From positions 10-64,009 of the forward strand of contig JBBRUX010000011.1 of NCBI GenBank assembly GCA_038247415.1: 64,000 bases of DNA. Reading direction: 5' to 3'. Both the position numbers and the translations under genes were made by a program. This stretch comes from Chitinivibrionales bacterium (GTDB lineage Bacteria; Fibrobacterota; Chitinivibrionia; Chitinivibrionales; WJKA01). This document shows positions 1 to 64,000 of this stretch, in pieces; within the stretch, counting starts at the first letter, position 1, and the number at the start of each line of letters is the position of its first letter. The notes under the pieces were generated by a model, which worked only from the letters and a program-made list of their open reading frames with translations, had not been told where the DNA came from and did not search any database.

Positions 1-334
1 GCTGCAACAATTCGCATTTGGTATTTTCCTGGACTTGCTGATGAAATTGGAATACATAGCTTGCCATTCGCATAGCCATGAAACGATCAACCGTTGATTG
101 GAATTCGATCAAAAGATAAATATAGGTAGACCGTCCCTCTGATTTAATCTCATATATCACATCAGATTCACGGTTCTTGAATTCTTGAGATACAAAACTC
201 GCATTGAGCTTCTTAATCGACGAAAAATCAAGGCCTTGCACGAATCGTTCTTTTACAAACGAAGTGAGGAGGTCTTCAACGACAGAAGGATTGCTGAAGA
301 GCGTTTTATACCAAGTATCGTGAATTTTAACCAT
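1..334 (-). CDS. Rpn (YhgA-like) recombination-promoting nuclease/putative transposase, N-terminal part (runs off window start)
   Basis: Hand translation from ATG at 334 gives MVKIHDTWYKTLFSNPSVVEDLL...LDFSSIKKLNASFVS...RESDVIYEI...YIYLLIEFQSTVDRFMAMRM, typical of the Rpn family. Not in the supplied ORF track. Confidence 0.85.
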   Translation of the reverse strand, partial: MVKIHDTWYKTLFSNPSVVEDLLTSFVKERFVQGLDFSSIKKLNASFVSQEFKNRESDVIYEIKSEGRSTYIYLLIEFQSTVDRFMAMRMASYVFQFHQQVQENTKCELLQ

Positions 335-439
335 ACTTTAAAAATACACTAAACGGGGAGTTGATAGCAAAATCAAGAAAATTCTATGGCAAGTCCAATA
401 AGTTATTTGTGCAGCAGATTGAATAAATATGGAGTTGAA

Positions 440-658
440 TTGAGAAAATCAATTTTGATTAAAAAAGCATTTCTTGGAGCCATTCTGTGCATCGGTTCCT
501 TTTCATCTGCTTTTGCTGCCGAAGTATTTATGACTGAAAAAGTGTTTTGCGTTAATGCAAGATCATCAGGGGTTGCTGCATGTTTTACTGAAGTTTCGAA
601 TGTGACAGCACCTTATGGGATTGACAAAAGTTACCGTCAACATCAGTGGTTTGGTTAA
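440..658 (+). pseudogene. N-terminal fragment of a secreted protein (signal peptide), apparently truncated
   Basis: GGAG at 431 then TTG at 440. RKSILIKKAFLGAILCIGSFSSAFA-AE looks like a Sec signal peptide. The ORF ends shortly after, overlapping the next gene. Confidence 0.35.
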
Positions 659-809
659 ATCGCAGACACCATACGTGGTGGCACAAATACTATTTGGTCC
701 GGAAAATGTCGAACCTATTCTTGGTCTAGTAGCCTTGGAAAACACGGGAATAGGTGTTGATCCCAGGACGAAAAAACTCCTGAAAATGACAGCGAAAGCC
801 TTGAAATGA
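615..809 (+). pseudogene. Clan AA (retropepsin-like) aspartic protease remnant with internal deletion
   Basis: N-terminus MGLTKVTV and C-terminus VAQILFGPENVEPILGLVALENTGIGVDP match the family. The central part with the LVDTGA catalytic motif is missing (junction ~675). Confidence 0.65.
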
Positions 810-1124
810 TACTGATGGTAATCTTTGAAAGTGGCCAATAAGCCGCTTATGCGGACACGCGTACAAGGAACGCGCAAAGCCTCGCGAGATTACTTGGAAG
901 TTCGTAAACAAATCACATGCTGCACATTCGAGAATTGTCCTACATCTTTAGTTCCCCTAAAAAGTCGCATCGCATAATTATCTTGCAGAAAAACTCCCCT
1001 TATAGGAGTATTACAACAACGTATCAATTGATCCATTTGCCCCCACAGCCTCACGGATGAGCAATAAAATTGTGGCCTAAGGTAGCAGCGTTTATGTGCG
1101 GCTCGATTTACCGAGGAAACTTGT

Positions 1125-1811
1125 ATGATCGACGATATCAATACCCTCAAAAACGATAATGCATCGCTCTTGGCTCAAATCGAACGCCTCAATCAAGAAT
1201 TAGCCGACCGAAGTGCATTTGAAGAATCACTACAGGAAAAAGAATCGTTCAATTTCGCGCTTTTCAATTATAGTCCGGCACTCACCGTTATTGTAGATAA
1301 AACTGGACGCGTTCTCCGCTCTAATCGGGCCAAACGAGAATCGGGGGATCGATTGCCCCTTATTGGCGATATCATGTATAAAGATTACGCAAATCACCAT
1401 AGCGTAGATATGTATTCCGAAATGATGGCAGCGATGGAAACACAAAAGCAAAAATCCTTTCCAGAGCTTAAATATCAAAACAAATATATTTCAATAACGA
1501 TCTCCCCTTTTCCACATGGGGCAATTATTGTATCGGAAGATATCACCCGTCGTAAAATAGCCGAAAACGACCGTATTAACCTCATTGTCGATTTAAACAA
1601 AGCTCTGGCTGAAGTTGAAACTCTCCATGGGCTTCTCCCAATTTGTGCACATTGCAAAAAAATCCGTGATGACAAAGGCCTTTGGAATAATATCGAAGAG
1701 TACATCTCTCGCCACAGTTTTGCCGATTTTAGCCACACGCTATGCCCCGGCTGCGTTCAGTTGCATTACCCAGAAGTATGGGCAAAAAAAATGCAGAAAC
1801 TCGGCAAGTAG
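1125..1811 (+). CDS. Coiled-coil + PAS-like domain protein with C-terminal Cys-motif domain
   Basis: PAS-like segment ending SEDITRRK, then LLPICAHCKKIRDDKGLW...FSHTLCPGC, a tail known from sensor/regulator proteins. Confidence 0.8.
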   Translation: MIDDINTLKNDNASLLAQIERLNQELADRSAFEESLQEKESFNFALFNYSPALTVIVDKTGRVLRSNRAKRESGDRLPLIGDIMYKDYANHHSVDMYSEMMAAMETQKQKSFPELKYQNKYISITISPFPHGAIIVSEDITRRKIAENDRINLIVDLNKALAEVETLHGLLPICAHCKKIRDDKGLWNNIEEYISRHSFADFSHTLCPGCVQLHYPEVWAKKMQKLGK

Positions 1812-1966
1812 TTCGCGTCTCCCCCGATTGTGTTAAAATCGTCACCACGATCGATAAATAAGGTATTTTATTATACGTGCTTTAAAATCTGAATGTATGC
1901 AAACATTTATGATACACAGTGTATGAAGCATTTTCCCATTCACCCTTTAATCAGCACTTCCAGGAC

Positions 1967-3007
1967 ATGTCTCAATCACTACGACACTTTCCTAATTCCC
2001 TAGTACTATTGTGGATACTCCTTGCAGGTTTAGTACGTGCGCCATCTTCGTCGACACTTTTAGATTCAGTTTCCCAGGCACTCATCAGGCAGGACTACAC
2101 AAAAGCAACAAAGGAACTGTGTGTTCCCTTGAGTTCCCTTCGCGAAAACCTCGACAAGACCTATTTATCACTCGCTATACGTCAAGCTGAAATTATGGAT
2201 TACGAATCGTATGAACTCTTTTCGCGCGAGATGATTTCCAAGTCAGATAGTATTATTACGGTGATCACCACTCAACTTCCCCGATTACGAGGCGCAGATT
2301 CCACTACGGCACTCTTTTATCTTGGCAATGCATTGGGCTGTAAAAGCATTTTTTTAGCAAAAGAATCCCAATGGATCCCCTCAATTCAATGCGCCTTATC
2401 ATCAGTCAATTATTTACACGCCGCTCAAAAACAAAATCCGTTCTGTTTTGCGGCCTACCTTGGGACAGGCATTTACAATTACTACCTTAGCGTAAACTTT
2501 AAGTGGATTCCACTCTTTGGTGATCATAGCGCAGAAGGCCTCAAAGATATCAGAACTGCAGCCAAAGCCCCAATCCCCTACGACCTAGCTGCAAAGAACT
2601 CGCTCTGCTGGATTTACATAGATAGAAAAGACTACCTTCGATCCGATTCGGTTGCAGCCGCAACACTTATTACATACCCCGATCATACTGTTTTTTTGCG
2701 TGCTCGAGCTCATTCAACCTTTTATCTGCAAAAATGGGCTCTGGCGGATTCAATTGCCTGGCGGCTTGTTACCATCTCTAAAAAGCGCACTCCGGTCAAT
2801 TGGTCCGATATGGTGAGCGGCTATTATATTGCCATTAAAACTGCCGAAGCCCGCAAGCAAAAAGGCCATCTTATCCAACTCTGTAACGAAGCACTCAACT
2901 GCGGTATTCCAGCCTCCTATGCATCACTCCCCTACGTTCATCAAAACCTCAAAGATATTCGGGAAACACTCACCCGCCATGCAGGAGCCGTGATTGAGTC
3001 CCGATAA
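1967..3007 (+). CDS. Hypothetical exported TPR-like helical protein
   Basis: Long ORF with hydrophobic N-terminus and helical AYLGTGIYNYY pattern. Start uncertain (1919 GTG or 1967 ATG). Confidence 0.65.
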   Translation: MSQSLRHFPNSLVLLWILLAGLVRAPSSSTLLDSVSQALIRQDYTKATKELCVPLSSLRENLDKTYLSLAIRQAEIMDYESYELFSREMISKSDSIITVITTQLPRLRGADSTTALFYLGNALGCKSIFLAKESQWIPSIQCALSSVNYLHAAQKQNPFCFAAYLGTGIYNYYLSVNFKWIPLFGDHSAEGLKDIRTAAKAPIPYDLAAKNSLCWIYIDRKDYLRSDSVAAATLITYPDHTVFLRARAHSTFYLQKWALADSIAWRLVTISKKRTPVNWSDMVSGYYIAIKTAEARKQKGHLIQLCNEALNCGIPASYASLPYVHQNLKDIRETLTRHAGAVIESR

Positions 3008-3017
3008 AGGAATTACT

Positions 3018-4649
3018 ATGCGTCAATTCTCTTTTTTTGCAAGCGTGCTTCTGATTATTTCGAGCAGCACCCACAGCGAATACGCTCCCAATATTCCTCT
3101 AGATGCCCATCGAGATGCAGTAATCGAGCGACTTTCGAGTAACTATTGCATTCCCCTGCCGGGAAACTTTTTTGCACAACCCATGCAAGCCAATGAATTG
3201 GCACTATTTTGTAAACAAGCAGATTCGCTTGCCTTAGTAGGAAAACTTACCGCACATGAACGTATTGAATTGCAGCGCATTGAAAGGTCGCTCGACCTAA
3301 AAAAACCTCTCTACACCTATTCCAGACCCACTAAAGACACGCGCCTACAAGCAGATCTCTTGCTCGATGGACAACTCGACATTGCCCGATTCGATAGCAA
3401 CCATATCTTTGCAAAAGGCGTCATCAAGCCGCGACTTTCTGGCAATATCCAGAAGTTTTCCTACTACTCAGGACTCGATGTCTGGTCGGACTATCAATCC
3501 GATACCCAATATGTAACATCGAGCTATCAGCCATATAAAGGCATTCCCTACAATCTTTACAATAGGGCACGTGCTTCAAACTTGCGCTCGTCCGACATCC
3601 TGAGCGCCGGCATCAATTACACTTCCCCATCGTTACTTTTAGAGATGTCTGTTGACAAATTAAAATATGGCCCTGCTGTTTTTATGCCTTTGCATTTTTC
3701 GGGAATTGCCCCTCCAATTCTCTACTTTAGAGGCATTTTAGATCTTGGCCCAGTAACCTATTATCATACCTATGGACAATTGCTTGTTGAAAAAGGCAAA
3801 GAAAAATTCCTCTATAACCACAGACTCAGCATTCCCCTCCTGCACAACAAAGCGACTTTCGGCATCAATGAATCGATCGTTTACGGAAGCACAACTGCGC
3901 TCGCGCAAACCGATTCTTTGAGAAAAGATCGCTATGGTATGACCCGTACCTGGTCGTGGATCTATATGATTCCCTTTGTCCCCTTCTGGTTTGCCCAGAA
4001 TTACATGGGGGATCAGGATAATGCAATCATGTCGTTTGATCTTTCGGTTCAAATCCCAAATAATTTCAGATGGTATGGGGAATTATTTATTGACGATATG
4101 ACCAACCCTTGGTCCTTCTACACCAACGACTGGGGCAATAAAATTGCCTATACTCTTGGCGGACGCTACTTCACAACACTGTGGGGAACAGATGCAACCA
4201 TAAGTGCCGAATATGCGCATGTAGAACCATGGGTCTACACACATTTTTTTGGAGCTAGTCACAATTTCAGCCACTTTAACAGCAACCTTGGCGCTTCCAT
4301 TGGCCCCAATGCAGACAACACAGTTTTGTCGATAGAAACATTTCCTCTTAAAGCGCTGAGCTCAGGAATCTCACTTACCTTAACGCGTAACGGTGTTGGC
4401 AGAGGATCATCGATCTATGATATATTTCAAGACACTGCGTACTCCTATCAGGATACCATCTACCGTTCTGCAAACCCCGATTCATGGAAAAAAACATTTC
4501 TCGGACAATCGCCTTTGCAAACATTCCAGGTAGCACTTTTCGGGCGATGGGACGTCGCCCCATTCATGTGGATCGACTATTCTGTTTTTGGAGAAGCAGG
4601 GACAAAAAAAGGCGGGGGTGTGTCGCTTAAAGGGCATTGGGATTTTTAG
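3018..4649 (+). CDS. Capsule assembly Wzi-family outer membrane protein
   Basis: Signal peptide; INESIVYG, DNAIMSFD, WYGELFIDD, AEYAHVEPWVYTH and LGASIGPNAD motifs; terminal Phe. RBS AAGGA before ATG 3018. Confidence 0.7.
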   Translation: MRQFSFFASVLLIISSSTHSEYAPNIPLDAHRDAVIERLSSNYCIPLPGNFFAQPMQANELALFCKQADSLALVGKLTAHERIELQRIERSLDLKKPLYTYSRPTKDTRLQADLLLDGQLDIARFDSNHIFAKGVIKPRLSGNIQKFSYYSGLDVWSDYQSDTQYVTSSYQPYKGIPYNLYNRARASNLRSSDILSAGINYTSPSLLLEMSVDKLKYGPAVFMPLHFSGIAPPILYFRGILDLGPVTYYHTYGQLLVEKGKEKFLYNHRLSIPLLHNKATFGINESIVYGSTTALAQTDSLRKDRYGMTRTWSWIYMIPFVPFWFAQNYMGDQDNAIMSFDLSVQIPNNFRWYGELFIDDMTNPWSFYTNDWGNKIAYTLGGRYFTTLWGTDATISAEYAHVEPWVYTHFFGASHNFSHFNSNLGASIGPNADNTVLSIETFPLKALSSGISLTLTRNGVGRGSSIYDIFQDTAYSYQDTIYRSANPDSWKKTFLGQSPLQTFQVALFGRWDVAPFMWIDYSVFGEAGTKKGGGVSLKGHWDF

Positions 4650-4872
4650 GGAATTAGGAAATGACCAATGCATAAATCTCAGCTCATTGAGGAGTTTGCG
4701 GATCGGAGGTCTCTTTGATGCTAAAACCTGCAAGTGCAGCCTCGACTATCACTGCGGCCTACTCCGCCATGTAAATCGGAAGTGAAACCAGCCCTGATAC
4801 GATCGATGCGTACACTTTGTCAACACATTTGATCCGTTCCTGGCATTGGAAGAAATCGAACCATTTTATTGC

Positions 4873-5442
4873 CTATGGCAGCGTGATTGCAACTCTGAGC
4901 CCTATATAGCTTTTGCCGTTGGTACTGGAAATTTCTGGGGGTAAAGATCCCCGGTTTGTGCTGTGACTACCGCCCATTATGGCGCTACACCATTCGTTTC
5001 CGCGATGCACCCGCCCAGTTCCCGTCAATGGCCCAACCGGGTTTACCTGCGGAGCGACCGTGTACAAAGCGTACCAGTCGTAGCACCACTCAGTGACATT
5101 TCCCTGCATATCATACAACCCGAATGGATTGGGCAATCTGGTTTTGACCGGATGGGTCACGTAGTGCGAGTTTTCCGATGTCCACTCGCGCTCTTGCGAA
5201 CCGGCGATGTCGTTACCCCACCAGTAACGGGTGGTTGTTCCACCGCGACAGGCATATTCCCATTCGGCTTCGGTGGGCAGTCGATACCCGTTTTTAGTCA
5301 TATCGGTTCTGAGCCCGACTATGCCGTCGCAATAGGGCCAGCCGGCAGTCATATTTGGCGTGTAAAGCATCCCTTTTAACGTGTCATACGAATAAACGGT
5401 GTCTCTTCCTTCTGTTTTGCTCAGCAACACCTCATACAGCAT
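4873..5442 (-). pseudogene. Formylglycine-generating enzyme (SUMF1/FGE-sulfatase) domain, 5'-truncated
   Basis: GYRLPTEAEWEYACRGG, PNPFGLYDMQGNVTEWCYDWY and IGLRVA are present. The N-terminal half is absent and an in-frame TAA lies at 5494-5496. GC is higher than the flanks. Confidence 0.8.
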
Positions 5443-8400
5443 TCTTGTTACCTTGCCTTCGAGCGGAATAAAAAATGTTTCAGGTATCGTGTATTATTCT
5501 CCTGGGGAACATCTTGCAACCGAGATATTTACTCTAACGATACTTGCTGTTGCCGACACCACACCCCCAGCCATAACAATAACCTCTCCCACAACAAGCG
5601 ACACACTCACCATTGCATCTTCTGTTCTTTCTCTTTCCGGAACCGCATCCGATAATATCGGCGTTTCAAAAATAGAGCTTATCAAGATTTTCGGCACAGC
5701 GCGTGATAGCGGGACAATTGCCGTAGATTCCATTACCGCAGCTACAAAAACGTCCTTTTGGCACAAAGATTCTGTATCTCTTGTAGAAGGCGCTACAACT
5801 CTTATTGTACGAGCCTACGATGCTGCAAACCTCTCTAAAGAAGATACTCTTAAGGTAACTTACACAAAACCTGCTCTTATTATTGCCACGGTTTCATTTG
5901 ATGCATCGTCAATTGCCAAAAGCGTTGGCGAAGCCGATGGCGTATGTAGCCTCAAAGTTATTCTCGATAAGCCAGTAGCCACAGCTGTTGTTGTCAAGTT
6001 TACAGCCATACCGAAAACTGCCATTAAAGATACTAATTTTTCTTTGCAATCCGATAGTGTCACCTTTGCGTCAAATAATCAAGTGGCTTACCTGCCTATA
6101 AAAATTATCGATAATTCTGTTGTCAATGCTAACAAATCATTCTCAGTAAGTATCGTATCGGTATCACCTCTTGCCTCAACGCGTATCGACACCACGCAAA
6201 AGACTTCCTCCATTACCATTAACGACAACGAAACTCTCACCGCATTTTTTAAGGACAATGCAACGTCCGTTAACGAAGCAGCCGGAATCTGTACGCTTAC
6301 CGTCAAGCTTACCATAGCTTCTATCAATACCATAAATGTTCTCTACGCTCTTGGACCAGGATCTACCGCAACACCCGACAGCGACTTTACTTGTAGGGCA
6401 GACTCGGTCAAGTTTAATCCTGGAGAAACAAGCAAAACTATTCTGATTCCTATTATCAATGATAAAATACGAGAAAATACTGAACACTTTAAAGTGATTT
6501 TAACCGCCGTGCACGGCGGAGCAGTGATTGAAAAAGCTTCCGATTCTGTTACCATCCTCGACGACGAACGCGTGTATGCACGCTTTGCAAACAAGGCCGA
6601 TAGCATTGTAGAACCTCTCTCTGGTACCGCAACCCTAAACCTGCCGGTTCGACTCTCGTGTCCTGTTGCCTATCCTGTAACAGTATCTGGCGATAATATT
6701 AAGCAAAACAAAGAATACTTTGTGCTTGGGCTTACAACTATTGTTCCCGGTGATAGCCTTGGGATCAATGATCTCGATAGTATCTCGATTCTCGACACTT
6801 CTGCACTCACCGTCTCCTGCGCCAGTGCTGCCCAGAGCGGTGCCGAAAATAAAGCTACGGGAAAAGATACCTTAACGGTAGTTCTCTCTAAAGCTGCAGC
6901 CTATCTTGTAACAGTCAATTATACCTTTACCAACGGTACTGCATTCAACAATACCCATTTTACTGCAACAAACGGCACACTCACTTTTGTTGCCGGAACA
7001 ACGAGCATGCTTGTGCCTTTCGCTATAGCTAATAACACTATAAAAGACGGCAACCGCACATTTACATTTACATTTGCACTTACCACGCCAAACGGTGCAA
7101 CCCTTGGAAGTGCTAGTTCATCCAGTTATACGATTACCAATGATGAGCAGCTTTCGTATGCCTTTGCACTTGCATCCTCAAGCGGTTCTGAGGCAAAGAG
7201 TCCCTGTTCGCTTACGGTAAATTTCTCCACAACTTCGTCAATGGATGTTACGATACCATTTACTGTTATTGCCGGAGCAACGGCATCGGGAAGCGGAGTA
7301 GATTCCGATTATGTCTCGATTACAACATCACCGCTTACTATTAATGCAGGATCTACAACAGGGTATATTATCTTTAGAGTGCCGAATGATACCGTAAACG
7401 AAGACAATGAATCTTTCACTGTTGAACTGCAACCGCCAACGAGTGGGAACGCTACAGTGGGAACTAATAAGCAACATGCGGATACGATTACTGACAATGA
7501 TCCATTAACAGTAGCATTTAAAAATACAGCTGTTACTGCTGAAGAAGGCGGCACCGCAGTTGTGAGAATAATTTCAAATAGACCTTCCGAAAAAAGTTTT
7601 TCTATAGAATATATACGTAGGAGCGGCAGCGCTACCGCCGGGCGAGACTTCACGCCTTCTTCTAGTTTAGTCAATATAACATTTTTTCCAAATGAAACAG
7701 AAAAAATTATTTCAATTCCAATTCTGTCAAATCATTTGAATACCGATACCACGTCGATAGTACTTCAACTTCAAAATCCAACGAGGGCAACTTTAGGAGC
7801 TTTATCACAGAGTACAATTAAAATTCACGATTTAGATGCTCTTCCAACAATCACATTTTCCTCATCCAATGCTAGCTTAGTAACAGAAGGAACCAATGCA
7901 TTGTTTACCCTCAGCATCAATGACTCTACTGGTAGAAATATTGAGATATGCTATTCCACAGAAACTATTGTCAATAGCGCTCTTGCCGGACAAAACTTCT
8001 CCTTTACACAAGGATCTAAATTGCTTACCGCTGGTTTCGCAGGAACCAAATCTCAATCATTTTCAGTAGCAACAATTAATGATCAATATCAAATGGAAGA
8101 CCTTATTTTCAAAGTAAGAATCGATTCAATAATTCGTATTTTAGCCTCTGAGAGAAAAAAAGATCCCACTGCAATACTCCCTCCAGCTCTGCAGGTTACG
8201 ATAGGGGATAATGACCCACTCCCCTCAAATGTAATAGCTGTTAATAGTGCAGCAACAAATGGATTAAAAAATGGTTTAAGCTGGAAAAATGCCTATACCG
8301 ATCTTCAAGAAGCTGTTAATGCTTCTACAAACGGATATCAAAAAGCGATCTGGGTTGCATCTGGTACTTATTATCCAACAAAAACTTCAACCATCGATGT

Positions 8401-9352
8401 CGCCGTATTGCTCGCCGCAAATGTTGAATTATATGGTGGTTTCAAAGGAAAAGAAAATGCATTCAGCCAACGACCTCTGTTTGATTCTCTATGGAGACAA
8501 AGTCCCTCAATTTTAGACGGCACAATTCCTGGTGGCACAAATTCGAAACATCTAATTATTGGGGCTTCAGGAAGTCTGATTGATGGATTTACTTTGCAGA
8601 AAAGCTCTAGAGGGAGTGCTGTTTTAACTTCCGAAAGTATGACAATACGTAATTGCATTATACAGGATTGCTACGCCGATTCTGGTGCTGGAATGAAATC
8701 TTCTGTTCGGTCTACTCTCGAAAATGTCGTATTTCTTAACAATGATAATAGAAGCACCCCGTTAGGCTATGGCGGCGCATTTTGGGGGAAAGGGACATTT
8801 CGCAATTGTATCTTCTTTGGAAATGGAAGCGCCGCATTGAAAAATAGTATGGGTGGCGCTATCAATAGTTGGGGATCTGTATATATTAATTGCACTTTTG
8901 CTAAAAATCAAGGCGCTGGTGGCGGAGCGATTCTTACAAATTCAGATATGAGCGACAGTATAATTAACTGTATTATTTTTGATAATGTCGCTAACATGGG
9001 CTCATCAATTAAGTTTACTGGTTTTCAACCCACCATTTACATTTGGCACTCAGTCATAGAATCTGCTAATCAAGCAATCCTTGCTGTTTCTCCTATTACA
9101 GGTGGCCCAATTCCTGCATTGAATCCGAATTCTTCATATATTTCCAATGTATTTGGTGGTGGTTTTTTTAAAAATAGTTCCGACCTATTTGGAGCTGATG
9201 GAAAACTTGGCGGCAGCGATGATGGCCTTTTGCTTGCAGAATATTCTCCTGGGCTAAATTATGGCTCAGTCACTTTCGCCCCTGCATACGATATAACCGG
9301 ACTAGTACCACGAACTGGTGCGGGTATTGATGCTGGAGCCTATGAACAATAA
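5399..9352 (+). CDS. Large surface protein: Ig-like domain, multiple Calx-beta repeats, C-terminal beta-helix (choice-of-anchor-like); apparently 5'-truncated
   Basis: Repeated GSATAGRDF...ITFFPNETEKIISIPI-type and TITDND units; NGLSWKNAYTDLQEA, IWVASGTYYP, ELYGGFKG and terminal IDAGAYE. No signal peptide at the start. Confidence 0.8.
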   Translation: MSLPSVLLSNTSYSILVTLPSSGIKNVSGIVYYSPGEHLATEIFTLTILAVADTTPPAITITSPTTSDTLTIASSVLSLSGTASDNIGVSKIELIKIFGTARDSGTIAVDSITAATKTSFWHKDSVSLVEGATTLIVRAYDAANLSKEDTLKVTYTKPALIIATVSFDASSIAKSVGEADGVCSLKVILDKPVATAVVVKFTAIPKTAIKDTNFSLQSDSVTFASNNQVAYLPIKIIDNSVVNANKSFSVSIVSVSPLASTRIDTTQKTSSITINDNETLTAFFKDNATSVNEAAGICTLTVKLTIASINTINVLYALGPGSTATPDSDFTCRADSVKFNPGETSKTILIPIINDKIRENTEHFKVILTAVHGGAVIEKASDSVTILDDERVYARFANKADSIVEPLSGTATLNLPVRLSCPVAYPVTVSGDNIKQNKEYFVLGLTTIVPGDSLGINDLDSISILDTSALTVSCASAAQSGAENKATGKDTLTVVLSKAAAYLVTVNYTFTNGTAFNNTHFTATNGTLTFVAGTTSMLVPFAIANNTIKDGNRTFTFTFALTTPNGATLGSASSSSYTITNDEQLSYAFALASSSGSEAKSPCSLTVNFSTTSSMDVTIPFTVIAGATASGSGVDSDYVSITTSPLTINAGSTTGYIIFRVPNDTVNEDNESFTVELQPPTSGNATVGTNKQHADTITDNDPLTVAFKNTAVTAEEGGTAVVRIISNRPSEKSFSIEYIRRSGSATAGRDFTPSSSLVNITFFPNETEKIISIPILSNHLNTDTTSIVLQLQNPTRATLGALSQSTIKIHDLDALPTITFSSSNASLVTEGTNALFTLSINDSTGRNIEICYSTETIVNSALAGQNFSFTQGSKLLTAGFAGTKSQSFSVATINDQYQMEDLIFKVRIDSIIRILASERKKDPTAILPPALQVTIGDNDPLPSNVIAVNSAATNGLKNGLSWKNAYTDLQEAVNASTNGYQKAIWVASGTYYPTKTSTIDVAVLLAANVELYGGFKGKENAFSQRPLFDSLWRQSPSILDGTIPGGTNSKHLIIGASGSLIDGFTLQKSSRGSAVLTSESMTIRNCIIQDCYADSGAGMKSSVRSTLENVVFLNNDNRSTPLGYGGAFWGKGTFRNCIFFGNGSAALKNSMGGAINSWGSVYINCTFAKNQGAGGGAILTNSDMSDSIINCIIFDNVANMGSSIKFTGFQPTIYIWHSVIESANQAILAVSPITGGPIPALNPNSSYISNVFGGGFFKNSSDLFGADGKLGGSDDGLLLAEYSPGLNYGSVTFAPAYDITGLVPRTGAGIDAGAYEQ

Positions 9353-9485
9353 GTAATTATTTATATGGGTTCCGCAGTGCCCAGATAGCATTAAATTAGG
9401 TATTATTTGAGGTGCTTTTATTAGAACTTTTTGATATATTTATATTAATAACGTCATTTTTTAATTCAACTAGAAACACCAATAT

Positions 9486-11657
9486 ATGCCTATTTTTTGC
9501 TCACAAAAACTTACTGCAATTTCTATCCTGCTTGGCCTAATTTTTTCAGGAACAATACAAGCCGACTGGCTCTTTGATCCAGTAATTAAGCCCAAAGCAA
9601 CCACTGATGGCTTAGATACCCTTCGATACTCATTTTATACTCCCACCACTCAAGCTGAAAAAAAATACCCTCTTGTCGTGCATTTGCACTCTTTAGGAAC
9701 TGGTCCACAGAACCTTGATCATACACAGCCAATTTTCACAATGCTGACTGATTCAAAAACCCAATCAGCAAGTCCACACTTTATTATGGGTCCGGTTTGT
9801 CCACAACAATTCGAATCGGATTCAAAACCGCATTGGTGGCAGCAATGGAAATGGGTTAACGCAGACTGGCATGATCCTTCATATTCAATTGATAGCGTTC
9901 AAATTAGTACATCCATGCAGTGGGTAATTGACGAAATAAAAGTACTATGCCAGTATTATCAAATAGACACAAATAGAATACATGTTGTTGGTGGATCAAT
10001 GGGCGGCATGGGAACATGGGATGCAATTTGTAGAAATCCTAAATTATTTGCTTCAGCATCCCCGCTTTCAGGACCCGGGGACCCATCCATTGGAGCAGCA
10101 CTAACACACTTAGCAATTTGGTCATTTTTAAGAGAAGGTGATCAAACAACTCCGCCAGCAGGACCAGAAAATATGATTAATGCTATTCGGACTGCAGGTG
10201 GCCTACCCAAACTTACCCGTTTTGATGCTGGTCAATCACACTTATACTCCCAAGTGTGGTGGCCTAGCGCACCCGAATACACCCCTGAACAAATTCCTTG
10301 GATGCTACGTCAGGTAAAAAGTAGCTCTGCACCAGGGAAAATCACCGGAGTAACTGCAACTCCCTCTGGTTCATACATTACTAATCTTAAGTGGGATGCC
10401 ACAAATGATTCCATTGGGGACCCTCTGCGGATTCATTATCAGGTTTTTAGAGGAGCTACCCTCATAAAAACAACTGATAGCACAAACTATGCCGACACAT
10501 CTTTTGAACTCCAAGAAGGCAAAACATATTCTTATACAGTTAAGGCATTCAATGACAATTGTTATTTTGGACCAACAAGTGACCAGGCTATTATAAGCGC
10601 TATGCCAATAGATAACACCTTACCATCTATTCTTGACGCTATGGATATTGGGGACTCCACAACGGTTCTTGTTACGTTTACAGAAAGAGTTGATCCTGTT
10701 TCAGCAAAAAATAGCGCAAACTACAAGATCGTCCCAGCCCTTACAATATCCACGGCAACTCTGCAACCAGATAACAAATCAGTCAAATTAGGCGTTCAGC
10801 AAATGACGTTACACAAAGCTTATTCTGTGACAGTTAACAATGTTAAAGATCGAACCGGCAGAAACATCCTAGCCAGTAACAGTTCCGCCTCCTTTACCTA
10901 CGACTACAAGCGGGGTCTTAGCTACGAATATTTTGAATTCGACCAAGCACCCACAGATTTCAACAGTTTTAATGGTGCAACAATTAAAAGTACAGGAGTT
11001 TCTGATTGGCTTGGAATAATCTCGCCACGTCGTAGCACTAATTATGGCATTCACCATACGGGCGCAATTATCGCATATGAGCCAGGGGTATATACATTCA
11101 GCACAAATGGAGAAGATGGGACACGAATTTATATCGATGGAAACTTGATAGTAGATAATCCTATAACCCCTGCTTACAAAGAGGGTTCCATAATGCTAAC
11201 CCGTGGTAAACATGCTCTTGAAGCGTACTACTTCCAGAGCAGTGGTCCAGAAGTATGGGAATCCCGTTTCGCAGGGCCAGGTTTTGAAAGACGACTTCTT
11301 TTTCCTACAGATTTAATGCATAACCCAGATAAAAGCCCCACAAGCTTGCAACCAAAAACCCATGCTCAGATTTTTACATCTACTATATCCCTGTCAACCA
11401 GCTATTTAGGCAAGGGCGTAATAAAAATCTGCTACGCAATTCCAGGCGAAGTTGGCTCTTTTGTCAAAACTAGGCTATCAATTTATAATTTACAAGGGAG
11501 ATTAGTGCAAGATTTAGTTAACCTGCCTGCATCTTCTGGTAATCACGAAATCTTGTTGAATACACCACAAAACCTTAGCGCTCTGCGAGGGCATTATATC
11601 GCAAAATTACAAACCGCTAATTTTGAAAAAAGTATCCTTTTCAGTACAGTCAAGTAA
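9486..11657 (+). CDS. Secreted alpha/beta-hydrolase (esterase/peptidase) + FN3 + Ig-like + PA14 + C-terminal sorting domain
   Basis: Signal peptide; YPLVVHLH; RIHVVGGSMGGMGTW nucleophile elbow; YSYTVKAFN (FN3); GLSYEYF...YTFSTNGEDGTRIYIDG (PA14); IYNLQGRLV tail. Confidence 0.8.
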   Translation: MPIFCSQKLTAISILLGLIFSGTIQADWLFDPVIKPKATTDGLDTLRYSFYTPTTQAEKKYPLVVHLHSLGTGPQNLDHTQPIFTMLTDSKTQSASPHFIMGPVCPQQFESDSKPHWWQQWKWVNADWHDPSYSIDSVQISTSMQWVIDEIKVLCQYYQIDTNRIHVVGGSMGGMGTWDAICRNPKLFASASPLSGPGDPSIGAALTHLAIWSFLREGDQTTPPAGPENMINAIRTAGGLPKLTRFDAGQSHLYSQVWWPSAPEYTPEQIPWMLRQVKSSSAPGKITGVTATPSGSYITNLKWDATNDSIGDPLRIHYQVFRGATLIKTTDSTNYADTSFELQEGKTYSYTVKAFNDNCYFGPTSDQAIISAMPIDNTLPSILDAMDIGDSTTVLVTFTERVDPVSAKNSANYKIVPALTISTATLQPDNKSVKLGVQQMTLHKAYSVTVNNVKDRTGRNILASNSSASFTYDYKRGLSYEYFEFDQAPTDFNSFNGATIKSTGVSDWLGIISPRRSTNYGIHHTGAIIAYEPGVYTFSTNGEDGTRIYIDGNLIVDNPITPAYKEGSIMLTRGKHALEAYYFQSSGPEVWESRFAGPGFERRLLFPTDLMHNPDKSPTSLQPKTHAQIFTSTISLSTSYLGKGVIKICYAIPGEVGSFVKTRLSIYNLQGRLVQDLVNLPASSGNHEILLNTPQNLSALRGHYIAKLQTANFEKSILFSTVK

Positions 11658-11677
11658 AATACATTCTTCGCAAATAT

Positions 11678-11729
11678 AGTGACTAGTGGTTAGTTTAGAT
11701 ATGAAAGTGGCCAGTGATTAGTGACTAGT
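11678..11729 (+). repeat. Short tandem AGTG-NNN heptamer repeats left of the IS630
   Basis: AGTGACT AGTGGTT AGT and AGTGGCC AGTGATT AGTGACT AGT read directly. Confidence 0.6.
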
Positions 11730-12670
11730 ACCATGTAACACATAAACTTTCGCATTATTTATAGCCAAGACAACCATACAAAGGAGGTTGTCTTGGCTAT
11801 ACCATACAAAGTAGCATTGACTGATGAGGAGAGGCAGGAACTCACGCAAATGACAATGGATGGTCAAACGCCATCAAAAAATTCTTAAATGCAAGAGCAC
11901 TTCTCCTATGTGATGCGGGGGAGCAAGGGCTTGCTTGGGCTATGGCCGATATTGCCGAAGCCCTTGGTGTTACATCCAGAACGATTGAACATTTAAAGAA
12001 GCGATTTGTTGAAGAGGGATTCGAGGAAGCCCTTGGAAGAAAACAACGAGAAACGCCACCGAGAGAAATTGTCTATGATGAGTCGTTTGAAGCACGGCTA
12101 ATGCAGCTGGCTTGTTCTGATGCGCCAGACGGGTACAAGAGATGGACCGTTCGCCTGTTATCAGAAAAAGCTGTTGAATTAGGAATTTCGCTAACTTGTT
12201 CGCCAATGGCTGTTTGTCGCACTTTAAAAAAAACGAATTTCAACCTCATCGGAGCAAATGCTGGAAAATACCGCCAGATCAAAACGCAGCCTTCGTAGCC
12301 AACATGGAGGATGTTTTAAATGTTTACAAAAGACCATATGATTCACAGTATCACGTCGTTTGCATGGATGAGTCCAGTAAACAATTGATAGGCGAAGTCA
12401 CAAAGCCAATACCGGCAGCTCCTGGGCATCCAGAATTGAAAGATGATGAATATGTACGCAATGGCGTTGCAAAAATAGAGCTGAGCGTATTGAAAGGGCA
12501 GTGCCTCGCAGAGAGAATTCCCTAAATGAAAAGCATGCAGAAGGAAATCGTGGCGTGGGAGAAGGATCGGAATAATAAGCAAGCCAAAGTAAATTGGCAG
12601 TTTACAACCGCAGATGCAAGGATTAAACTGAAACGACTTTACCCGAAACTTTAAATGTTACGAGGCACTA
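11726..12670 (+). mobile_element. IS630-family insertion sequence, defective
   Basis: Imperfect 27-bp terminal inverted repeats (TAGTACCATGTAACACATAAACTTTCG vs reverse complement TAGTGCCTCGTAACATTTAAAGTTTCG). TA/CTAG at both ends. orfA/orfB transposase inside. Confidence 0.9.
11793..12654 (+). pseudogene. IS630 transposase pseudogene (orfA HTH + orfB DDE)
   Basis: orfA has LACSDAPDGYKRWTVRLL; an A-run slippery site lies at ~12225-12233; orfB has MEDVLNVY, VVCMDESSKQL, IELSVL and WQFTTADARIKLKRLYP. Lesions: frameshift ~11876-11881, internal deletion ~12471, in-frame TAA 12523-12525. Confidence 0.85.
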
Positions 12671-12706
12671 GTTGTTAGTAAGAAAATTGCAGCTGGATCT
12701 GATTTT

Positions 12707-12760
12707 ACTCCCCACTGGCAACTAATCACTTCCCCACTCTCCACTAAACACTTTCCCCAT
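12707..12760 (-). repeat. AGTG-NNN heptamer tandem array overlapping the 3' end of the PHP gene
   Basis: Minus strand reads AGTGTTT AGTGGAG AGTGGGGA AGTGATT AGTTGCC AGTGGGG AGT. Confidence 0.6.
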
Positions 12761-13456
12761 CTTCCTCTCCTCCACAAAAGCAAATGCCTTTTCCGCAGTA
12801 TCATTGACCAAGAGCTCCGCAGGAAACTCCATTTTTGCGATAATAGCTTGGGCATGATCATCAACGCCAACTTCATTGATGGTATGCGCATCAGACGTTA
12901 TTGCCATACGACAACTACATTTTTTACACGCGGCAACTAAATCAAGCGTTGTTTTGTGCGCAACACGGCCAAGCATATCTTTAGAATTATTAAGTTCGAT
13001 AACAAGATTTCTTTTTGCACACAAAGACGCAATTTTTTCAAAATCCACCAGATACGTTTCATCATTGGGATGGGTAATAATATCCAGATAGGGATTGTTT
13101 ACAATAGCCGATTCTAAAAGTCTGGTGTATTCTGCCACCCCTTGCCCCACAGGAGTATTAGGATGAATACCCAAGAGTATCAGATCTACCCACGGCATAA
13201 AGCGATGAGGAAAATCGATTTCTCCCTCTTTTTCTGTTAAGTTGCATTCTACGCCCTTAAGCAAGCGGATACCAGGCACCGGATCGAAAAGTCGATCGAA
13301 AAAAGTTGACGGCAAGCGGCCATGAAGATTAAGCCCATGATCGGTAATTGCCATTCCTTGCATACCAAGGTCACGCGCACGTGTTAGCATTTCTAAAACA
13401 CTATGGGTACCGCACATTGAAAAATGGGAATGTGCATGAAAATCTACCGCAATCAT
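12722..13456 (-). CDS. PHP-domain phosphatase (YcdX-like)
   Basis: DFHAHS, AITDHG, GVECN, IITHP, ELNNS and SDAH metal-binding motifs. Confidence 0.9.
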   Translation of the reverse strand: MIAVDFHAHSHFSMCGTHSVLEMLTRARDLGMQGMAITDHGLNLHGRLPSTFFDRLFDPVPGIRLLKGVECNLTEKEGEIDFPHRFMPWVDLILLGIHPNTPVGQGVAEYTRLLESAIVNNPYLDIITHPNDETYLVDFEKIASLCAKRNLVIELNNSKDMLGRVAHKTTLDLVAACKKCSCRMAITSDAHTINEVGVDDHAQAIIAKMEFPAELLVNDTAEKAFAFVEERKMGKVFSGEWGSD

Positions 13457-13494
13457 ATATTAGCCTCTCATAAACTCAAAACAAGAAAAATGGA

Positions 13495-14088
13495 TTATGG
13501 TTCAAGTGCAACTTCAATTTTCATATCGCGAATTTTTTCGTACACGCGTCGCATCCGAAGCACTGCCCACCAATCGTACAAAAAAACCTGGATAGGCCGC
13601 CACATGGCAACCCATCCACAAATATTTAAACCTTCAGCAAGAATAGACCCAAAGGCATTATCCCCAAAAGACACAACAACTCGCTGCAGCGTTATACAAA
13701 TAATTAAAAATGAGAGCCCAATAAAAAGCGATGTTCTTCCTTGACGCATGCAGTAGACAAATTCTTTATGGGTAATTCCTGCCAAGTAATCGAAATAATG
13801 ATACAGCGCATCGGGCACTATCTTGGCACCCTCTTGTATTGCTTCTGCTGGCAAATAAACTTCGAGTCGAAGGAGAGTTTTAAGATGAAAACTCTTGACG
13901 GTATCGACAATATATCGTTCGGCATCGCTATCGATATCTTTCTCCCAGAAAGGGGAAGGATCCAGCGAATTAAAAAGCTGACGCACATCATTGAGTTTGA
14001 GCTCTATGAGATAATATCGGCCATCACGTTTATACCGCGATTCGAAACGGCGGGTCGAATACACTGGTGCTGGCGGATTATTCTGCAT
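13495..14088 (-). CDS. Conserved hypothetical membrane protein
   Basis: QLFNSLDPSPF.EKDID and GWVAMWRPIQVFLYDWW motifs; two C-terminal hydrophobic segments. Confidence 0.75.
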   Translation of the reverse strand: MQNNPPAPVYSTRRFESRYKRDGRYYLIELKLNDVRQLFNSLDPSPFWEKDIDSDAERYIVDTVKSFHLKTLLRLEVYLPAEAIQEGAKIVPDALYHYFDYLAGITHKEFVYCMRQGRTSLFIGLSFLIICITLQRVVVSFGDNAFGSILAEGLNICGWVAMWRPIQVFLYDWWAVLRMRRVYEKIRDMKIEVALEP

Positions 14089-14119
14089 ACAGCCCCTTCT
14101 GCTTTAAACATCGTATATT

Positions 14120-14152
14120 AAAAAAGCAAGGTGATAGCCACCTTGCTTTTTT
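14120..14152. terminator. Intrinsic terminator downstream of ppdK
   Basis: AAAAAAGCAAGGTG-ATAGC-CACCTTGCTTTTTT hairpin with A/T tracts on both sides. Confidence 0.85.
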
Positions 14153-14176
14153 AAGAGACATTACAGACCAGAAAAA

Positions 14177-17095
14177 TTACTTTTTCTTGCCTTTTTTAGC
14201 TCCTGGCTTTGCCTTAGGAGCAACCTTTTTAACAGGTGCATCTTTTTTAGCAACGGGCTTTGCTACTGCCTTTTTTGCTGGAGCAGCTTTTTTGGCTGCT
14301 GGAGCTTTCTGAGCAGCTGGTTTCTTAGCAATCATTGGATTAGCAGCAGCGTCGAGTGCGGCTTGTGCAGCTGCAAGGCGTGCTATGGGTACTCGGTATG
14401 GTGAGCAGCTTACATAGTCCATTCCTGCAGCAACGCAGAACTTGACTGATTTTGCTTCGCCACCATGTTCGCCACAGATACCAACCTTAAGATTAGGACG
14501 CGTTGTGCGACCAAGCTTGATACCCATCTTGACAAGTTGACCAACACCACTCTGATCGAGTGACTGGAATGGATCGTCTTTGAAAATTGCTTTTCCACCT
14601 TCGTTTTCGCCCATTGAATAAATAGGCAAGAATCGACCCGCATCGTCGCGAGAAAGACCAAGGGTCATTTGTGTAAGATCGTTTGTTCCAAAGCTGAAGA
14701 ATTCAGCAGTTTCAGCAATTTCGTCTGCCAAAAGAGCTGCGCGAGGAATTTCGATCATGGTACCAACCATATAAGGAACCTTGATACCAGATGCCTTTAT
14801 GAGAGCATCCGCAATTTCACGGGTCTGCTTTTCGAGAATTTGAAATTCTTTTTTGTCGATAACAAGGGGATGCATGATTTCAGGCAAAACCTTGATACCT
14901 TTTTTCGTGCATTCGATTGCAGCTTGGATGATAGCTGTAACCTGCATTTCGAGAATTTCTGGATACGTGATGCACAAGCGACAACCGCGATGACCAAGCA
15001 TTGGGTTTGACTCATGCAACTGTTCGCAGCGATGGGTAATTTTTTCTGCAGACAATCCGGTGATCTGAGAAAGCTTAGCCACACCCGCAGCATCTTTTGG
15101 AGTAAACTCATGCAATGGAGGATCGATAAGTCGAATGGTAACAGGAAGCCCGTTCATTGCAGTAAAGATACCAGCAAAGTCTGCCCGCTGAATAGGTAGA
15201 AGTTTTGCCAGAGCTTTTTTGCGTGTTTCGAGATTTTCTGCAACAATCATTTCCTGAATAGCAAGACGACGTTCTTCGGTATCAAAGAACATGTGTTCGG
15301 TACGGCACAATCCAATTCCCTGTGCACCCATCTTGATTGCATTTTCAGCATCGTATGGTGTATCTGCATTGGTACGCACTTTAATAGTGCGGATTTTGTC
15401 GGCCCATCCCATAAGTGTGTAAAAACTTTCGGGAAGGATTGGCTTCTTAAGCGGCAAAGAACCAGTGTACACATCCCCCAAAGATCCATCAAGAGTGAGC
15501 CAATCACCTTGATTAATAATCTTGCCACCAATTGTCATTTGTTTCTTTTCATAATTGATGTCGAGGGCTTCGCATCCTACGACGCAGCATTTTCCCCAAC
15601 CACGAGCAACCACCGCAGCATGAGATGTTTTGCCACCCGTTGCGGTAAGAATACCTTGTGCCGCATGCATACCACCAACATCTTCGGGGCTTGTTTCTTT
15701 ACGAACAAGAAGAACTTTTTCTCCTGCAGCAGCCATAGCTTCGGCTTCGGCAGCGGTAAAAACAACTTTACCAGCAGCAGATCCAGGAACAGCGTTGATA
15801 CCAGAAGCAATCTTGGCATTCTTAAGCTGTTCTTTGCCAACTTTTTCACTGTCGATAACAGGATAGAAAAGGCGTTCGATGTCATCTGAATTTACACGGG
15901 CAACAGCCTGTTCTTTTGTAATAACCGGTTTCACAGCAAGAGCAGCATATTGTGCAGGAAGATATTTCTTCTTGACAAGATCGGCAGCCTTTGCTTTAGA
16001 AAGAAGCGGTTGTGTGGCTTGCTCAACTGCAATTTGAAAGGCAGCAGCAGGCGAACGCTTGCCGGTACGGCACTGAAGCATGAAAAGCTTTTCTTCTTCA
16101 ACCGTAAATTCGAGATCCTGCATTTCTTTGTAGTAGCTCTCAAGAATAGCGCGCACTGCACAAAGTTGGTCGAACACCTTAGGCATTTGATCTTCGAGTG
16201 CAGAAAGCTTAAGAGGGGTACGAATACCAGCAACAACATCTTCGCCCTGAGCGTTAATAAGATAGTCGCCGTAGAATGTGTTTTCGCCGGTGTTGGGGTC
16301 GCGGGTAAAGCAGACGCCGGTACCCGAAGAGTCACCCTTGTTGCCATAAATCATTTGTACAACATTGACGGCGGTTCCCTTGAGGTCGGTGATCTTTTCA
16401 ACGCGACGATAGGTGATGGACTTCTCAGCTTCCCAGGAACCAAACACCGCCTTGATTGCACCCCAAAGCTGATCGAGAGGATCCTGCGGAAATTCGGAGC
16501 CTTTCTTTTCCTTGTAAAAATCTTTGAACTGATTGCAAAGTTCTTTTAAACTTTCTGCAGGAATTTCTGGGTCGTTCTTGATGCCGAGTTTGTTCTTCAT
16601 GGCATGAAGCATGTGCTCCATCGGATCTTTTGAAAGGCCCATGGCCGTTGTCGAAAACATCTGGATAAAACGGCGATAGGAGTCGTAGGCAAAACGAGCG
16701 TTACCGGTTTTTGCAGCAAGACCTTCAACCGATTTGTCGTTGAGACCGAGGTTAAGAATTGTCTCGAGCATACCGGGCATCGAACGAGCCGCACCCGATC
16801 GTACCGATACCAGCAGAGGATCCTTAGCATCGCCAAGTTTCTTGCCCGTGCACTTTTCAAGTTTCTTCAGGGATTCGAGAACTTCCTTTTCCATGCCAAC
16901 GGGAAACTTGCGATTGAGATTGTAGTACTCTTCGCAGGTGGGGATACTGACTGTGAAACCGGCAGGAACCGGCAAACCGATCGAGGTCATCTCCATGAGG
17001 CCGATGCCCTTACCGCCCAAAACATCTTTGGTTAGATTTGAGCCGGTTGCTTCAGCTTTACCACCGCCATAAAAAAACACATGCTTATTGGCCAT
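14177..17095 (-). CDS. ppdK: Pyruvate, phosphate dikinase with Lys/Ala/Pro-rich C-terminal tail
   Basis: PLLVSVRSGA, NAQGEDVVAGIRTP, GGKTSHAAVVARG (phospho-His), GIGLCRTEHMF, FSFGTNDLTQ, GICGEHGG, VSCSPYRVPIARLAAAQ. Confidence 0.97.
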   Translation of the reverse strand: MANKHVFFYGGGKAEATGSNLTKDVLGGKGIGLMEMTSIGLPVPAGFTVSIPTCEEYYNLNRKFPVGMEKEVLESLKKLEKCTGKKLGDAKDPLLVSVRSGAARSMPGMLETILNLGLNDKSVEGLAAKTGNARFAYDSYRRFIQMFSTTAMGLSKDPMEHMLHAMKNKLGIKNDPEIPAESLKELCNQFKDFYKEKKGSEFPQDPLDQLWGAIKAVFGSWEAEKSITYRRVEKITDLKGTAVNVVQMIYGNKGDSSGTGVCFTRDPNTGENTFYGDYLINAQGEDVVAGIRTPLKLSALEDQMPKVFDQLCAVRAILESYYKEMQDLEFTVEEEKLFMLQCRTGKRSPAAAFQIAVEQATQPLLSKAKAADLVKKKYLPAQYAALAVKPVITKEQAVARVNSDDIERLFYPVIDSEKVGKEQLKNAKIASGINAVPGSAAGKVVFTAAEAEAMAAAGEKVLLVRKETSPEDVGGMHAAQGILTATGGKTSHAAVVARGWGKCCVVGCEALDINYEKKQMTIGGKIINQGDWLTLDGSLGDVYTGSLPLKKPILPESFYTLMGWADKIRTIKVRTNADTPYDAENAIKMGAQGIGLCRTEHMFFDTEERRLAIQEMIVAENLETRKKALAKLLPIQRADFAGIFTAMNGLPVTIRLIDPPLHEFTPKDAAGVAKLSQITGLSAEKITHRCEQLHESNPMLGHRGCRLCITYPEILEMQVTAIIQAAIECTKKGIKVLPEIMHPLVIDKKEFQILEKQTREIADALIKASGIKVPYMVGTMIEIPRAALLADEIAETAEFFSFGTNDLTQMTLGLSRDDAGRFLPIYSMGENEGGKAIFKDDPFQSLDQSGVGQLVKMGIKLGRTTRPNLKVGICGEHGGEAKSVKFCVAAGMDYVSCSPYRVPIARLAAAQAALDAAANPMIAKKPAAQKAPAAKKAAPAKKAVAKPVAKKDAPVKKVAPKAKPGAKKGKKK

Positions 17096-17423
17096 CAGTT
17101 CCTCCGAGTGAATCAGGTGTGTATAAAAAGTACGAAAACGTGTCGCAAAAGCAAATTAATCAAGATGCTAAAATACATCTCACCAAGAGCATAATTCAAT
17201 GATTTTTGAGAGATATAAAAGGTTAAACAAAATACTAACAATTGATTGTGCTAAATGTGCCAATTATGACATCTAAACCTACAGATGTCAAGAATTTCAA
17301 GACAAAAATATTTTTTAAAGAGATGGAGAAGGCAACCTTAAACACCCCTATTTATTTTATTAATTGAGCTGCTTATAAAGTTTATTCATGAACCTTTTTA
17401 CTATCACATTCAATTGAGGAATT

Positions 17424-19838
17424 ATGAAATCCAACAAGCCAACAGATTTTATCTATGCCGATGCCCGTGAGCAATATGCAGCATGGAATGTCGATACCGA
17501 AAAAGCGATAGCTCAAACTCTGGCTACTCCCCTTTCTCTCCATTGTTGGCAAGGCGATGACGTAACCGGTTTCGAAAATGCATCGGGAATCAGCGATGGC
17601 GGAATCATGGCAACCGGAAATTATCCGTATAAGGCGCAAACCCCCAACCAGTTACGGTCTGATATCCAAAAGGCTCTCTCACTTATTGGGGGATCTCATC
17701 GCGTCAACCTTCATGCCATTTATGCAGAGATAGGGTCTAAAAAAGTAGACAGATGCGATTTAGCTCCGGAACATTTTTCCACGTGGGTTTCTTGGGCAAA
17801 AGAGCTCGGTGTGGCGCTCGATTTTAATCCATCGTATTTTTCGCACCCTCATGCAGCATCCGGTTTTACTCTGAGCCATCGCGATGCAGCAATTCGACGC
17901 TACTGGATCGATCATGGTATCGCGTGTAGAAAAATTGCCGAATCGTTTGGGAAAAAGCTCAAAAGTCCCTGTATCACCAATTTCTGGATTCCTGATGGCT
18001 ACAAAGATCTCCCTTCCGACCGTATCGGACCACGAGAACGCCTCATAGAATCTCTCGATGCGATTTTTGCAGAACCCATTAACAAACGCTACAACCGAGA
18101 TGCTGTCGAATGCAAACTCTTTGGCATCGGATCCGAGTCCTATGTAACTGGCTCACACGAATTTTATATGGGATACTCTCTCGCCCGGGGCATCATTCCA
18201 ACCCTCGATGCAGGACACTTTCATCCTACCGAAACTATAGCGGATAAAATTTCATCGATCATGCTATATAGCCACGAGCTTCTTTTGCACGTTAGCCGCG
18301 GAATCCGTTGGGACAGCGATCATATTGTAATCACGACCGACGACCTCATTGCTACTGCGCGTGAAATTGTTCAGTCCGAACGCCTTGGAGAAATCCATAT
18401 TAGCCTCGATTATTTTGATGCTTCAATTAATCGCATTGCAGCGTGGGTGATCGGTATGCGATCTATGCAAAAAGCACTCCTCATGGCGCATCTCGAACCG
18501 TCAGCACTCCTTAACGGCGCCGAAAACTCAGGAGATCATACAACCCGTCTTGCCCTTTTCGAAGAGCGCAATTCGCGGCCCTTCGCAGCAATCTGGAATG
18601 AATTTTGTTCCCGCGCAAATGTCCCAACGGGAAATGATTGGCTTGCAGATGTTCACCAGTACGAGGCAACCGTTTTAAGCAAACGTTCCACCGTGTTGGT
18701 TGCTAAAGATACCGCACTTAACGATCTCATGTTCATCTCCCATGTTCTGGGACGCAACGAAATGTACGTTCAAGCGGGGGGCGGCAACACATCGGTCAAA
18801 TGTGCCGATGGCACATCTATGTTGATTAAAGCGAGTGGAACACCTTTGGGCGAAATGAGCGAAACGCAAGGGTGGGTAAAAGTAGATCTAGCTAAGGTAA
18901 CATCTCTTTTTAATCAACCACACATCATGAAACTTTCCGCTGCAAAACGCGAACAAAAAGTTCTTGCCGTTTTGGGTGAGAGTATCATCGAACCTCTCAA
19001 TGCCCGACCTTCGGTAGAAACACCCCTTCACGCTTTGCTTGGCACAGTGATAATGCATAGCCATCCGGTTATTGCAAACGCGCTCACCTGCCATCCCGAT
19101 GGTAAGAATATCCTAGCCTCGCTCGAGCTTAACCCCAAAAACCCAGCGCTCTGGGTCCCCTATACAGATCCAGGTTCTTCCCTTGCCTATTCGCTCTTTG
19201 ATGCACTTGCTCTCCACACACACAATTATGGAGTTTCTCCGACAGCCATATTCCTTCAGAATCATGGATTTTTTTGTGTTGGGGAAACATCAACCGAATG
19301 CGTAGAACTTCACCTTCTCTGGATGAACACTCTTGAATCCCACCTCAGAACACACGCACATTCCGCAGACATACAAGAAGCCGATTTGGCAGCACTTCGA
19401 AAAAGTATTAAACAGGCGGCACGAGCTTTAAAAAAACCTACGCCCCGCATTCGGGTGTCCTGTGATCCAACCCTTGCAAGTGCACTCGGTTCAGATCTCA
19501 TTAACGTCTTTAAGGGTTCTCTAACTCCCGACCATGTTGTATACATGGGTCCCCATGCAATTTTTATCCCTTCTGGTTGCCATCCGCGTGCTCTTGAGGA
19601 AGCTTGCATAGTATATACCAATAAGAACAATCAATTCCCGCGCGTTTTTGTGCTCGAAAAACAAGCAATAGCTTTTGCTGGTGATTCAGAGAAAAAGCTC
19701 GACGCTACCGAAGCATTAGCCGTCTCGGCAGTACGTACGGCTCTGGCGAGTGGGAATACGTACCGGCATATGCCAAAAAGGGATATCGATTTTATCCTCA
19801 ACTGGGAAGCGGAACACTATCGCGCAAAGCAATGTTGA
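17424..19838 (+). CDS. rhaA: L-rhamnose isomerase fused to a C-terminal class II aldolase domain
   Basis: RhaA motifs SLHCWQGDDV, ATGNYP, NFWIPDG, VECKLFGIGSESY, LDAGHFHPTE, HVSRGIRWDSDH. After ~aa 425: GGGNTSVK, IKASG, RPSVET.LH, HSHP, LQNHG, FILNWEAEHYR. Confidence 0.9.
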   Translation: MKSNKPTDFIYADAREQYAAWNVDTEKAIAQTLATPLSLHCWQGDDVTGFENASGISDGGIMATGNYPYKAQTPNQLRSDIQKALSLIGGSHRVNLHAIYAEIGSKKVDRCDLAPEHFSTWVSWAKELGVALDFNPSYFSHPHAASGFTLSHRDAAIRRYWIDHGIACRKIAESFGKKLKSPCITNFWIPDGYKDLPSDRIGPRERLIESLDAIFAEPINKRYNRDAVECKLFGIGSESYVTGSHEFYMGYSLARGIIPTLDAGHFHPTETIADKISSIMLYSHELLLHVSRGIRWDSDHIVITTDDLIATAREIVQSERLGEIHISLDYFDASINRIAAWVIGMRSMQKALLMAHLEPSALLNGAENSGDHTTRLALFEERNSRPFAAIWNEFCSRANVPTGNDWLADVHQYEATVLSKRSTVLVAKDTALNDLMFISHVLGRNEMYVQAGGGNTSVKCADGTSMLIKASGTPLGEMSETQGWVKVDLAKVTSLFNQPHIMKLSAAKREQKVLAVLGESIIEPLNARPSVETPLHALLGTVIMHSHPVIANALTCHPDGKNILASLELNPKNPALWVPYTDPGSSLAYSLFDALALHTHNYGVSPTAIFLQNHGFFCVGETSTECVELHLLWMNTLESHLRTHAHSADIQEADLAALRKSIKQAARALKKPTPRIRVSCDPTLASALGSDLINVFKGSLTPDHVVYMGPHAIFIPSGCHPRALEEACIVYTNKNNQFPRVFVLEKQAIAFAGDSEKKLDATEALAVSAVRTALASGNTYRHMPKRDIDFILNWEAEHYRAKQC

Positions 19839-19872
19839 TGGATCTATCGGGCCTATTGTATAATTACTATAT

Positions 19873-21798
19873 ATGAAACGAGACGCTATCGCGCTCGTGG
19901 TGCAACCGTATAAAAATCCGCTTGTACCACGAGTCGAACTTAAAAACTATATCGATCTTTTTGTCACGTCACTCTGTGATTTGATTATTAAGCATCCGTC
20001 GTTACGCCTTAACCTGGTGCTTTCGGGGGTACATCTAGAACTTCTCGACCCGCATCTTTCGCTCAAATTACGAGATTTGGTAAAAAATTGGCGACTAGAA
20101 ATTTTAAGCCCTGGATACACCGAAGTTTTTGCCAGCTTTTCTTCCCGATGGATTTTTTCCGAAAATCTTACTCTTGGCCAAACTATTTTTTTGGAAAAGC
20201 TAGGCACAAAACCTTCGGGGTATGCAGCGCCATTTTCAAACTGGGAACCTTCCTATCTCGATATAATTACCACGTCTGGATTTTCGTATGTAACACTATC
20301 GCGATCGCTCTTTCCACCCCGCACAAGAACTGCCTGCGGCTATTGGTCCACCGAACATGCCGGATCATCTCTTTTTATTGTGCCTCAAATCGTTATTCCA
20401 GCAATGCATGTACCCATCGACCTGCTTACAGAACTAGAAACTGCTCTCGCAAGCGATCAAAGCAGTATACCTCCTGGAATTGCGCAATGCCTCTGCATAA
20501 GCTATTTAACCCCGCTCCTGTTGCAAACAGAAACTTCGCTTGCATGGCTTGCGGCAGCAGCAACGGCTTTGGAGCTTAACGCGCTTGCCTATCAGACCAT
20601 TTGTATGTCGGAATACTTTGGCATGACGTCCCCCCTCTCTTTACAATATATTCCACCAAGTTTATTTACAAAACGCGAAGATGTGCGTACAGTCCCCTAT
20701 TTTCTCAATTATTTGCACACCTACGATCAAATTGGCATCATGCAACGAAAAATGATTGAGCTCACCGAACAGTGTACGGCTCTTCCCGAATCTGCCTTTA
20801 AATCTGGCATTAAAAAACAGCTCTGTCAACTCCACGATATTAATCGGTACCTTCCCCATAAAGAACGGGGATTTATCGAGCCATCCGATAGACACGCATG
20901 CTTTTCTCAGATGATCGCTATCGAAAAAGCCCTTTACGAATCGATACACCCAAAAGGCGGGCAAATCCGCATTGCCGATTTTATGCGCAATGGCACCAAA
21001 TGCATCATCATGGAAAATCGTTCTTGTAAAGCATATCTCGATCATAAAAATGGTGGTCAGCTTTTTGCTCTCGACTATCGTCACCGTACTGTAAACGTAG
21101 CAGCCGCCTATTCGGGGCAACGTCACGACTTACCTGCGATAACTGCTGCAGGCATCTCAAAAACAATGTTTATCGATCACATGCTCGATTCTTTGGCTAA
21201 TCATGCCGAATTTGTATCCGGCGAAAACAGTGAACGCGGTGATTTTGTTGCAAACCCATTTTCTTATACCGTTAAGAAAACCCCCGAAGGAGTAAAATTG
21301 CTCCTTTCGCGCAATGGGAGTGTACTGGTTTCCGACAAGACACTTCCTGTGTTTATGGAAAAAGTTTTTGGACTCGATGGCGATGGGGCAGTTATGTCTT
21401 TTGCCTACAAACTTTCTACCCACTCACTTATGCCTATCGAATTTCTTTTGGCTATCGAACTCAATTTTTTTGTTCCCGGAGCCCTTTACAACAAGGCCTT
21501 TTTTGCAGAAGGGCGCGCCCACAAAACCGACCTTTCTAAAGCATGTATCCAAAGCCATTCATGCACAAAATTTGCGCTCGAAGATCATGTGTTTGGGTAT
21601 ACAATAGGGATACACTCCCAAAAACCGGTGACAGTCTGGTGTTACCCACTGGGTCACACAAAACAAGAACAATACCAAGGAACAGCAGTTGTACTTACTA
21701 CGCTTGTTCACCTTGATGCTACTACCCCATTCTCGCTACCGGGCAAAATAAAAATTCGCAAAACGAGGCGGCTGGAGAAAATTCCCGATGCGATCTGA
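19873..21798 (+). CDS. GH57-like (4-alpha-glucanotransferase architecture) protein with DUF1926-like C-terminus, probably catalytically inactive
   Basis: LNLVLSG, LEILSPGYTE, LGTKPSG...WEP, GYWSTEHAG and C-terminal GGQLFALDYR...FIDH...GDFV match the GH57 layout. Canonical catalytic motifs are degenerate. Confidence 0.7.
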   Translation: MKRDAIALVVQPYKNPLVPRVELKNYIDLFVTSLCDLIIKHPSLRLNLVLSGVHLELLDPHLSLKLRDLVKNWRLEILSPGYTEVFASFSSRWIFSENLTLGQTIFLEKLGTKPSGYAAPFSNWEPSYLDIITTSGFSYVTLSRSLFPPRTRTACGYWSTEHAGSSLFIVPQIVIPAMHVPIDLLTELETALASDQSSIPPGIAQCLCISYLTPLLLQTETSLAWLAAAATALELNALAYQTICMSEYFGMTSPLSLQYIPPSLFTKREDVRTVPYFLNYLHTYDQIGIMQRKMIELTEQCTALPESAFKSGIKKQLCQLHDINRYLPHKERGFIEPSDRHACFSQMIAIEKALYESIHPKGGQIRIADFMRNGTKCIIMENRSCKAYLDHKNGGQLFALDYRHRTVNVAAAYSGQRHDLPAITAAGISKTMFIDHMLDSLANHAEFVSGENSERGDFVANPFSYTVKKTPEGVKLLLSRNGSVLVSDKTLPVFMEKVFGLDGDGAVMSFAYKLSTHSLMPIEFLLAIELNFFVPGALYNKAFFAEGRAHKTDLSKACIQSHSCTKFALEDHVFGYTIGIHSQKPVTVWCYPLGHTKQEQYQGTAVVLTTLVHLDATTPFSLPGKIKIRKTRRLEKIPDAI

Positions 21799-22411
21799 TG
21801 CCCTTGATATCACCATCGAAAGCCGGCACGACGCATTGTGGATCTCACTTGCTGGCCCTTTCCATAATGAACAGGGCCCTAATATTCGGGAAAAAATCGA
21901 GGGGCTTCTCTCCGATGGGGCTCGCGAATTTATTCTTAACTTACAAGGTGTTACCGAAGTCGACAGCACGATTGTGGAAACTATTTTAAAGGTACTCAAT
22001 ACCGTTCGCAGTAAGCATGGCGAACTGCGCCTTGTCTTTCGCAACGAGGCAGTAACAAAAGCATTTAGCCCCTACCGACATCTTTTTCTTATCTATCCCG
22101 ACAGTCAATCGGTTGAAGGTGGTGGAGTGTTTGGAGCCCTGAGGCGCCAGAGCCGGACTCTTTTTCGTAAAACAGGCATTCGAATCTCCCGACCTGTCGC
22201 CTTGTTTCTTTTGTTCGCCCTCTGTGGTTGGTTCTTATCGCTTCTTTTTATCATCCATCTGCAAAACAAACGTATTTCCGAACAGTCAACACTACTTCAC
22301 ACGCTTTCACAAGACCAGATAAACCTCGATGCCGAGGTTACAGCATTACGAGAACGGGTTCGACCACTAGAGCAGCTCGGTTTAATACTCCCCGACTCAT
22401 CCCGGAATTAG
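21788..22411 (+). CDS. STAS (anti-sigma antagonist-like) domain + TM helix + coiled coil
   Basis: ISLAGPF...FILNLQGVTEVDST...GELRL STAS pattern; hydrophobic VALFLLFALCGWFLSLLFII; heptad C-terminus. Confidence 0.75.
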   Translation: MRSDALDITIESRHDALWISLAGPFHNEQGPNIREKIEGLLSDGAREFILNLQGVTEVDSTIVETILKVLNTVRSKHGELRLVFRNEAVTKAFSPYRHLFLIYPDSQSVEGGGVFGALRRQSRTLFRKTGIRISRPVALFLLFALCGWFLSLLFIIHLQNKRISEQSTLLHTLSQDQINLDAEVTALRERVRPLEQLGLILPDSSRN

Positions 22412-22415
22412 CGCT

Positions 22416-23150
22416 ATGAAACGCACCTTTCATCGAATACTACGCGGTGCAATTGTTCACGGGGGGCAAATCTGGATCTCCGAGCTCTTCACCTACCTCA
22501 TTGTTGGAAGTGTCATTCTCACCTTTTTTATACTCAGCGGCCTCGTAATCGTGCAAGAAAATCGCATTCGTAACAACGATGCATGCGCACTCGTTTATCG
22601 CCAATCAACGGCGCTATTGTCAAGACAGCACACCGAATTACTCGATTTATATCGCATCATGAATGCCATTACTCTTGCCGCTCCCAAAAAACTCGACCCT
22701 CAATTTCTTTGTTCTCTCGCAGAACTAGTGTACGAAAACAGCAAAACCTACGGGTACGATCCGCTCCTTGTTTTGGCAGTTATTGAAGTTGAAAGCGTAT
22801 TTAAAAACAATGCGCTAGGGCGCTTTAAAAGCGGCGCTGTTTCAGGAGCCATGGGCCTCATGCAAATCCAAATGCAAACAGCGTTTGAAATTGCAACCGA
22901 TCTTGACATTCCACTAAAAGACAGCTCTGATATTCTTAAACCCGAAATAAACGTAGCATTAGGGGTAGCATACCTCACGCGTGAAATTGCTCAATTTAAA
23001 AGTTTTAAGCTTGGACTTTTGGCCTATAATCAAGGGCCTGCAACTATTCGCACCTCGCTCTCAACAAACACTCCCTTATCGGTTGACTACTACAACAAAG
23101 TGCTTAAGCGCTATTACCGGCTTAAAAAACAAGTTGACACATTAGGATAG
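22416..23150 (+). CDS. Membrane-anchored lytic transglycosylase (SLT domain)
   Basis: DPLLVLAVIEVES (catalytic Glu), GAMGLMQI, NVALGVAYL, LLAYNQG; N-terminal TM segment. Confidence 0.9.
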   Translation: MKRTFHRILRGAIVHGGQIWISELFTYLIVGSVILTFFILSGLVIVQENRIRNNDACALVYRQSTALLSRQHTELLDLYRIMNAITLAAPKKLDPQFLCSLAELVYENSKTYGYDPLLVLAVIEVESVFKNNALGRFKSGAVSGAMGLMQIQMQTAFEIATDLDIPLKDSSDILKPEINVALGVAYLTREIAQFKSFKLGLLAYNQGPATIRTSLSTNTPLSVDYYNKVLKRYYRLKKQVDTLG

Positions 23151-23360
23151 TTGAAGAAATAACTGAAAGGCAAGAAATGCAAAGGCTATTTTAAGCATGA
23201 AAGTATTTAAATTTTAAATTTAAAAAAGATCTGGCTATTGAAGCACAAGAAATCTTCATTCGATGGTTGAAAATAGTGCTGCTAATTTACGATGTTGCAA
23301 AGGATCGCACCTAAGAAGAGAAGAAGTATAAATTGAGATACGTAGCATGAAAGGGTTACC

Positions 23361-24153
23361 GTGAATAATAAAAAATCCGAAATAACTGGAATTGCCTTTG
23401 ATAAACTGTTTGCGCTGTTTGAACTAACTCAAACCGCAGCGCAAGTACAAGCTGCCCGATCAGTGGATCGTGCTCTTGTAGTACGCAACTGGCTATTTGG
23501 TTGGTACATCGTAGAGTTTGAAAACGGCGGCGCTGAACGAGCTGAACTTTATGGAAAAAAACTACTTCCGCAGATTTCTGCCGAGCTTAAAAAAAACGGC
23601 TTAACTGGTGTTTCACTCACAAGTTTAAAGCAATTCAGACTCTTTTACCAAACCTACAAGGAGATTGGGCAGGCAATGCCTGGCCAATCTCTTTGGCCCA
23701 CATTTGAAAACATTAGTCAGGCATCGCCTGACCAATCGGGAACAATCTTACCAGAGCCTACAACTTTGCAATCAGTAAATTCTAAAATAGGCAGTCACTT
23801 TGCAATTGGTTGGACTCATTATGTAACCCTTCTTACGATAAAAAATGAAGCGGCACGTCGGTTTTATAAGATTGAAACCGCAACAAATGGATGGGGCTAC
23901 CGTGAATTGGAAAGACAAGTTAATTGTGAATTTTTTTGACCGATACGTAAAAACAAAGGATGAAAAACCAACAATAGGAATTCTACTATGCCTTAGTAAA
24001 AGTGATGAATTGGTTGAATTAACGTTACCCGAAAATTCCAATATCTATGCCTCAGAGTATCAGCTCTACTTGCCATCAAAAGAAGAACTTATAAGGCAAT
24101 TGGAAGAGGCGCAATCTGAGTGGAAGGTTCAACATGGTGACAGTGATAAATGA
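23361..24153 (+). pseudogene. YhcG/DUF1016 PDDEXK-family nuclease pseudogene (central deletion plus frame break)
   Basis: N-part RNWLFGWYIVEFE.GGAERAELYG, WTHYVTLL, W.YRELERQ. C-part in another frame: VNFFDRYVKT.DEKPTIGILLC...IYASEYQLYLP. The nuclease core between them is missing (junction ~23925). Confidence 0.85.
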
Positions 24154-24351
24154 AATAGTGTACACCCGGCAAAATTACAAGTGTTGTTGATTCTAAAATT
24201 GGGCAACAAGCCGTTGCCTAAATACATTGTAATCATAGCCTACTGAATTATAAAAAAAGTTGTATACCGATTAACTATCAAGATCAAGAAGCAGAGATTC
24301 TCACAACGTGCACTATCTTCGATAAAACCGTTTACCCATAAGATATATAGT

Positions 24352-25380
24352 ATGAAACCCTCACAAAAAAAACAATCCCCATCGCCCTCTGCGGAGCATG
24401 CCCTTCTCACATCGCTTAAACCATATCTTAATTATGCTCCATCGTCCCGATACCCTATTCCCATTGGCGATGATGCTGCTATCAGGGTTTGCACTTCTGG
24501 GGAAAAGCTTATTTTCACAACCGACACGCACATAGAAAACACTCATTTTTCTAAAGCATATATGTCGCTTGACACAATTGGCTATAGAGCAATGATGGTG
24601 AACCTAAGCGACTGCGCTGCAATGGGTGCAGCCCCAGATGGAGCCCTCATTTCGTTAACGCTTGGCAAAACCGATAGAGATTCTCATTCGTCTATCAAGG
24701 AAATTTACAAAGGGATATATAGAGCCTGCACAGAGTTTAACGTCTCCATTATTGGCGGGGATATTTCCCAAGGGCCTGTGCTTGCTCTCTGTATCACCAT
24801 GATTGGGCGCATAGCACCTGGCCACAATGCCTTGCTACGCACCGGGGCCAAAGCAACGGATAATCTATGGGTAAGCGGACAACCGGGTACGAGTGCTGCT
24901 GGATTTGATGCGCTAACTCGTCTTGGGCGCACGGTGGCAAAAAAACGTTTTCCATCTCTGGTTGCCAAGCATTGTACACCAGCTCCACGTGTGGCCCTCG
25001 GCTGCGCGCTTTCACAATCGAGTCTTGTTCATTCTATGATAGATATTTCGGATGGCATCTCTAAAGAATGTTCAACGCTTGCCCACGAGAATACTATGGG
25101 TATTATTCTCGATGCAGGCTCACTTTCAATTTCGGCACCTATGCGTCGGCTTGGAGATGCGCTTACCGCAGATCCGCTCCAATGGTATTTACACGGTGGC
25201 GAAGAATACGAGCTCCTCTTTGCAGCATCACCAACATTTATTCCCAGTGCAAAGCTGCGCTCCTTGGTGCCACTTACAAAAATTGGCTCTTTTTCGAATA
25301 AAAGTGTAGGTGTAACGCTCCGATTTCCAGATGGTACCACTCATCCACTCCCTAATCGCTCTTTCGACCACCTTTCATAA
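24352..25380 (+). CDS. thiL: Thiamine-monophosphate kinase
   Basis: IGDDAA, TTDTHIENTHF, NLSDCAAMGA, IIGGD, MIDISDG, GGEEYELLF. Confidence 0.93.
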   Translation: MKPSQKKQSPSPSAEHALLTSLKPYLNYAPSSRYPIPIGDDAAIRVCTSGEKLIFTTDTHIENTHFSKAYMSLDTIGYRAMMVNLSDCAAMGAAPDGALISLTLGKTDRDSHSSIKEIYKGIYRACTEFNVSIIGGDISQGPVLALCITMIGRIAPGHNALLRTGAKATDNLWVSGQPGTSAAGFDALTRLGRTVAKKRFPSLVAKHCTPAPRVALGCALSQSSLVHSMIDISDGISKECSTLAHENTMGIILDAGSLSISAPMRRLGDALTADPLQWYLHGGEEYELLFAASPTFIPSAKLRSLVPLTKIGSFSNKSVGVTLRFPDGTTHPLPNRSFDHLS

Positions 25381-25488
25381 TTCATCGGAAACCCGGGAGT
25401 TATTTTTTTATGCTTACATGGTATACTATATTATTATGCTTAGAGTCATCATTGTTTTTGGTAAGCCCTATGTGGAGAATCATTTGAT

Positions 25489-27381
25489 ATGTTAGAGAGA
25501 CGCCCCAAAAAAATTGGTGAAATACTGCTTGCCCAAGGCCTGATAAGCGCCGAGCAACTCAACCATGGCCTCGAAATTCACCGGCGCACCGGTGTTAGCC
25601 TTGGGACGGTTCTGGTTAAGCTTGGATTTATCAGCGACGATGATCTATCAGGTGTTCTCGGACGACAAATCCAAATTGAGCAAAAAAAGCGTATTGGAGA
25701 GGTTCTTGTTGATCAAGGACTCATTACGCAAGAACAAGTTAATGCTGCCCTCGAAGAACAAAAGCGCACTAAACTGCTTCTGGGGAAATGCCTTGTTAAG
25801 ATGGGTGCCATCACCGAAGAGAAACTTATCGATTCACTCTCAGCACAACTTGACATTCAGCATGTAGTTCTCGACAACTTTTCGTTTAACAAAAAATTAT
25901 TGTCAACGCTCCCCGAAGAGATGGTTCGCAAATACAAGGTAATTCCTCTGTTCGAAAAAAACGGTGTCCTCACCGTAGCCATGGCAGACCCAACTAACCT
26001 CCGTACCATCGATCATCTCAAATTCAAAACAGGTAAAGAAATAGATCCGGTAATTGCAACCGAGCATGAGATTATCGCTGCAATAGAAAAAAATTATTCA
26101 ACCGCTACCGAACAAATGTCGGAGCTTCTAGGCGCAACCCGCACCGAAGATCTCGAAGTGGTTAAAACCTCAGGTGAGGAAGAACAATTAACCGACGAAG
26201 AAGGTCAACAAGTTGTCAAGATTGTAAATCTCATCATCAATCAGGCAGTCTCTGAGGGTGCTTCAGATATTCATATCGAACCGCTCGAACAGAAGGTGCG
26301 CTTACGGTACCGCGTTGATGGAGAGCTCATCGAAAAACCATCGATACCATTGCAATTACGTGCTCAGATCGTATCTCGCATTAAAATCATGTCGGGTATG
26401 GACATTTCGGAACGCCGAAGACCACAAGACGGACACTTTCAGATCCGGCATCAAAACCGAGAGATAGATTTGCGCGTGTCAACATTTCCCGCCATGACCC
26501 GCAGTCGTGGGCCCAACGAAAAAATGGTTATGCGCGTTATCGACCAAGAAGGTAACCAGCTTGCAATCGACCAGATTGGAATGTCGGCACGCACTCTTAA
26601 GCAATTCGACGAAGCTATTCGAAAGCCCGATGGCATTGTTCTTGTAACCGGGCCCACAGGATCGGGAAAAAGCTCTACGCTCTATGCCTCACTACGTAAT
26701 CTTGGAGTAATTTACGGAGTAACAAAAAATATTGTTACCATGGAAGACCCGGTCGAATACGTTCTCGAAGGACTAGCCCAGGGCCAAATAAATGCCAAGG
26801 CCGGCTTTACTTTTGCAGAGGGGATGCGATCTATATTGCGTCAGGATCCCGACATTATCATGGTAGGTGAAATGCGCGATTCGGAAACATGTGGTATGGC
26901 CATTCAAGCTGCGTTAACAGGCCATTTGGTTTTTTCTACGCTTCATACTAACGATGCTGCAAGCGCCTACACCCGACTTATTGACATGGGAATTGAACCT
27001 TTTCTTATTGGGTCAACCGTTATCGGAATTATGGCTCAGCGCCTTATACGCAGAATTTGTAGCCGTTGTAAAGAAGAATACATTGCCGAACCCGAGCTCC
27101 TCGAGCAACTCGGGCTGCGTCCTGGACTTAAATTTTTTAGAGGCAAAGGATGCACCACATGCAATAACACAGGCTATAAAGGTCGTACGGGCCTCTACGA
27201 ATTCCTTATTCCCGATAGATCTGTGCAAGAAATGGTCATCAAACGGTCTTCCTCAGACGACATAAAAGCATATTGTTTACAACGTGGAGATTTCGATTCT
27301 CTGCGCCGCGATGGTCTGCGCAAAGCAGTTGAGGGATTAACCACCCTCGAGCAGGTATTGGGAGCAACGCAGAATGATTGA
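25489..27381 (+). CDS. pilB: GspE/PilB-family secretion/pilus assembly ATPase with duplicated N-terminal MshEN domain
   Basis: ASDIHIEP, GPTGSGKSST, TMEDPVE, LRQDPDIIMVGEMRD, TGHLVFSTLHTND, CxxC...CxxC zinc motif. Confidence 0.9.
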   Translation: MLERRPKKIGEILLAQGLISAEQLNHGLEIHRRTGVSLGTVLVKLGFISDDDLSGVLGRQIQIEQKKRIGEVLVDQGLITQEQVNAALEEQKRTKLLLGKCLVKMGAITEEKLIDSLSAQLDIQHVVLDNFSFNKKLLSTLPEEMVRKYKVIPLFEKNGVLTVAMADPTNLRTIDHLKFKTGKEIDPVIATEHEIIAAIEKNYSTATEQMSELLGATRTEDLEVVKTSGEEEQLTDEEGQQVVKIVNLIINQAVSEGASDIHIEPLEQKVRLRYRVDGELIEKPSIPLQLRAQIVSRIKIMSGMDISERRRPQDGHFQIRHQNREIDLRVSTFPAMTRSRGPNEKMVMRVIDQEGNQLAIDQIGMSARTLKQFDEAIRKPDGIVLVTGPTGSGKSSTLYASLRNLGVIYGVTKNIVTMEDPVEYVLEGLAQGQINAKAGFTFAEGMRSILRQDPDIIMVGEMRDSETCGMAIQAALTGHLVFSTLHTNDAASAYTRLIDMGIEPFLIGSTVIGIMAQRLIRRICSRCKEEYIAEPELLEQLGLRPGLKFFRGKGCTTCNNTGYKGRTGLYEFLIPDRSVQEMVIKRSSSDDIKAYCLQRGDFDSLRRDGLRKAVEGLTTLEQVLGATQND

Positions 27382-29674
27382 GCCTCGTGCTACTACCTCT
27401 ATTGCAGATACAATAGTTCTCAATCAGGTACAAAAAGAAGCAGTTCTTTACGACGTGGGTCCACAACTGGTTTTTGCTGGTGCTGGATCGGGAAAAACCC
27501 GTGTATTAACCGCCAAAATAGCTTTTCTTATTCGCGACAAAGGGCTTGCTCCGCATACCATATTTGCTGCAACATTCACCAATAAAGCAGCGCGCGAAAT
27601 GGCCGAGCGCATCGAGTCGTTTACAGGCATTCCCTGCAAAGGCCTCTGGATTGGAACATTTCATTCGCTCTGCGTTCGTATATTACGTCAAGAAGCACAT
27701 CATCTCGGATACACGCGATCGTTTACCATATTCGACCGGGATGACCAAACCAAATGCATCAATCGAATTCTTAAAGAGCTTGGAATCGATGAACGTACCT
27801 TACCTCCAAAACAGGCCATAGGTGCTATTTCACATTACAAGAATCGTTGCATGACACCCGAGGATGCCGATGGGACAACATCTCGCCTCTACGAAAAAGA
27901 AGTTGTTCGCGTGTATCGTGCGTATCAAGCATCACTCCTTAAATTGCAGGCCATGGATTTTGATGATCTCTTAACAAATGTTGTGTACCTCTTCAGAAAA
28001 AACCCTCTCGTACTAGCAGGATACCAGAACCTGTTTAAGTATATCCTTGTCGACGAATATCAAGATACCAATCTTACTCAATTTTATTTAGTCAAATATC
28101 TTGCAGAAGCTCATCAGGCGCTTTTTGTTGTAGGCGACGACGACCAATCGATTTATGGATGGCGCGGAGCACATATAGACAATATTCTATCGTTTGCGTC
28201 TCATTTTCCCAATACGAAAACATTCAAACTCGAAGAAAACTATCGCTCAACGCAGCCCATTCTCTCTATGGCAAATGCTGTTATAAGCCAAAACTCCAAA
28301 CGCGTTGAGAAAAATCTTTTTAGTCAACGTCAATCAAAATCGGCGGTAATTCTTAGTAGATTCCGTGACGACCGCCAGGAATCGGAACATATCGCAACAA
28401 CCATTGCCGAGCAAATCAAGGCAGGAATATCTCCCGGAGATATTTGCGTATTGTTTCGCACCAATGCTCAATCTCGTCTTTTCGAAGATACGCTCCGTAA
28501 ACAGAAAATCCCCTACATTCTCGTAGGAGGCATGAGTTTTTACGACCGAAAAGAAATTAAAGACTGCATAGCATACCTGCGCCTTTTAAGCAATCCTGCC
28601 GATGACATTAGCTTCGAACGCATCATGAACGTGCCGGCGCGGGGCTTGGGAGACAAAGCTCTTGAAACGCTTTTAGTATGTGCCACTGAAAAACGTCAAT
28701 CGCTTCTAGCATGCGTACTCAGTGGAGAACCAGAAAAAACTGGTGGCCGTTCGGCAAAGGGATTTGCGCAGCTCAAAGAACTCTTTACATCTCTTGTTGC
28801 ATCATTTGAAAAAAATGTTTCTCCCAAGACACTGCTCGAGGAGCTTTTGACGTTATCTGGCTATACCGAAATGCTCGAAGGAGAAGATTCCGAAGATGCC
28901 GAATCTCGCCTGGATAACCTTAACGAATTACTGAGAACCATCACCTTTTGGTGCAACGACAACCCCGACATTCCACTCGATACGTTTCTCGAAGAAATAT
29001 CCCTCGTTTCGGATATTGACACATGGGAGCAGAAGGATAGTGCGGTCAACCTAATGACCATGCACTGTGCCAAAGGACTCGAATTCAAAACTGTTTTTCT
29101 TGTTGGCATAGAAGACGGTATTCTTCCCTCGAAACTTAATTTCGAAGACGAAGACAAAATGGAAGAAGAACGACGGCTCTTGTATGTTGGAATCACGAGA
29201 TCTATTGACACATTACGTATTTCTTATTGCGAGCAACGGTGGCGCTTTGGGACGGTAGTCCCCATGGATATGTCCCGATTTCTCATGAGTATCGATGCTG
29301 GCCTCTATCATCAGAACGATCATACCTCGCGTGCACAATTCTCCTTTTCGTTCATCGACGATGAAAAGAAACAGCCTGCAGCAAAAGGGGCGTATACACA
29401 AAATTACCAACGGGATACAACGTATCGATCCAGTAACCAAACCACAGCGAGATCAACTACGCCACCACCCCGGCCATCAAAAGACGATTTCGATGAATTT
29501 AACCAAGACATCGTCAGCTATCGCATGGGTCAATACGTTTCGCACAAGCTCTATGGCAAAGGCAAAATAGTAGCTATTTCTGGTATCGGCAAAGAAATGC
29601 GTCTTACCGTTTTATTTAACAACGGAGAGAGAAAAAAGCTTATCGCTGCATTCGCAAATTTGACGTGTCTTTGA
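27374..29674 (+). CDS. pcrA: ATP-dependent DNA helicase UvrD/PcrA
   Basis: AGAGSGKT, TFTNKAAREM, LVDEYQDTN, VGDDDQSIYGWRGA, LEENYRS, MTMHCAKGLEF, EERRLLYVGITR; C-terminal Tudor-like domain. Confidence 0.95.
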   Translation: MIEPRATTSIADTIVLNQVQKEAVLYDVGPQLVFAGAGSGKTRVLTAKIAFLIRDKGLAPHTIFAATFTNKAAREMAERIESFTGIPCKGLWIGTFHSLCVRILRQEAHHLGYTRSFTIFDRDDQTKCINRILKELGIDERTLPPKQAIGAISHYKNRCMTPEDADGTTSRLYEKEVVRVYRAYQASLLKLQAMDFDDLLTNVVYLFRKNPLVLAGYQNLFKYILVDEYQDTNLTQFYLVKYLAEAHQALFVVGDDDQSIYGWRGAHIDNILSFASHFPNTKTFKLEENYRSTQPILSMANAVISQNSKRVEKNLFSQRQSKSAVILSRFRDDRQESEHIATTIAEQIKAGISPGDICVLFRTNAQSRLFEDTLRKQKIPYILVGGMSFYDRKEIKDCIAYLRLLSNPADDISFERIMNVPARGLGDKALETLLVCATEKRQSLLACVLSGEPEKTGGRSAKGFAQLKELFTSLVASFEKNVSPKTLLEELLTLSGYTEMLEGEDSEDAESRLDNLNELLRTITFWCNDNPDIPLDTFLEEISLVSDIDTWEQKDSAVNLMTMHCAKGLEFKTVFLVGIEDGILPSKLNFEDEDKMEEERRLLYVGITRSIDTLRISYCEQRWRFGTVVPMDMSRFLMSIDAGLYHQNDHTSRAQFSFSFIDDEKKQPAAKGAYTQNYQRDTTYRSSNQTTARSTTPPPRPSKDDFDEFNQDIVSYRMGQYVSHKLYGKGKIVAISGIGKEMRLTVLFNNGERKKLIAAFANLTCL

Positions 29675-29808
29675 GTATGTTGCTTACCATTTCTAACCGG
29701 CAAGACTGTACGAGAGGGCATTAATCCGATTCCAAGCTACTCACCAGATCCTAGCCATTTCTCAACTGTACACATTCACTTTTTTATAGATAAGCTCTAC
29801 TACTATTC

Positions 29809-31677
29809 ATGTCCCAACTCAGTCTTCATAACTTAACGATAGCCTTTGGTGGACAGCCGCTCCTTGATGGCATTTCTCTTGACATCCAGAAATCACAAAG
29901 AATTTGCATTCTTGGACGCAATGGGGTTGGCAAATCAACCCTCATGAAAATCATCGCAGGGCACCAGAACGCCGATAGTGGTGACATAATCAAAGGCAGT
30001 GCACTCTCTATTGCCTACCTACCGCAAGATGTACCCTCGGACATTTGTGGCTCGCTCTTTGAGGTTGTTGCCTCGGGAGCAGGTGAATCAGGGATAAATC
30101 TTGCGAAATGGCATAAGCTTTCTTTAGAGCCGCACGACGACAAAGATCTCGCAGCATTACAACATCAGCTCGACGAAAACAATGGCTGGCAGATAGAAAC
30201 CATGGTCACCCGCGTACTGGATCAAGTTCAGCTTGATGCCAATGCCGATTTCGCATCTCTTTCGGGTGGAATGCGCAGACGAGCTCTGCTTGCACGAGCC
30301 CTAGTATGCAATCCCGAAATACTCCTTCTCGATGAACCAACGAACCATCTCGATATCGAATCTATTCGATGGCTCGAATCGTTTCTTCTCAATTCTCGGC
30401 TTACCGTTATTTTTGTTACCCATGATCGACGATTTCTTAAAAAACTTGCAACGCGTATTATCGAACTCGACCGGGGACACTTATACGATTGGTCGTGCAA
30501 CTACGAAACATTTCTTGTTCGTAAACAAGCTGTTCTCGATGCCGAAGAAAAAGATTGGAATCGCTTCGATAAAAAAATGGCTCAAGAAGAAGTCTGGATT
30601 CGCAAAGGTGTGCAAGCCCGACGCACCCGTAATGAAGGGCGCGTGCGAGCGCTTCTTCGCATGCGTAGCGAACGCGCAAAGCGCCGGGAAAAAAGTGGCG
30701 GTGTTGCCATGGCCATAAGCGCGGCAGAGCGTTCGGGTGATCGAGTTCTGGTTGCGAAGGATGTTACCTTTTCCTATGATGTGATCCCTATTATTTCTCA
30801 ATTGACTACAACCATTATTCGAGGCGATCGCATTGGCATTATTGGTCCAAATGGATGCGGAAAAACAACGCTGCTCAATCTTTTACTCGATAAGCTTGCT
30901 CCAACATCGGGAACCATAGTACCTGGTGTCAACCTTAAAGTTGTTTACTTTGATCAACTGAGGTCCATGCTCGATCTGCAAAAAACCGTGTGGGAAAATG
31001 TTGCACCCGATGGCGCAGACACTGTTTTTATTAATGGGCAGCCTCGCCACATAATATCATACCTGCAAGATTTTCTCTTTACTTCCGATCGTGCACGTTC
31101 GCCTGTTTCCCAACTCTCAGGCGGCGAACGCAATCGTATCATGTTGGCCAGATTATTTACTCAGCCCGCAAATGTTCTTGTCTTTGATGAACCCACCAAT
31201 GACCTTGACGCAGAAACCCTTGAACTTCTCGAAGAACTGCTCATGGACTACCCAGGAACAATTTTGGTGGTAAGCCACGATAGAGAATTTCTAAATAATG
31301 TGGTAACTGCCACACTGGCATTCGAACCCAATGGTGTTGTAAAGGAATATATCGGCGGATTTGATGATTGGGAACGGCAATCGCTGCAACAGCAAAAACC
31401 TACTTCCGAGAATTCAAAAAAGAAAGAGCAGATGCCTTCTCAAGCATCCCCACTAAAAAAGCTTTCTTTTAAAGAAAAGCAAGAGCTTGAAAAACTTCCT
31501 CATCAGATCGAGGATAAAGAGCGTATTCATGGAGAACTCGTTGTGGAACTTTCCATTCCTACCAACTTTCAAAAAGATGGCTTTGCAAAAGATAATGGCA
31601 AAAAAATTGTTTCGTTAGAAGCCGAATTAAAAAAAGATTATGCACGCTGGGAAGAACTCGAGAGCAAGAGTAAATAA
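29809..31677 (+). CDS. uup: ABC-F family ATPase Uup
   Basis: Two ABC domains (GRNGVGKST/LSGG/DEPTNHLD and GPNGCGKT/LSGGE/DEPTNDLD), EEVWIRKGVQARRTRNEGRVRAL linker, KLSFKE...YARWEELE C-terminus. Confidence 0.93.
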   Translation: MSQLSLHNLTIAFGGQPLLDGISLDIQKSQRICILGRNGVGKSTLMKIIAGHQNADSGDIIKGSALSIAYLPQDVPSDICGSLFEVVASGAGESGINLAKWHKLSLEPHDDKDLAALQHQLDENNGWQIETMVTRVLDQVQLDANADFASLSGGMRRRALLARALVCNPEILLLDEPTNHLDIESIRWLESFLLNSRLTVIFVTHDRRFLKKLATRIIELDRGHLYDWSCNYETFLVRKQAVLDAEEKDWNRFDKKMAQEEVWIRKGVQARRTRNEGRVRALLRMRSERAKRREKSGGVAMAISAAERSGDRVLVAKDVTFSYDVIPIISQLTTTIIRGDRIGIIGPNGCGKTTLLNLLLDKLAPTSGTIVPGVNLKVVYFDQLRSMLDLQKTVWENVAPDGADTVFINGQPRHIISYLQDFLFTSDRARSPVSQLSGGERNRIMLARLFTQPANVLVFDEPTNDLDAETLELLEELLMDYPGTILVVSHDREFLNNVVTATLAFEPNGVVKEYIGGFDDWERQSLQQQKPTSENSKKKEQMPSQASPLKKLSFKEKQELEKLPHQIEDKERIHGELVVELSIPTNFQKDGFAKDNGKKIVSLEAELKKDYARWEELESKSK

Positions 31678-31775
31678 GTTTGTAAACCCTTTCAAATACG
31701 TTGCAAGCAAATGGTATTTTGGTTGTAGTGCCAAATACCCGCATATCGACAAATAAAAAGTAGAAATTCTAATCT

Positions 31776-32774
31776 ATGGTTCACCAAGCCCTTAGCATAC
31801 AATCAACTCGCGCTGCAACAACCCTCGAATGGGCAACTGCTGCCAAGGGCTGCGAGTATGCTACTTTTTTTCATACTCCAGAATGGGCTTTGGTTGTTGA
31901 ATCCGCAGGCTGGAGAAACAGTACATCAGCGCCCCTCTACGTAGAATTTTCCGATACAACCTGGGCGGTTATCCCCCGCTGCATCCAATACCGTTTCGGC
32001 ATTTTCCCTCTTGTCTACTCATCAGCAACAGCCAACTACGGTGGATGGATAAGCCCCTGTGCGCTCACCCTTGATCATGCAAAACTGCTCAGAGATACGC
32101 TCTGTTCCTCTCGTCATCTCATTTGGCGCTTAAATCCCTACGACTCACTTGCTATTGTGTGCGCACCGCCCCGTACCATGCCTGATTTCACCTATACTTT
32201 TAATTTACAAAAAGGCGCAACCGATCTTTTTAAAAACGCTTCACACGGACACCGTCAAGCTGTCAAGAAAGCAATTCGACGTGGAGTTTCGATACGCGTC
32301 GGCGGGTTGCAGGCAGATTGGGATGCTCATTTTTTGGGATATCAGAGTCTTATTTCAAAGTGGAAAAAATCGGGACTCAACACACGGGTTCAATACAATC
32401 GGCAATTTTTTTCTGCCATAGCCAAACTGGATTCTTCGGTCGTTCGACTGTGGGTTGCAGAAGCAGAAGGAGAAATTATTGCAAGCTGGATTTGCTTCTA
32501 CTGGAACAAGCACATTGCACATTGGCACAGTGGCGGCTTCGAAAAGCACTTCAATAAATACCCAAATAACCTTCTCTTCGATACTATAACACGTGATGCT
32601 TGCGAGCGAGGATTTACCTGGTTTGATATGAACCCAAGCGGTGGATTTAATGGAACAGCTCAATTCAAGCTTAACTTTGGCGCACTCGCAATGCCTGCAC
32701 CTATCGTTGCTCAAAGGTCATACGCTCGGAAATGTGCTCATTTTGTAGTACATTTGATGCGCAAAAAAACCTAA
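31776..32774 (+). CDS. GNAT/FemAB-like acyltransferase (CelD/BcsL-like)
   Basis: ATFFHTPEW, YGGWIS, AVKKAIRRGV, PNNLLF, GFTWFDMNPSGG...FKLNFGA. Confidence 0.8.
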   Translation: MVHQALSIQSTRAATTLEWATAAKGCEYATFFHTPEWALVVESAGWRNSTSAPLYVEFSDTTWAVIPRCIQYRFGIFPLVYSSATANYGGWISPCALTLDHAKLLRDTLCSSRHLIWRLNPYDSLAIVCAPPRTMPDFTYTFNLQKGATDLFKNASHGHRQAVKKAIRRGVSIRVGGLQADWDAHFLGYQSLISKWKKSGLNTRVQYNRQFFSAIAKLDSSVVRLWVAEAEGEIIASWICFYWNKHIAHWHSGGFEKHFNKYPNNLLFDTITRDACERGFTWFDMNPSGGFNGTAQFKLNFGALAMPAPIVAQRSYARKCAHFVVHLMRKKT

Positions 32775-32783
32775 CACCACTTT

Positions 32784-33503
32784 TCAGTGGTTCGTTTTTT
32801 TTGTGCCAACTGCACAATACGCCCACGTCCAGACAGAAGATTTTTTCTCTCCTTTACTGAGGAAAAAGGTACCGAACTCAATTCCTATAATGATAGCGGG
32901 AATAATTGGAACCTTTTTTAAAATACCCTTATTAAAACCACTTATGTAATTAATGCACAGCGATCCCAGAGTTATCCAAAATCCTGATAAGGGTACAATT
33001 TCTTGAACATCAAACCCATTCGACTCGAATAAATAGTTTAGTCCGTGCTCGGTATATCGATAAAAATCGCGCGGTAAATCATGCAATTGCCAAAATAATG
33101 GCGCGGTTAAAATAAGAAGCCCATCCGGCGCCATAATACGATGCGCCTCCTGTAACGCACGAGCGGGGTCTTCTAAATGTTCTAGCACTGCCCCCATAAA
33201 AACAGTATTCACCGAATCACTTTTAAGAGCTGTATGATAAGCACTTCCGTAAACATCTGCAGCATCATCCGTATGAAAGGGACTGGGATATTCTAAACCA
33301 ATATGCTTGTCAAAATAGCATGCTATCAAATCTCGATACGGTTTTCCCCCGCACCCGATGTCAACCAGTCTCGCCCTTTTACTTCTAATGTAAGTGCTAA
33401 ATACCACTTTAAATTTTTGAAGCGTAATATAATGCACAACCCACGTTGAATAATGCCACTTTCTCATGACGTACCAAAAACCAAATTTCATACGAGCTCC
33501 CAC
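32784..33503 (-). CDS. Class I SAM-dependent methyltransferase
   Basis: LVDIGCGGKPY, VLEHLEDP, LHDLPRDFYRYT. Confidence 0.88.
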   Translation of the reverse strand: MGARMKFGFWYVMRKWHYSTWVVHYITLQKFKVVFSTYIRSKRARLVDIGCGGKPYRDLIACYFDKHIGLEYPSPFHTDDAADVYGSAYHTALKSDSVNTVFMGAVLEHLEDPARALQEAHRIMAPDGLLILTAPLFWQLHDLPRDFYRYTEHGLNYLFESNGFDVQEIVPLSGFWITLGSLCINYISGFNKGILKKVPIIPAIIIGIEFGTFFLSKGEKKSSVWTWAYCAVGTKKTNH

Positions 33504-33532
33504 TTTACTTTCGTTTTAAAATTTGATGCTAG

Positions 33533-33567
33533 CTTCGTGCCCCACGGGCCCTGAGGCACTCGAAGAG
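33533..33567. repeat. Degenerate REP-like palindrome
   Basis: CTTCG-TGCC...GGGCCCTGAGGCACTCGAAG resembles the CCCTGAG...TCGAAGGG extragenic palindromes recalled from FCB-group genomes. Single copy here. Confidence 0.4.
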
Positions 33568-33691
33568 TCCGTGTTCAATTGTTTTATCATTTTCTTCAAA
33601 ACAATTGTCTGATCTCTGACGGTACTCTCATAAAAGTAAATTACTAAATGCATCCTCATATGAAAAGGCTTTTTCTTCCCAGTCTTAAAAA

Positions 33692-33724
33692 TCCCCCCAA
33701 AGTTTGGGGGGACACAGGGGGGTT
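33692..33724. repeat. G/C-run palindromic element (REP-like)
   Basis: TCCCCCCAAA-G-TTTGGGGGGA perfect inverted repeat followed by CACAGGGGGGTT. Confidence 0.55.
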
Positions 33725-33894
33725 GGGCTTTCAAGGAAGGCATTTTCCAAATTGGATATAAAGGGCCACCTGGCTCTTTCCAACTCTTCATCGTGTGCAT
33801 GATTTATCCTTGTATCTTCCTACTTGACATCCATTAATTCGGAACAGCAAATTATCTTATTGCTTTAGTCTGAGAAGGCTCATGCAACTCAATT

Positions 33895-34728
33895 TCATCC
33901 CTTTCCTAATCGCTTCCCAGTAAGCTGCAGTGGCAAATTATTCTCACTCGTCACTCTGCTTCGTCCTAACTCTTTTTCTGTTTCTTTGCGGGCAACGCCA
34001 GCTACACGGCCACCGCGCTTAGCAACAACTCTATTTTTTACGAATGATTCGGGCTTTTCAATTTGCGAAATTTCGGTTGTTACTCGTTCACCAAGCATAG
34101 TGAATATCAATTCGAGATCGGTCATATGATCACGCACGTTCTGAGTTTTCTTCGTTAAGCCTTTGACGTTTTTATATTCCGAAGGTGTTAATCCGAACGT
34201 TGCCTTTGAGATTTCTGCAGTGAGTATGGCGTAATCAATTTCACTCCGAATGCCACGTTCTTTCCATTCACCAGTCAAATTCTGGCGGATGGCGACGCCA
34301 CGCAGGCGTTTATCGATCCAGTCTTTGGGGTACCCCTTGAGCTCATACAACTCTTTCATTCGCTCCTGAGCGATTTCCGGATTTTCAATTTCCTGGACAC
34401 GCTCAAAACCAACCTGAGCAAGCCATCGTTTGAATGGTTCGGCTTGTGGCGAGGGAATTGATTGAATGATACGAAACATGGCTTTGGTGTCAGCGCAATC
34501 CGTGGCGTATTTTTTTCCATCCACTGCCTCTAATTTCAGTTGTACCCAAATTGGGGACGACTGAAGATCAATAAATTCGCGCTGTTTGATTTTACCCCAA
34601 TATTGACGAGGTGTAGGCGAATTGGTTAAGGCTTCAACGATGTCCACTACCGAAAAAAACCAATTTTCATCGTGCCATATATGCCTTATTTTCTTACTTT
34701 CAAATACAACAATTTTATTTTCTTCCAT
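33895..34728 (-). CDS. Bro-N domain protein (phage antirepressor-like)
   Basis: WFFSVVDIVEALT, PRQYW, LKLEAVDGKKYATD, RIIQSIPSPQAEPFKRWLA, LT.EWKERG, RDHMTDLELIF. Confidence 0.9.
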   Translation of the reverse strand: MEENKIVVFESKKIRHIWHDENWFFSVVDIVEALTNSPTPRQYWGKIKQREFIDLQSSPIWVQLKLEAVDGKKYATDCADTKAMFRIIQSIPSPQAEPFKRWLAQVGFERVQEIENPEIAQERMKELYELKGYPKDWIDKRLRGVAIRQNLTGEWKERGIRSEIDYAILTAEISKATFGLTPSEYKNVKGLTKKTQNVRDHMTDLELIFTMLGERVTTEISQIEKPESFVKNRVVAKRGGRVAGVARKETEKELGRSRVTSENNLPLQLTGKRLGKG

Positions 34729-34772
34729 GTTTTACCTAGTTTAATTTAAAAATTTTAAAGAGGCCAAAACTA

Positions 34773-35153
34773 TTATGTTGGACAAAAAGCAACACACTCG
34801 ATTTCGATGCGGGCATCAAGCGGAAGCTTTGCAACTTGCACCGTGGAACGTGCGGGAAGATGCGCACCAAACGCCTCTGCATACAGCTCATTGACTTTTG
34901 CAAAATCTGCAAGATCTGCCAGAAAAATGGTGGTTTTTACCACAGACGACAGGGTGCACCCGGAGGCTAGCAAAACTGCCTCAAGGTTTTTAAGCACTTG
35001 CTGTGCTTGAGGGATAGTTTCGGGACCCACAAGTTTTCCTGTTGCAGGATCGATACCTAGTTGACCCGACGAATACACGTATGATCCGGCCTTAACAGCC
35101 TGAGAATATGGGCCAATTGCTTTGGGGGCATTTTCTGTGGCAATAAATTCCAT
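34773..35153 (-). CDS. ridA: RidA/YjgF family enamine deaminase
   Basis: APKAIGPYSQAV, SGQLG, VVKTTIFL, PARSTVQVAKLP, IEIE. Confidence 0.93.
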   Translation of the reverse strand: MEFIATENAPKAIGPYSQAVKAGSYVYSSGQLGIDPATGKLVGPETIPQAQQVLKNLEAVLLASGCTLSSVVKTTIFLADLADFAKVNELYAEAFGAHLPARSTVQVAKLPLDARIEIECVAFCPT

Positions 35154-35174
35154 GAGTATTCCTTTGAATAAAAA

Positions 35175-36017
35175 TTAATGAGGAGAAACCGAAAGAATAA
35201 ACGAATCAATTAATTTACGAGATATAGTTCCTTGACGAGGAATTAAGGGGAAGTTCTCGGGTGAAAACCAATCGGCTTTGGTTATTTCAATACCATCGGG
35301 ATTAATTTCGCCAGATTGGTAATCTGCTGTAAACCCAACCATAATAGAATCGGGAAATGGCCAACTTTGACTCAGCGCATACTTTACATTAGTTATATCT
35401 ATGCCAACTTCCTCAAACACCTCCCGATGTACGCACTCTTCCAGCGATTCCCCCACTTCAACATATCCAGCAATAAGCGAATACATTCCATTTTTAAATT
35501 TTTCGTTATGCGCCAAAAGAAGTTTATCGCCATCGCGAATTGCGACAATGATTGCTGGAGACAATCGGGGGAAACGAGGAATTTGACATAAGGGACATAT
35601 TTTAGCCCGTTCGTCATTATAGGGTAACATAGGCGCAGCGCACTGCCCACAATAAGAATGATCGCGATCCCATGAGAGAATTTGGCTTGCCCGACCGGCA
35701 ATATTAAAATGAGCATCGGGAAGATATCCCAATAATTCACGCAGACCTACAAACTGCAAGGAAGATGAGACCGGTGCAGAATTCTCAATTTCTACCGCAT
35801 AGCAGGAAACACCCTTATACTCACCTATATAATGATGCTTACCCAGAGCCTCGTCATATTCTCCTAGATGCATCCGCAGAGGTATTGTGTATAACTCGGA
35901 GCCCACACCATGCGAGGCCATAGCCCCTTTACAAAAAACAAAGAACAGATCGTCGGGGGAATGTGGCTTAATGGGCTTGAGTCCGGCACGAAAGCTTAAA
36001 TCAGTGTTTATATCCAT
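35175..36017 (-). CDS. nudC: NAD(+)/NADH diphosphatase
   Basis: Zn ribbon YCGQC...CPLC, FPRLSPAIIV, Nudix box AGYVEVGESLEECVHREVFEEVG, SQSWPFPDS. Confidence 0.93.
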   Translation of the reverse strand: MDINTDLSFRAGLKPIKPHSPDDLFFVFCKGAMASHGVGSELYTIPLRMHLGEYDEALGKHHYIGEYKGVSCYAVEIENSAPVSSSLQFVGLRELLGYLPDAHFNIAGRASQILSWDRDHSYCGQCAAPMLPYNDERAKICPLCQIPRFPRLSPAIIVAIRDGDKLLLAHNEKFKNGMYSLIAGYVEVGESLEECVHREVFEEVGIDITNVKYALSQSWPFPDSIMVGFTADYQSGEINPDGIEITKADWFSPENFPLIPRQGTISRKLIDSFILSVSPH

Positions 36018-36149
36018 TTTAAGTGCTTTTCTAATTCACATGAGCATACATGGTCAAAATACTTTTTTGCTCCAGTGGTTGCTTTCATTAAAGTATTTTT
36101 TAAATGATTCTACTATTACTACGGCCATAAACCATAGATACCGCTCCAC

Positions 36150-36947
36150 GTGACAACTCAACCCGCACTCCATCGTCTTTCGCTTTTATGCGGTGAAACT
36201 GGCATAACTGCATTTGAAAAAGCTCGTGTAATTGTTTTTGGATTGGGTGGGGTTGGCAGTTGGTGCGCAGAAGCCCTGGTGCGTTCGGGTATCGGACACA
36301 TTACCCTTGTTGATTCTGATGTGGTGTGCGTAACCAATATTAACCGCCAATTGCAGGCAGAACCATCTACTGTTGGTCAATCAAAAACAGATGTGCTCGT
36401 AGCACGTTTAAAACGAATTAATCCACGAGCAGAAATTATCGGCATCAATGCAATTTTTTCCGAAGAAACAGCAGAACAATTTAAACTCGATTCGTTTGAT
36501 TATGTTATCGATGCGATTGATAGCCTTAAAAATAAGGTAGAACTTATTATACGGGCACATGCTGCCAACTCGATTGTTTTCACGGCTCTTGGTGCATCAA
36601 ATCGTCTCGACTCATCGCGCATTAAAATTGCATCGCTCTGGAAATCGGACAAATGTCCTTTTGGTAAACTCGTACGAAAGAGATTGCGACAACGCGGTTT
36701 TCGGGAAGAAGTCACCTGCATTTTTAGCGACGAAATTCGAGAACCATGCCTTTGCGACTCTGTCTGCGGAACCACAGCATGCATGTGCCCTCGAAGCACG
36801 AATACTACCGAAAAGGCGCATGAATGGTGCAGCTCGAAAAAGCAGATCAATGGCTCTGCAGTTCATGTAACCGGAATTTTTGGATTTATGCTGGCTGGCC
36901 TTGTCATTTCTGATATTCACAGCCGTAGTGCACAAGCGTCGACTTAA
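36150..36947 (+). CDS. tcdA: tRNA threonylcarbamoyladenosine dehydratase (ThiF-family E1-like)
   Basis: FGLGGVGSWCAEALVRSG, TNINRQL, DYVIDAIDS, CPFGKLVRKRLR, IFSDE. Confidence 0.85.
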   Translation: MTTQPALHRLSLLCGETGITAFEKARVIVFGLGGVGSWCAEALVRSGIGHITLVDSDVVCVTNINRQLQAEPSTVGQSKTDVLVARLKRINPRAEIIGINAIFSEETAEQFKLDSFDYVIDAIDSLKNKVELIIRAHAANSIVFTALGASNRLDSSRIKIASLWKSDKCPFGKLVRKRLRQRGFREEVTCIFSDEIREPCLCDSVCGTTACMCPRSTNTTEKAHEWCSSKKQINGSAVHVTGIFGFMLAGLVISDIHSRSAQAST

Positions 36948-36972
36948 TTCATACTATACAAAGCAGAATGCA

Positions 36973-37731
36973 ATGTACTTTACTGATGATGAACAATTGC
37001 GCTATAGCCGACAGATAATTCTTCCGCAGATAGGGCTTGCAGGCCAAAAAAAACTCAAAGAATCATCGTTGCTCATTATTGGCGCCGGAGGCCTTGGCTC
37101 GCCGGTCGGACTGTATGGCGCAGCAGCTGGAATTGGCACTCTTGGAATTGCAGATTACGATTGTGTTGACATATCAAACCTCAATAGGCAGATACTTCAT
37201 ACTACCCACTCTGTTGGAACACCAAAATCCGATTCTGCTCGCGATACGCTCACAAAACTTAATCCCCATCTTGCTATCACAACATACTCCTCAAAAATTG
37301 ACACATCAAATATCAATGCCATAGTCAGGAAATACGACTGCGTTATCGATGCAACCGATTCCTTTGAAGCTAAATTTCTCATTAATGATACCTGCATACA
37401 AGAGAGAATCCCGTTTGTTCATGCAGGGGTTATTGGGATGGCTGGACAAATCATGACCGTCCTACCAAAAGAAACGGCGTGTTATCGATGCCTTTTTAAA
37501 GAACCTCCCCCATCTAACAGTGTAGGGTCATGCGCCAGCGAGGGGATCCTTGGTTCGATTGCAGGCGTCATCGGGGCACTGCAGGTTACCGAGGCAATTA
37601 AAATTATATGCACTATTGGACAGCTTCTTACCAACAAATTGCTCACTTTTGATGGTGAAACGATGGAATTTCGTACCATTGCCGTGAGGGCAGATCCCAC
37701 CTGCCGTGCTTGCTCATCACAAGTACCTTGA
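36973..37731 (+). CDS. moeB: MoeB/ThiF/HesA-family adenylyltransferase
   Basis: RYSRQIIL, IGAGGLGSP, SNLNRQILH, CYRC, C..EGILG, C-terminal CRAC. Start at ATG 36973. Confidence 0.88.
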   Translation: MYFTDDEQLRYSRQIILPQIGLAGQKKLKESSLLIIGAGGLGSPVGLYGAAAGIGTLGIADYDCVDISNLNRQILHTTHSVGTPKSDSARDTLTKLNPHLAITTYSSKIDTSNINAIVRKYDCVIDATDSFEAKFLINDTCIQERIPFVHAGVIGMAGQIMTVLPKETACYRCLFKEPPPSNSVGSCASEGILGSIAGVIGALQVTEAIKIICTIGQLLTNKLLTFDGETMEFRTIAVRADPTCRACSSQVP

Positions 37732-37807
37732 CACTAGCCCGTCGCTACTCTATATTTTATACTGTATATATGTATCTTTTTAGCTCTGAACCACGCAAGG
37801 AGTTACC

Positions 37808-38539
37808 ATGCCTCACGATAATCAAAGTCGCGCCGGATCTGATGTTCAACAAAGCCTCATTCACCTCATTTCCGCTGTTGTTGAAGATGAATTTAACGGT
37901 TTAAAGGGAGCACTAAAAGTTCTTGAATCATCAATCTTGGCAAAGATCGATGAAATCGATAAAAAGACCACAAAAAGTGCTGACGCCCTTAAAAAAGACC
38001 TTATGGGTCGAATCGAAGAGATCGCCTCTGCCGGACAAAAGATGCAATCAGAGCTTTCAACAGCCCAAAAAAGCCTCGATAACCGCATGAGCGCCTCACA
38101 AAAAGAATTCTCGGAAAAAACAGTAAAAGATCATCAGCAACTCGATGCTACCGTCGAAAAAATTCATCAAGATGTTATTAATGAAATGGCCTTTGCGCAA
38201 ACTCGCATCGACCAGCAGCTTGCAAGCTTGCGCACATCACTACAAAACGATGGTGCTCAAATACAATTTCAAGCAAACGAAATCAAGCGCATTTCGACAG
38301 TCCTTGGTGGTTTCGCTCGGATTTTCTCCGATCCTGCGGCTCCGACCCCTACAGCCGCCCAACCAGCTGCTCCTGCGCCACAACCGGTTCCAGCCTCGGT
38401 AGCAAAGCCGATTATGATGCCAACTGACTCTGGTAAAAAAGAAGCAGCAAAACAAGCAAAGGTTCCCGAAAGCGATTTGCCTAGTTCTCACGACCTTTCA
38501 AACCAGATCGATTCGATTTTTAATATCGAAGACAAATAA
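37808..38539 (+). CDS. Hypothetical coiled-coil protein with Pro/Ala-rich linker
   Basis: AAGGAG RBS, long heptad helix, PAAPTPTAAQPAAPAP linker, downstream hairpin. Confidence 0.7.
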   Translation: MPHDNQSRAGSDVQQSLIHLISAVVEDEFNGLKGALKVLESSILAKIDEIDKKTTKSADALKKDLMGRIEEIASAGQKMQSELSTAQKSLDNRMSASQKEFSEKTVKDHQQLDATVEKIHQDVINEMAFAQTRIDQQLASLRTSLQNDGAQIQFQANEIKRISTVLGGFARIFSDPAAPTPTAAQPAAPAPQPVPASVAKPIMMPTDSGKKEAAKQAKVPESDLPSSHDLSNQIDSIFNIEDK

Positions 38540-38550
38540 GATTCTGCCTC

Positions 38551-38581
38551 ATAATGCTAACACTCATAGTGTTAGCATTAT
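38551..38581 (+). terminator. Perfect 14-bp hairpin, probable terminator
   Basis: ATAATGCTAACACT-CAT-AGTGTTAGCATTAT followed by T-rich sequence, 12 nt after the stop codon. Confidence 0.65.
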
Positions 38582-38754
38582 TTGTTTATTCTCTTACTGT
38601 GATGCCAATCACAAATAATCCTACGAATTCTCTTTTTTTATTGACACACACCACAATCATGTTTATTTATAAGAGTAGTATCTCGAATCAAGGTTCGCCA
38701 GAGTTTAAAGAATGCTCGTTTCTGCACATTATCTTTAACACATGAGGTTGTAGT

Positions 38755-39870
38755 ATGTCCCCTATCAAGACCCTTTTCACTGCATTATTGCTTTGTGCAA
38801 CGGTATCTGCCGACAAAATCGCAATCTTCCCAACACAACAAACCAACGCCGACCAGAGCTTTGCCGATGCATTTTGTCAGCTTTTGGCTAGCAAATACGA
38901 AAACATTTCGGGCCAAACCGTCATCCCACCGCAAAAATCAGGGAAGGTATTTGATTCTTTGGGTGACTATTCCAAAGCCGCAACAGCCCTTGGTGCCGAC
39001 GAATACATCGAAATTAAAGCTATCGGCCTCTATATTAGCCGCAAAGAAATTATTGGCTACGATTCATCGCGACGCAATGTTCAGATCGTTATTAGCTCAG
39101 ATGGCTCTAAAGACAAAGACGAAAAAGATCAGGACATACTCGACAATTCAAAAACTATTGTCACTACCACACGCTATTCCAAAGACGGAACCAAAGTTTA
39201 TCGATCCGAGCTAACGCTCTTAACATATGGCGATATAGAAGAATCTACCGAACGATTTGTGCTCTCTCTTTACAAGAAGCTGCCTATCGATCAGGTTCGC
39301 GGCATGACAAATGTTACCCGGCGTGAAAGAATGGGCAATAACCAGTTGTTTTCTCAAAAAATTAAAGGTTTTAAATTTGGTGTGATCATGCCAACCGTGC
39401 TCGGCAAAAAAACTCCCGTCAGCTCCATGCTCACCATTGGATTTCATTACAAGCTCGATTCGGAAAAATGGATGATAGACCTTGGGGCTGGCGGACGAAT
39501 CCCAGGCTCTATGCACAACGATTCACTCTTAAGTTACGGGGGTTTTAATGCCGAGCTCGGAATGAATTACTATCTTGTTTCAGATATCTATGGCATTTAC
39601 TTTGGTGGCGGAATAAATCCCTTTATAAACTTCTTTGAATTTAATAACCACCTATTGGGCGTGGCCCCGTATATTCTTCTCGGCTTTATCATGCCCCGAA
39701 ACTCAGCCATGAAGTTTTATGCAGAAATTAAAATTGCTCAACAGGTAATCCCCTTTAGTACAACAGTGTTTGACACATCAACTGGTACATACCCAACGTA
39801 TAATTATGCGAAGCCAGGCCCACGGGTATACCCAACCGAACTAGGAATTTCTTTTGGAATTGGGTGGTAA
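38755..39870 (+). CDS. Hypothetical exported protein: CsgG/TolB-N-like N-terminus, beta-barrel-like C-terminus
   Basis: Signal peptide, KIAIFP, ATALGADEYI, amphipathic strands, terminal ISFGIGW. Confidence 0.65.
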   Translation: MSPIKTLFTALLLCATVSADKIAIFPTQQTNADQSFADAFCQLLASKYENISGQTVIPPQKSGKVFDSLGDYSKAATALGADEYIEIKAIGLYISRKEIIGYDSSRRNVQIVISSDGSKDKDEKDQDILDNSKTIVTTTRYSKDGTKVYRSELTLLTYGDIEESTERFVLSLYKKLPIDQVRGMTNVTRRERMGNNQLFSQKIKGFKFGVIMPTVLGKKTPVSSMLTIGFHYKLDSEKWMIDLGAGGRIPGSMHNDSLLSYGGFNAELGMNYYLVSDIYGIYFGGGINPFINFFEFNNHLLGVAPYILLGFIMPRNSAMKFYAEIKIAQQVIPFSTTVFDTSTGTYPTYNYAKPGPRVYPTELGISFGIGW

Positions 39871-40120
39871 GCGTCTAACTTGTCAATAAAAAAGATTAAC
39901 ATATGCAATTTTATTGATCATTCTTTAGGTTCATTGACAGTCCCAAAGTAGGCACAAACTCTAAAGCCCAAGGTAGACGGGCGTAAAACGATTCTTGTGC
40001 CTTAAAAAAAAAATTACTTTTTTTTGCATTTTTTCTTGCGTGACTAAAGTGCAATAATCTTTATTAATACTACTTACTTTTTACGTGTCTTTTTTATTTT
40101 TACCAACTCAAGGAGGCTTT

Positions 40121-40441
40121 ATGGCACTCACCCAGTCACAGATCATCGAGAAACTTGCTGGACTCGATGAAGCTTTTACCAAGAAGCAGGTTAAGCTTCT
40201 TCTCGAAGGTCTTGCTGATCTGGCTTATAAAGAAGCTAAGAATGGTTTTACCATTCCTGGCCTTGGCAAGCTCGTTCTCGTCAAGAGAGCAGCACGCATG
40301 GGACGTAATCCTGCAACTGGCGAAACAATCAAGATTCCTGCTAAAACAGTTCTTAAGTTCCGCGTTGCGAAAGCAGCAAAGGATGCAGTTGTTGGAACTC
40401 CAGTAGCAAAGAAACCAGCAGTTAAGGCAAAGAAAAAGTAA
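40121..40441 (+). CDS. hup: HU-family histone-like DNA-binding protein with basic tail
   Basis: AGGAGG RBS; FTIPGLGKL...RAARMGRNPATGETIKIPAK...FRVAK. Confidence 0.93.
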   Translation: MALTQSQIIEKLAGLDEAFTKKQVKLLLEGLADLAYKEAKNGFTIPGLGKLVLVKRAARMGRNPATGETIKIPAKTVLKFRVAKAAKDAVVGTPVAKKPAVKAKKK

Positions 40442-40461
40442 TTTTTCTTTCTTAGTCTTAT

Positions 40462-40496
40462 AAAAAAAGGCGGTGCACGTGTGCATCGCCTTTTTT
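40462..40496. terminator. Bidirectional intrinsic terminator between hup and glnS
   Basis: AAAAAAAGGCGGTGCAC-GTGTGCATCGCCTTTTTT hairpin between convergent genes. Confidence 0.88.
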
Positions 40497-40545
40497 ATGC
40501 GTACAACGCATTAATCCGCTTGCTACTGCGGTACCACTGCAAAAC

Positions 40546-42246
40546 TTACATCGCACTACGCTGTTCTATACGAGCCCACGAGTCTTTAAGCGTTACAGTA
40601 CGATTAAAAATTGGAGCGCCTTCTTTAGACTCTAAAGGATCGGCAAAGAAATAGCCAACACGTTCAAATTGAAACGATTCACCACCTCGAGCAAATGCCA
40701 CACGTGGCTCAGCTTTGCACGTATTTGTAACACTAAGCGACGATGGATTAAGAACCGATAGATAATCTGTTGCGTCGGGATTTTCCTGCGTAAACAGCCT
40801 ATCATACATGCGTATCGGCACGGAAATGGCATGTTGCGCCGAAACCCAATGAATAGTAGCCTTAGGTGATCGACCATCGGGAGCCTGCCCGCCTTTGGTT
40901 TGCGGGTCGTACGTTGCGTGAATCTCTAAAACAGCACCCGTTGCTGGATCGGTAACAACGGATGTTGCTGTAATAAAATACCCATACCGCAGCCGAACCT
41001 CTTTGCCAATAGAAAGTCGGTAATATTTCTTTGGTGGATCGAGGCGAAAATCATCATGCTCAATATAAAGCTCACGCGAAAAAGGAATCTGCCGAGTTCC
41101 ATCTGCTGGATTCTCTGGATTATTGACCGCGGTAAGCTCTTCGACAACACCTTGCGGATAGTTGTCGATAATAACTTTTACCGGGTTAAGCACCACTTGC
41201 ACCCTTTTTGCACGCTTATTTAAATCTTCCCGTATGCAATGTTCTAGCAAGGCAACATCAACCACAGAATCGCGCTTAGCAACCCCAATGCGTTCTGCAA
41301 AATCAGCAATCGCGGCAGATGTATACCCTCTGCGTCGAAGCCCTGCAATGGTCGGCAAGCGAGGATCATCCCAGCCATCGACATGCTTTTTTTGCACAAG
41401 TTCTAAAAGTTTACGCTTGCTCATAACGGTATACGACAAATTAAGCCGGGCAAATTCTATCTGACGTGGATGATGAATTGGTAACTGATCGAGAAACCAA
41501 TCGTACAAGGGTCGATGATCTTCGTATTCGAGCGAACAGAGCGAGTGCGTCACGCCTTCGATAGAATCTTCGAGTCCATGAGCCCAGTCGTACATAGGAT
41601 ATACGTTCCAACGGGTTCCCTGTCGATGATGCGGCTGTTTAATAATGCGATACATAACCGGATCACGCATATTGATATTTGGCGACCCCATATCGATCTT
41701 AGCTCGCAACGTGCGGGTTCCTTCTGCAAATTCTCCTGCTTGCATCCGTTCAAAAAGATCCAGATTTTCGTCAACTGTTCTGCTGCGATAGGGACTATCT
41801 TTTCCCTTTTCGGTAAGTGTACCGCGATACGCCCTAATTTCATCTGCCGACAAATCGCACACATACGCCTTCGAAGCCTTGACAAGCTCGAGTGTCCAGG
41901 AATAGATACGATCGAAATAATCGGAAGCATAAAAAAGGTTGTTTTTAAAATCACAGCCAAGCCATTTTACATCCTCGATAATTGCCTTGACATATTCGTC
42001 TTCCTCTTTACTCGGATTAGTATCATCAAACCGAAGATTGAACTGTCCACCAAATTCACATGCCATGCCATAATCGATATGCAGTGCTTTTGCATGCCCG
42101 ATATGCAGGTGGCCATTTGGCTCGGGAGGGAACCGCGTAATAACCTTAGTGCATTTCCCCTCTTTAAGATCGGCCACTATTGCTTCATGAATAAAATTTG
42201 ACGAAGCACCCGACGCAATCGAACCATTTTCTGGAAGTAACGACAT
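40546..42246 (-). CDS. glnS: Glutamine--tRNA ligase
   Basis: [65 protein letters not shown]. Confidence 0.97.
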
Positions 42247-42328
42247 GACTATTCCTTATATAACTATGTATAAACGCCCATTCTAAATGGGCAGATCCAC
42301 CTTATTATCGGTAACAAACTCTTTCGAG

Positions 42329-43819
42329 TCAAGACTCTGTGCGTGTTGCAACGGCATTCTGGATAAAAGCAATCGCTGTTTGCAGACGCGAACAGACCTG
42401 CTCTTTTCCCAACACTTCCAAAAGCTCAAAGAGCCCAGGACCAAAACTCACGCCACTTACTGCAAGTCGTGTTGGATGAATTAATACCCCAAAAGCAATG
42501 CCCAACGAATCTCCATAATTTTTATAGAGAGCCTCTAAAGCAGCATGCTCAAACGATTCTGCCTTTGAAAGTAGCTCACAAAGATCGGCAAGTATTTTAA
42601 TGGCATCAGGAACAAAATATTTTCTGACCGCTTTTTCTTCGTACTGTACAGGCGCAATAAAAAAGTATGTTGCAGACTCCACCATGTCCACAATTTTCTT
42701 GGAGCGCTCTTTAAGAAGATCAATAACCTTGACAAGAGTGGTGTCAGAAACCGGGGTAGCGTTAGGTACCCAACCCTTTTGCTTCCAAAAAGGAACAACC
42801 AATTCTGCCAGCGATATGCTTGTTCGCTCCCGCATATAAAGGCCGTTCATCCATTCGAGTTTTTTCTCGTCGAATACAGATGCCTTAGGTGATACTTGAC
42901 CCAAAGAAAAAACTGATATCAGCTCTTCCTGTGAAAGTTTTTCTCGTTCATCTCCGTCCCCAAGCGACCACCCTAAAAGCGCAAGAAAATTAAAAAGCGC
43001 CTCGGGAAGATACCCTTGATTTTTATAATCCAGAACCGATGCCGCGCCTTTTCGTTTAGAGAGCTTTCCGCCATCGGCAGATAAAATCACGGGCATATGC
43101 GCAAAAATAGGAGGTGTCCAACCAAAAGCTTCATATAGCAAAACATGCCGTGGCGTTGAGGCAATCCACTCATCACCCCGCAAAACATGAGAAATTTCCA
43201 TTGCATGATCGTCAACGACGTTGGCAAGATGATACGTCGGAAAACCATCTGTTTTCATGAGAACCAGATCATCCAGCACAGCACTTTTATATTCGATAGC
43301 ACCCCGTATGAGGTCGTTAAAAGCCACAACCCTATCCTGCGGGATTTTTAGCCGAATGATATGGGGTGTGTTTTCTGCAAGCAAACGCGCACTTTCTTGT
43401 GCAGGCAGATTTCTGCACTGTTTGTCGTAGCCTGGATCGAGTTTGTTTTTTTCTTGGTAATTCCGGAGTTCCTCAAGACGTTGCGGTGTACAAAAACATC
43501 GATATGCATGGCCAGATTCTAAAAGCTGCTGTGCATGTTTTCGGTAGAGGTCAACTCGCTCCGATTGAACATACGACCCATAGGCGCCACCAACATCGGG
43601 ACCTTCGTCCCACGTAATGCCAAGCCATTGAAGACTTTCGTAGATTTCTTTGCAGGCATCTTCTTGGTAGCGACTTCGATCGGTATCCTCTATGCGAAGA
43701 ATAAAAGTTCCACCCATGCGTTTGGCAAAGAGGTAATTAAAAAGTGCAGTGCGCGCACCACCAACATGAAGATATCCTGTTGGGGACGGGGCAAATCGAA
43801 CTCGAATCGAAGACCTCAT
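42329..43819 (-). CDS. gltX: Glutamate--tRNA ligase
   Basis: RVRFAPSPTGYLHVGG, LRIEDTD, PTYHLANVVDDH, RGDEW, KLSKR. Confidence 0.97.
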   Translation of the reverse strand: MRSSIRVRFAPSPTGYLHVGGARTALFNYLFAKRMGGTFILRIEDTDRSRYQEDACKEIYESLQWLGITWDEGPDVGGAYGSYVQSERVDLYRKHAQQLLESGHAYRCFCTPQRLEELRNYQEKNKLDPGYDKQCRNLPAQESARLLAENTPHIIRLKIPQDRVVAFNDLIRGAIEYKSAVLDDLVLMKTDGFPTYHLANVVDDHAMEISHVLRGDEWIASTPRHVLLYEAFGWTPPIFAHMPVILSADGGKLSKRKGAASVLDYKNQGYLPEALFNFLALLGWSLGDGDEREKLSQEELISVFSLGQVSPKASVFDEKKLEWMNGLYMRERTSISLAELVVPFWKQKGWVPNATPVSDTTLVKVIDLLKERSKKIVDMVESATYFFIAPVQYEEKAVRKYFVPDAIKILADLCELLSKAESFEHAALEALYKNYGDSLGIAFGVLIHPTRLAVSGVSFGPGLFELLEVLGKEQVCSRLQTAIAFIQNAVATRTES

Positions 43820-44062
43820 GCGTGCTCCCTTTGAAAATTAAATAATTTTTAAAAATACGTTATGCAGCACCAAAGCTCCTAGCGAGAAACTCAGGCGCCC
43901 CTTGCTCAGCGTAATAAATCATTTAACTTGTTCATAATGAACATGATGTAACAATGAGCGATCCCGTATAAAAATAACAAACATATTGCCAAAAATGTGC
44001 GCAAAACGTATGATCAATAATAAGCATTCGCCAAAAACTGCTCTATCAACAGGACATATGAT

Positions 44063-47000
44063 ATGCGTATTCGAATAGTTTGCTGTGTATTCGTTTTTCT
44101 AACGGCACAACTCTTTGCTGCACAAACACCACCCACCCCGGGGACATCATCAACGTATAGCAAACGAATACTTTTCTGCAGGCCTGCCGATGTCTCTGCA
44201 AAGCAAGGTCAGGGGCTTTTTTTTGGAGCACTTTCCACAGAATATTTACAATTCAGACTCTCCGCGATTAGTTCTTGCACTGTTATCCCCACACAGAGCG
44301 TTATTGCCGCCTATGCGCCTTATGCAAACATTGCTGCCGAAATATCCGACGAAGAGTATTCCCGCATAGCCACCTCCCTTAAAGCAGATTATATTATTGC
44401 TCAAAAATGCGAAGTAAGTAATGCCGATAAAAATGTTTCATTTTATCTCGAAATAAGCCAAGTGGGCCATGCAGGATCCACAAAATCAATAGAACGGTCC
44501 TTTCTGCTTGCCGATGCAGGACAAAACCTCGACTCGTGCATGTTAAGCCTCACAACCATTTTAGGCACTCCCATTCTACCCCAGCTCGAACGTTTTTTCA
44601 AGATGCCTGTTTTATCGCAAGACCCAAAAAACCTGCGAACACTGGGTGAAATCATACTTGCCGATCAGTATATTCACGACACGCGCAATGGCGACATTAG
44701 TACTCAATATGCTGCTCTTGTAGCCTTAGACGTACGCATGGATTTGGGATATTATCTTGGCGCAGCAGCCTATATGCACGAAAAAAAATATCGTAAAGCA
44801 GCCGATTATTATAAACACCTTTACGATATCATTCCAGAATACTTTCCTATTTATTTCAAACTAGTAAACGCCTTGCGCTTAGGACGAGATTTTACAGAAG
44901 CGGCTGAATTTGGGAAAACAGGTCTTGGCCGCAATCCGCGATCGGTAGAACTGCTTGCAGAACTTGCCGCGACCTACGAAGCAATGGGAAGAAATGTCAA
45001 TGCAGAAGATGCTTTTCGACAAATGCTCACCATCGATTCCCACAACCTTCAAGCGCTGCTCTTTTTTGCCCATACCCAAAATAGTCGGAATAAGCCAGAA
45101 GAAGCCATTGCCTATGCCGATGCGGTGTTAAACATTGACAGTACTCAGAGCATCGCGTGGACAGAAAAAGGCAACGCTCTTTTTACTCAAAGTAAACTTG
45201 CGCAAGCTATCCCTTGCTTAGAAAAAGCTATAGCGCTCGACAACAACGCTCCACAACCTCGGCTATTGCTGGGCGATATCTTCGTAACCACAAAAGAATA
45301 TGCAAAAGCTGCAACACAATTTAATGCTGCTGCACTTGCATCTCCTAATGATGTAGACATCCAGCTTAAAGCTGCGAACGCAAATAGCCTTGCAGGTGAA
45401 ATTCCCAAAGCAGTTCTCGCCCTTAAAGCAGTGGAAGGCCGATTCGCCACAAACATGGTGCTCAAAAAAGAATTAGGACTTTTAGAACTTGCCAAAGGCG
45501 ACACCACTGCCGCACAAGCACACCTTGAAACTGCTCTCGCGGATCAAAAATCCGACTTTCGTCTCCTCATGGCATTAGGAAATATTTACACTGCTAAAAA
45601 ATCCTACGATAATGCTCTGCGCATGTACAATCAAAGCATGCCCCTTATTACCGATAAAAATGCCTGCCGGATTGCCTTGGCAAATCTTGCTCTTATCCAA
45701 AAAGATGTCCCGCGCGCCCAGTCGCAGCTCAATGAAATTGCTCACAATGCTCCCGATTATCTAAAAGTAAACGAATTCAAAGGCGAGTGTGCACTACTCG
45801 GAGGTAATAAGAGTGCTGCTTTGCCCCTTTTTCTACGTGAGCGAGAAGTGCATGGAACCAATCGAGGCCTTGCACAAAACATAACCTGGCTCTACTTCGA
45901 TGCAAAAAACTGGAAGCAAACAGACATCGAAGCGCGCGCGCTCCTCAAAATCGATCCTACAAATGCCGAAGCCCTCTTTCGCTTTGGAACAGCACTTATG
46001 CAGCTTGGTAACGCACCTGAGGGATCTTCGGCCATTGCCAAAGCACGACAAACTGCAAAGCCATCTGCCGCCCTTGCCTTTGAAATTGGTCGTGGACATG
46101 CTTTCGTCGAACAATTTGACAACGCAATAAGCTGCTATCGGGAATGCCTAGCGGCACTTCCCCAGCGCGAAGATGTTTGGCTTGAACTCTCCGATATGCT
46201 CATTGCCACAAAGCAAGATTCCGCAGCTGCAGAAGCATATCTCCACCTCTTTACTTTTAACCCATCGCTTTACAAAGATAAACTTGCCGATGCAGGACAC
46301 ATTTTTAATCGGCTTGGAAATAAAACCTCGGCTCGCTCTGCCTACATCCTTTTTCTTGATACTAAATTTAAAAATCCTCAGGTTAATGTCAACCTGGCAA
46401 GCATTGAATTTGGGCTTAAAAATTATGCCAGGGTCGTGGAACTGCTGCAACCACTTTCTGATGCGGAACTTTCTGAAGAGGCTCAAATTATTGCTTTTGC
46501 ACAATCGTATATTTCACTTGGAAAATTTGCGAACGCAAAAGCACCCATTGCACGAATCCTCAAACGAAATCCTCGCCATATAAAGGCACTTGAGCTCTCT
46601 GCTCTGTGCAGCGAAAAAACTAACGACTTAACTACTGCAATAACGGTTAATGAACAACTTGTTGATATTGCACCGCCAGAAGTATCGGTAAACTGCGCCT
46701 TTCATGCAGGTGAATTATACGAGAAGTTAGGACGCCGTGACGAAGCAATTGCACGGTATACAAAAAACATCGATAAATTCCCAAGCGATGTGCGTAGTTT
46801 TGATCGATTGGCAATTATCTATTGTGCAGCCTTCGACTGGACAAAGGCTCAACCTATTTTGCAAAGAGCTCTTGCATTGCCACAAGTCCCACCGCGCTTA
46901 TTTAATCTTCTTGCGCAATGCTATACTTCCCGCAGTCAGACAGACAGTTCTATTATCTGGTATCAAAAATATGTAACCTTAGCGCCAACCGATTCTATTG

Positions 47001-48868
47001 CCTGGGAACGTCTGGGAAAAGCATTCTTTGTAAGTAAAGATTATAAAAAATGCATTGCTCCGCTCAAAATGGCGGTCAAGTTCATGCCAGCGCATGCAGA
47101 AAGCCATATAATGCTTGGAACCGCGTTGCTTGAAAACAACCAATATGCAGATGCCAGCGTATCTCTTCTTGCTGCAAGCGCATTAAAGCCTACCGATACC
47201 GAGATTCTAAGCCTTCTTGCTTCTTGTTATCGGAACCTCAAAGATAAAAATAGCCTCATAACAACGCTTTTGCTGTGGGCTAAACTCGATGTACAGTCGT
47301 ATGATATTCGCATTGAGCTTGCCGGCCTGCTCTTGGGTGCGGGTCGTTATGCAGAATCGGTTCCCATACTACAAGGCGCCGCTGCGATTAATCCCGAAAG
47401 CCCTATTGTTTACAAAATGCTTGCAACTGCATCAGAATTTGTTGCCGACACCAAGGCACGAGGGACCTATCTTGCAAAAGCACTCGAATATTCCCCCCGC
47501 GACCCAGATCTTCTGTATCAGCTTGGACGATTTTACCAAAGCGGCAATGAAGTAACAAAGGCAGCAGCATCCTATAAATTGGCAATCGACCTAAGCCCTA
47601 CCCAGAGTGCTGCACGCTATGAATATGGCATGATTCTCTTTGCGCAACAGAAAATGCCCGAATCGCTCGAGTACCTAGAAGCAGCAATGAGCCTAGAGCC
47701 CGACAATGCTCGCTATTGTGCACAGTATGCTCGCGTTGCAATTGGCTTTGGCAATGCTCAAAAGGCACTTGCTGCTGCCACAAAAGCATTAGAAAAAAGC
47801 CCCAAGGATTTCGTTGTATTGTCAAGTACTGCCATGGTATTTACCGCTGCGGGTCAAACGGTAAAAGCCAAGCAGATATTGCGTAGCGCGCTCGAGGCAA
47901 ATGAAAAATGTATCGACTGTTATACAGCCCTTGGCGAGGTTAATACCATCGAAGCTAATTACAAACAGGCAGTAAAAATGCTTATGCGGGCATGGGAATT
48001 AGCGGGATACAACGAGGACATCGTATTTCGACTTGGCTGTGCACTCAGTCACGACAGCAAATTTATCGAAGCGATCGATTTCTTCAAAATGGTTCTTTCG
48101 AAAAATCCAGCCAGCGATGTCACTCTCTATCAGCTTATTTATATTTATTGTCATAACGGGAATATTGCACTGGCCCAAACCGTGCTCGACGCGTTTGAGC
48201 GCGATCAGAAAAAATCCTACTGGACTCAGGCAGCTCGTGGCGAAGTTTTCCTTGCCCAAGGAAATCTTGATGGTGCATTTCTTTCTCTTAATGTGGCAAT
48301 TCGCCTTTCACCCGATGATCCCCACATTCTCGATGCGCTGGGAAGAACATCTTTGGCAAGTAGGCAATACGATCAAGCAATTGTAAATTTTGGAAAAGCA
48401 ATGGCATCCGACCCCAACAATCCCAATTTACTTATTGGACTAGCAAAAGCTTATGAAGGGCAAGGCAACGTGGATGCTGCCCTGGATCTTGTTGCACCCC
48501 TTTTATCACGATTCACCGAAAATACCGAAGCATTTTATACGGCAGCTTGCCTTAAAGCGAAACAAGGTAAACATGCAGAAGCGCTTGCTTTGGCCAAACA
48601 AGGTATTGGCTACACTCCCCTTTCCTCAAACCTTCACATAATTCTTGGCAATGAGCTCGCAGCCACAGGATTATTCCACGATGCAATCGAAGCCTATGCA
48701 CAAAGCCTTAAACTCAGTAACAATACTGCTATCGATACCTATCGACTCATTGGTGATGTATATAGAGTAAAATTATCTAACCCGTCTAAGGCCAAAGAAT
48801 ACTATCAAAAGTATCTCAAGTCTGGCGGGACAAATGGCGAAGTAAAATTATTACTTAAAAGATTATAA
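44063..48868 (+). CDS. Giant (1601 aa) exported tetratricopeptide-repeat protein
   Basis: Signal peptide, N-terminal CsgG/TolB-N-like region (ATSLKADYII), then many TPR units (A..LG..Y......A......A....P). Confidence 0.88.
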   Translation: MRIRIVCCVFVFLTAQLFAAQTPPTPGTSSTYSKRILFCRPADVSAKQGQGLFFGALSTEYLQFRLSAISSCTVIPTQSVIAAYAPYANIAAEISDEEYSRIATSLKADYIIAQKCEVSNADKNVSFYLEISQVGHAGSTKSIERSFLLADAGQNLDSCMLSLTTILGTPILPQLERFFKMPVLSQDPKNLRTLGEIILADQYIHDTRNGDISTQYAALVALDVRMDLGYYLGAAAYMHEKKYRKAADYYKHLYDIIPEYFPIYFKLVNALRLGRDFTEAAEFGKTGLGRNPRSVELLAELAATYEAMGRNVNAEDAFRQMLTIDSHNLQALLFFAHTQNSRNKPEEAIAYADAVLNIDSTQSIAWTEKGNALFTQSKLAQAIPCLEKAIALDNNAPQPRLLLGDIFVTTKEYAKAATQFNAAALASPNDVDIQLKAANANSLAGEIPKAVLALKAVEGRFATNMVLKKELGLLELAKGDTTAAQAHLETALADQKSDFRLLMALGNIYTAKKSYDNALRMYNQSMPLITDKNACRIALANLALIQKDVPRAQSQLNEIAHNAPDYLKVNEFKGECALLGGNKSAALPLFLREREVHGTNRGLAQNITWLYFDAKNWKQTDIEARALLKIDPTNAEALFRFGTALMQLGNAPEGSSAIAKARQTAKPSAALAFEIGRGHAFVEQFDNAISCYRECLAALPQREDVWLELSDMLIATKQDSAAAEAYLHLFTFNPSLYKDKLADAGHIFNRLGNKTSARSAYILFLDTKFKNPQVNVNLASIEFGLKNYARVVELLQPLSDAELSEEAQIIAFAQSYISLGKFANAKAPIARILKRNPRHIKALELSALCSEKTNDLTTAITVNEQLVDIAPPEVSVNCAFHAGELYEKLGRRDEAIARYTKNIDKFPSDVRSFDRLAIIYCAAFDWTKAQPILQRALALPQVPPRLFNLLAQCYTSRSQTDSSIIWYQKYVTLAPTDSIAWERLGKAFFVSKDYKKCIAPLKMAVKFMPAHAESHIMLGTALLENNQYADASVSLLAASALKPTDTEILSLLASCYRNLKDKNSLITTLLLWAKLDVQSYDIRIELAGLLLGAGRYAESVPILQGAAAINPESPIVYKMLATASEFVADTKARGTYLAKALEYSPRDPDLLYQLGRFYQSGNEVTKAAASYKLAIDLSPTQSAARYEYGMILFAQQKMPESLEYLEAAMSLEPDNARYCAQYARVAIGFGNAQKALAAATKALEKSPKDFVVLSSTAMVFTAAGQTVKAKQILRSALEANEKCIDCYTALGEVNTIEANYKQAVKMLMRAWELAGYNEDIVFRLGCALSHDSKFIEAIDFFKMVLSKNPASDVTLYQLIYIYCHNGNIALAQTVLDAFERDQKKSYWTQAARGEVFLAQGNLDGAFLSLNVAIRLSPDDPHILDALGRTSLASRQYDQAIVNFGKAMASDPNNPNLLIGLAKAYEGQGNVDAALDLVAPLLSRFTENTEAFYTAACLKAKQGKHAEALALAKQGIGYTPLSSNLHIILGNELAATGLFHDAIEAYAQSLKLSNNTAIDTYRLIGDVYRVKLSNPSKAKEYYQKYLKSGGTNGEVKLLLKRL

Positions 48869-49473
48869 TGGAGGAGGAAAGCATGTCTCGAACTACCGGG
48901 CGTAAACCAGTCAGCAATTTCTTTATCAAAAAATCGCTTCAAATCGGATTAATATCCGAAATAATAGGAGCAGTCACATTTGCTTCTATTGTAAGCGTTG
49001 GCACCATTTTAAGTGTCTACTATTTTCAGCACAGCAGCGTAAGCCTGTATCGCCTCAGCGATCTTGGTAACCTTACCAAAGAAAACATTTTTGGGCTGCT
49101 CCTGCCAAGCCTCCTTATAAGCATAATAGTCAATATTATGTTTGGTTTAATCATTGGGTTATATGCTTCGCGCGCTTTTGCGGTGCCCGTTTACAAACTC
49201 GAACAATGGGCAACGCTTTTAAGAGCCGGCAAGCTGCATACATTATTAAGTTTTCGCGAAAAAAAGAAAATGGCCTCCACCGTAACTCTTTTTAATAATC
49301 TGGCAGTAGATCTTCGCGGAGAACTTTTACAAGTCAAGAAAGCTCTGGAAAGTGGTAAGGAAGCAGACCTTTCTGCAGCCTTGGCGATTATGAACAGATT
49401 CGATTTTGGGCATGAGTATGCAATTTCAGAAAAATCCATAACCGAAGATGCAGAAACGATTACATCCCAATAA
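48868..49473 (+). CDS. Two-TM membrane protein with HAMP-like C-terminal segment
   Basis: NFFIKKSLQ, two hydrophobic helices, SRAFAVPVYKLE...G.L...LSFRE...FNNL. Start may be ATG 48883. Confidence 0.7.
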   Translation: MEEESMSRTTGRKPVSNFFIKKSLQIGLISEIIGAVTFASIVSVGTILSVYYFQHSSVSLYRLSDLGNLTKENIFGLLLPSLLISIIVNIMFGLIIGLYASRAFAVPVYKLEQWATLLRAGKLHTLLSFREKKKMASTVTLFNNLAVDLRGELLQVKKALESGKEADLSAALAIMNRFDFGHEYAISEKSITEDAETITSQ

Positions 49474-49560
49474 ATCTGTGACAGCATGTATTTTCTGGTT
49501 CTTGCGGCACATAGCATTTTTTAACGTATGCCAACGTATGGCTCTTTTCTGGAGATTTTC

Positions 49561-50541
49561 ATGATTGTATCGCGTTCCTCGAGGTGGCTTGCTCTCCTGA
49601 CACTTGTTTTCTTCGCATTAAGCAGTGCATCTGCAGCACCCAACAAAAAAAACGCCGAAGAGACTCTTTTTGGAACAGCCACAATCGATTCGCTTCTGGC
49701 CGTCATGACTCAATTTCTTCCAGAATCGGTCGTTATTGTAAAGGCAACAGTATTTCCACTTTCGGTTACTGGCATCTCGCAAACTAACGCGTTAGGGTCT
49801 TGGGTTAGCGAATATATTGCCTACTCGCTTCAAAGCAATCCGCGATTTGTTTTGGCAGATCAGAAACAATACCGATCAACGCTACGCAAGCTCGACATCT
49901 CGCTTAAAGATGTTCTCGATGATTCTGCATCTCTTTACATTGGGCGTTCCATGGGTGTCGATTACGCAATTTTGGGCTCTATAACGGGCACCGGCAACGA
50001 AAACAGGTGTGCAATCGAACTTCGCATCATTAATGTTAAAACGGGTGTTATACTAACCGGGGCATCTTCAGGGAGTATTACAAACCACTATGATCAGCTT
50101 GCCAGTTCGATGCAAACACGACGCATTAAAACCGAAATCGCCCCAACAATGGTACGATCGCTTGTTCCAGGATTTGCTCAATTGTATCGCAAACGCCCCA
50201 TTGCAGGGATAATTACCATTACCACCTTTCTGGGATCAGCCGCTTTTATGGCAAGCCAAATTCCAGCGTATTCCAAAGCAAACAAAGAATTTCTTGACTA
50301 TCAAAACTTTAGTCTCGAGAAAGACCAAGAGCTGTATAAAGTAACTGGGGATTCTCTGAAAGAAATTGCATCAGCCAAACTTTCGCCCGTTATTATTGGA
50401 GCATCAATGCTTGGAATCGCCTATTTAGCCAACGTAACCGATGTTTTGGTAGCCAGTGTTATTGCACGCAAAAATTTCACCCTGTACTTTTCATGTGCGT
50501 ATCCCCTGCATCCAACACTCACGTTACGCTACAATTTTTAA
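49561..50541 (+). CDS. FlgO/CsgG-like domain protein with DUF5683-like C-terminus
   Basis: Signal peptide, IGRSMGVDYAILGSI, LRIINVKTGVIL, RSLVPGFAQLY. Confidence 0.65.
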   Translation: MIVSRSSRWLALLTLVFFALSSASAAPNKKNAEETLFGTATIDSLLAVMTQFLPESVVIVKATVFPLSVTGISQTNALGSWVSEYIAYSLQSNPRFVLADQKQYRSTLRKLDISLKDVLDDSASLYIGRSMGVDYAILGSITGTGNENRCAIELRIINVKTGVILTGASSGSITNHYDQLASSMQTRRIKTEIAPTMVRSLVPGFAQLYRKRPIAGIITITTFLGSAAFMASQIPAYSKANKEFLDYQNFSLEKDQELYKVTGDSLKEIASAKLSPVIIGASMLGIAYLANVTDVLVASVIARKNFTLYFSCAYPLHPTLTLRYNF

Positions 50542-50655
50542 CAGCCAGAAATACTCCCCAAGTCAGACCCGCGCAAATACCGTGCGGGATCTATTTTATT
50601 ATATATAGTATTATATACGAAGATCGTTTTTTACCAATCAACAAAGGTGGATGGT

Positions 50656-50862
50656 ATGGGCAACATCGGCTTCAATGAATTACTCATTATCCTTGTCATC
50701 GTATTTCTTCTCTTTGGTGCTAAAAAGATTCCCGAACTTGCAGCAGGGCTTGGAAAAGGCCTCAAGGAATTTAAAAAGGCGCAATCGGAGCCCGTTACCC
50801 CACCCGAGGTTACCGATAAGAAAACAGCAACTCCTACGGATACAACAGAGAAAAAAGCGTGA
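50656..50862 (+). CDS. tatA: Twin-arginine translocase subunit TatA
   Basis: [42 protein letters not shown]. Confidence 0.95.
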
Positions 50863-51584
50863 CCCGTCCTTCGGCAGAAATGCCCATTCTCGACCACCTC
50901 GAAGAATTACGGTGGAGGATTATTAAGGCGCTGGGCGCTGTTATTGTTTTTGCTATCCCCAGCGGTATCTACTGGCGAAAAATTTTCGACCTTGCGCTCG
51001 TATACCCAATGAGCATTGCCAATCCACGACCACGCCTTATTTTTACCACTCCCGGCGAAGCCGTTGTCATCAGTATGAAAATCGCCATTGTTGGCGGTAT
51101 TATTGGCGCCCTGCCGGTTCTTTTTTATCAACTTTGGAAATTTGTTGCCCCAGGGCTTTACAAACACGAAAAGAAAATAATACTGCCTACCGTACTTGCC
51201 TCTACATTTTGTTTTCTCCTGGGCGTTTCATTTGCATACCTGGTGCTTCCCTATTTTGTAAAATTTCTCGCCGAATATGGTGCAGGCGTGCTCGATCCTT
51301 TTTTTAAGGCATCCGATTACATTAATTTTATTATGACCATGGTACTCTCTTTTGGAGCAATTTTCGAATTGCCGGTTGTTGCATTTGCGCTTGCAAAGCT
51401 TGGGATTATTACACCCCAATTTCTTATTAAAAATATCAGATATGCGATCGTGCTCATTTTTGTGGTGGCAGCAATTCTTACCCCTCCCGACATTATTTCA
51501 CAATGCGTTATGGCTGCGCCCCTCATCATTTTATATGGCATGAGTATCCTTACTGCCCACTGGGGACAAAGGAAAAAAACATGA
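50859..51584 (+). CDS. tatC: Twin-arginine translocase subunit TatC
   Basis: [42 protein letters not shown]. Confidence 0.96.
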
Positions 51585-52381
51585 TGAATGGTATTGGCTT
51601 TGGTGAAATTCTCCTGATCGCCCTTTTGGTACTTCTCTTTTTTGGCTCGAAGGAACTACCCGATTTCATACGTAAAGCAGCACAGTTTATGGGTAAAATA
51701 AAGCAAGCAACCGATCGCGTCCGCTCGGAAATAGATTCCATCGCAACGCCGATCACCTCAATGACACCCCTGCCCGATGCCGGCGCACAGCGAAGAAACG
51801 ATGTGCGCATCGAATACCGCGCACATCGAAAAGAGGTACCAGAGGCCTCAAGAAAATCTGCAGCAACGTCAATTACCCAGCACATCACTCAATTGCCGTC
51901 GTATGCCCAATGCACTGCTCTGATGGTGTATGTAAGCGCTCATTCCGAAGTTGACACGAGTGAACTCATTGCACAATGCTTTATCGATAGCAAACGAGTT
52001 ATTGTGCCCTATTGCAAAGAGCATACAAATACCATGGGAATTGCAGAGATCAAGAACGTCCAAACCGACCTCGAACTGGGTTCATGTGGCATACGGGAAC
52101 CAATCAAAACGCTCCGGGATAATTTTCTTCGCAGCGATCTTACCCTTATCATATGCCCGGGAATTGCATTCGACCGATTTGGCGGACGCCTTGGCAATGG
52201 GAAAGGCTACTACGATTCATTCTTGCGCGAACTTAAAGGAAGATGCCACATGGTAGGCATTGGTTATTCCTGTCAAATACTCGACAACTCTTTACCATTC
52301 TCTTATCATGATATTCCCATGGATCAAGTCATAACCGAAAACGGACCACTCATTACCCAAGCACTCCAGCAGCAGGGATAA
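51581..52381 (+). CDS. TatB-like N-terminus fused to 5-formyltetrahydrofolate cyclo-ligase
   Basis: [26 protein letters not shown] (TatA/B), then EVDT, GIREP, PGIAFDRFGGRLGNGKGYYD, HDIPMDQVITE in one frame. Confidence 0.88.
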   Translation: MMNGIGFGEILLIALLVLLFFGSKELPDFIRKAAQFMGKIKQATDRVRSEIDSIATPITSMTPLPDAGAQRRNDVRIEYRAHRKEVPEASRKSAATSITQHITQLPSYAQCTALMVYVSAHSEVDTSELIAQCFIDSKRVIVPYCKEHTNTMGIAEIKNVQTDLELGSCGIREPIKTLRDNFLRSDLTLIICPGIAFDRFGGRLGNGKGYYDSFLRELKGRCHMVGIGYSCQILDNSLPFSYHDIPMDQVITENGPLITQALQQQG

Positions 52382-52390
52382 ATTCGAGCA

Positions 52391-53308
52391 ATGGTACTCG
52401 TCCTTCTCTATTGCGCATGCGGCCTTGGGTTAGGTTTACTAACGATTCTTTTCGGTCGCTTCTATCTCGACATTCAAGCCGAATCTTCCCAGTCAAACCA
52501 CTCCGGTAACGCACTGGGATGGTTTATACATCCTGTATTTTTACAATTTCGCTACACCTATCCGGCAGCATATGGGGTTCTTCGCATCGCCTTTTGGACA
52601 TGGAAATTACCCTTCAAAGATTCTCAAGACCCGCTTCCACCACAAGAGGCTCGTCCTCATAAACCAAAACCTTCTCCCAAAAGCCAAAAGAGCACCGTGG
52701 CCGCTGCGAGAATAACACACGAGATTTCGCCCCGATCTCCTCTACAAAGCACGCAACAAACGATAGAAACACCGCATTCTACCTACGAAAAAACTTCATA
52801 TAAAACCTCCACTCAGCAAACGCCGCGCCCTAAAAGAGCACATAGAATAGCACGTTTTTTTTCATTTCTCCGGTCGATTCCAACCAGACTGCGGGCAAAC
52901 CCATGGGTATATCTTATTAGTCAACGAGCCTATCTCGCAAAAATCGGTAGATGGCTGATACGGATTCTTAAGGCAGCATATTATTTTGTAAGTATTAAAG
53001 AATTATCGGTTCGCATTGCGGCATCCTTCGAAAATCCGGCAGACACGGCAAAACTCTATGGTTATTGTGAGGCACTGCGGGCAGCCGTTACTACACAAAA
53101 AAAACGAGCGTTTTCATGTGTTTTCGTCCCATGTTTTGCAAACGAACCAGTGTCCATTTTTGCAACGGTAAAGGTTCAAACATCGGTGTGGCAAATGCTG
53201 GGCCCTGTATTTATTGGTGTTGCTACATTTCCATATCTTCATACATTTTGGATACTCAGAGCAATGAAAAAACGCACAAAGCATTCCACTAAGGATTTGA
53301 GAGTATGA
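52391..53308 (+). CDS. Hypothetical basic membrane protein (DUF2953-like)
   Basis: N-terminal TM, Pro/Lys-rich linker, FENPADTAKLYG motif. Confidence 0.6.
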   Translation: MVLVLLYCACGLGLGLLTILFGRFYLDIQAESSQSNHSGNALGWFIHPVFLQFRYTYPAAYGVLRIAFWTWKLPFKDSQDPLPPQEARPHKPKPSPKSQKSTVAAARITHEISPRSPLQSTQQTIETPHSTYEKTSYKTSTQQTPRPKRAHRIARFFSFLRSIPTRLRANPWVYLISQRAYLAKIGRWLIRILKAAYYFVSIKELSVRIAASFENPADTAKLYGYCEALRAAVTTQKKRAFSCVFVPCFANEPVSIFATVKVQTSVWQMLGPVFIGVATFPYLHTFWILRAMKKRTKHSTKDLRV

Positions 53309-54096
53309 CGGCACTTGAAACTCTCGATTCAATCGCCGAACTTTTTGGGCGTGCAACTCGTGAAGCAGTCATGGAAGTTGGTGCTATTTCGATTTTTTTC
53401 TGGAAAGTCCTCCGAGTATGCCCAACCCTCATTTTTAAGAAGTTTCATCTCCTTACCGAACAAATGCTCCGTATTGGCGTTGGCTCCATTCCGCTCATAG
53501 CTTTCATCTCGGTGTTTATTGGGGCGATCACTGTATGGCAAATCAAATACTTTTTTGCCGACATGATTCCCTATTCTATGCTGGGAACCCTTGTGGGAAA
53601 AGCTGTTTTCACCGATCTTGGACCTGTTCTTACAGGACTTGTGATAACCGGCCGAATTGGCGCGATGCTTGCCGCAGAGCTAGGCACCATGAAGGTAACA
53701 GAACAAGTTGCCGCTATGGAAATCCTCTCGCTCGATCCCTTTTTATATCTTTTAGCACCTAGGATTCTTTCTGGATTTATCATGATGCCAATGCTCGGCA
53801 TTATATCATCATTTCTTGCCATCGAAAGCGCTCAATTACTGGCTGCAATGGCGCTCGATGTATCATTTGATACATTTTATAATGGTGTTCGACTTTTGTT
53901 CAGAGTACAAGACGTAATAATCATGCTCACTAAAACATTTGTTTTTGGTGGCGTCGTTGCGCTCTCGGGGTGCTACTTTGGTTACCTTACCCATGGGGGT
54001 GCAGTTGAAGTTGGACAAGCCACCAATCGCGCTGTTGTCCGTTCGTCAATTTTAATACTGATGATGAATCTTGTGGTTGCAGCGTTGTTGCTCTAA
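53305..54096 (+). CDS. mlaE: MlaE-family ABC transporter permease
   Basis: IGVGSIP, LGPVLTGLVITGRIGA..AAELGTMKVTEQ, YLLAPR, GGAVEVGQAT..AVV. Confidence 0.92.
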   Translation: MTALETLDSIAELFGRATREAVMEVGAISIFFWKVLRVCPTLIFKKFHLLTEQMLRIGVGSIPLIAFISVFIGAITVWQIKYFFADMIPYSMLGTLVGKAVFTDLGPVLTGLVITGRIGAMLAAELGTMKVTEQVAAMEILSLDPFLYLLAPRILSGFIMMPMLGIISSFLAIESAQLLAAMALDVSFDTFYNGVRLLFRVQDVIIMLTKTFVFGGVVALSGCYFGYLTHGGAVEVGQATNRAVVRSSILILMMNLVVAALLL

Positions 54097-54116
54097 CCTT
54101 TATTAATGGATACTCC

Positions 54117-56279
54117 ATGAAAAAGAAAACTGCTCCTAGACTTGTAAACGTTCCGCTGTTTTCCCTTGTGGGAAATTTAATTATTTCGCTCTGCATATTC
54201 GCCTACGCCGAAAACATAGTGTTCCCAAGTGATGCCGGAATCATTGACGTCACGAAAGCCCCGTATAATGCAAATAGCCATGGTGCTGTCAATGCAACCA
54301 CTCCCATACAGCAAGCCCTTAATGCGTACCCAAATGGTGGAGTCATTATCTATTTGCCCAATGGGACGTATCTTGTCAATGATACGCTTAAATGGCCCAA
54401 TGGTAATAGCGGAGCCGATTATAAAAATGTCATTATGCAAGGACAAAGCCGCCTTGGCACCGTTATTCGGCTTGCCAATGCAGAACCAGGGTATACAAAT
54501 GCATCTGTCAATAAACCAGTACTCTGGACTGGCCCCCGTCCGGCACAGCGCTTCCGTATCGCAATTCGCAATCTTACCGTTAATACCGGCACGGGAAATC
54601 CCGGCGCTGTTGGCATAGAATTCAACGCTAATAATCAGGGTTGCTTGCGCGACGTTGCCATAACAAGTGGGGACGGACAGGGTCTTATTGGCCTGGATAT
54701 GGGTTTCACCTCAGAAATAGGCCCATTGCTGGTTAAAAATCTTACCGTAGATGGATTTGACCTTGGGATACGATCCCGGTATCAAATGAATAGTCAGATT
54801 CTTGAACATATTACTCTTCGTAATCAAAAAAAGTATGGCTATTACAATTGGGGACAAACCGTTGCTATTCGCGACCTCAATTTTACCGGAAATGTACCGG
54901 CCGTTTTTAATGATGGCGATTCAAGTTTCATGAATATTATTGGGGCTAAGCTTACCGGCACTGGTGCGGCATCTTCGCTTTCTGCCATTATTAATAGTGG
55001 CACGCTGTATGCCCGTGATTGCTCAACAGCGGTATATGGCACGGCTATCAACAACCTAGCGGGAAACATATCAAAAGTCAATGGCCCCGTAGTGTACGAA
55101 TTCGTCAGCCATGCAATAAAGAGCCTTTTTTCGTCGCCACAAACATCATTGCATCTTCCCATTGCCGAAACACCCGAAGTTCCTTGGGACGAAAATCTTT
55201 CGCAATGGACTCGCGTAGCCCCCGACCTCTCCGATGCAACCAAGGCTTTACAAGACGCTATTGACCGAGGTAACACAACCGTATACCTTCCCCGTGGCAA
55301 ATTTGTAGTAAGCGACACCATTTCTATTCGGGGTAATGTAAGACGAATAATTGGTTGCGAAGGATCAATCGAAATCACTCCAGCATTTGGCGCTACAAAT
55401 AGCCCGGTATTCATGTTTCGCAATGGTAACGCGCCTGTCGTGGTACTCGAACGATTCAGTATGGGAGGGATTTCAGGTAGCCCTACGGTATATGGCTTCA
55501 AACACGTATCAAATAGAACTCTCGTGCTCAAGGATATTTCTGGCTGGGGGTACAAAGGTGAAGGGCCAGGTGATGTGTATATCGAGGATATTACCATTAA
55601 CCAGCTACACAATGTCACCTTTAAAAATCAAAAAACCTGGATTCGTCAACTTAATGTTGAAAACAATGGGGTCAAAACAATCTTTGACAATACAACTGGA
55701 TGGATTCTCGGGCTTAAAACAGAACGACCCGGAACCGTGATTTCTGCCAAAAATGGCAGCTCTGTTGAGCTCTATGGGGGGTTCACCTACGGCACCATGA
55801 CGCCCGAATTAATACTCCCTTGGTTTAATATCGAGAACTCTTCATTTTCTGCATCCGCATGTGAAATTAATCTAGATACCATTACGGGGAATTACCACTG
55901 GTATGCACCTCCAGAATCATTGCTCGTGCGCGAAGTTCGAGGGAATCTGTCAGATACCCTATATCGAGCTGACGCTGCACGGCATATGATCGAAGCGTCC
56001 AAGTTGCCATTATATGTAGGCTATTCTTCTGCAGCAGCCAAATCGCCTGTGGCATATGCCTCGCGTAAAGCAAGCGTACCAGTTAAGTCGATAAACATGG
56101 GCATTAATTCTTCAAAAAGATCTCTGCCTGCAGATGCAAAAAGCCTACAAATCTACGATTTACAGGGCCGATTGGTGTGGCAGTACGATAAAAACCGATC
56201 GGTTCCTCTCGAAGAAATTGGCATGCCAAAATCGGTTACCAAACGAAAAGGCATCATGTTTACGATTATTTCGAAGTAA
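54117..56279 (+). CDS. Secreted beta-helix carbohydrate-active protein (pectate_lyase_3/GH55-like) with C-terminal sorting tail
   Basis: IVFPSDAGIIDVTKAPYNA, IIYLPNGTYLVNDTL, second repeat DATKALQDAIDRG.TTVYLPRG, WILGLKTE, IYDLQGRLV. Confidence 0.8.
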   Translation: MKKKTAPRLVNVPLFSLVGNLIISLCIFAYAENIVFPSDAGIIDVTKAPYNANSHGAVNATTPIQQALNAYPNGGVIIYLPNGTYLVNDTLKWPNGNSGADYKNVIMQGQSRLGTVIRLANAEPGYTNASVNKPVLWTGPRPAQRFRIAIRNLTVNTGTGNPGAVGIEFNANNQGCLRDVAITSGDGQGLIGLDMGFTSEIGPLLVKNLTVDGFDLGIRSRYQMNSQILEHITLRNQKKYGYYNWGQTVAIRDLNFTGNVPAVFNDGDSSFMNIIGAKLTGTGAASSLSAIINSGTLYARDCSTAVYGTAINNLAGNISKVNGPVVYEFVSHAIKSLFSSPQTSLHLPIAETPEVPWDENLSQWTRVAPDLSDATKALQDAIDRGNTTVYLPRGKFVVSDTISIRGNVRRIIGCEGSIEITPAFGATNSPVFMFRNGNAPVVVLERFSMGGISGSPTVYGFKHVSNRTLVLKDISGWGYKGEGPGDVYIEDITINQLHNVTFKNQKTWIRQLNVENNGVKTIFDNTTGWILGLKTERPGTVISAKNGSSVELYGGFTYGTMTPELILPWFNIENSSFSASACEINLDTITGNYHWYAPPESLLVREVRGNLSDTLYRADAARHMIEASKLPLYVGYSSAAAKSPVAYASRKASVPVKSINMGINSSKRSLPADAKSLQIYDLQGRLVWQYDKNRSVPLEEIGMPKSVTKRKGIMFTIISK

Positions 56280-56315
56280 CAACCCCTTTCTTGGGCCCTA
56301 ACGCTTTCAACCCAT

Positions 56316-56349
56316 AATGCACCATACTAACCTTTGGTGCATTTTTTTT
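56316..56349 (+). terminator. Intrinsic terminator
   Basis: AATGCACCA...TGGTGCATT hairpin followed by a T-run. Confidence 0.7.
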
Positions 56350-56557
56350 ATCTGCTGCACCTGTGTACTCTTTACATGTGCAATTATATCGAGAGAAATT
56401 TGATTCTGATCACATCATCGATTAATTTTTCTAAGTGGCCATGTTACAATCGGCATTATGCTTGCCTGGCAGGCATTACTATTGTATACTAATCAATATT
56501 AATGATATCGTTTCTACGACCGCTTACACACGTACCATTACTGCAAAAGGATTCCTC

Positions 56558-57889
56558 ATGCAACTCAGGCATTTGTTCTTTAGCTTCATTTCAATGGCTC
56601 TACTTTCAACCCTTGCATTCTCTCAGTCACTCTCATCGGTACCCGCTCAAAAGCTAGCGCAACCAGGAAAGCCTACCATTGCACTCATGACAATAAAAAA
56701 CACCTCAGGTGTTGATGCCGGCGAGGCAGAAATTATTAGCGACAGGCTTCGAGGGGAACTTTTCAATACCGGAATGGTTGAGGTAATGGAACGAGAGCAA
56801 ATGCAGGAAATTCTTAAAGAACAAGGATTCCAGGCATCTGGCGTATGCACCGACGAAGAATGCCTTGTTAAAATGGGGCATATCCTTGGAGTGCAAAAAT
56901 TGGTTACCGGATCTATCGGCAAACTTGGCTCAAAGTTCCTCATAAATATTCGCAGTGTCGATGTTCAAACAGCTCGAATCGACCGCGTTGTCAAACGCGA
57001 CATCTCAGGAAGCATCGATGAAGTAGTCGATCATTTGCCATCAATTGCCGAGGAACTTACTAAAACTGCGCAACCTCAAAAGGCTACAAGCATCGCAGCC
57101 GTAGAGACTCGCAAGAATGAAGAAACAGCACAAGAAAAAGAAGAATCAGAAGCAGAAAGTAAGCCTGAGGTGGTAGTGGTTGTAAACGAAAAAAAGAAAG
57201 AAAAGGGAGATAATAGCGGTGATAGGAATAAAAACCGAAGTGGCATACGGCTGCATGCTGCACTCTCCGGTCCAACAATCAAGATTTCTGAGCACTGGGA
57301 TACTACTGCCTCTGGGTATTATAACCAACCCCCTTTTAGCTATGATACCATCACATTTACCAAAACAAATCTTCTGCTTACCAGCGAAATTGGGATAGAT
57401 TTTCTAATCCGTCTTGGACAACTCTTCACTCTGGATATCGGGATTAATTATATTGGACAGCAAAGCAGCTTTACAAGGGTCAACGTTTTTGACACTGCCA
57501 AAACATGGAAAATAGCCAGCGATGTTTACGCATTACGGTTTGGGCCAACTTTTGTCAAGCGAATCCATGCAATTAAAATTAATGCAGGATTAATTATTGA
57601 CGTTGGCTTATCATTAGCGCAATGGGACTATTCTGAATCGCTCTACGGTTATTCTCTTTTTACACCAATAACCTATGACTTTGTGGGCGGACAATTTGGC
57701 TTTGGCGGAAAAATTGGTGCGGAATACCTTATTGGTAAGCATTTTGGGATTGGAGCAGATTTGAAATTCGAACGAAGCGCTGCATCCCTTATTGTTTCCA
57801 GTTCTACACCTAATTATGATTATCCCAACGAATTAACGTTCCAGTATCCTTCTGTTTGGTTCGACTTTTCCGCCACTTTTTATTTCTAG
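56558..57889 (+). CDS. CsgG/HfaB-like domain + outer-membrane beta-barrel protein
   Basis: Signal peptide; VMEREQMQEILKEQGFQASGVC.DEECLVKMG.ILGV.KLVTGSIGKLG; C-terminal strands ending FYF. Confidence 0.75.
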   Translation: MQLRHLFFSFISMALLSTLAFSQSLSSVPAQKLAQPGKPTIALMTIKNTSGVDAGEAEIISDRLRGELFNTGMVEVMEREQMQEILKEQGFQASGVCTDEECLVKMGHILGVQKLVTGSIGKLGSKFLINIRSVDVQTARIDRVVKRDISGSIDEVVDHLPSIAEELTKTAQPQKATSIAAVETRKNEETAQEKEESEAESKPEVVVVVNEKKKEKGDNSGDRNKNRSGIRLHAALSGPTIKISEHWDTTASGYYNQPPFSYDTITFTKTNLLLTSEIGIDFLIRLGQLFTLDIGINYIGQQSSFTRVNVFDTAKTWKIASDVYALRFGPTFVKRIHAIKINAGLIIDVGLSLAQWDYSESLYGYSLFTPITYDFVGGQFGFGGKIGAEYLIGKHFGIGADLKFERSAASLIVSSSTPNYDYPNELTFQYPSVWFDFSATFYF

Positions 57890-57983
57890 TATACTCTAAG
57901 TTTCTCTTTTTATTAAAAAAGCTCTCCACGAACCCTGGCGGGCTTTTATTTTTTTGTCATATTCATACGGTCGGAGAAAAAAC

Positions 57984-60900
57984 ATGCGCTTAATTTCACG
58001 CTTTCTAGTATTAGTAGTGCTTACAACTGCTCCGGCATTTGCTGCCAATCATCCCGAAATTAAATGGCAATCGGTACCCACAAAGCACTTTCTCATAAAC
58101 TACTATCCTGCAACAGAGCCTGCGGTTTATCCTGTTGCAAAGATTGCCGAAGAAGCATATGACAACCTTTCGAGTATTTATGGATTCAACTTTCGCGAGC
58201 GTATCAATATCAATCTTATCGATTATGATGACATTTCAAATGGCTATGCAGATCCCATTTCAAATACTATAAGCATTCTTGTTCCTGATATCGAGTTTGA
58301 CTTTCGCGGAAATACTCTTTGGCTTAGAAATGTTGTCGCGCACGAGCTTACTCACATTCTTTCTCTCTCACAGTATGGAGCACAATGGTACGATTGGCAA
58401 TTTGGCGCTTCCTACGAAGGCTCCCAATCTGATGCTGCAATCGCGATGCCGCTTCCGCTCATGCAACAATACCCTTCCTGGTTTTCTGAGGGCCTTGCGC
58501 AAATTGGCGCAGAGCAGATGCATTCGGATAGGTTTGATTCTCGACGAGAAATGCTCTTGCGCTGTGGCATACTAGAAAACAAAGAACTTTCTCTCGATGC
58601 CATGGCCACCTTCAACCACACGCCACTGGGCAACGAAAATGTTTACAATCAGGGATTTGGTTTCACTCGCTTTTTGCGCGACCGATATGGCATATCTGTA
58701 TTGGCAAAAATAACAAACCTGCATCGTTCGCCTGCATTTGGCGTACAAACGATGAGATCGGCTTTTGAGCAGGTGACACACCATAGCCTTGACGCCGAGT
58801 ATTCGGCATGGATTTCTTCTTCCAAAGAAGCCTTTTTAAAAGCAATCCCACAAGAGCCAACTCCCGAGACATCCCTTTTTAGCCAGGGCATTTTTAACCT
58901 TAAGCCACGTGTTTCTTCCGATGCAAAGCTCTTAGGGTTTTTATCGAGTGCTGGTGGAGACGATGGCCAAACCGATCTTTTAATCATGCGTTTAAGCGAT
59001 AAAAAGATTACACACCATATTCCTTATGCAACTGCTGCATGGTGTTTCTCCTCCGATAGCAAAACTATTTACTTTGTAAAATTACGCGATCCCAACAGTC
59101 AAGGATCCTATCTTAACGATCTTTGTGCGTATTCGCTCTCATCGAACACGATACGCCGCATTACCCACAATGCCCGTATCTACGACTGCATTGCTACCAA
59201 TAACCCCGATACGCTCATTACAATCCGTTTTTTAAAGGGCGCTTATTCGCTTGCACAAACAGCAATCTCTACAGGTACCACGGTGGTTCTTATACAAGGT
59301 ACTGTGGGCTCGCCCTTCAAGGGACTGGCTTTTGATGCAGTAAACAACGCAATCATAACCTCAAAAATCGAGCACGGCAATGCAGATATTTGCCGAATCT
59401 CTCTTTCCACCAAAGAATCAACCGTACTTGTAGCATCCCCCTTTTCCGAAGAATCGCCAGCTCTAGGGTCCGATGGCAGGCTCTATTTCTCGGCCGATTA
59501 CAACGGCATCTTCAACATCTATTCAACCGACTTGACAGGTGCAGACCTTCGATGCCACTCTGCAGTAGTTGGCGGGCTTTTTAATCCACAACGGCACGCA
59601 GACAAAATTTTTTGCTCATCGTATCGTGCACGTGGCTTGAGCATTATATCAATAGACACCCTTGGTGCTGCATTTACTATCCCAGCTTCAGATACAGTTC
59701 GAGTCCTTGATCTCCCAGCCCCGTCGGGTCCGGTCTCAATCCGATCCACCCCGTATAAAGCACGTCAGCTAAAACCTGTTTGGGAAGGACAAACGTTCTA
59801 TAGTCTCTACGATTATTCAAATAAGATAGGCAGATCTTTTAACAATGGTTTAACGAGCTTCTTTGACAGCATAGGAGGGGAACTCTATCTCCGTGCATCA
59901 ACAATGTCTTCCGATGCCCTGGGCAAATCATCGCAGCAGGTTTCATTTGGTTGTTTCCTCACTAATAAGGCCCTCAGCTATTATCGATACAATGGCTTCT
60001 CGGGAGCCTTGCAATCAATTCGCCAAGAAGCTCCTTTAAGTAAAGAAATAAAAATATCCCAATCTCCTCAAGAAAGATTAAGAAGCGCTCTAAAGCATGA
60101 TTTATCCCAATTTACAAAAACGCACAATACTCCTCTGGCAGCTACAACACCCAATTTTACGATTCCTCTCAATGCGCCAAAGATCGATTCTAATCCCGAA
60201 AATAGACAAGAAAACATGCAATCACCCCCTCTGGTGGCATTTGCAAACTTTTATGGTGTAAACACCTTCGCGGCCCCAACATTCTCACTCAATGCAACCC
60301 TTGTGCTACCTGCCTTTATCCCCCTTTTTCTCAGCCTCAATCCTAGTATCGATCTGGAGCTTGGTCGTGCAACAAACCTTATGCTTTCTCCGTCTATCGA
60401 TCTATTCCTGGCCCGATACATACAGACGTCCTTCCCCTTTCAGGTAAACTGGTTGAACATAGGCCATACAACCACGGATATTTCGTATACGTTAGCTGAT
60501 GTCACAGCCCTATCTGGTGTCGCAGAAACAGGGTCAACATCATATTTTAATGACACCCTCGCCCAAGATTACAATCTCGCTTCGTCTCGGATTGGTCTTC
60601 TAGCTCTCCACGGATTCAGGCTCCCTTATTCTTCCTCGTTTGTTCTTAGAGGATCTGGAAATGTCAACTGGTTTTCTCGCCCCGTTTCCGACAATTTCAA
60701 TTATGTTCTCGACAACGCCCTCACCTGGTGGAAAGTGAGTGAATCAAATACATTCAATTTTCCACTTGCACGAGCTATTAACAAAGGCGAAAAATTCTAT
60801 GCCGATGCGGTGTATGGCCAAGTGGGCTATGGTTTAGAACTGTATGGCGATGGACACTATCCCCTAAACTTACATGCAAACGACTTCACCAGATACAACC

Positions 60901-61055
60901 CTGATGCACTTCATGGGTTTGTGGAACATGTCGTTACTGCTGGGGTGACTTTCGGTTTTACAAATTCCTACGCATTTAATCAACAAGCCCAGGTTCTCTT
61001 TTCGTACTCGATTCTCCGGCAAAAAGGATATCTTTCAGCCTCAATCGGTTTTTAA
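57984..61055 (+). CDS. Exported gluzincin-like metallopeptidase (HExxH) + TolB-like beta-propeller + C-terminal barrel-like region
   Basis: WLRNVVAHELTH, PSWFSEGLA, PRVSSDAK, SPALGSDG.LYFSADYNGIFNIY, terminal Phe. Confidence 0.75.
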   Translation: MRLISRFLVLVVLTTAPAFAANHPEIKWQSVPTKHFLINYYPATEPAVYPVAKIAEEAYDNLSSIYGFNFRERININLIDYDDISNGYADPISNTISILVPDIEFDFRGNTLWLRNVVAHELTHILSLSQYGAQWYDWQFGASYEGSQSDAAIAMPLPLMQQYPSWFSEGLAQIGAEQMHSDRFDSRREMLLRCGILENKELSLDAMATFNHTPLGNENVYNQGFGFTRFLRDRYGISVLAKITNLHRSPAFGVQTMRSAFEQVTHHSLDAEYSAWISSSKEAFLKAIPQEPTPETSLFSQGIFNLKPRVSSDAKLLGFLSSAGGDDGQTDLLIMRLSDKKITHHIPYATAAWCFSSDSKTIYFVKLRDPNSQGSYLNDLCAYSLSSNTIRRITHNARIYDCIATNNPDTLITIRFLKGAYSLAQTAISTGTTVVLIQGTVGSPFKGLAFDAVNNAIITSKIEHGNADICRISLSTKESTVLVASPFSEESPALGSDGRLYFSADYNGIFNIYSTDLTGADLRCHSAVVGGLFNPQRHADKIFCSSYRARGLSIISIDTLGAAFTIPASDTVRVLDLPAPSGPVSIRSTPYKARQLKPVWEGQTFYSLYDYSNKIGRSFNNGLTSFFDSIGGELYLRASTMSSDALGKSSQQVSFGCFLTNKALSYYRYNGFSGALQSIRQEAPLSKEIKISQSPQERLRSALKHDLSQFTKTHNTPLAATTPNFTIPLNAPKIDSNPENRQENMQSPPLVAFANFYGVNTFAAPTFSLNATLVLPAFIPLFLSLNPSIDLELGRATNLMLSPSIDLFLARYIQTSFPFQVNWLNIGHTTTDISYTLADVTALSGVAETGSTSYFNDTLAQDYNLASSRIGLLALHGFRLPYSSSFVLRGSGNVNWFSRPVSDNFNYVLDNALTWWKVSESNTFNFPLARAINKGEKFYADAVYGQVGYGLELYGDGHYPLNLHANDFTRYNPDALHGFVEHVVTAGVTFGFTNSYAFNQQAQVLFSYSILRQKGYLSASIGF

Positions 61056-61064
61056 GGAAACACA

Positions 61065-61556
61065 ATGAAAAAACATTCTCCCTGTATTGGTGTTATTGGT
61101 GGCAACGAAGCATCAGAAGAAGTTATAGCCCTGGCATACGAGATCGGTAAACATGTCGCCCTCTCTGGCCTCATGCTCGTCACTGGTGGCCGTGGCGGCG
61201 TTATGGAAGCCGCAAGCAAAGGGGCTTCAGAGAATAATGGTATAGTTCTAGGAATCATTCCAACCGATTCCAAATCAGATGCTAATCCTTATGTAGATAT
61301 TGTTATTCCCACGGGCATGGGCATCGGTAGAAATGTTCTTGTTGTTAAGACAGCCGATGTATGCATTGCATTCCCTGGCTCGTATGGCACGCTCTCGGAA
61401 ATTGGCCTTGCTCTTAATTTAGGTAAAACCGTGGTGGCGTTGCCAGGGGTGTGGAGTCTTAAAAAAGCGGGAATTGTAGATAGTAATTTATTTAAGGAAG
61501 CGTTCACTGCCCAGCAAGCAATTGGCATAGCACTCAGTGCGCTGCAAGAAGTTTAG
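61065..61556 (+). CDS. TIGR00725/LOG-family Rossmann-fold nucleotide-binding protein
   Basis: IGVIGG, LVTGGRGGVMEAASKGA, ANPYVDIVIPTGMG.GRN, GSYGTLSEI. Confidence 0.9.
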   Translation: MKKHSPCIGVIGGNEASEEVIALAYEIGKHVALSGLMLVTGGRGGVMEAASKGASENNGIVLGIIPTDSKSDANPYVDIVIPTGMGIGRNVLVVKTADVCIAFPGSYGTLSEIGLALNLGKTVVALPGVWSLKKAGIVDSNLFKEAFTAQQAIGIALSALQEV

Positions 61557-61596
61557 TCCTTCATAATTATGAGAACAATAAGTATTGCGCTTCATC

Positions 61597-62397
61597 CTAA
61601 GGATTCCACTCAACGTCGGTTTCTTCACCAAAAAGCCTTTTGGTGATAGTTCCAATGCTTACCGAAATGGCAATTTCTCGCAACGGAATTTTATCGCTAA
61701 ACCGGCTTGAAGGCGTAACCGAAACTTCTAAAGAAATATAGGGTTTACCATTTGGCTTAGCAGTAGCGCTTTGGGGAAAAAAATCAATCGAAAGCCAACC
61801 ACTCAGATTATTACTATTCGAATACCCTTTTCCTGCAACCCCTCCGGTATCGTAATTTTGACCCGAAATTAAATATAGTCGTGGTCCAAAACCAATGTAT
61901 CCAAAATGCTTAATATGGAATTGTGGCCCAAGCGCCGCAGCAATATCGATTCCGCCATATTGCGCATTGTATTTATTTGCCGACATAAAATAATTTCCCG
62001 AGGCATGCGCCCCAATTGACATTACATCATTAAAATAAAATGGCGTTGCGATCGTTGCGTTCACACCACCGCTTAATCCGTATTTGCCATGAAATGCTGC
62101 AAGCGTATCCCCAACTCCTAAAGTATCTCCGCCAACCTCAACCTGCGTAGCGCCGGCCTCAACACCAAGCGTTAAAAGCGAAGATGGCGCAACCGCAAAT
62201 CGTAAATGTATGCGGTTAAGCAGCATAGGGACCGAATCTTTACCAATAGATACACCAGCTATCCCATACGATGCACCAACCACTCCTCGCGCTTGAGGAA
62301 TTGGCGTGGCAGGATTTGAAAGAGTAAATGAAGAAACACCCTTTGATCCACCAATAATTCCAACTATCAATGCTGTAATAGTAAGTAGTCTCATCAT
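61597..62397 (-). CDS. Hypothetical exported protein, probable beta-barrel
   Basis: Signal peptide and alternating amphipathic strands; 4-nt overlap with the upstream gene. Confidence 0.65.
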   Translation of the reverse strand: MMRLLTITALIVGIIGGSKGVSSFTLSNPATPIPQARGVVGASYGIAGVSIGKDSVPMLLNRIHLRFAVAPSSLLTLGVEAGATQVEVGGDTLGVGDTLAAFHGKYGLSGGVNATIATPFYFNDVMSIGAHASGNYFMSANKYNAQYGGIDIAAALGPQFHIKHFGYIGFGPRLYLISGQNYDTGGVAGKGYSNSNNLSGWLSIDFFPQSATAKPNGKPYISLEVSVTPSSRFSDKIPLREIAISVSIGTITKRLFGEETDVEWNP

Positions 62398-64000
62398 GGC
62401 CGAGGCGTCCAGTATTTAAAGTCTTCATCCAAAATTGGTAATATGAAATTTTCGGGACTTAAAGCAACACAACCCTGAGCTTCTGCCGTCAGCATAACGC
62501 GGACACGCAGAGCATCGGATTGACCATAAGTAATAATATTTTCTGCAACACCACCTACTGTTTGTATAGTTCGGGTAATGGTAGCTGCGGTTGCAGGATC
62601 GGGCACACCATTGTTATTCCAGTCCATATCATGAAACCCGCCTTTTTGGCCATCATGCACAAAAATGGAATCATAGCCAGGAGCAGCCTTAAACTGAGCT
62701 TCTGTTACACCTCCCAAAAGCGGTTCGATTGTGTCGTATCTGCCATTCCTGTTAAGATCAGCATACGTAAACCGTGCCACAGGCGATCCTAACGAATCGT
62801 AGCTTATCCAATAATAGCCTGGTTCAGGAAGAGTATCTCTCCGGCCATTCCAATTAATATCTTCAAATCCTGGGCCAGGGTTAAACTTTCCATCGCCATC
62901 TACATCTTCTCCCCTATTAGGCCAACCATCGCGATTATTATCTTCTCCAGGGTCAAGGTGATAGTTATCATTCAAATCTTCGAAAGTCAGCTCTTCTGGA
63001 ATAGTGTCTATATTATAGTAATAATCCCATCCACTATAAGAATTGTTTGAATATTGATTATGAAGAAGATTTGTTCCTATTTTGTATATAATATAGGCAG
63101 TCATTTTCATACCGAACGTAACCTCCGTCCCATCTGCCACAGGGTTCCCATTAATATCAGAAACAATAGCAGCAACCTTCATGCTATACGTTCCATTATT
63201 ATTATTAACGAGCTTACCAATGTTTCGACGAATAGTGATGTACTTGGGAGGCCCCGCAATAGTGAACTTTGCAGTATCAGACTTTATTGCGCCATACTCA
63301 CCAGCTACAACCCATACTTCCCTAAAATTACTTGGGATTGTACCCGATTTGAGATATGTTACCGCAGAACCATCGTACCCAGTTATGGCAGTTGGTGGAT
63401 CGAGAAATTCGCCACCACCAGGTCCATTTGCGAGGTTAAAACTGATTGTTGCATCCTTGACACGGTTGCCCGTAGAATCGTAGGCAATTGCCGTTATTTT
63501 AGATCTATCGCCATTGGTTGAAATTACTTCTGGTGTTCCCGTAAGCACGATACGGTGTATCCTGCTCGCCTTGAAATACACACTAATTGACGTAGATGTA
63601 ATTTCGGTTGTTGATTTAGCTTTAACTGCAATGCTTGCAGTATTTGCAAAATCTGGATTTTTTAAATAAAATGATGCGTTTCCAGAACCATCGGTAGTAA
63701 GCGTTTCTGCAAAGACTGTTTCGGTTGATTTTGCAATAGTTCCCAGTGTAACACTTATTTCAAGGAGTGCTCCACTAATAGGAGTTGTTTGATCGCCCTT
63801 CAAATAAGAAATGGAAATTCGCGTACTGTCATGCCCATTGGCAAGATAGGAATGGGGGGAACCAGCAGCCGATACGGTATCGATCTTTAAAATATTGGTT
63901 GAATAATAGATGGAAACAGTTGCCGAGGCCCCGGCTGCTTTAAAACTTATAGTATCGATGCCGACCCCTGTGCCTGCAACTTTAAAATGCGATTCTCCCC
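62394..64000 (-). CDS. Invasin/Big_1 Ig-like repeat surface protein with DxNxNG Ca-binding-like loops (5' end outside window)
   Basis: The frame is open from the window end by hand translation. SDINGNPVADGTEVTF, EDLNDNYHLDPGEDNNRDG, EDVDGDG, EDINWNG, ADLNRNG. Confidence 0.8.
   Translation of the reverse strand, partial: GESHFKVAGTGVGIDTISFKAAGASATVSIYYSTNILKIDTVSAAGSPHSYLANGHDSTRISISYLKGDQTTPISGALLEISVTLGTIAKSTETVFAETLTTDGSGNASFYLKNPDFANTASIAVKAKSTTEITSTSISVYFKASRIHRIVLTGTPEVISTNGDRSKITAIAYDSTGNRVKDATISFNLANGPGGGEFLDPPTAITGYDGSAVTYLKSGTIPSNFREVWVVAGEYGAIKSDTAKFTIAGPPKYITIRRNIGKLVNNNNGTYSMKVAAIVSDINGNPVADGTEVTFGMKMTAYIIYKIGTNLLHNQYSNNSYSGWDYYYNIDTIPEELTFEDLNDNYHLDPGEDNNRDGWPNRGEDVDGDGKFNPGPGFEDINWNGRRDTLPEPGYYWISYDSLGSPVARFTYADLNRNGRYDTIEPLLGGVTEAQFKAAPGYDSIFVHDGQKGGFHDMDWNNNGVPDPATAATITRTIQTVGGVAENIITYGQSDALRVRVMLTAEAQGCVALSPENFILPILDEDFKYWTPRP

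Follow-up and report, generated by a model that had tools for sequence, protein, structure and literature searches.

Three genes, here called A, B, and C, lie one after another on the forward strand of the window, the 64,000-nt stretch of Chitinivibrionales DNA that was analysed (Table 1). Their open reading frames run exactly as an earlier note on this DNA had drawn them, and reading the junctions directly confirms the tight coupling that it described. B starts inside A, with its ATG at 21788, and the TGA of A occupies 21796-21798, giving an overlap of 11 nt; 4 nt separate the TAG of B (22409-22411) from the ATG of C at 22416. Relatives show comparable overlaps or small gaps at these junctions. 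A sigma-70-like hexamer pair precedes A; because the region holds 13 such sites against 12.1 +/- 3.5 in shuffles, we treat this candidate promoter as a lead rather than a finding.

Table 1. Features of the A-B-C locus, in window positions.
Feature	Position	Strand	Basis or remark
Sigma-70-like hexamer pair TTGATG-18 nt-TATAAT, candidate operon promoter	19835-19864	+	Consensus scan only; 9 nt upstream of the A ATG
Gene A, 641 aa; predicted cytoplasmic GH57 4-alpha-glucanotransferase-like ('4AGT-like') pseudoenzyme	19873-21798	+	Pfam, AF2 model, Foldseek, hydropathy
A residues 1-360, (beta/alpha)7 barrel and helical subdomain	19873-20952	+	Z 24-26 against catalytic domains of further GH57 structures
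A F121-S-N-W-E-P126, loop where the nucleophile once stood	20233-20250	+	HMMER alignments to 1K1W
A Ser210, column of the GH57 proton-donor Asp	20500-20502	+	Pairs with the 'LLD' Asp of L071 and L085 in an alignment
A residues 362-632, C-terminal beta-sandwich (DUF1926), mutarotase-like	20956-21768	+	PF09095; VIA Z ~21 to galactose mutarotase-like proteins
Gene B, 207 aa; bitopic protein: STAS, basic linker, TM helix, periplasmic helix	21788-22411	+	Pfam, AF2 model, Foldseek
B residues 7-103, cytoplasmic STAS domain	21806-22096	+	Pfam, model, Foldseek
B residues 136-196, TM helix (about 136-158) running into periplasmic helix	22193-22375	+	Model, hydropathy
Gene C, 244 aa; membrane-anchored family-1 lytic transglycosylase: N-terminal TM helix, helical linker, SLT	22416-23150	+	Pfam, hydropathy
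C residues 105-218, SLT catalytic domain	22728-23069	+	Glu126 codon at 22791-22793

The product of A has no signal peptide and, by hydropathy, no TM helix. Pfam detects Glyco_hydro_57 (PF03065) at residues 30-141 (27.2 bits, cut-off 21.2) and AmyA-gluTrfs_C/DUF1926 (PF09095; 76 bits). The top match by both structure and sequence is the Thermococcus litoralis 4-alpha-glucanotransferase (TLGT; 1K1W/1K1X): the AF2 model (pLDDT 88.1) finds 1k1x with a Foldseek E of 2.4e-33 and a TM of 0.72, whole-chain VIA comparison gives Z 31.1 over 566 aligned residues (rmsd 3.7), and the profile E-value is 1.3e-24. The (beta/alpha)7 barrel and helical bundle of GH57 are present, with Z 24-31 to solved GH57 structures. 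The 4-alpha-glucanotransferase layout proposed earlier is therefore sound. The likeness to TLGT extends over the whole chain and includes the conserved CSR-2 Glu (E76) and Trp124, but A is only 17-18% identical to it and its gene shares an operon with genes for membrane proteins.

Is A still a glycosidase? Both phmmer and a 39-sequence profile pair G-V-W-L-T-E-R-V-W of TLGT with G-Y-A-A-P-F-S-N-W of A, placing Phe121 at the nucleophile Glu123, just where the earlier note had read YAAPFSNW. This column is Phe in 38 and Tyr in one of the 39 sequences from the order; in 18 sequences from across the phylum, it reads F10 S4 Y1 H1 A1 G1, with Glu or Asp in none. The proton-donor position, assigned to the Asp of 'LLD' in Table S1 of PMC6037648, falls on Ser210, a column that we placed by sequence alignments rather than by superposed coordinates. 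At the positions of the TLGT pair (E123/D214), A of the window thus retains neither the CSR-3 Glu of strand beta4 nor the CSR-4 Asp of strand beta7 found in active GH57 enzymes and is, judged from its sequence, a GH57 protein without its catalytic pair. The claim that the pair is gone holds for the window; among the 39 order proteins, the donor Asp is still present in 13 (D13 K8 E5 Q5 H3 R2 S1 N1 F1), and it is also kept in the L071/L085 lineage. CSR-1 is altered too, and correctly described: TLGT has HNHQP, window A has VVQP (VQPYK) in place of HxHQP, and its relatives carry [HQR]-P-[YFC]-K-N. An AmyC/branching-type GH57 of the same genome retains HAHLP, WLPECG, and DAELFGHW. Within the order, no motif of A is better conserved than the former active-site loop, S122 N123 W124 E125 P126 being invariant in 39/39 sequences, as are E76, E84, and D322. 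Phylum-wide, W124 (18/18) and E125 (16/18) persist, and D322 (11/18), N324, and E84 are not conserved.

Such proteins belong to a published class, the '4AGT-like proteins' of GH57 (Martinovicova & Janecek 2018, PMC6037648, Tables 1 and S1), which comprises 63 bacterial sequences, mostly from spirochaetes, together with Fibrobacter succinogenes S85 ACX74280.1. With this group A shares the length class (mean 623 aa), the GH57 + DUF1926 architecture, TLGT as the closest specificity, and the loss of one or both catalytic residues. Orthology comes through the A protein of genome G189 (L085, 618 aa), which has the length of ACX74280.1 and all five of its Table S1 strings (QMSPS, GVLEFL, FNSSLV, LLDIPSEPTE, PAMAPLYFR) and sits in an A-B-C operon as the syntenic counterpart of window A. 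Window A differs in its low identity, 16-19%, to the phylum copies farthest from it, L085 included, and in its own invariant motifs HPYKN, GYTEPF, PPFSNWEPS, and QDINR. In a protein-atlas search, the third-closest cluster to A was one of Spirochaetota with GH57+DUF1926 (score 0.98). The survey judges, under 'Evolutionary relationships', that the 'like' proteins are very probably incapable of typical GH57 action; it is a sequence survey, and its tables and that section give neither gene context nor function for the group. The module had been called undescribed: the class of dead GH57 proteins was already in print, and we found no description of the A-B-C three-gene operon in the literature searched.

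Gene B joins a STAS domain to one TM helix and a further helix, an arrangement suggested earlier and now seen by Pfam (STAS, 39.6 bits, residues 8-100), in the AF2 model (pLDDT 87.5), and by hydropathy. The top Foldseek matches are RsbV 6m36 and SpoIIAA 1th8 (TMt 0.80-0.85, rmsd 1.8-2.0). In the model, residues 135-196 form one long helix; a hydrophobic stretch spans about 133-160, six of the 15 residues before it are K/R (positive-inside), and a conserved juxtamembrane motif, R-K-T-G-x-R-I-S, precedes the TM helix. Across 13 deeply divergent homologues, T129, G130, R132, S134, G147, W148, P193, and G198 are at least 90% conserved and Q159 is invariant, so that the juxtamembrane, TM, and periplasmic motifs are better conserved than the STAS domain itself. 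The full architecture occurs in about 25 among the 150 matches listed of 2351 STAS-level matches (cluster representatives).

Does B switch partners as its structural relatives do? The serine of the 'DST' motif (S60), reported as retained, is present in the window, but its column is Ser in only two of 30 relatives (D19 E4 S2 N2 P2 K1), and the next column reads S14 A7 T4 G2 M1 P1 E1; a phosphorylatable Ser/Thr where helix 2 begins is not a property of the family. Nor do any kinase, phosphatase, PP2C, anti-sigma factor, or sigma factor appear among the recurrent neighbours of 56 loci. With the serine not conserved and no conserved kinase or phosphatase beside it, phospho-partner-switching as envisaged in the earlier note is unlikely. 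B therefore shares the SpoIIAA/RsbV fold but departs from those proteins in its C-terminal TM and periplasmic helix, in the lack of a conserved phosphorylatable serine, and in having no kinase or phosphatase next to it. The suggested kinship with FtsL/DivIC fits the topology and fails in sequence, where B scores 11.8-14.2 bits against DivIC Pfam PF04977 (cut-off 28.9; tail match E 0.038). As a true DivIC/FtsB gene lies elsewhere in the genome (G000:C16:39099-39329, 58.5 bits), we rejected B as FtsB/DivIC.

For gene C, Pfam finds an SLT domain of 74.2 bits at residues 105-218, and hydropathy peaks at residues about 19-51. Among 27 phylum-wide sequences, E126, G147, M149, Q150, A203, Y204, N205, G207, and Y233 are invariant and S127 is at least 90% conserved; the Glu-Ser, GLMQ, and AYNxG motifs of SLT family 1 are all there. 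With all catalytic motifs and an N-terminal TM helix, C is the intact membrane-anchored SLT that it had been taken for and, on these motifs, most likely an active lytic transglycosylase with periplasmic peptidoglycan as its substrate. MltC, EmtA, and the Borrelia flagellar enzyme BB0259 (PMC8517470) carry the same signatures. C differs from these membrane-bound family-1 enzymes in its anchor, an N-terminal TM helix and helical linker without a lipobox, in falling under every equivalog cut-off, and in always being preceded by a STAS-TM gene. Its best NCBIfam partial match is BB0259, at 60 bits over the SLT part only against a cut-off of 234. In G189, C is broken by a one-base indel; if this is real, C is dispensable there.

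We found 56 loci with A in species genomes and excluded 8 in which A is truncated or fragmented. B lies directly downstream of A in 45/45 loci that leave 650 nt or more for it, C comes next in 42/42 that leave 1500 nt or more, and the A, B, and C distance matrices correlate mutually at r 0.89-0.90 against 0.75-0.77 with neighbouring PPDK (23 loci; soft evidence), all figures that overstate independence, as kin share history. The flanking genes, meanwhile, shift between loci. The A-B-C order is also kept in seven genomes of the phylum that belong to other families (L070-L074, L085, L086), with A at 16-21% identity. Pairs with dS<1.5 give dN/dS of 0.057-0.184 for A, 0.040-0.132 for B, and 0.052-0.210 for C; A, far from drifting neutrally, is under purifying selection.

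Presence and absence tell the same story. The A profile at E<=1e-40 is found in 231 of 296 phylum genomes, and full-length B occurs in the same families (f1, f3-f5, f7-f14, f18). Both genes are missing from f6 (A in 0/8; B at most as weak STAS-only matches), f15, f16, f19-f21, and almost the whole of f17, as well as from the single genomes G009, G010, G013, and G066, which are 93-98% complete. The exceptions are G232 and G235, with full-length B (E 2e-41 and 7e-35) and no A match at E<=1e-40; G262, with an A-profile match of 3e-43 and no B among the matches listed; G021 (70% complete), with partial A and no B; and G041, with A at a contig end and a weak B match. The association of A, B, and C is far beyond chance, and the three are co-inherited as one operon across Fibrobacterota. 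One divergent form of B carries a periplasmic SH3_3-like tail and is followed directly by a C-like SLT gene in 3/3 metagenomic loci; A is absent from the flanks of these pairs within 7 kb on each side (L110, L111) or 2.7 kb upstream (L112). Since B-C pairs occur there without A, we regard B-C as the core and A as an add-on. B-C can then work without A, and the STAS domain in those loci has another partner, or none.

Why place a dead glycosidase ahead of a wall-cutting enzyme? It is quite possible, if somewhat short of probable, that the three products work together as a unit that spans the inner membrane. C would cut peptidoglycan as a membrane-anchored enzyme and, being one of seven SLT genes in the genome, is probably a dedicated lytic transglycosylase. 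B would be its bitopic partner, with its TM and periplasmic helices beside the TM and linker helices of C and its STAS domain serving on the cytoplasmic side for input or docking. This pair may be ancestral, A having been added in Fibrobacterota: a full-length GH57 fold that lost its nucleophile and could dock on B as a non-catalytic ligand binder or scaffold. The activity or placement of C might then depend on cytoplasmic state. We infer the contacts among the three proteins, the ligand of A, and the direction and purpose of control. An alpha-glucan is the candidate ligand, and a role of A as an alpha-glucan/maltodextrin sensor is plausible; the genome is capable of making glycogen-type glucans, with a GlgA-type synthase and three other GH57 genes. 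The fuller proposal of a trans-envelope device widespread in Fibrobacterota, in which A reads the cytoplasmic alpha-glucan (carbon-storage) state and, by way of a STAS-TM adaptor without counterpart elsewhere, turns a dedicated lytic transglycosylase on or off, we consider unlikely. If true, it would couple carbon storage to wall remodelling, growth, or vesicle release, and spirochaete '4AGT-like' proteins, including one in the minimal Treponema pallidum genome, might reuse the same dead enzyme. In FtsEX-EnvC-amidase control, wall hydrolases are governed from the cytoplasm by way of an adaptor that crosses the membrane and carries a periplasmic coiled coil. The resemblance would be one of proposed logic only: no part is homologous, A-B-C has no ATPase, and the hydrolase C is itself membrane-anchored.

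Could A instead act on a cytoplasmic sugar, either an alpha-glucan or a wall-recycling product from C, through non-canonical residues such as Glu125, Glu84, or Asp322, with the operon metabolic and B an accessory? Residual or new chemistry is conceivable because the donor Asp survives in 13/39 order proteins and the L071/L085 lineage, and because the invariant Glu125 stands four residues past the lost nucleophile; the strict conservation of the SNWEP loop, E76, E84, and D322 within the order points the same way. The barrel also resembles polysaccharide deacetylases (Z 17-21), and P-x-G-x-x-P-P-F-S-N-W-E weakly matches the HP0310 deacetylase 3qbu (profile E 0.26), but the sequence match is not significant and the likeness is generic to the fold (Z ~20 against 31 for TLGT). 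Moreover, the nucleophile column is acidic in none of the 39 + 18 sequences, the incomplete conservation of D322, N324, and E84 across the phylum leaves no universal alternative catalytic pair, and the published verdict on the 'like' proteins (PMC6037648) speaks against typical GH57 enzymes. We judge an enzymatic A distinctly unlikely.

About as little credence attaches to B as a membrane-tethered anti-sigma-factor antagonist that serves classical partner switching for transcription, with A and C merely co-expressed or acting as inputs. Its STAS fold is indeed nearest to RsbV and SpoIIAA, an NCBIfam superfamily model reaches 38 bits (under its cut-off of 53), and the genome has 11 HATPase_c_2 (RsbW-type) matches; these, however, all lie away from the locus. 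The DST column is mostly Asp/Glu, the next is Ser/Thr in just 18/30 relatives, the conserved neighbours include no kinase, phosphatase, or sigma factor, and a purely cytoplasmic switch would have no need of the membrane-proximal and periplasmic conservation that dominates in B. There is a slim chance that the trio is a division or elongation accessory in which B, like FtsB/FtsL/DivIC, recruits a septal lytic transglycosylase. The bitopic TM and coiled-coil topology of B, the matching bitopic layout of C, and the weak DivIC match of the B tail would suit that role, but the score is no better than those of several unrelated ORFs in the genome, the true DivIC/FtsB gene is located elsewhere, and the conserved neighbours are not division genes. 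Adjacency for reasons other than shared function, with independent products, is likewise very improbable: B-C does without A in other lineages, but overlapping frames, synteny kept amid shifting flanks, and joint loss across families are hard to explain otherwise and favour a shared function.

Lytic transglycosylases are dangerous enzymes, and to our knowledge few of their regulators have been described. If the STAS-TM adaptor is strictly coupled to the SLT, it would represent a new way to control a lytic transglycosylase and extend the STAS fold to a role other than sigma-factor switching and SulP transporters. For the dead-GH57 '4AGT-like' proteins, the fixed place at the head of the operon and the strong purifying selection provide a first testable lead, namely that they bind the STAS protein, or bind glucan without turning it over. 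Major gut fibre degraders belong to the Fibrobacterota, and the operon is present in cultured Fibrobacter, which makes such experiments feasible.

Is the coupling of the three genes confined to the window? A, a GH57 4-alpha-glucanotransferase-like gene, overlaps B, a STAS-TM-helix gene, by 11 nt (the B ATG lies inside A), and 4 nt separate the B TAG from the ATG of C, an SLT gene; the ORF ends thus confirm the tight coupling first noticed by eye. Pfam assigns Glyco_hydro_57 (27.2 bits, residues 30-141) and AmyA-gluTrfs_C/DUF1926 (76 bits) to A, STAS (39.6 bits) to B and SLT (74.2 bits) to C, while no NCBIfam model reached its cut-off against any of the three. The neighbours are unrelated housekeeping genes, with PPDK on the opposite strand and a RhaA-aldolase fusion 5' of the operon and a DUF1016 gene, ThiL, a T2SS/T4P-type ATPase and UvrD 3' of it. 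A promoter and terminator scan of the operon region gave signal no higher than shuffled background.

Coordinates of the operon, its neighbours and related loci
Feature	Sequence	Position	Strand	Description
A	window	19873-21798	+	641-aa ORF
B	window	21788-22411	+	207-aa ORF
C	window	22416-23150	+	244-aa ORF
PPDK	window	14177-17095	-	972 aa
RhaA-class II aldolase fusion	window	17424-19838	+	804 aa
DUF1016 gene	window	23361-24153	+	ORFs 23361-23939 and 23845-24153
Bro-N domain protein	window	33895-34728	-	
tRNA synthetase pair	window	40546-43819	-	566 and 496 aa
Fourth gene after C	L070	8756-10120	+	OEP/TolC-type outer-membrane protein, 81 bits
Fourth gene after C	L071	4343-5761	-	secreted protein gene
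Fourth gene after C	L085	5109-6497	-	secreted protein gene
C gene of genome G189	L085	6538-7268	-	broken by indel
P0104-type B + TM-SLT gene	L110 (also L111, L112)	6929-8603		metagenome contigs; no GH57-like gene nearby

A related-locus search with A yielded 56 loci, every one in a Fibrobacterota MAG (Chitinivibrionales, Chitinispirillales and similar labels), of which eight with a truncated or fragmented A were left out (L002, L011, L040, L045, L050, L053, L054 and L056, the last resembling a fold-back, frameshifted assembly). B lies directly 3' of A in all 45 loci whose sequence extends at least 650 nt further, and C comes next in all 42 that extend at least 1500 nt. The same order is kept in seven regions that belong to other families (L070-L074, L085, L086), whose A proteins are only 16-21% identical to that of the window, so that the synteny across Fibrobacterota named as a check in the earlier note was found. 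The flanks vary, with PPDK 5' in 39 loci and RsmE 3' in 17. When 296 genomes of the phylum were searched by profile, full-length B matches occurred in families f1, f3-f5, f7-f14 and f18 (148 of 151 genomes in f13), and A (E<=1e-40) was detected in 231 genomes, again of these families. Both genes are absent from f6 (A in 0 of 8), f15, f16, f19-f21 and almost all of f17, as well as from genomes G009, G010, G013 and G066; exceptions to co-occurrence are G232, G235, G262, G021 and G041. Distance matrices provide soft evidence of co-inheritance, those of A, B and C correlating with one another at r 0.89-0.90 versus 0.75-0.77 with PPDK (23 loci). The A-B-C association is real, widespread in the phylum and experimentally approachable.

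The AlphaFold model of A, built from 39 order-level homologues (pLDDT 88.1), matches Thermococcus litoralis 4-alpha-glucanotransferase (TLGT) over its full length (Foldseek E 2.4e-33, TM 0.72; VIA Z 31.1 over 566 aligned residues), compared with Z 24-26 for other GH57 catalytic domains, and its C-terminal sandwich is mutarotase-like (Z about 21). In the alignments by phmmer and by the family profile (E 1.3e-24), W-L-T-E-R-V of TLGT falls on A-A-P-F-S-N of A, which places Phe121 at the position of the nucleophile Glu123. That column holds F in 38 of the 39 homologues and Y in the other; in an 18-sequence phylum-wide alignment it reads F10 S4 Y1 H1 A1 G1. The proton-donor column was placed through the L071/L085 alignment, the 'LLD' Asp being the donor in Table S1 of PMC6037648; it holds Ser210 in the window and D13 K8 E5 Q5 H3 R2 S1 N1 F1 among the 39 sequences. 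As a control, the AmyC/branching-type GH57 of the same genome retains HAHLP, WLPECG and DAELFGHW. With a TLGT fold, Phe at the nucleophile and Ser210 at the donor column, A is the catalytically dead GH57 protein that had been proposed from its motifs.

A dead GH57 class is already known. Martinovicova and Janecek (2018; PMC6037648) defined '4AGT-like proteins' from 63 bacterial sequences, averaging 623 residues, that lack one or both catalytic residues, and considered it very probable that they cannot work as typical GH57 enzymes; almost every member is spirochaetal, and F. succinogenes S85 ACX74280.1 (618 aa) is also listed. The A gene of genome G189 (L085) has the length of ACX74280.1 and all five motif strings printed for it in that paper. 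In a protein-atlas search a Spirochaetota cluster was third nearest to A; a profile search with the phylum-wide A alignment recovered the same Chitinivibrionia proteins as before, with no new homologues and no spirochaete ones. The portion of PMC6037648 drawn on here gives no gene context for the class. The assertion that the module was undescribed therefore stands in part: the open-access literature searched contained neither the STAS-TM-helix architecture nor the strict SLT pairing nor the three-gene operon, but the dead GH57 class had been published (PMC6037648).

Is a GH57 fold without its catalytic residues simply decaying? Complete copies of A carry no stops or frameshifts, 33 columns are invariant among the 39 sequences and dN/dS is 0.057-0.184 (seven pairs with unsaturated dS), so A is not decaying, and the neutral evolution that the earlier note named as refuting its reading is not seen. 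The most striking invariant block in the order, S122-N-W-E-P126, immediately follows the lost nucleophile; E76, E84 and D322 are likewise invariant there, and phylum-wide the universal positions come down to W124, E161 and a handful of Gly, Arg, Lys and Asp. Since neither a signal peptide nor a TM helix was found, A is placed in the cytoplasm.

The model of B (pLDDT 87.5) comprises a STAS fold (residues 7-103), a low-confidence basic linker and a single continuous helix (135-196) that starts with the TM segment. The STAS domain is placed in the cytoplasm by six K/R just ahead of this segment. Among 13 deeply divergent homologues, conservation is membrane-proximal and periplasmic: R-K-T-G-x-R-I-S as a juxtamembrane motif, G147 and W148 within the TM helix, Q159 where that helix reaches the periplasm and P-L-x-x-L-G closing the periplasmic helix. 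A search of 1.84 billion representatives with the B profile gave 2351 STAS-level matches, and about 25 of the 150 representatives listed have the whole architecture (E<=1e-21); cluster names of the divergent homologues are just 'anti-anti-sigma factor' or 'hypothetical'. Fused forms of B were not detected at E<=1e-5 among proteins of 378-2000 aa, which is weak evidence.

In C, an N-terminal TM helix leads through a helical linker to an SLT domain. Across 27 phylum-wide sequences E126, G-L-M-Q, A-Y-N-x-G and Y233 never vary and S127 hardly does, in keeping with the intact membrane-anchored SLT originally described. Its best partial NCBIfam match, the Borrelia BB0259 flagellar transglycosylase, covers the SLT part only. 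The genome has seven SLT loci, making C one specialised member. In G189 a single-base indel relative to G170 breaks the C gene, which is either a pseudogene or an assembly error. A secreted protein of 454-472 aa is encoded directly 3' of C in three f13 loci examined and is absent from the window's order.

P0104, which diverges most among the full-length B proteins, carries an additional SH3_3-like domain at its C-terminus that scores 23.4 bits and so falls short of the cut-off (27). In three metagenomic loci a B of this type is followed directly by a TM-SLT gene (tblastn 1e-31), and neither tblastn nor hmmsearch with the A profile found A-like sequence in their flanks. A is thus a Fibrobacterota addition, not obligatory, and B-C is the core of the module. 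Genes neighbouring these three loci encode C25 and M4/M36 peptidases with T9SS sorting tails.

What might the trio do? From gene context we infer, tentatively, a unit across the inner membrane with putative contacts, in which C would cleave peptidoglycan, B would pair with C through its membrane and periplasmic helices while showing its STAS domain to the cytoplasm, and A, whose GH57 fold is non-catalytic and whose loop at the former active site is conserved, would serve in Fibrobacterota as a cytoplasmic input by ligand binding or scaffolding. Glycogen-type glucans are made by the window's genome, so an alpha-glucan is available as a candidate ligand for A. Fibrobacter species are noted for turning over glycogen heavily. 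The finding bears on the control of wall hydrolases through a membrane-spanning partner.

Residual or newly gained enzymatic activity in A is unlikely: the invariant loop would suit it, and the nucleophile column, never acidic, argues against it. A CE4-type deacetylase was rejected, as the 3qbu match (E 0.26) and deacetylase Z values of 17-21 were judged generic fold similarity. We consider it improbable that B acts in classical partner switching; its closest folds are RsbV and SpoIIAA, and the supposedly retained DST serine is not conserved, its column reading D19 E4 S2 N2 P2 K1 in 30 sequences. A role of the trio as a division accessory, suggested by the FtsL/DivIC likeness claimed for B, has a similarly poor prospect. 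B is no FtsB/DivIC protein: it scores 11.8-14.2 bits where the cut-off is 28.9, and the genome carries a genuine DivIC gene on a different contig. That A, B and C function independently is doubtful given their invariant order. Predictions of a complex of A with B(1-130), using an alignment for each, scored 0.45, 0.00 and 0.00 in runs without controls, a median below the 0.32 mark, and speak neither for nor against a contact.

Several features around the operon deserve mention. As A and PPDK are immediate, divergently oriented neighbours in 39 related loci, the intervening RhaA (L-rhamnose isomerase, 623 bits) fusion looks like a lineage insertion. The window's PPDK has a C-terminal tail of ~60 residues, with abundant Lys, Ala and Pro (…AKKPAAQKAPAAKKAAPAKK…KKGKKK), that calls to mind a histone-H1-like tail, and one relative's PPDK has only a short basic end. 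Directly 3' of the operon, the DUF1016 (YhcG-like nuclease) gene is probably frameshifted, its two overlapping ORFs lying in different frames and the first matching DUF1016_N (Pfam). The adjacent Glu/Gln-type class I tRNA synthetase genes share a tRNA-synt_1c catalytic domain and differ in their anticodon-binding domains, and a Bro-N domain protein, of a type common in phage and mobile elements, is encoded amid housekeeping genes.
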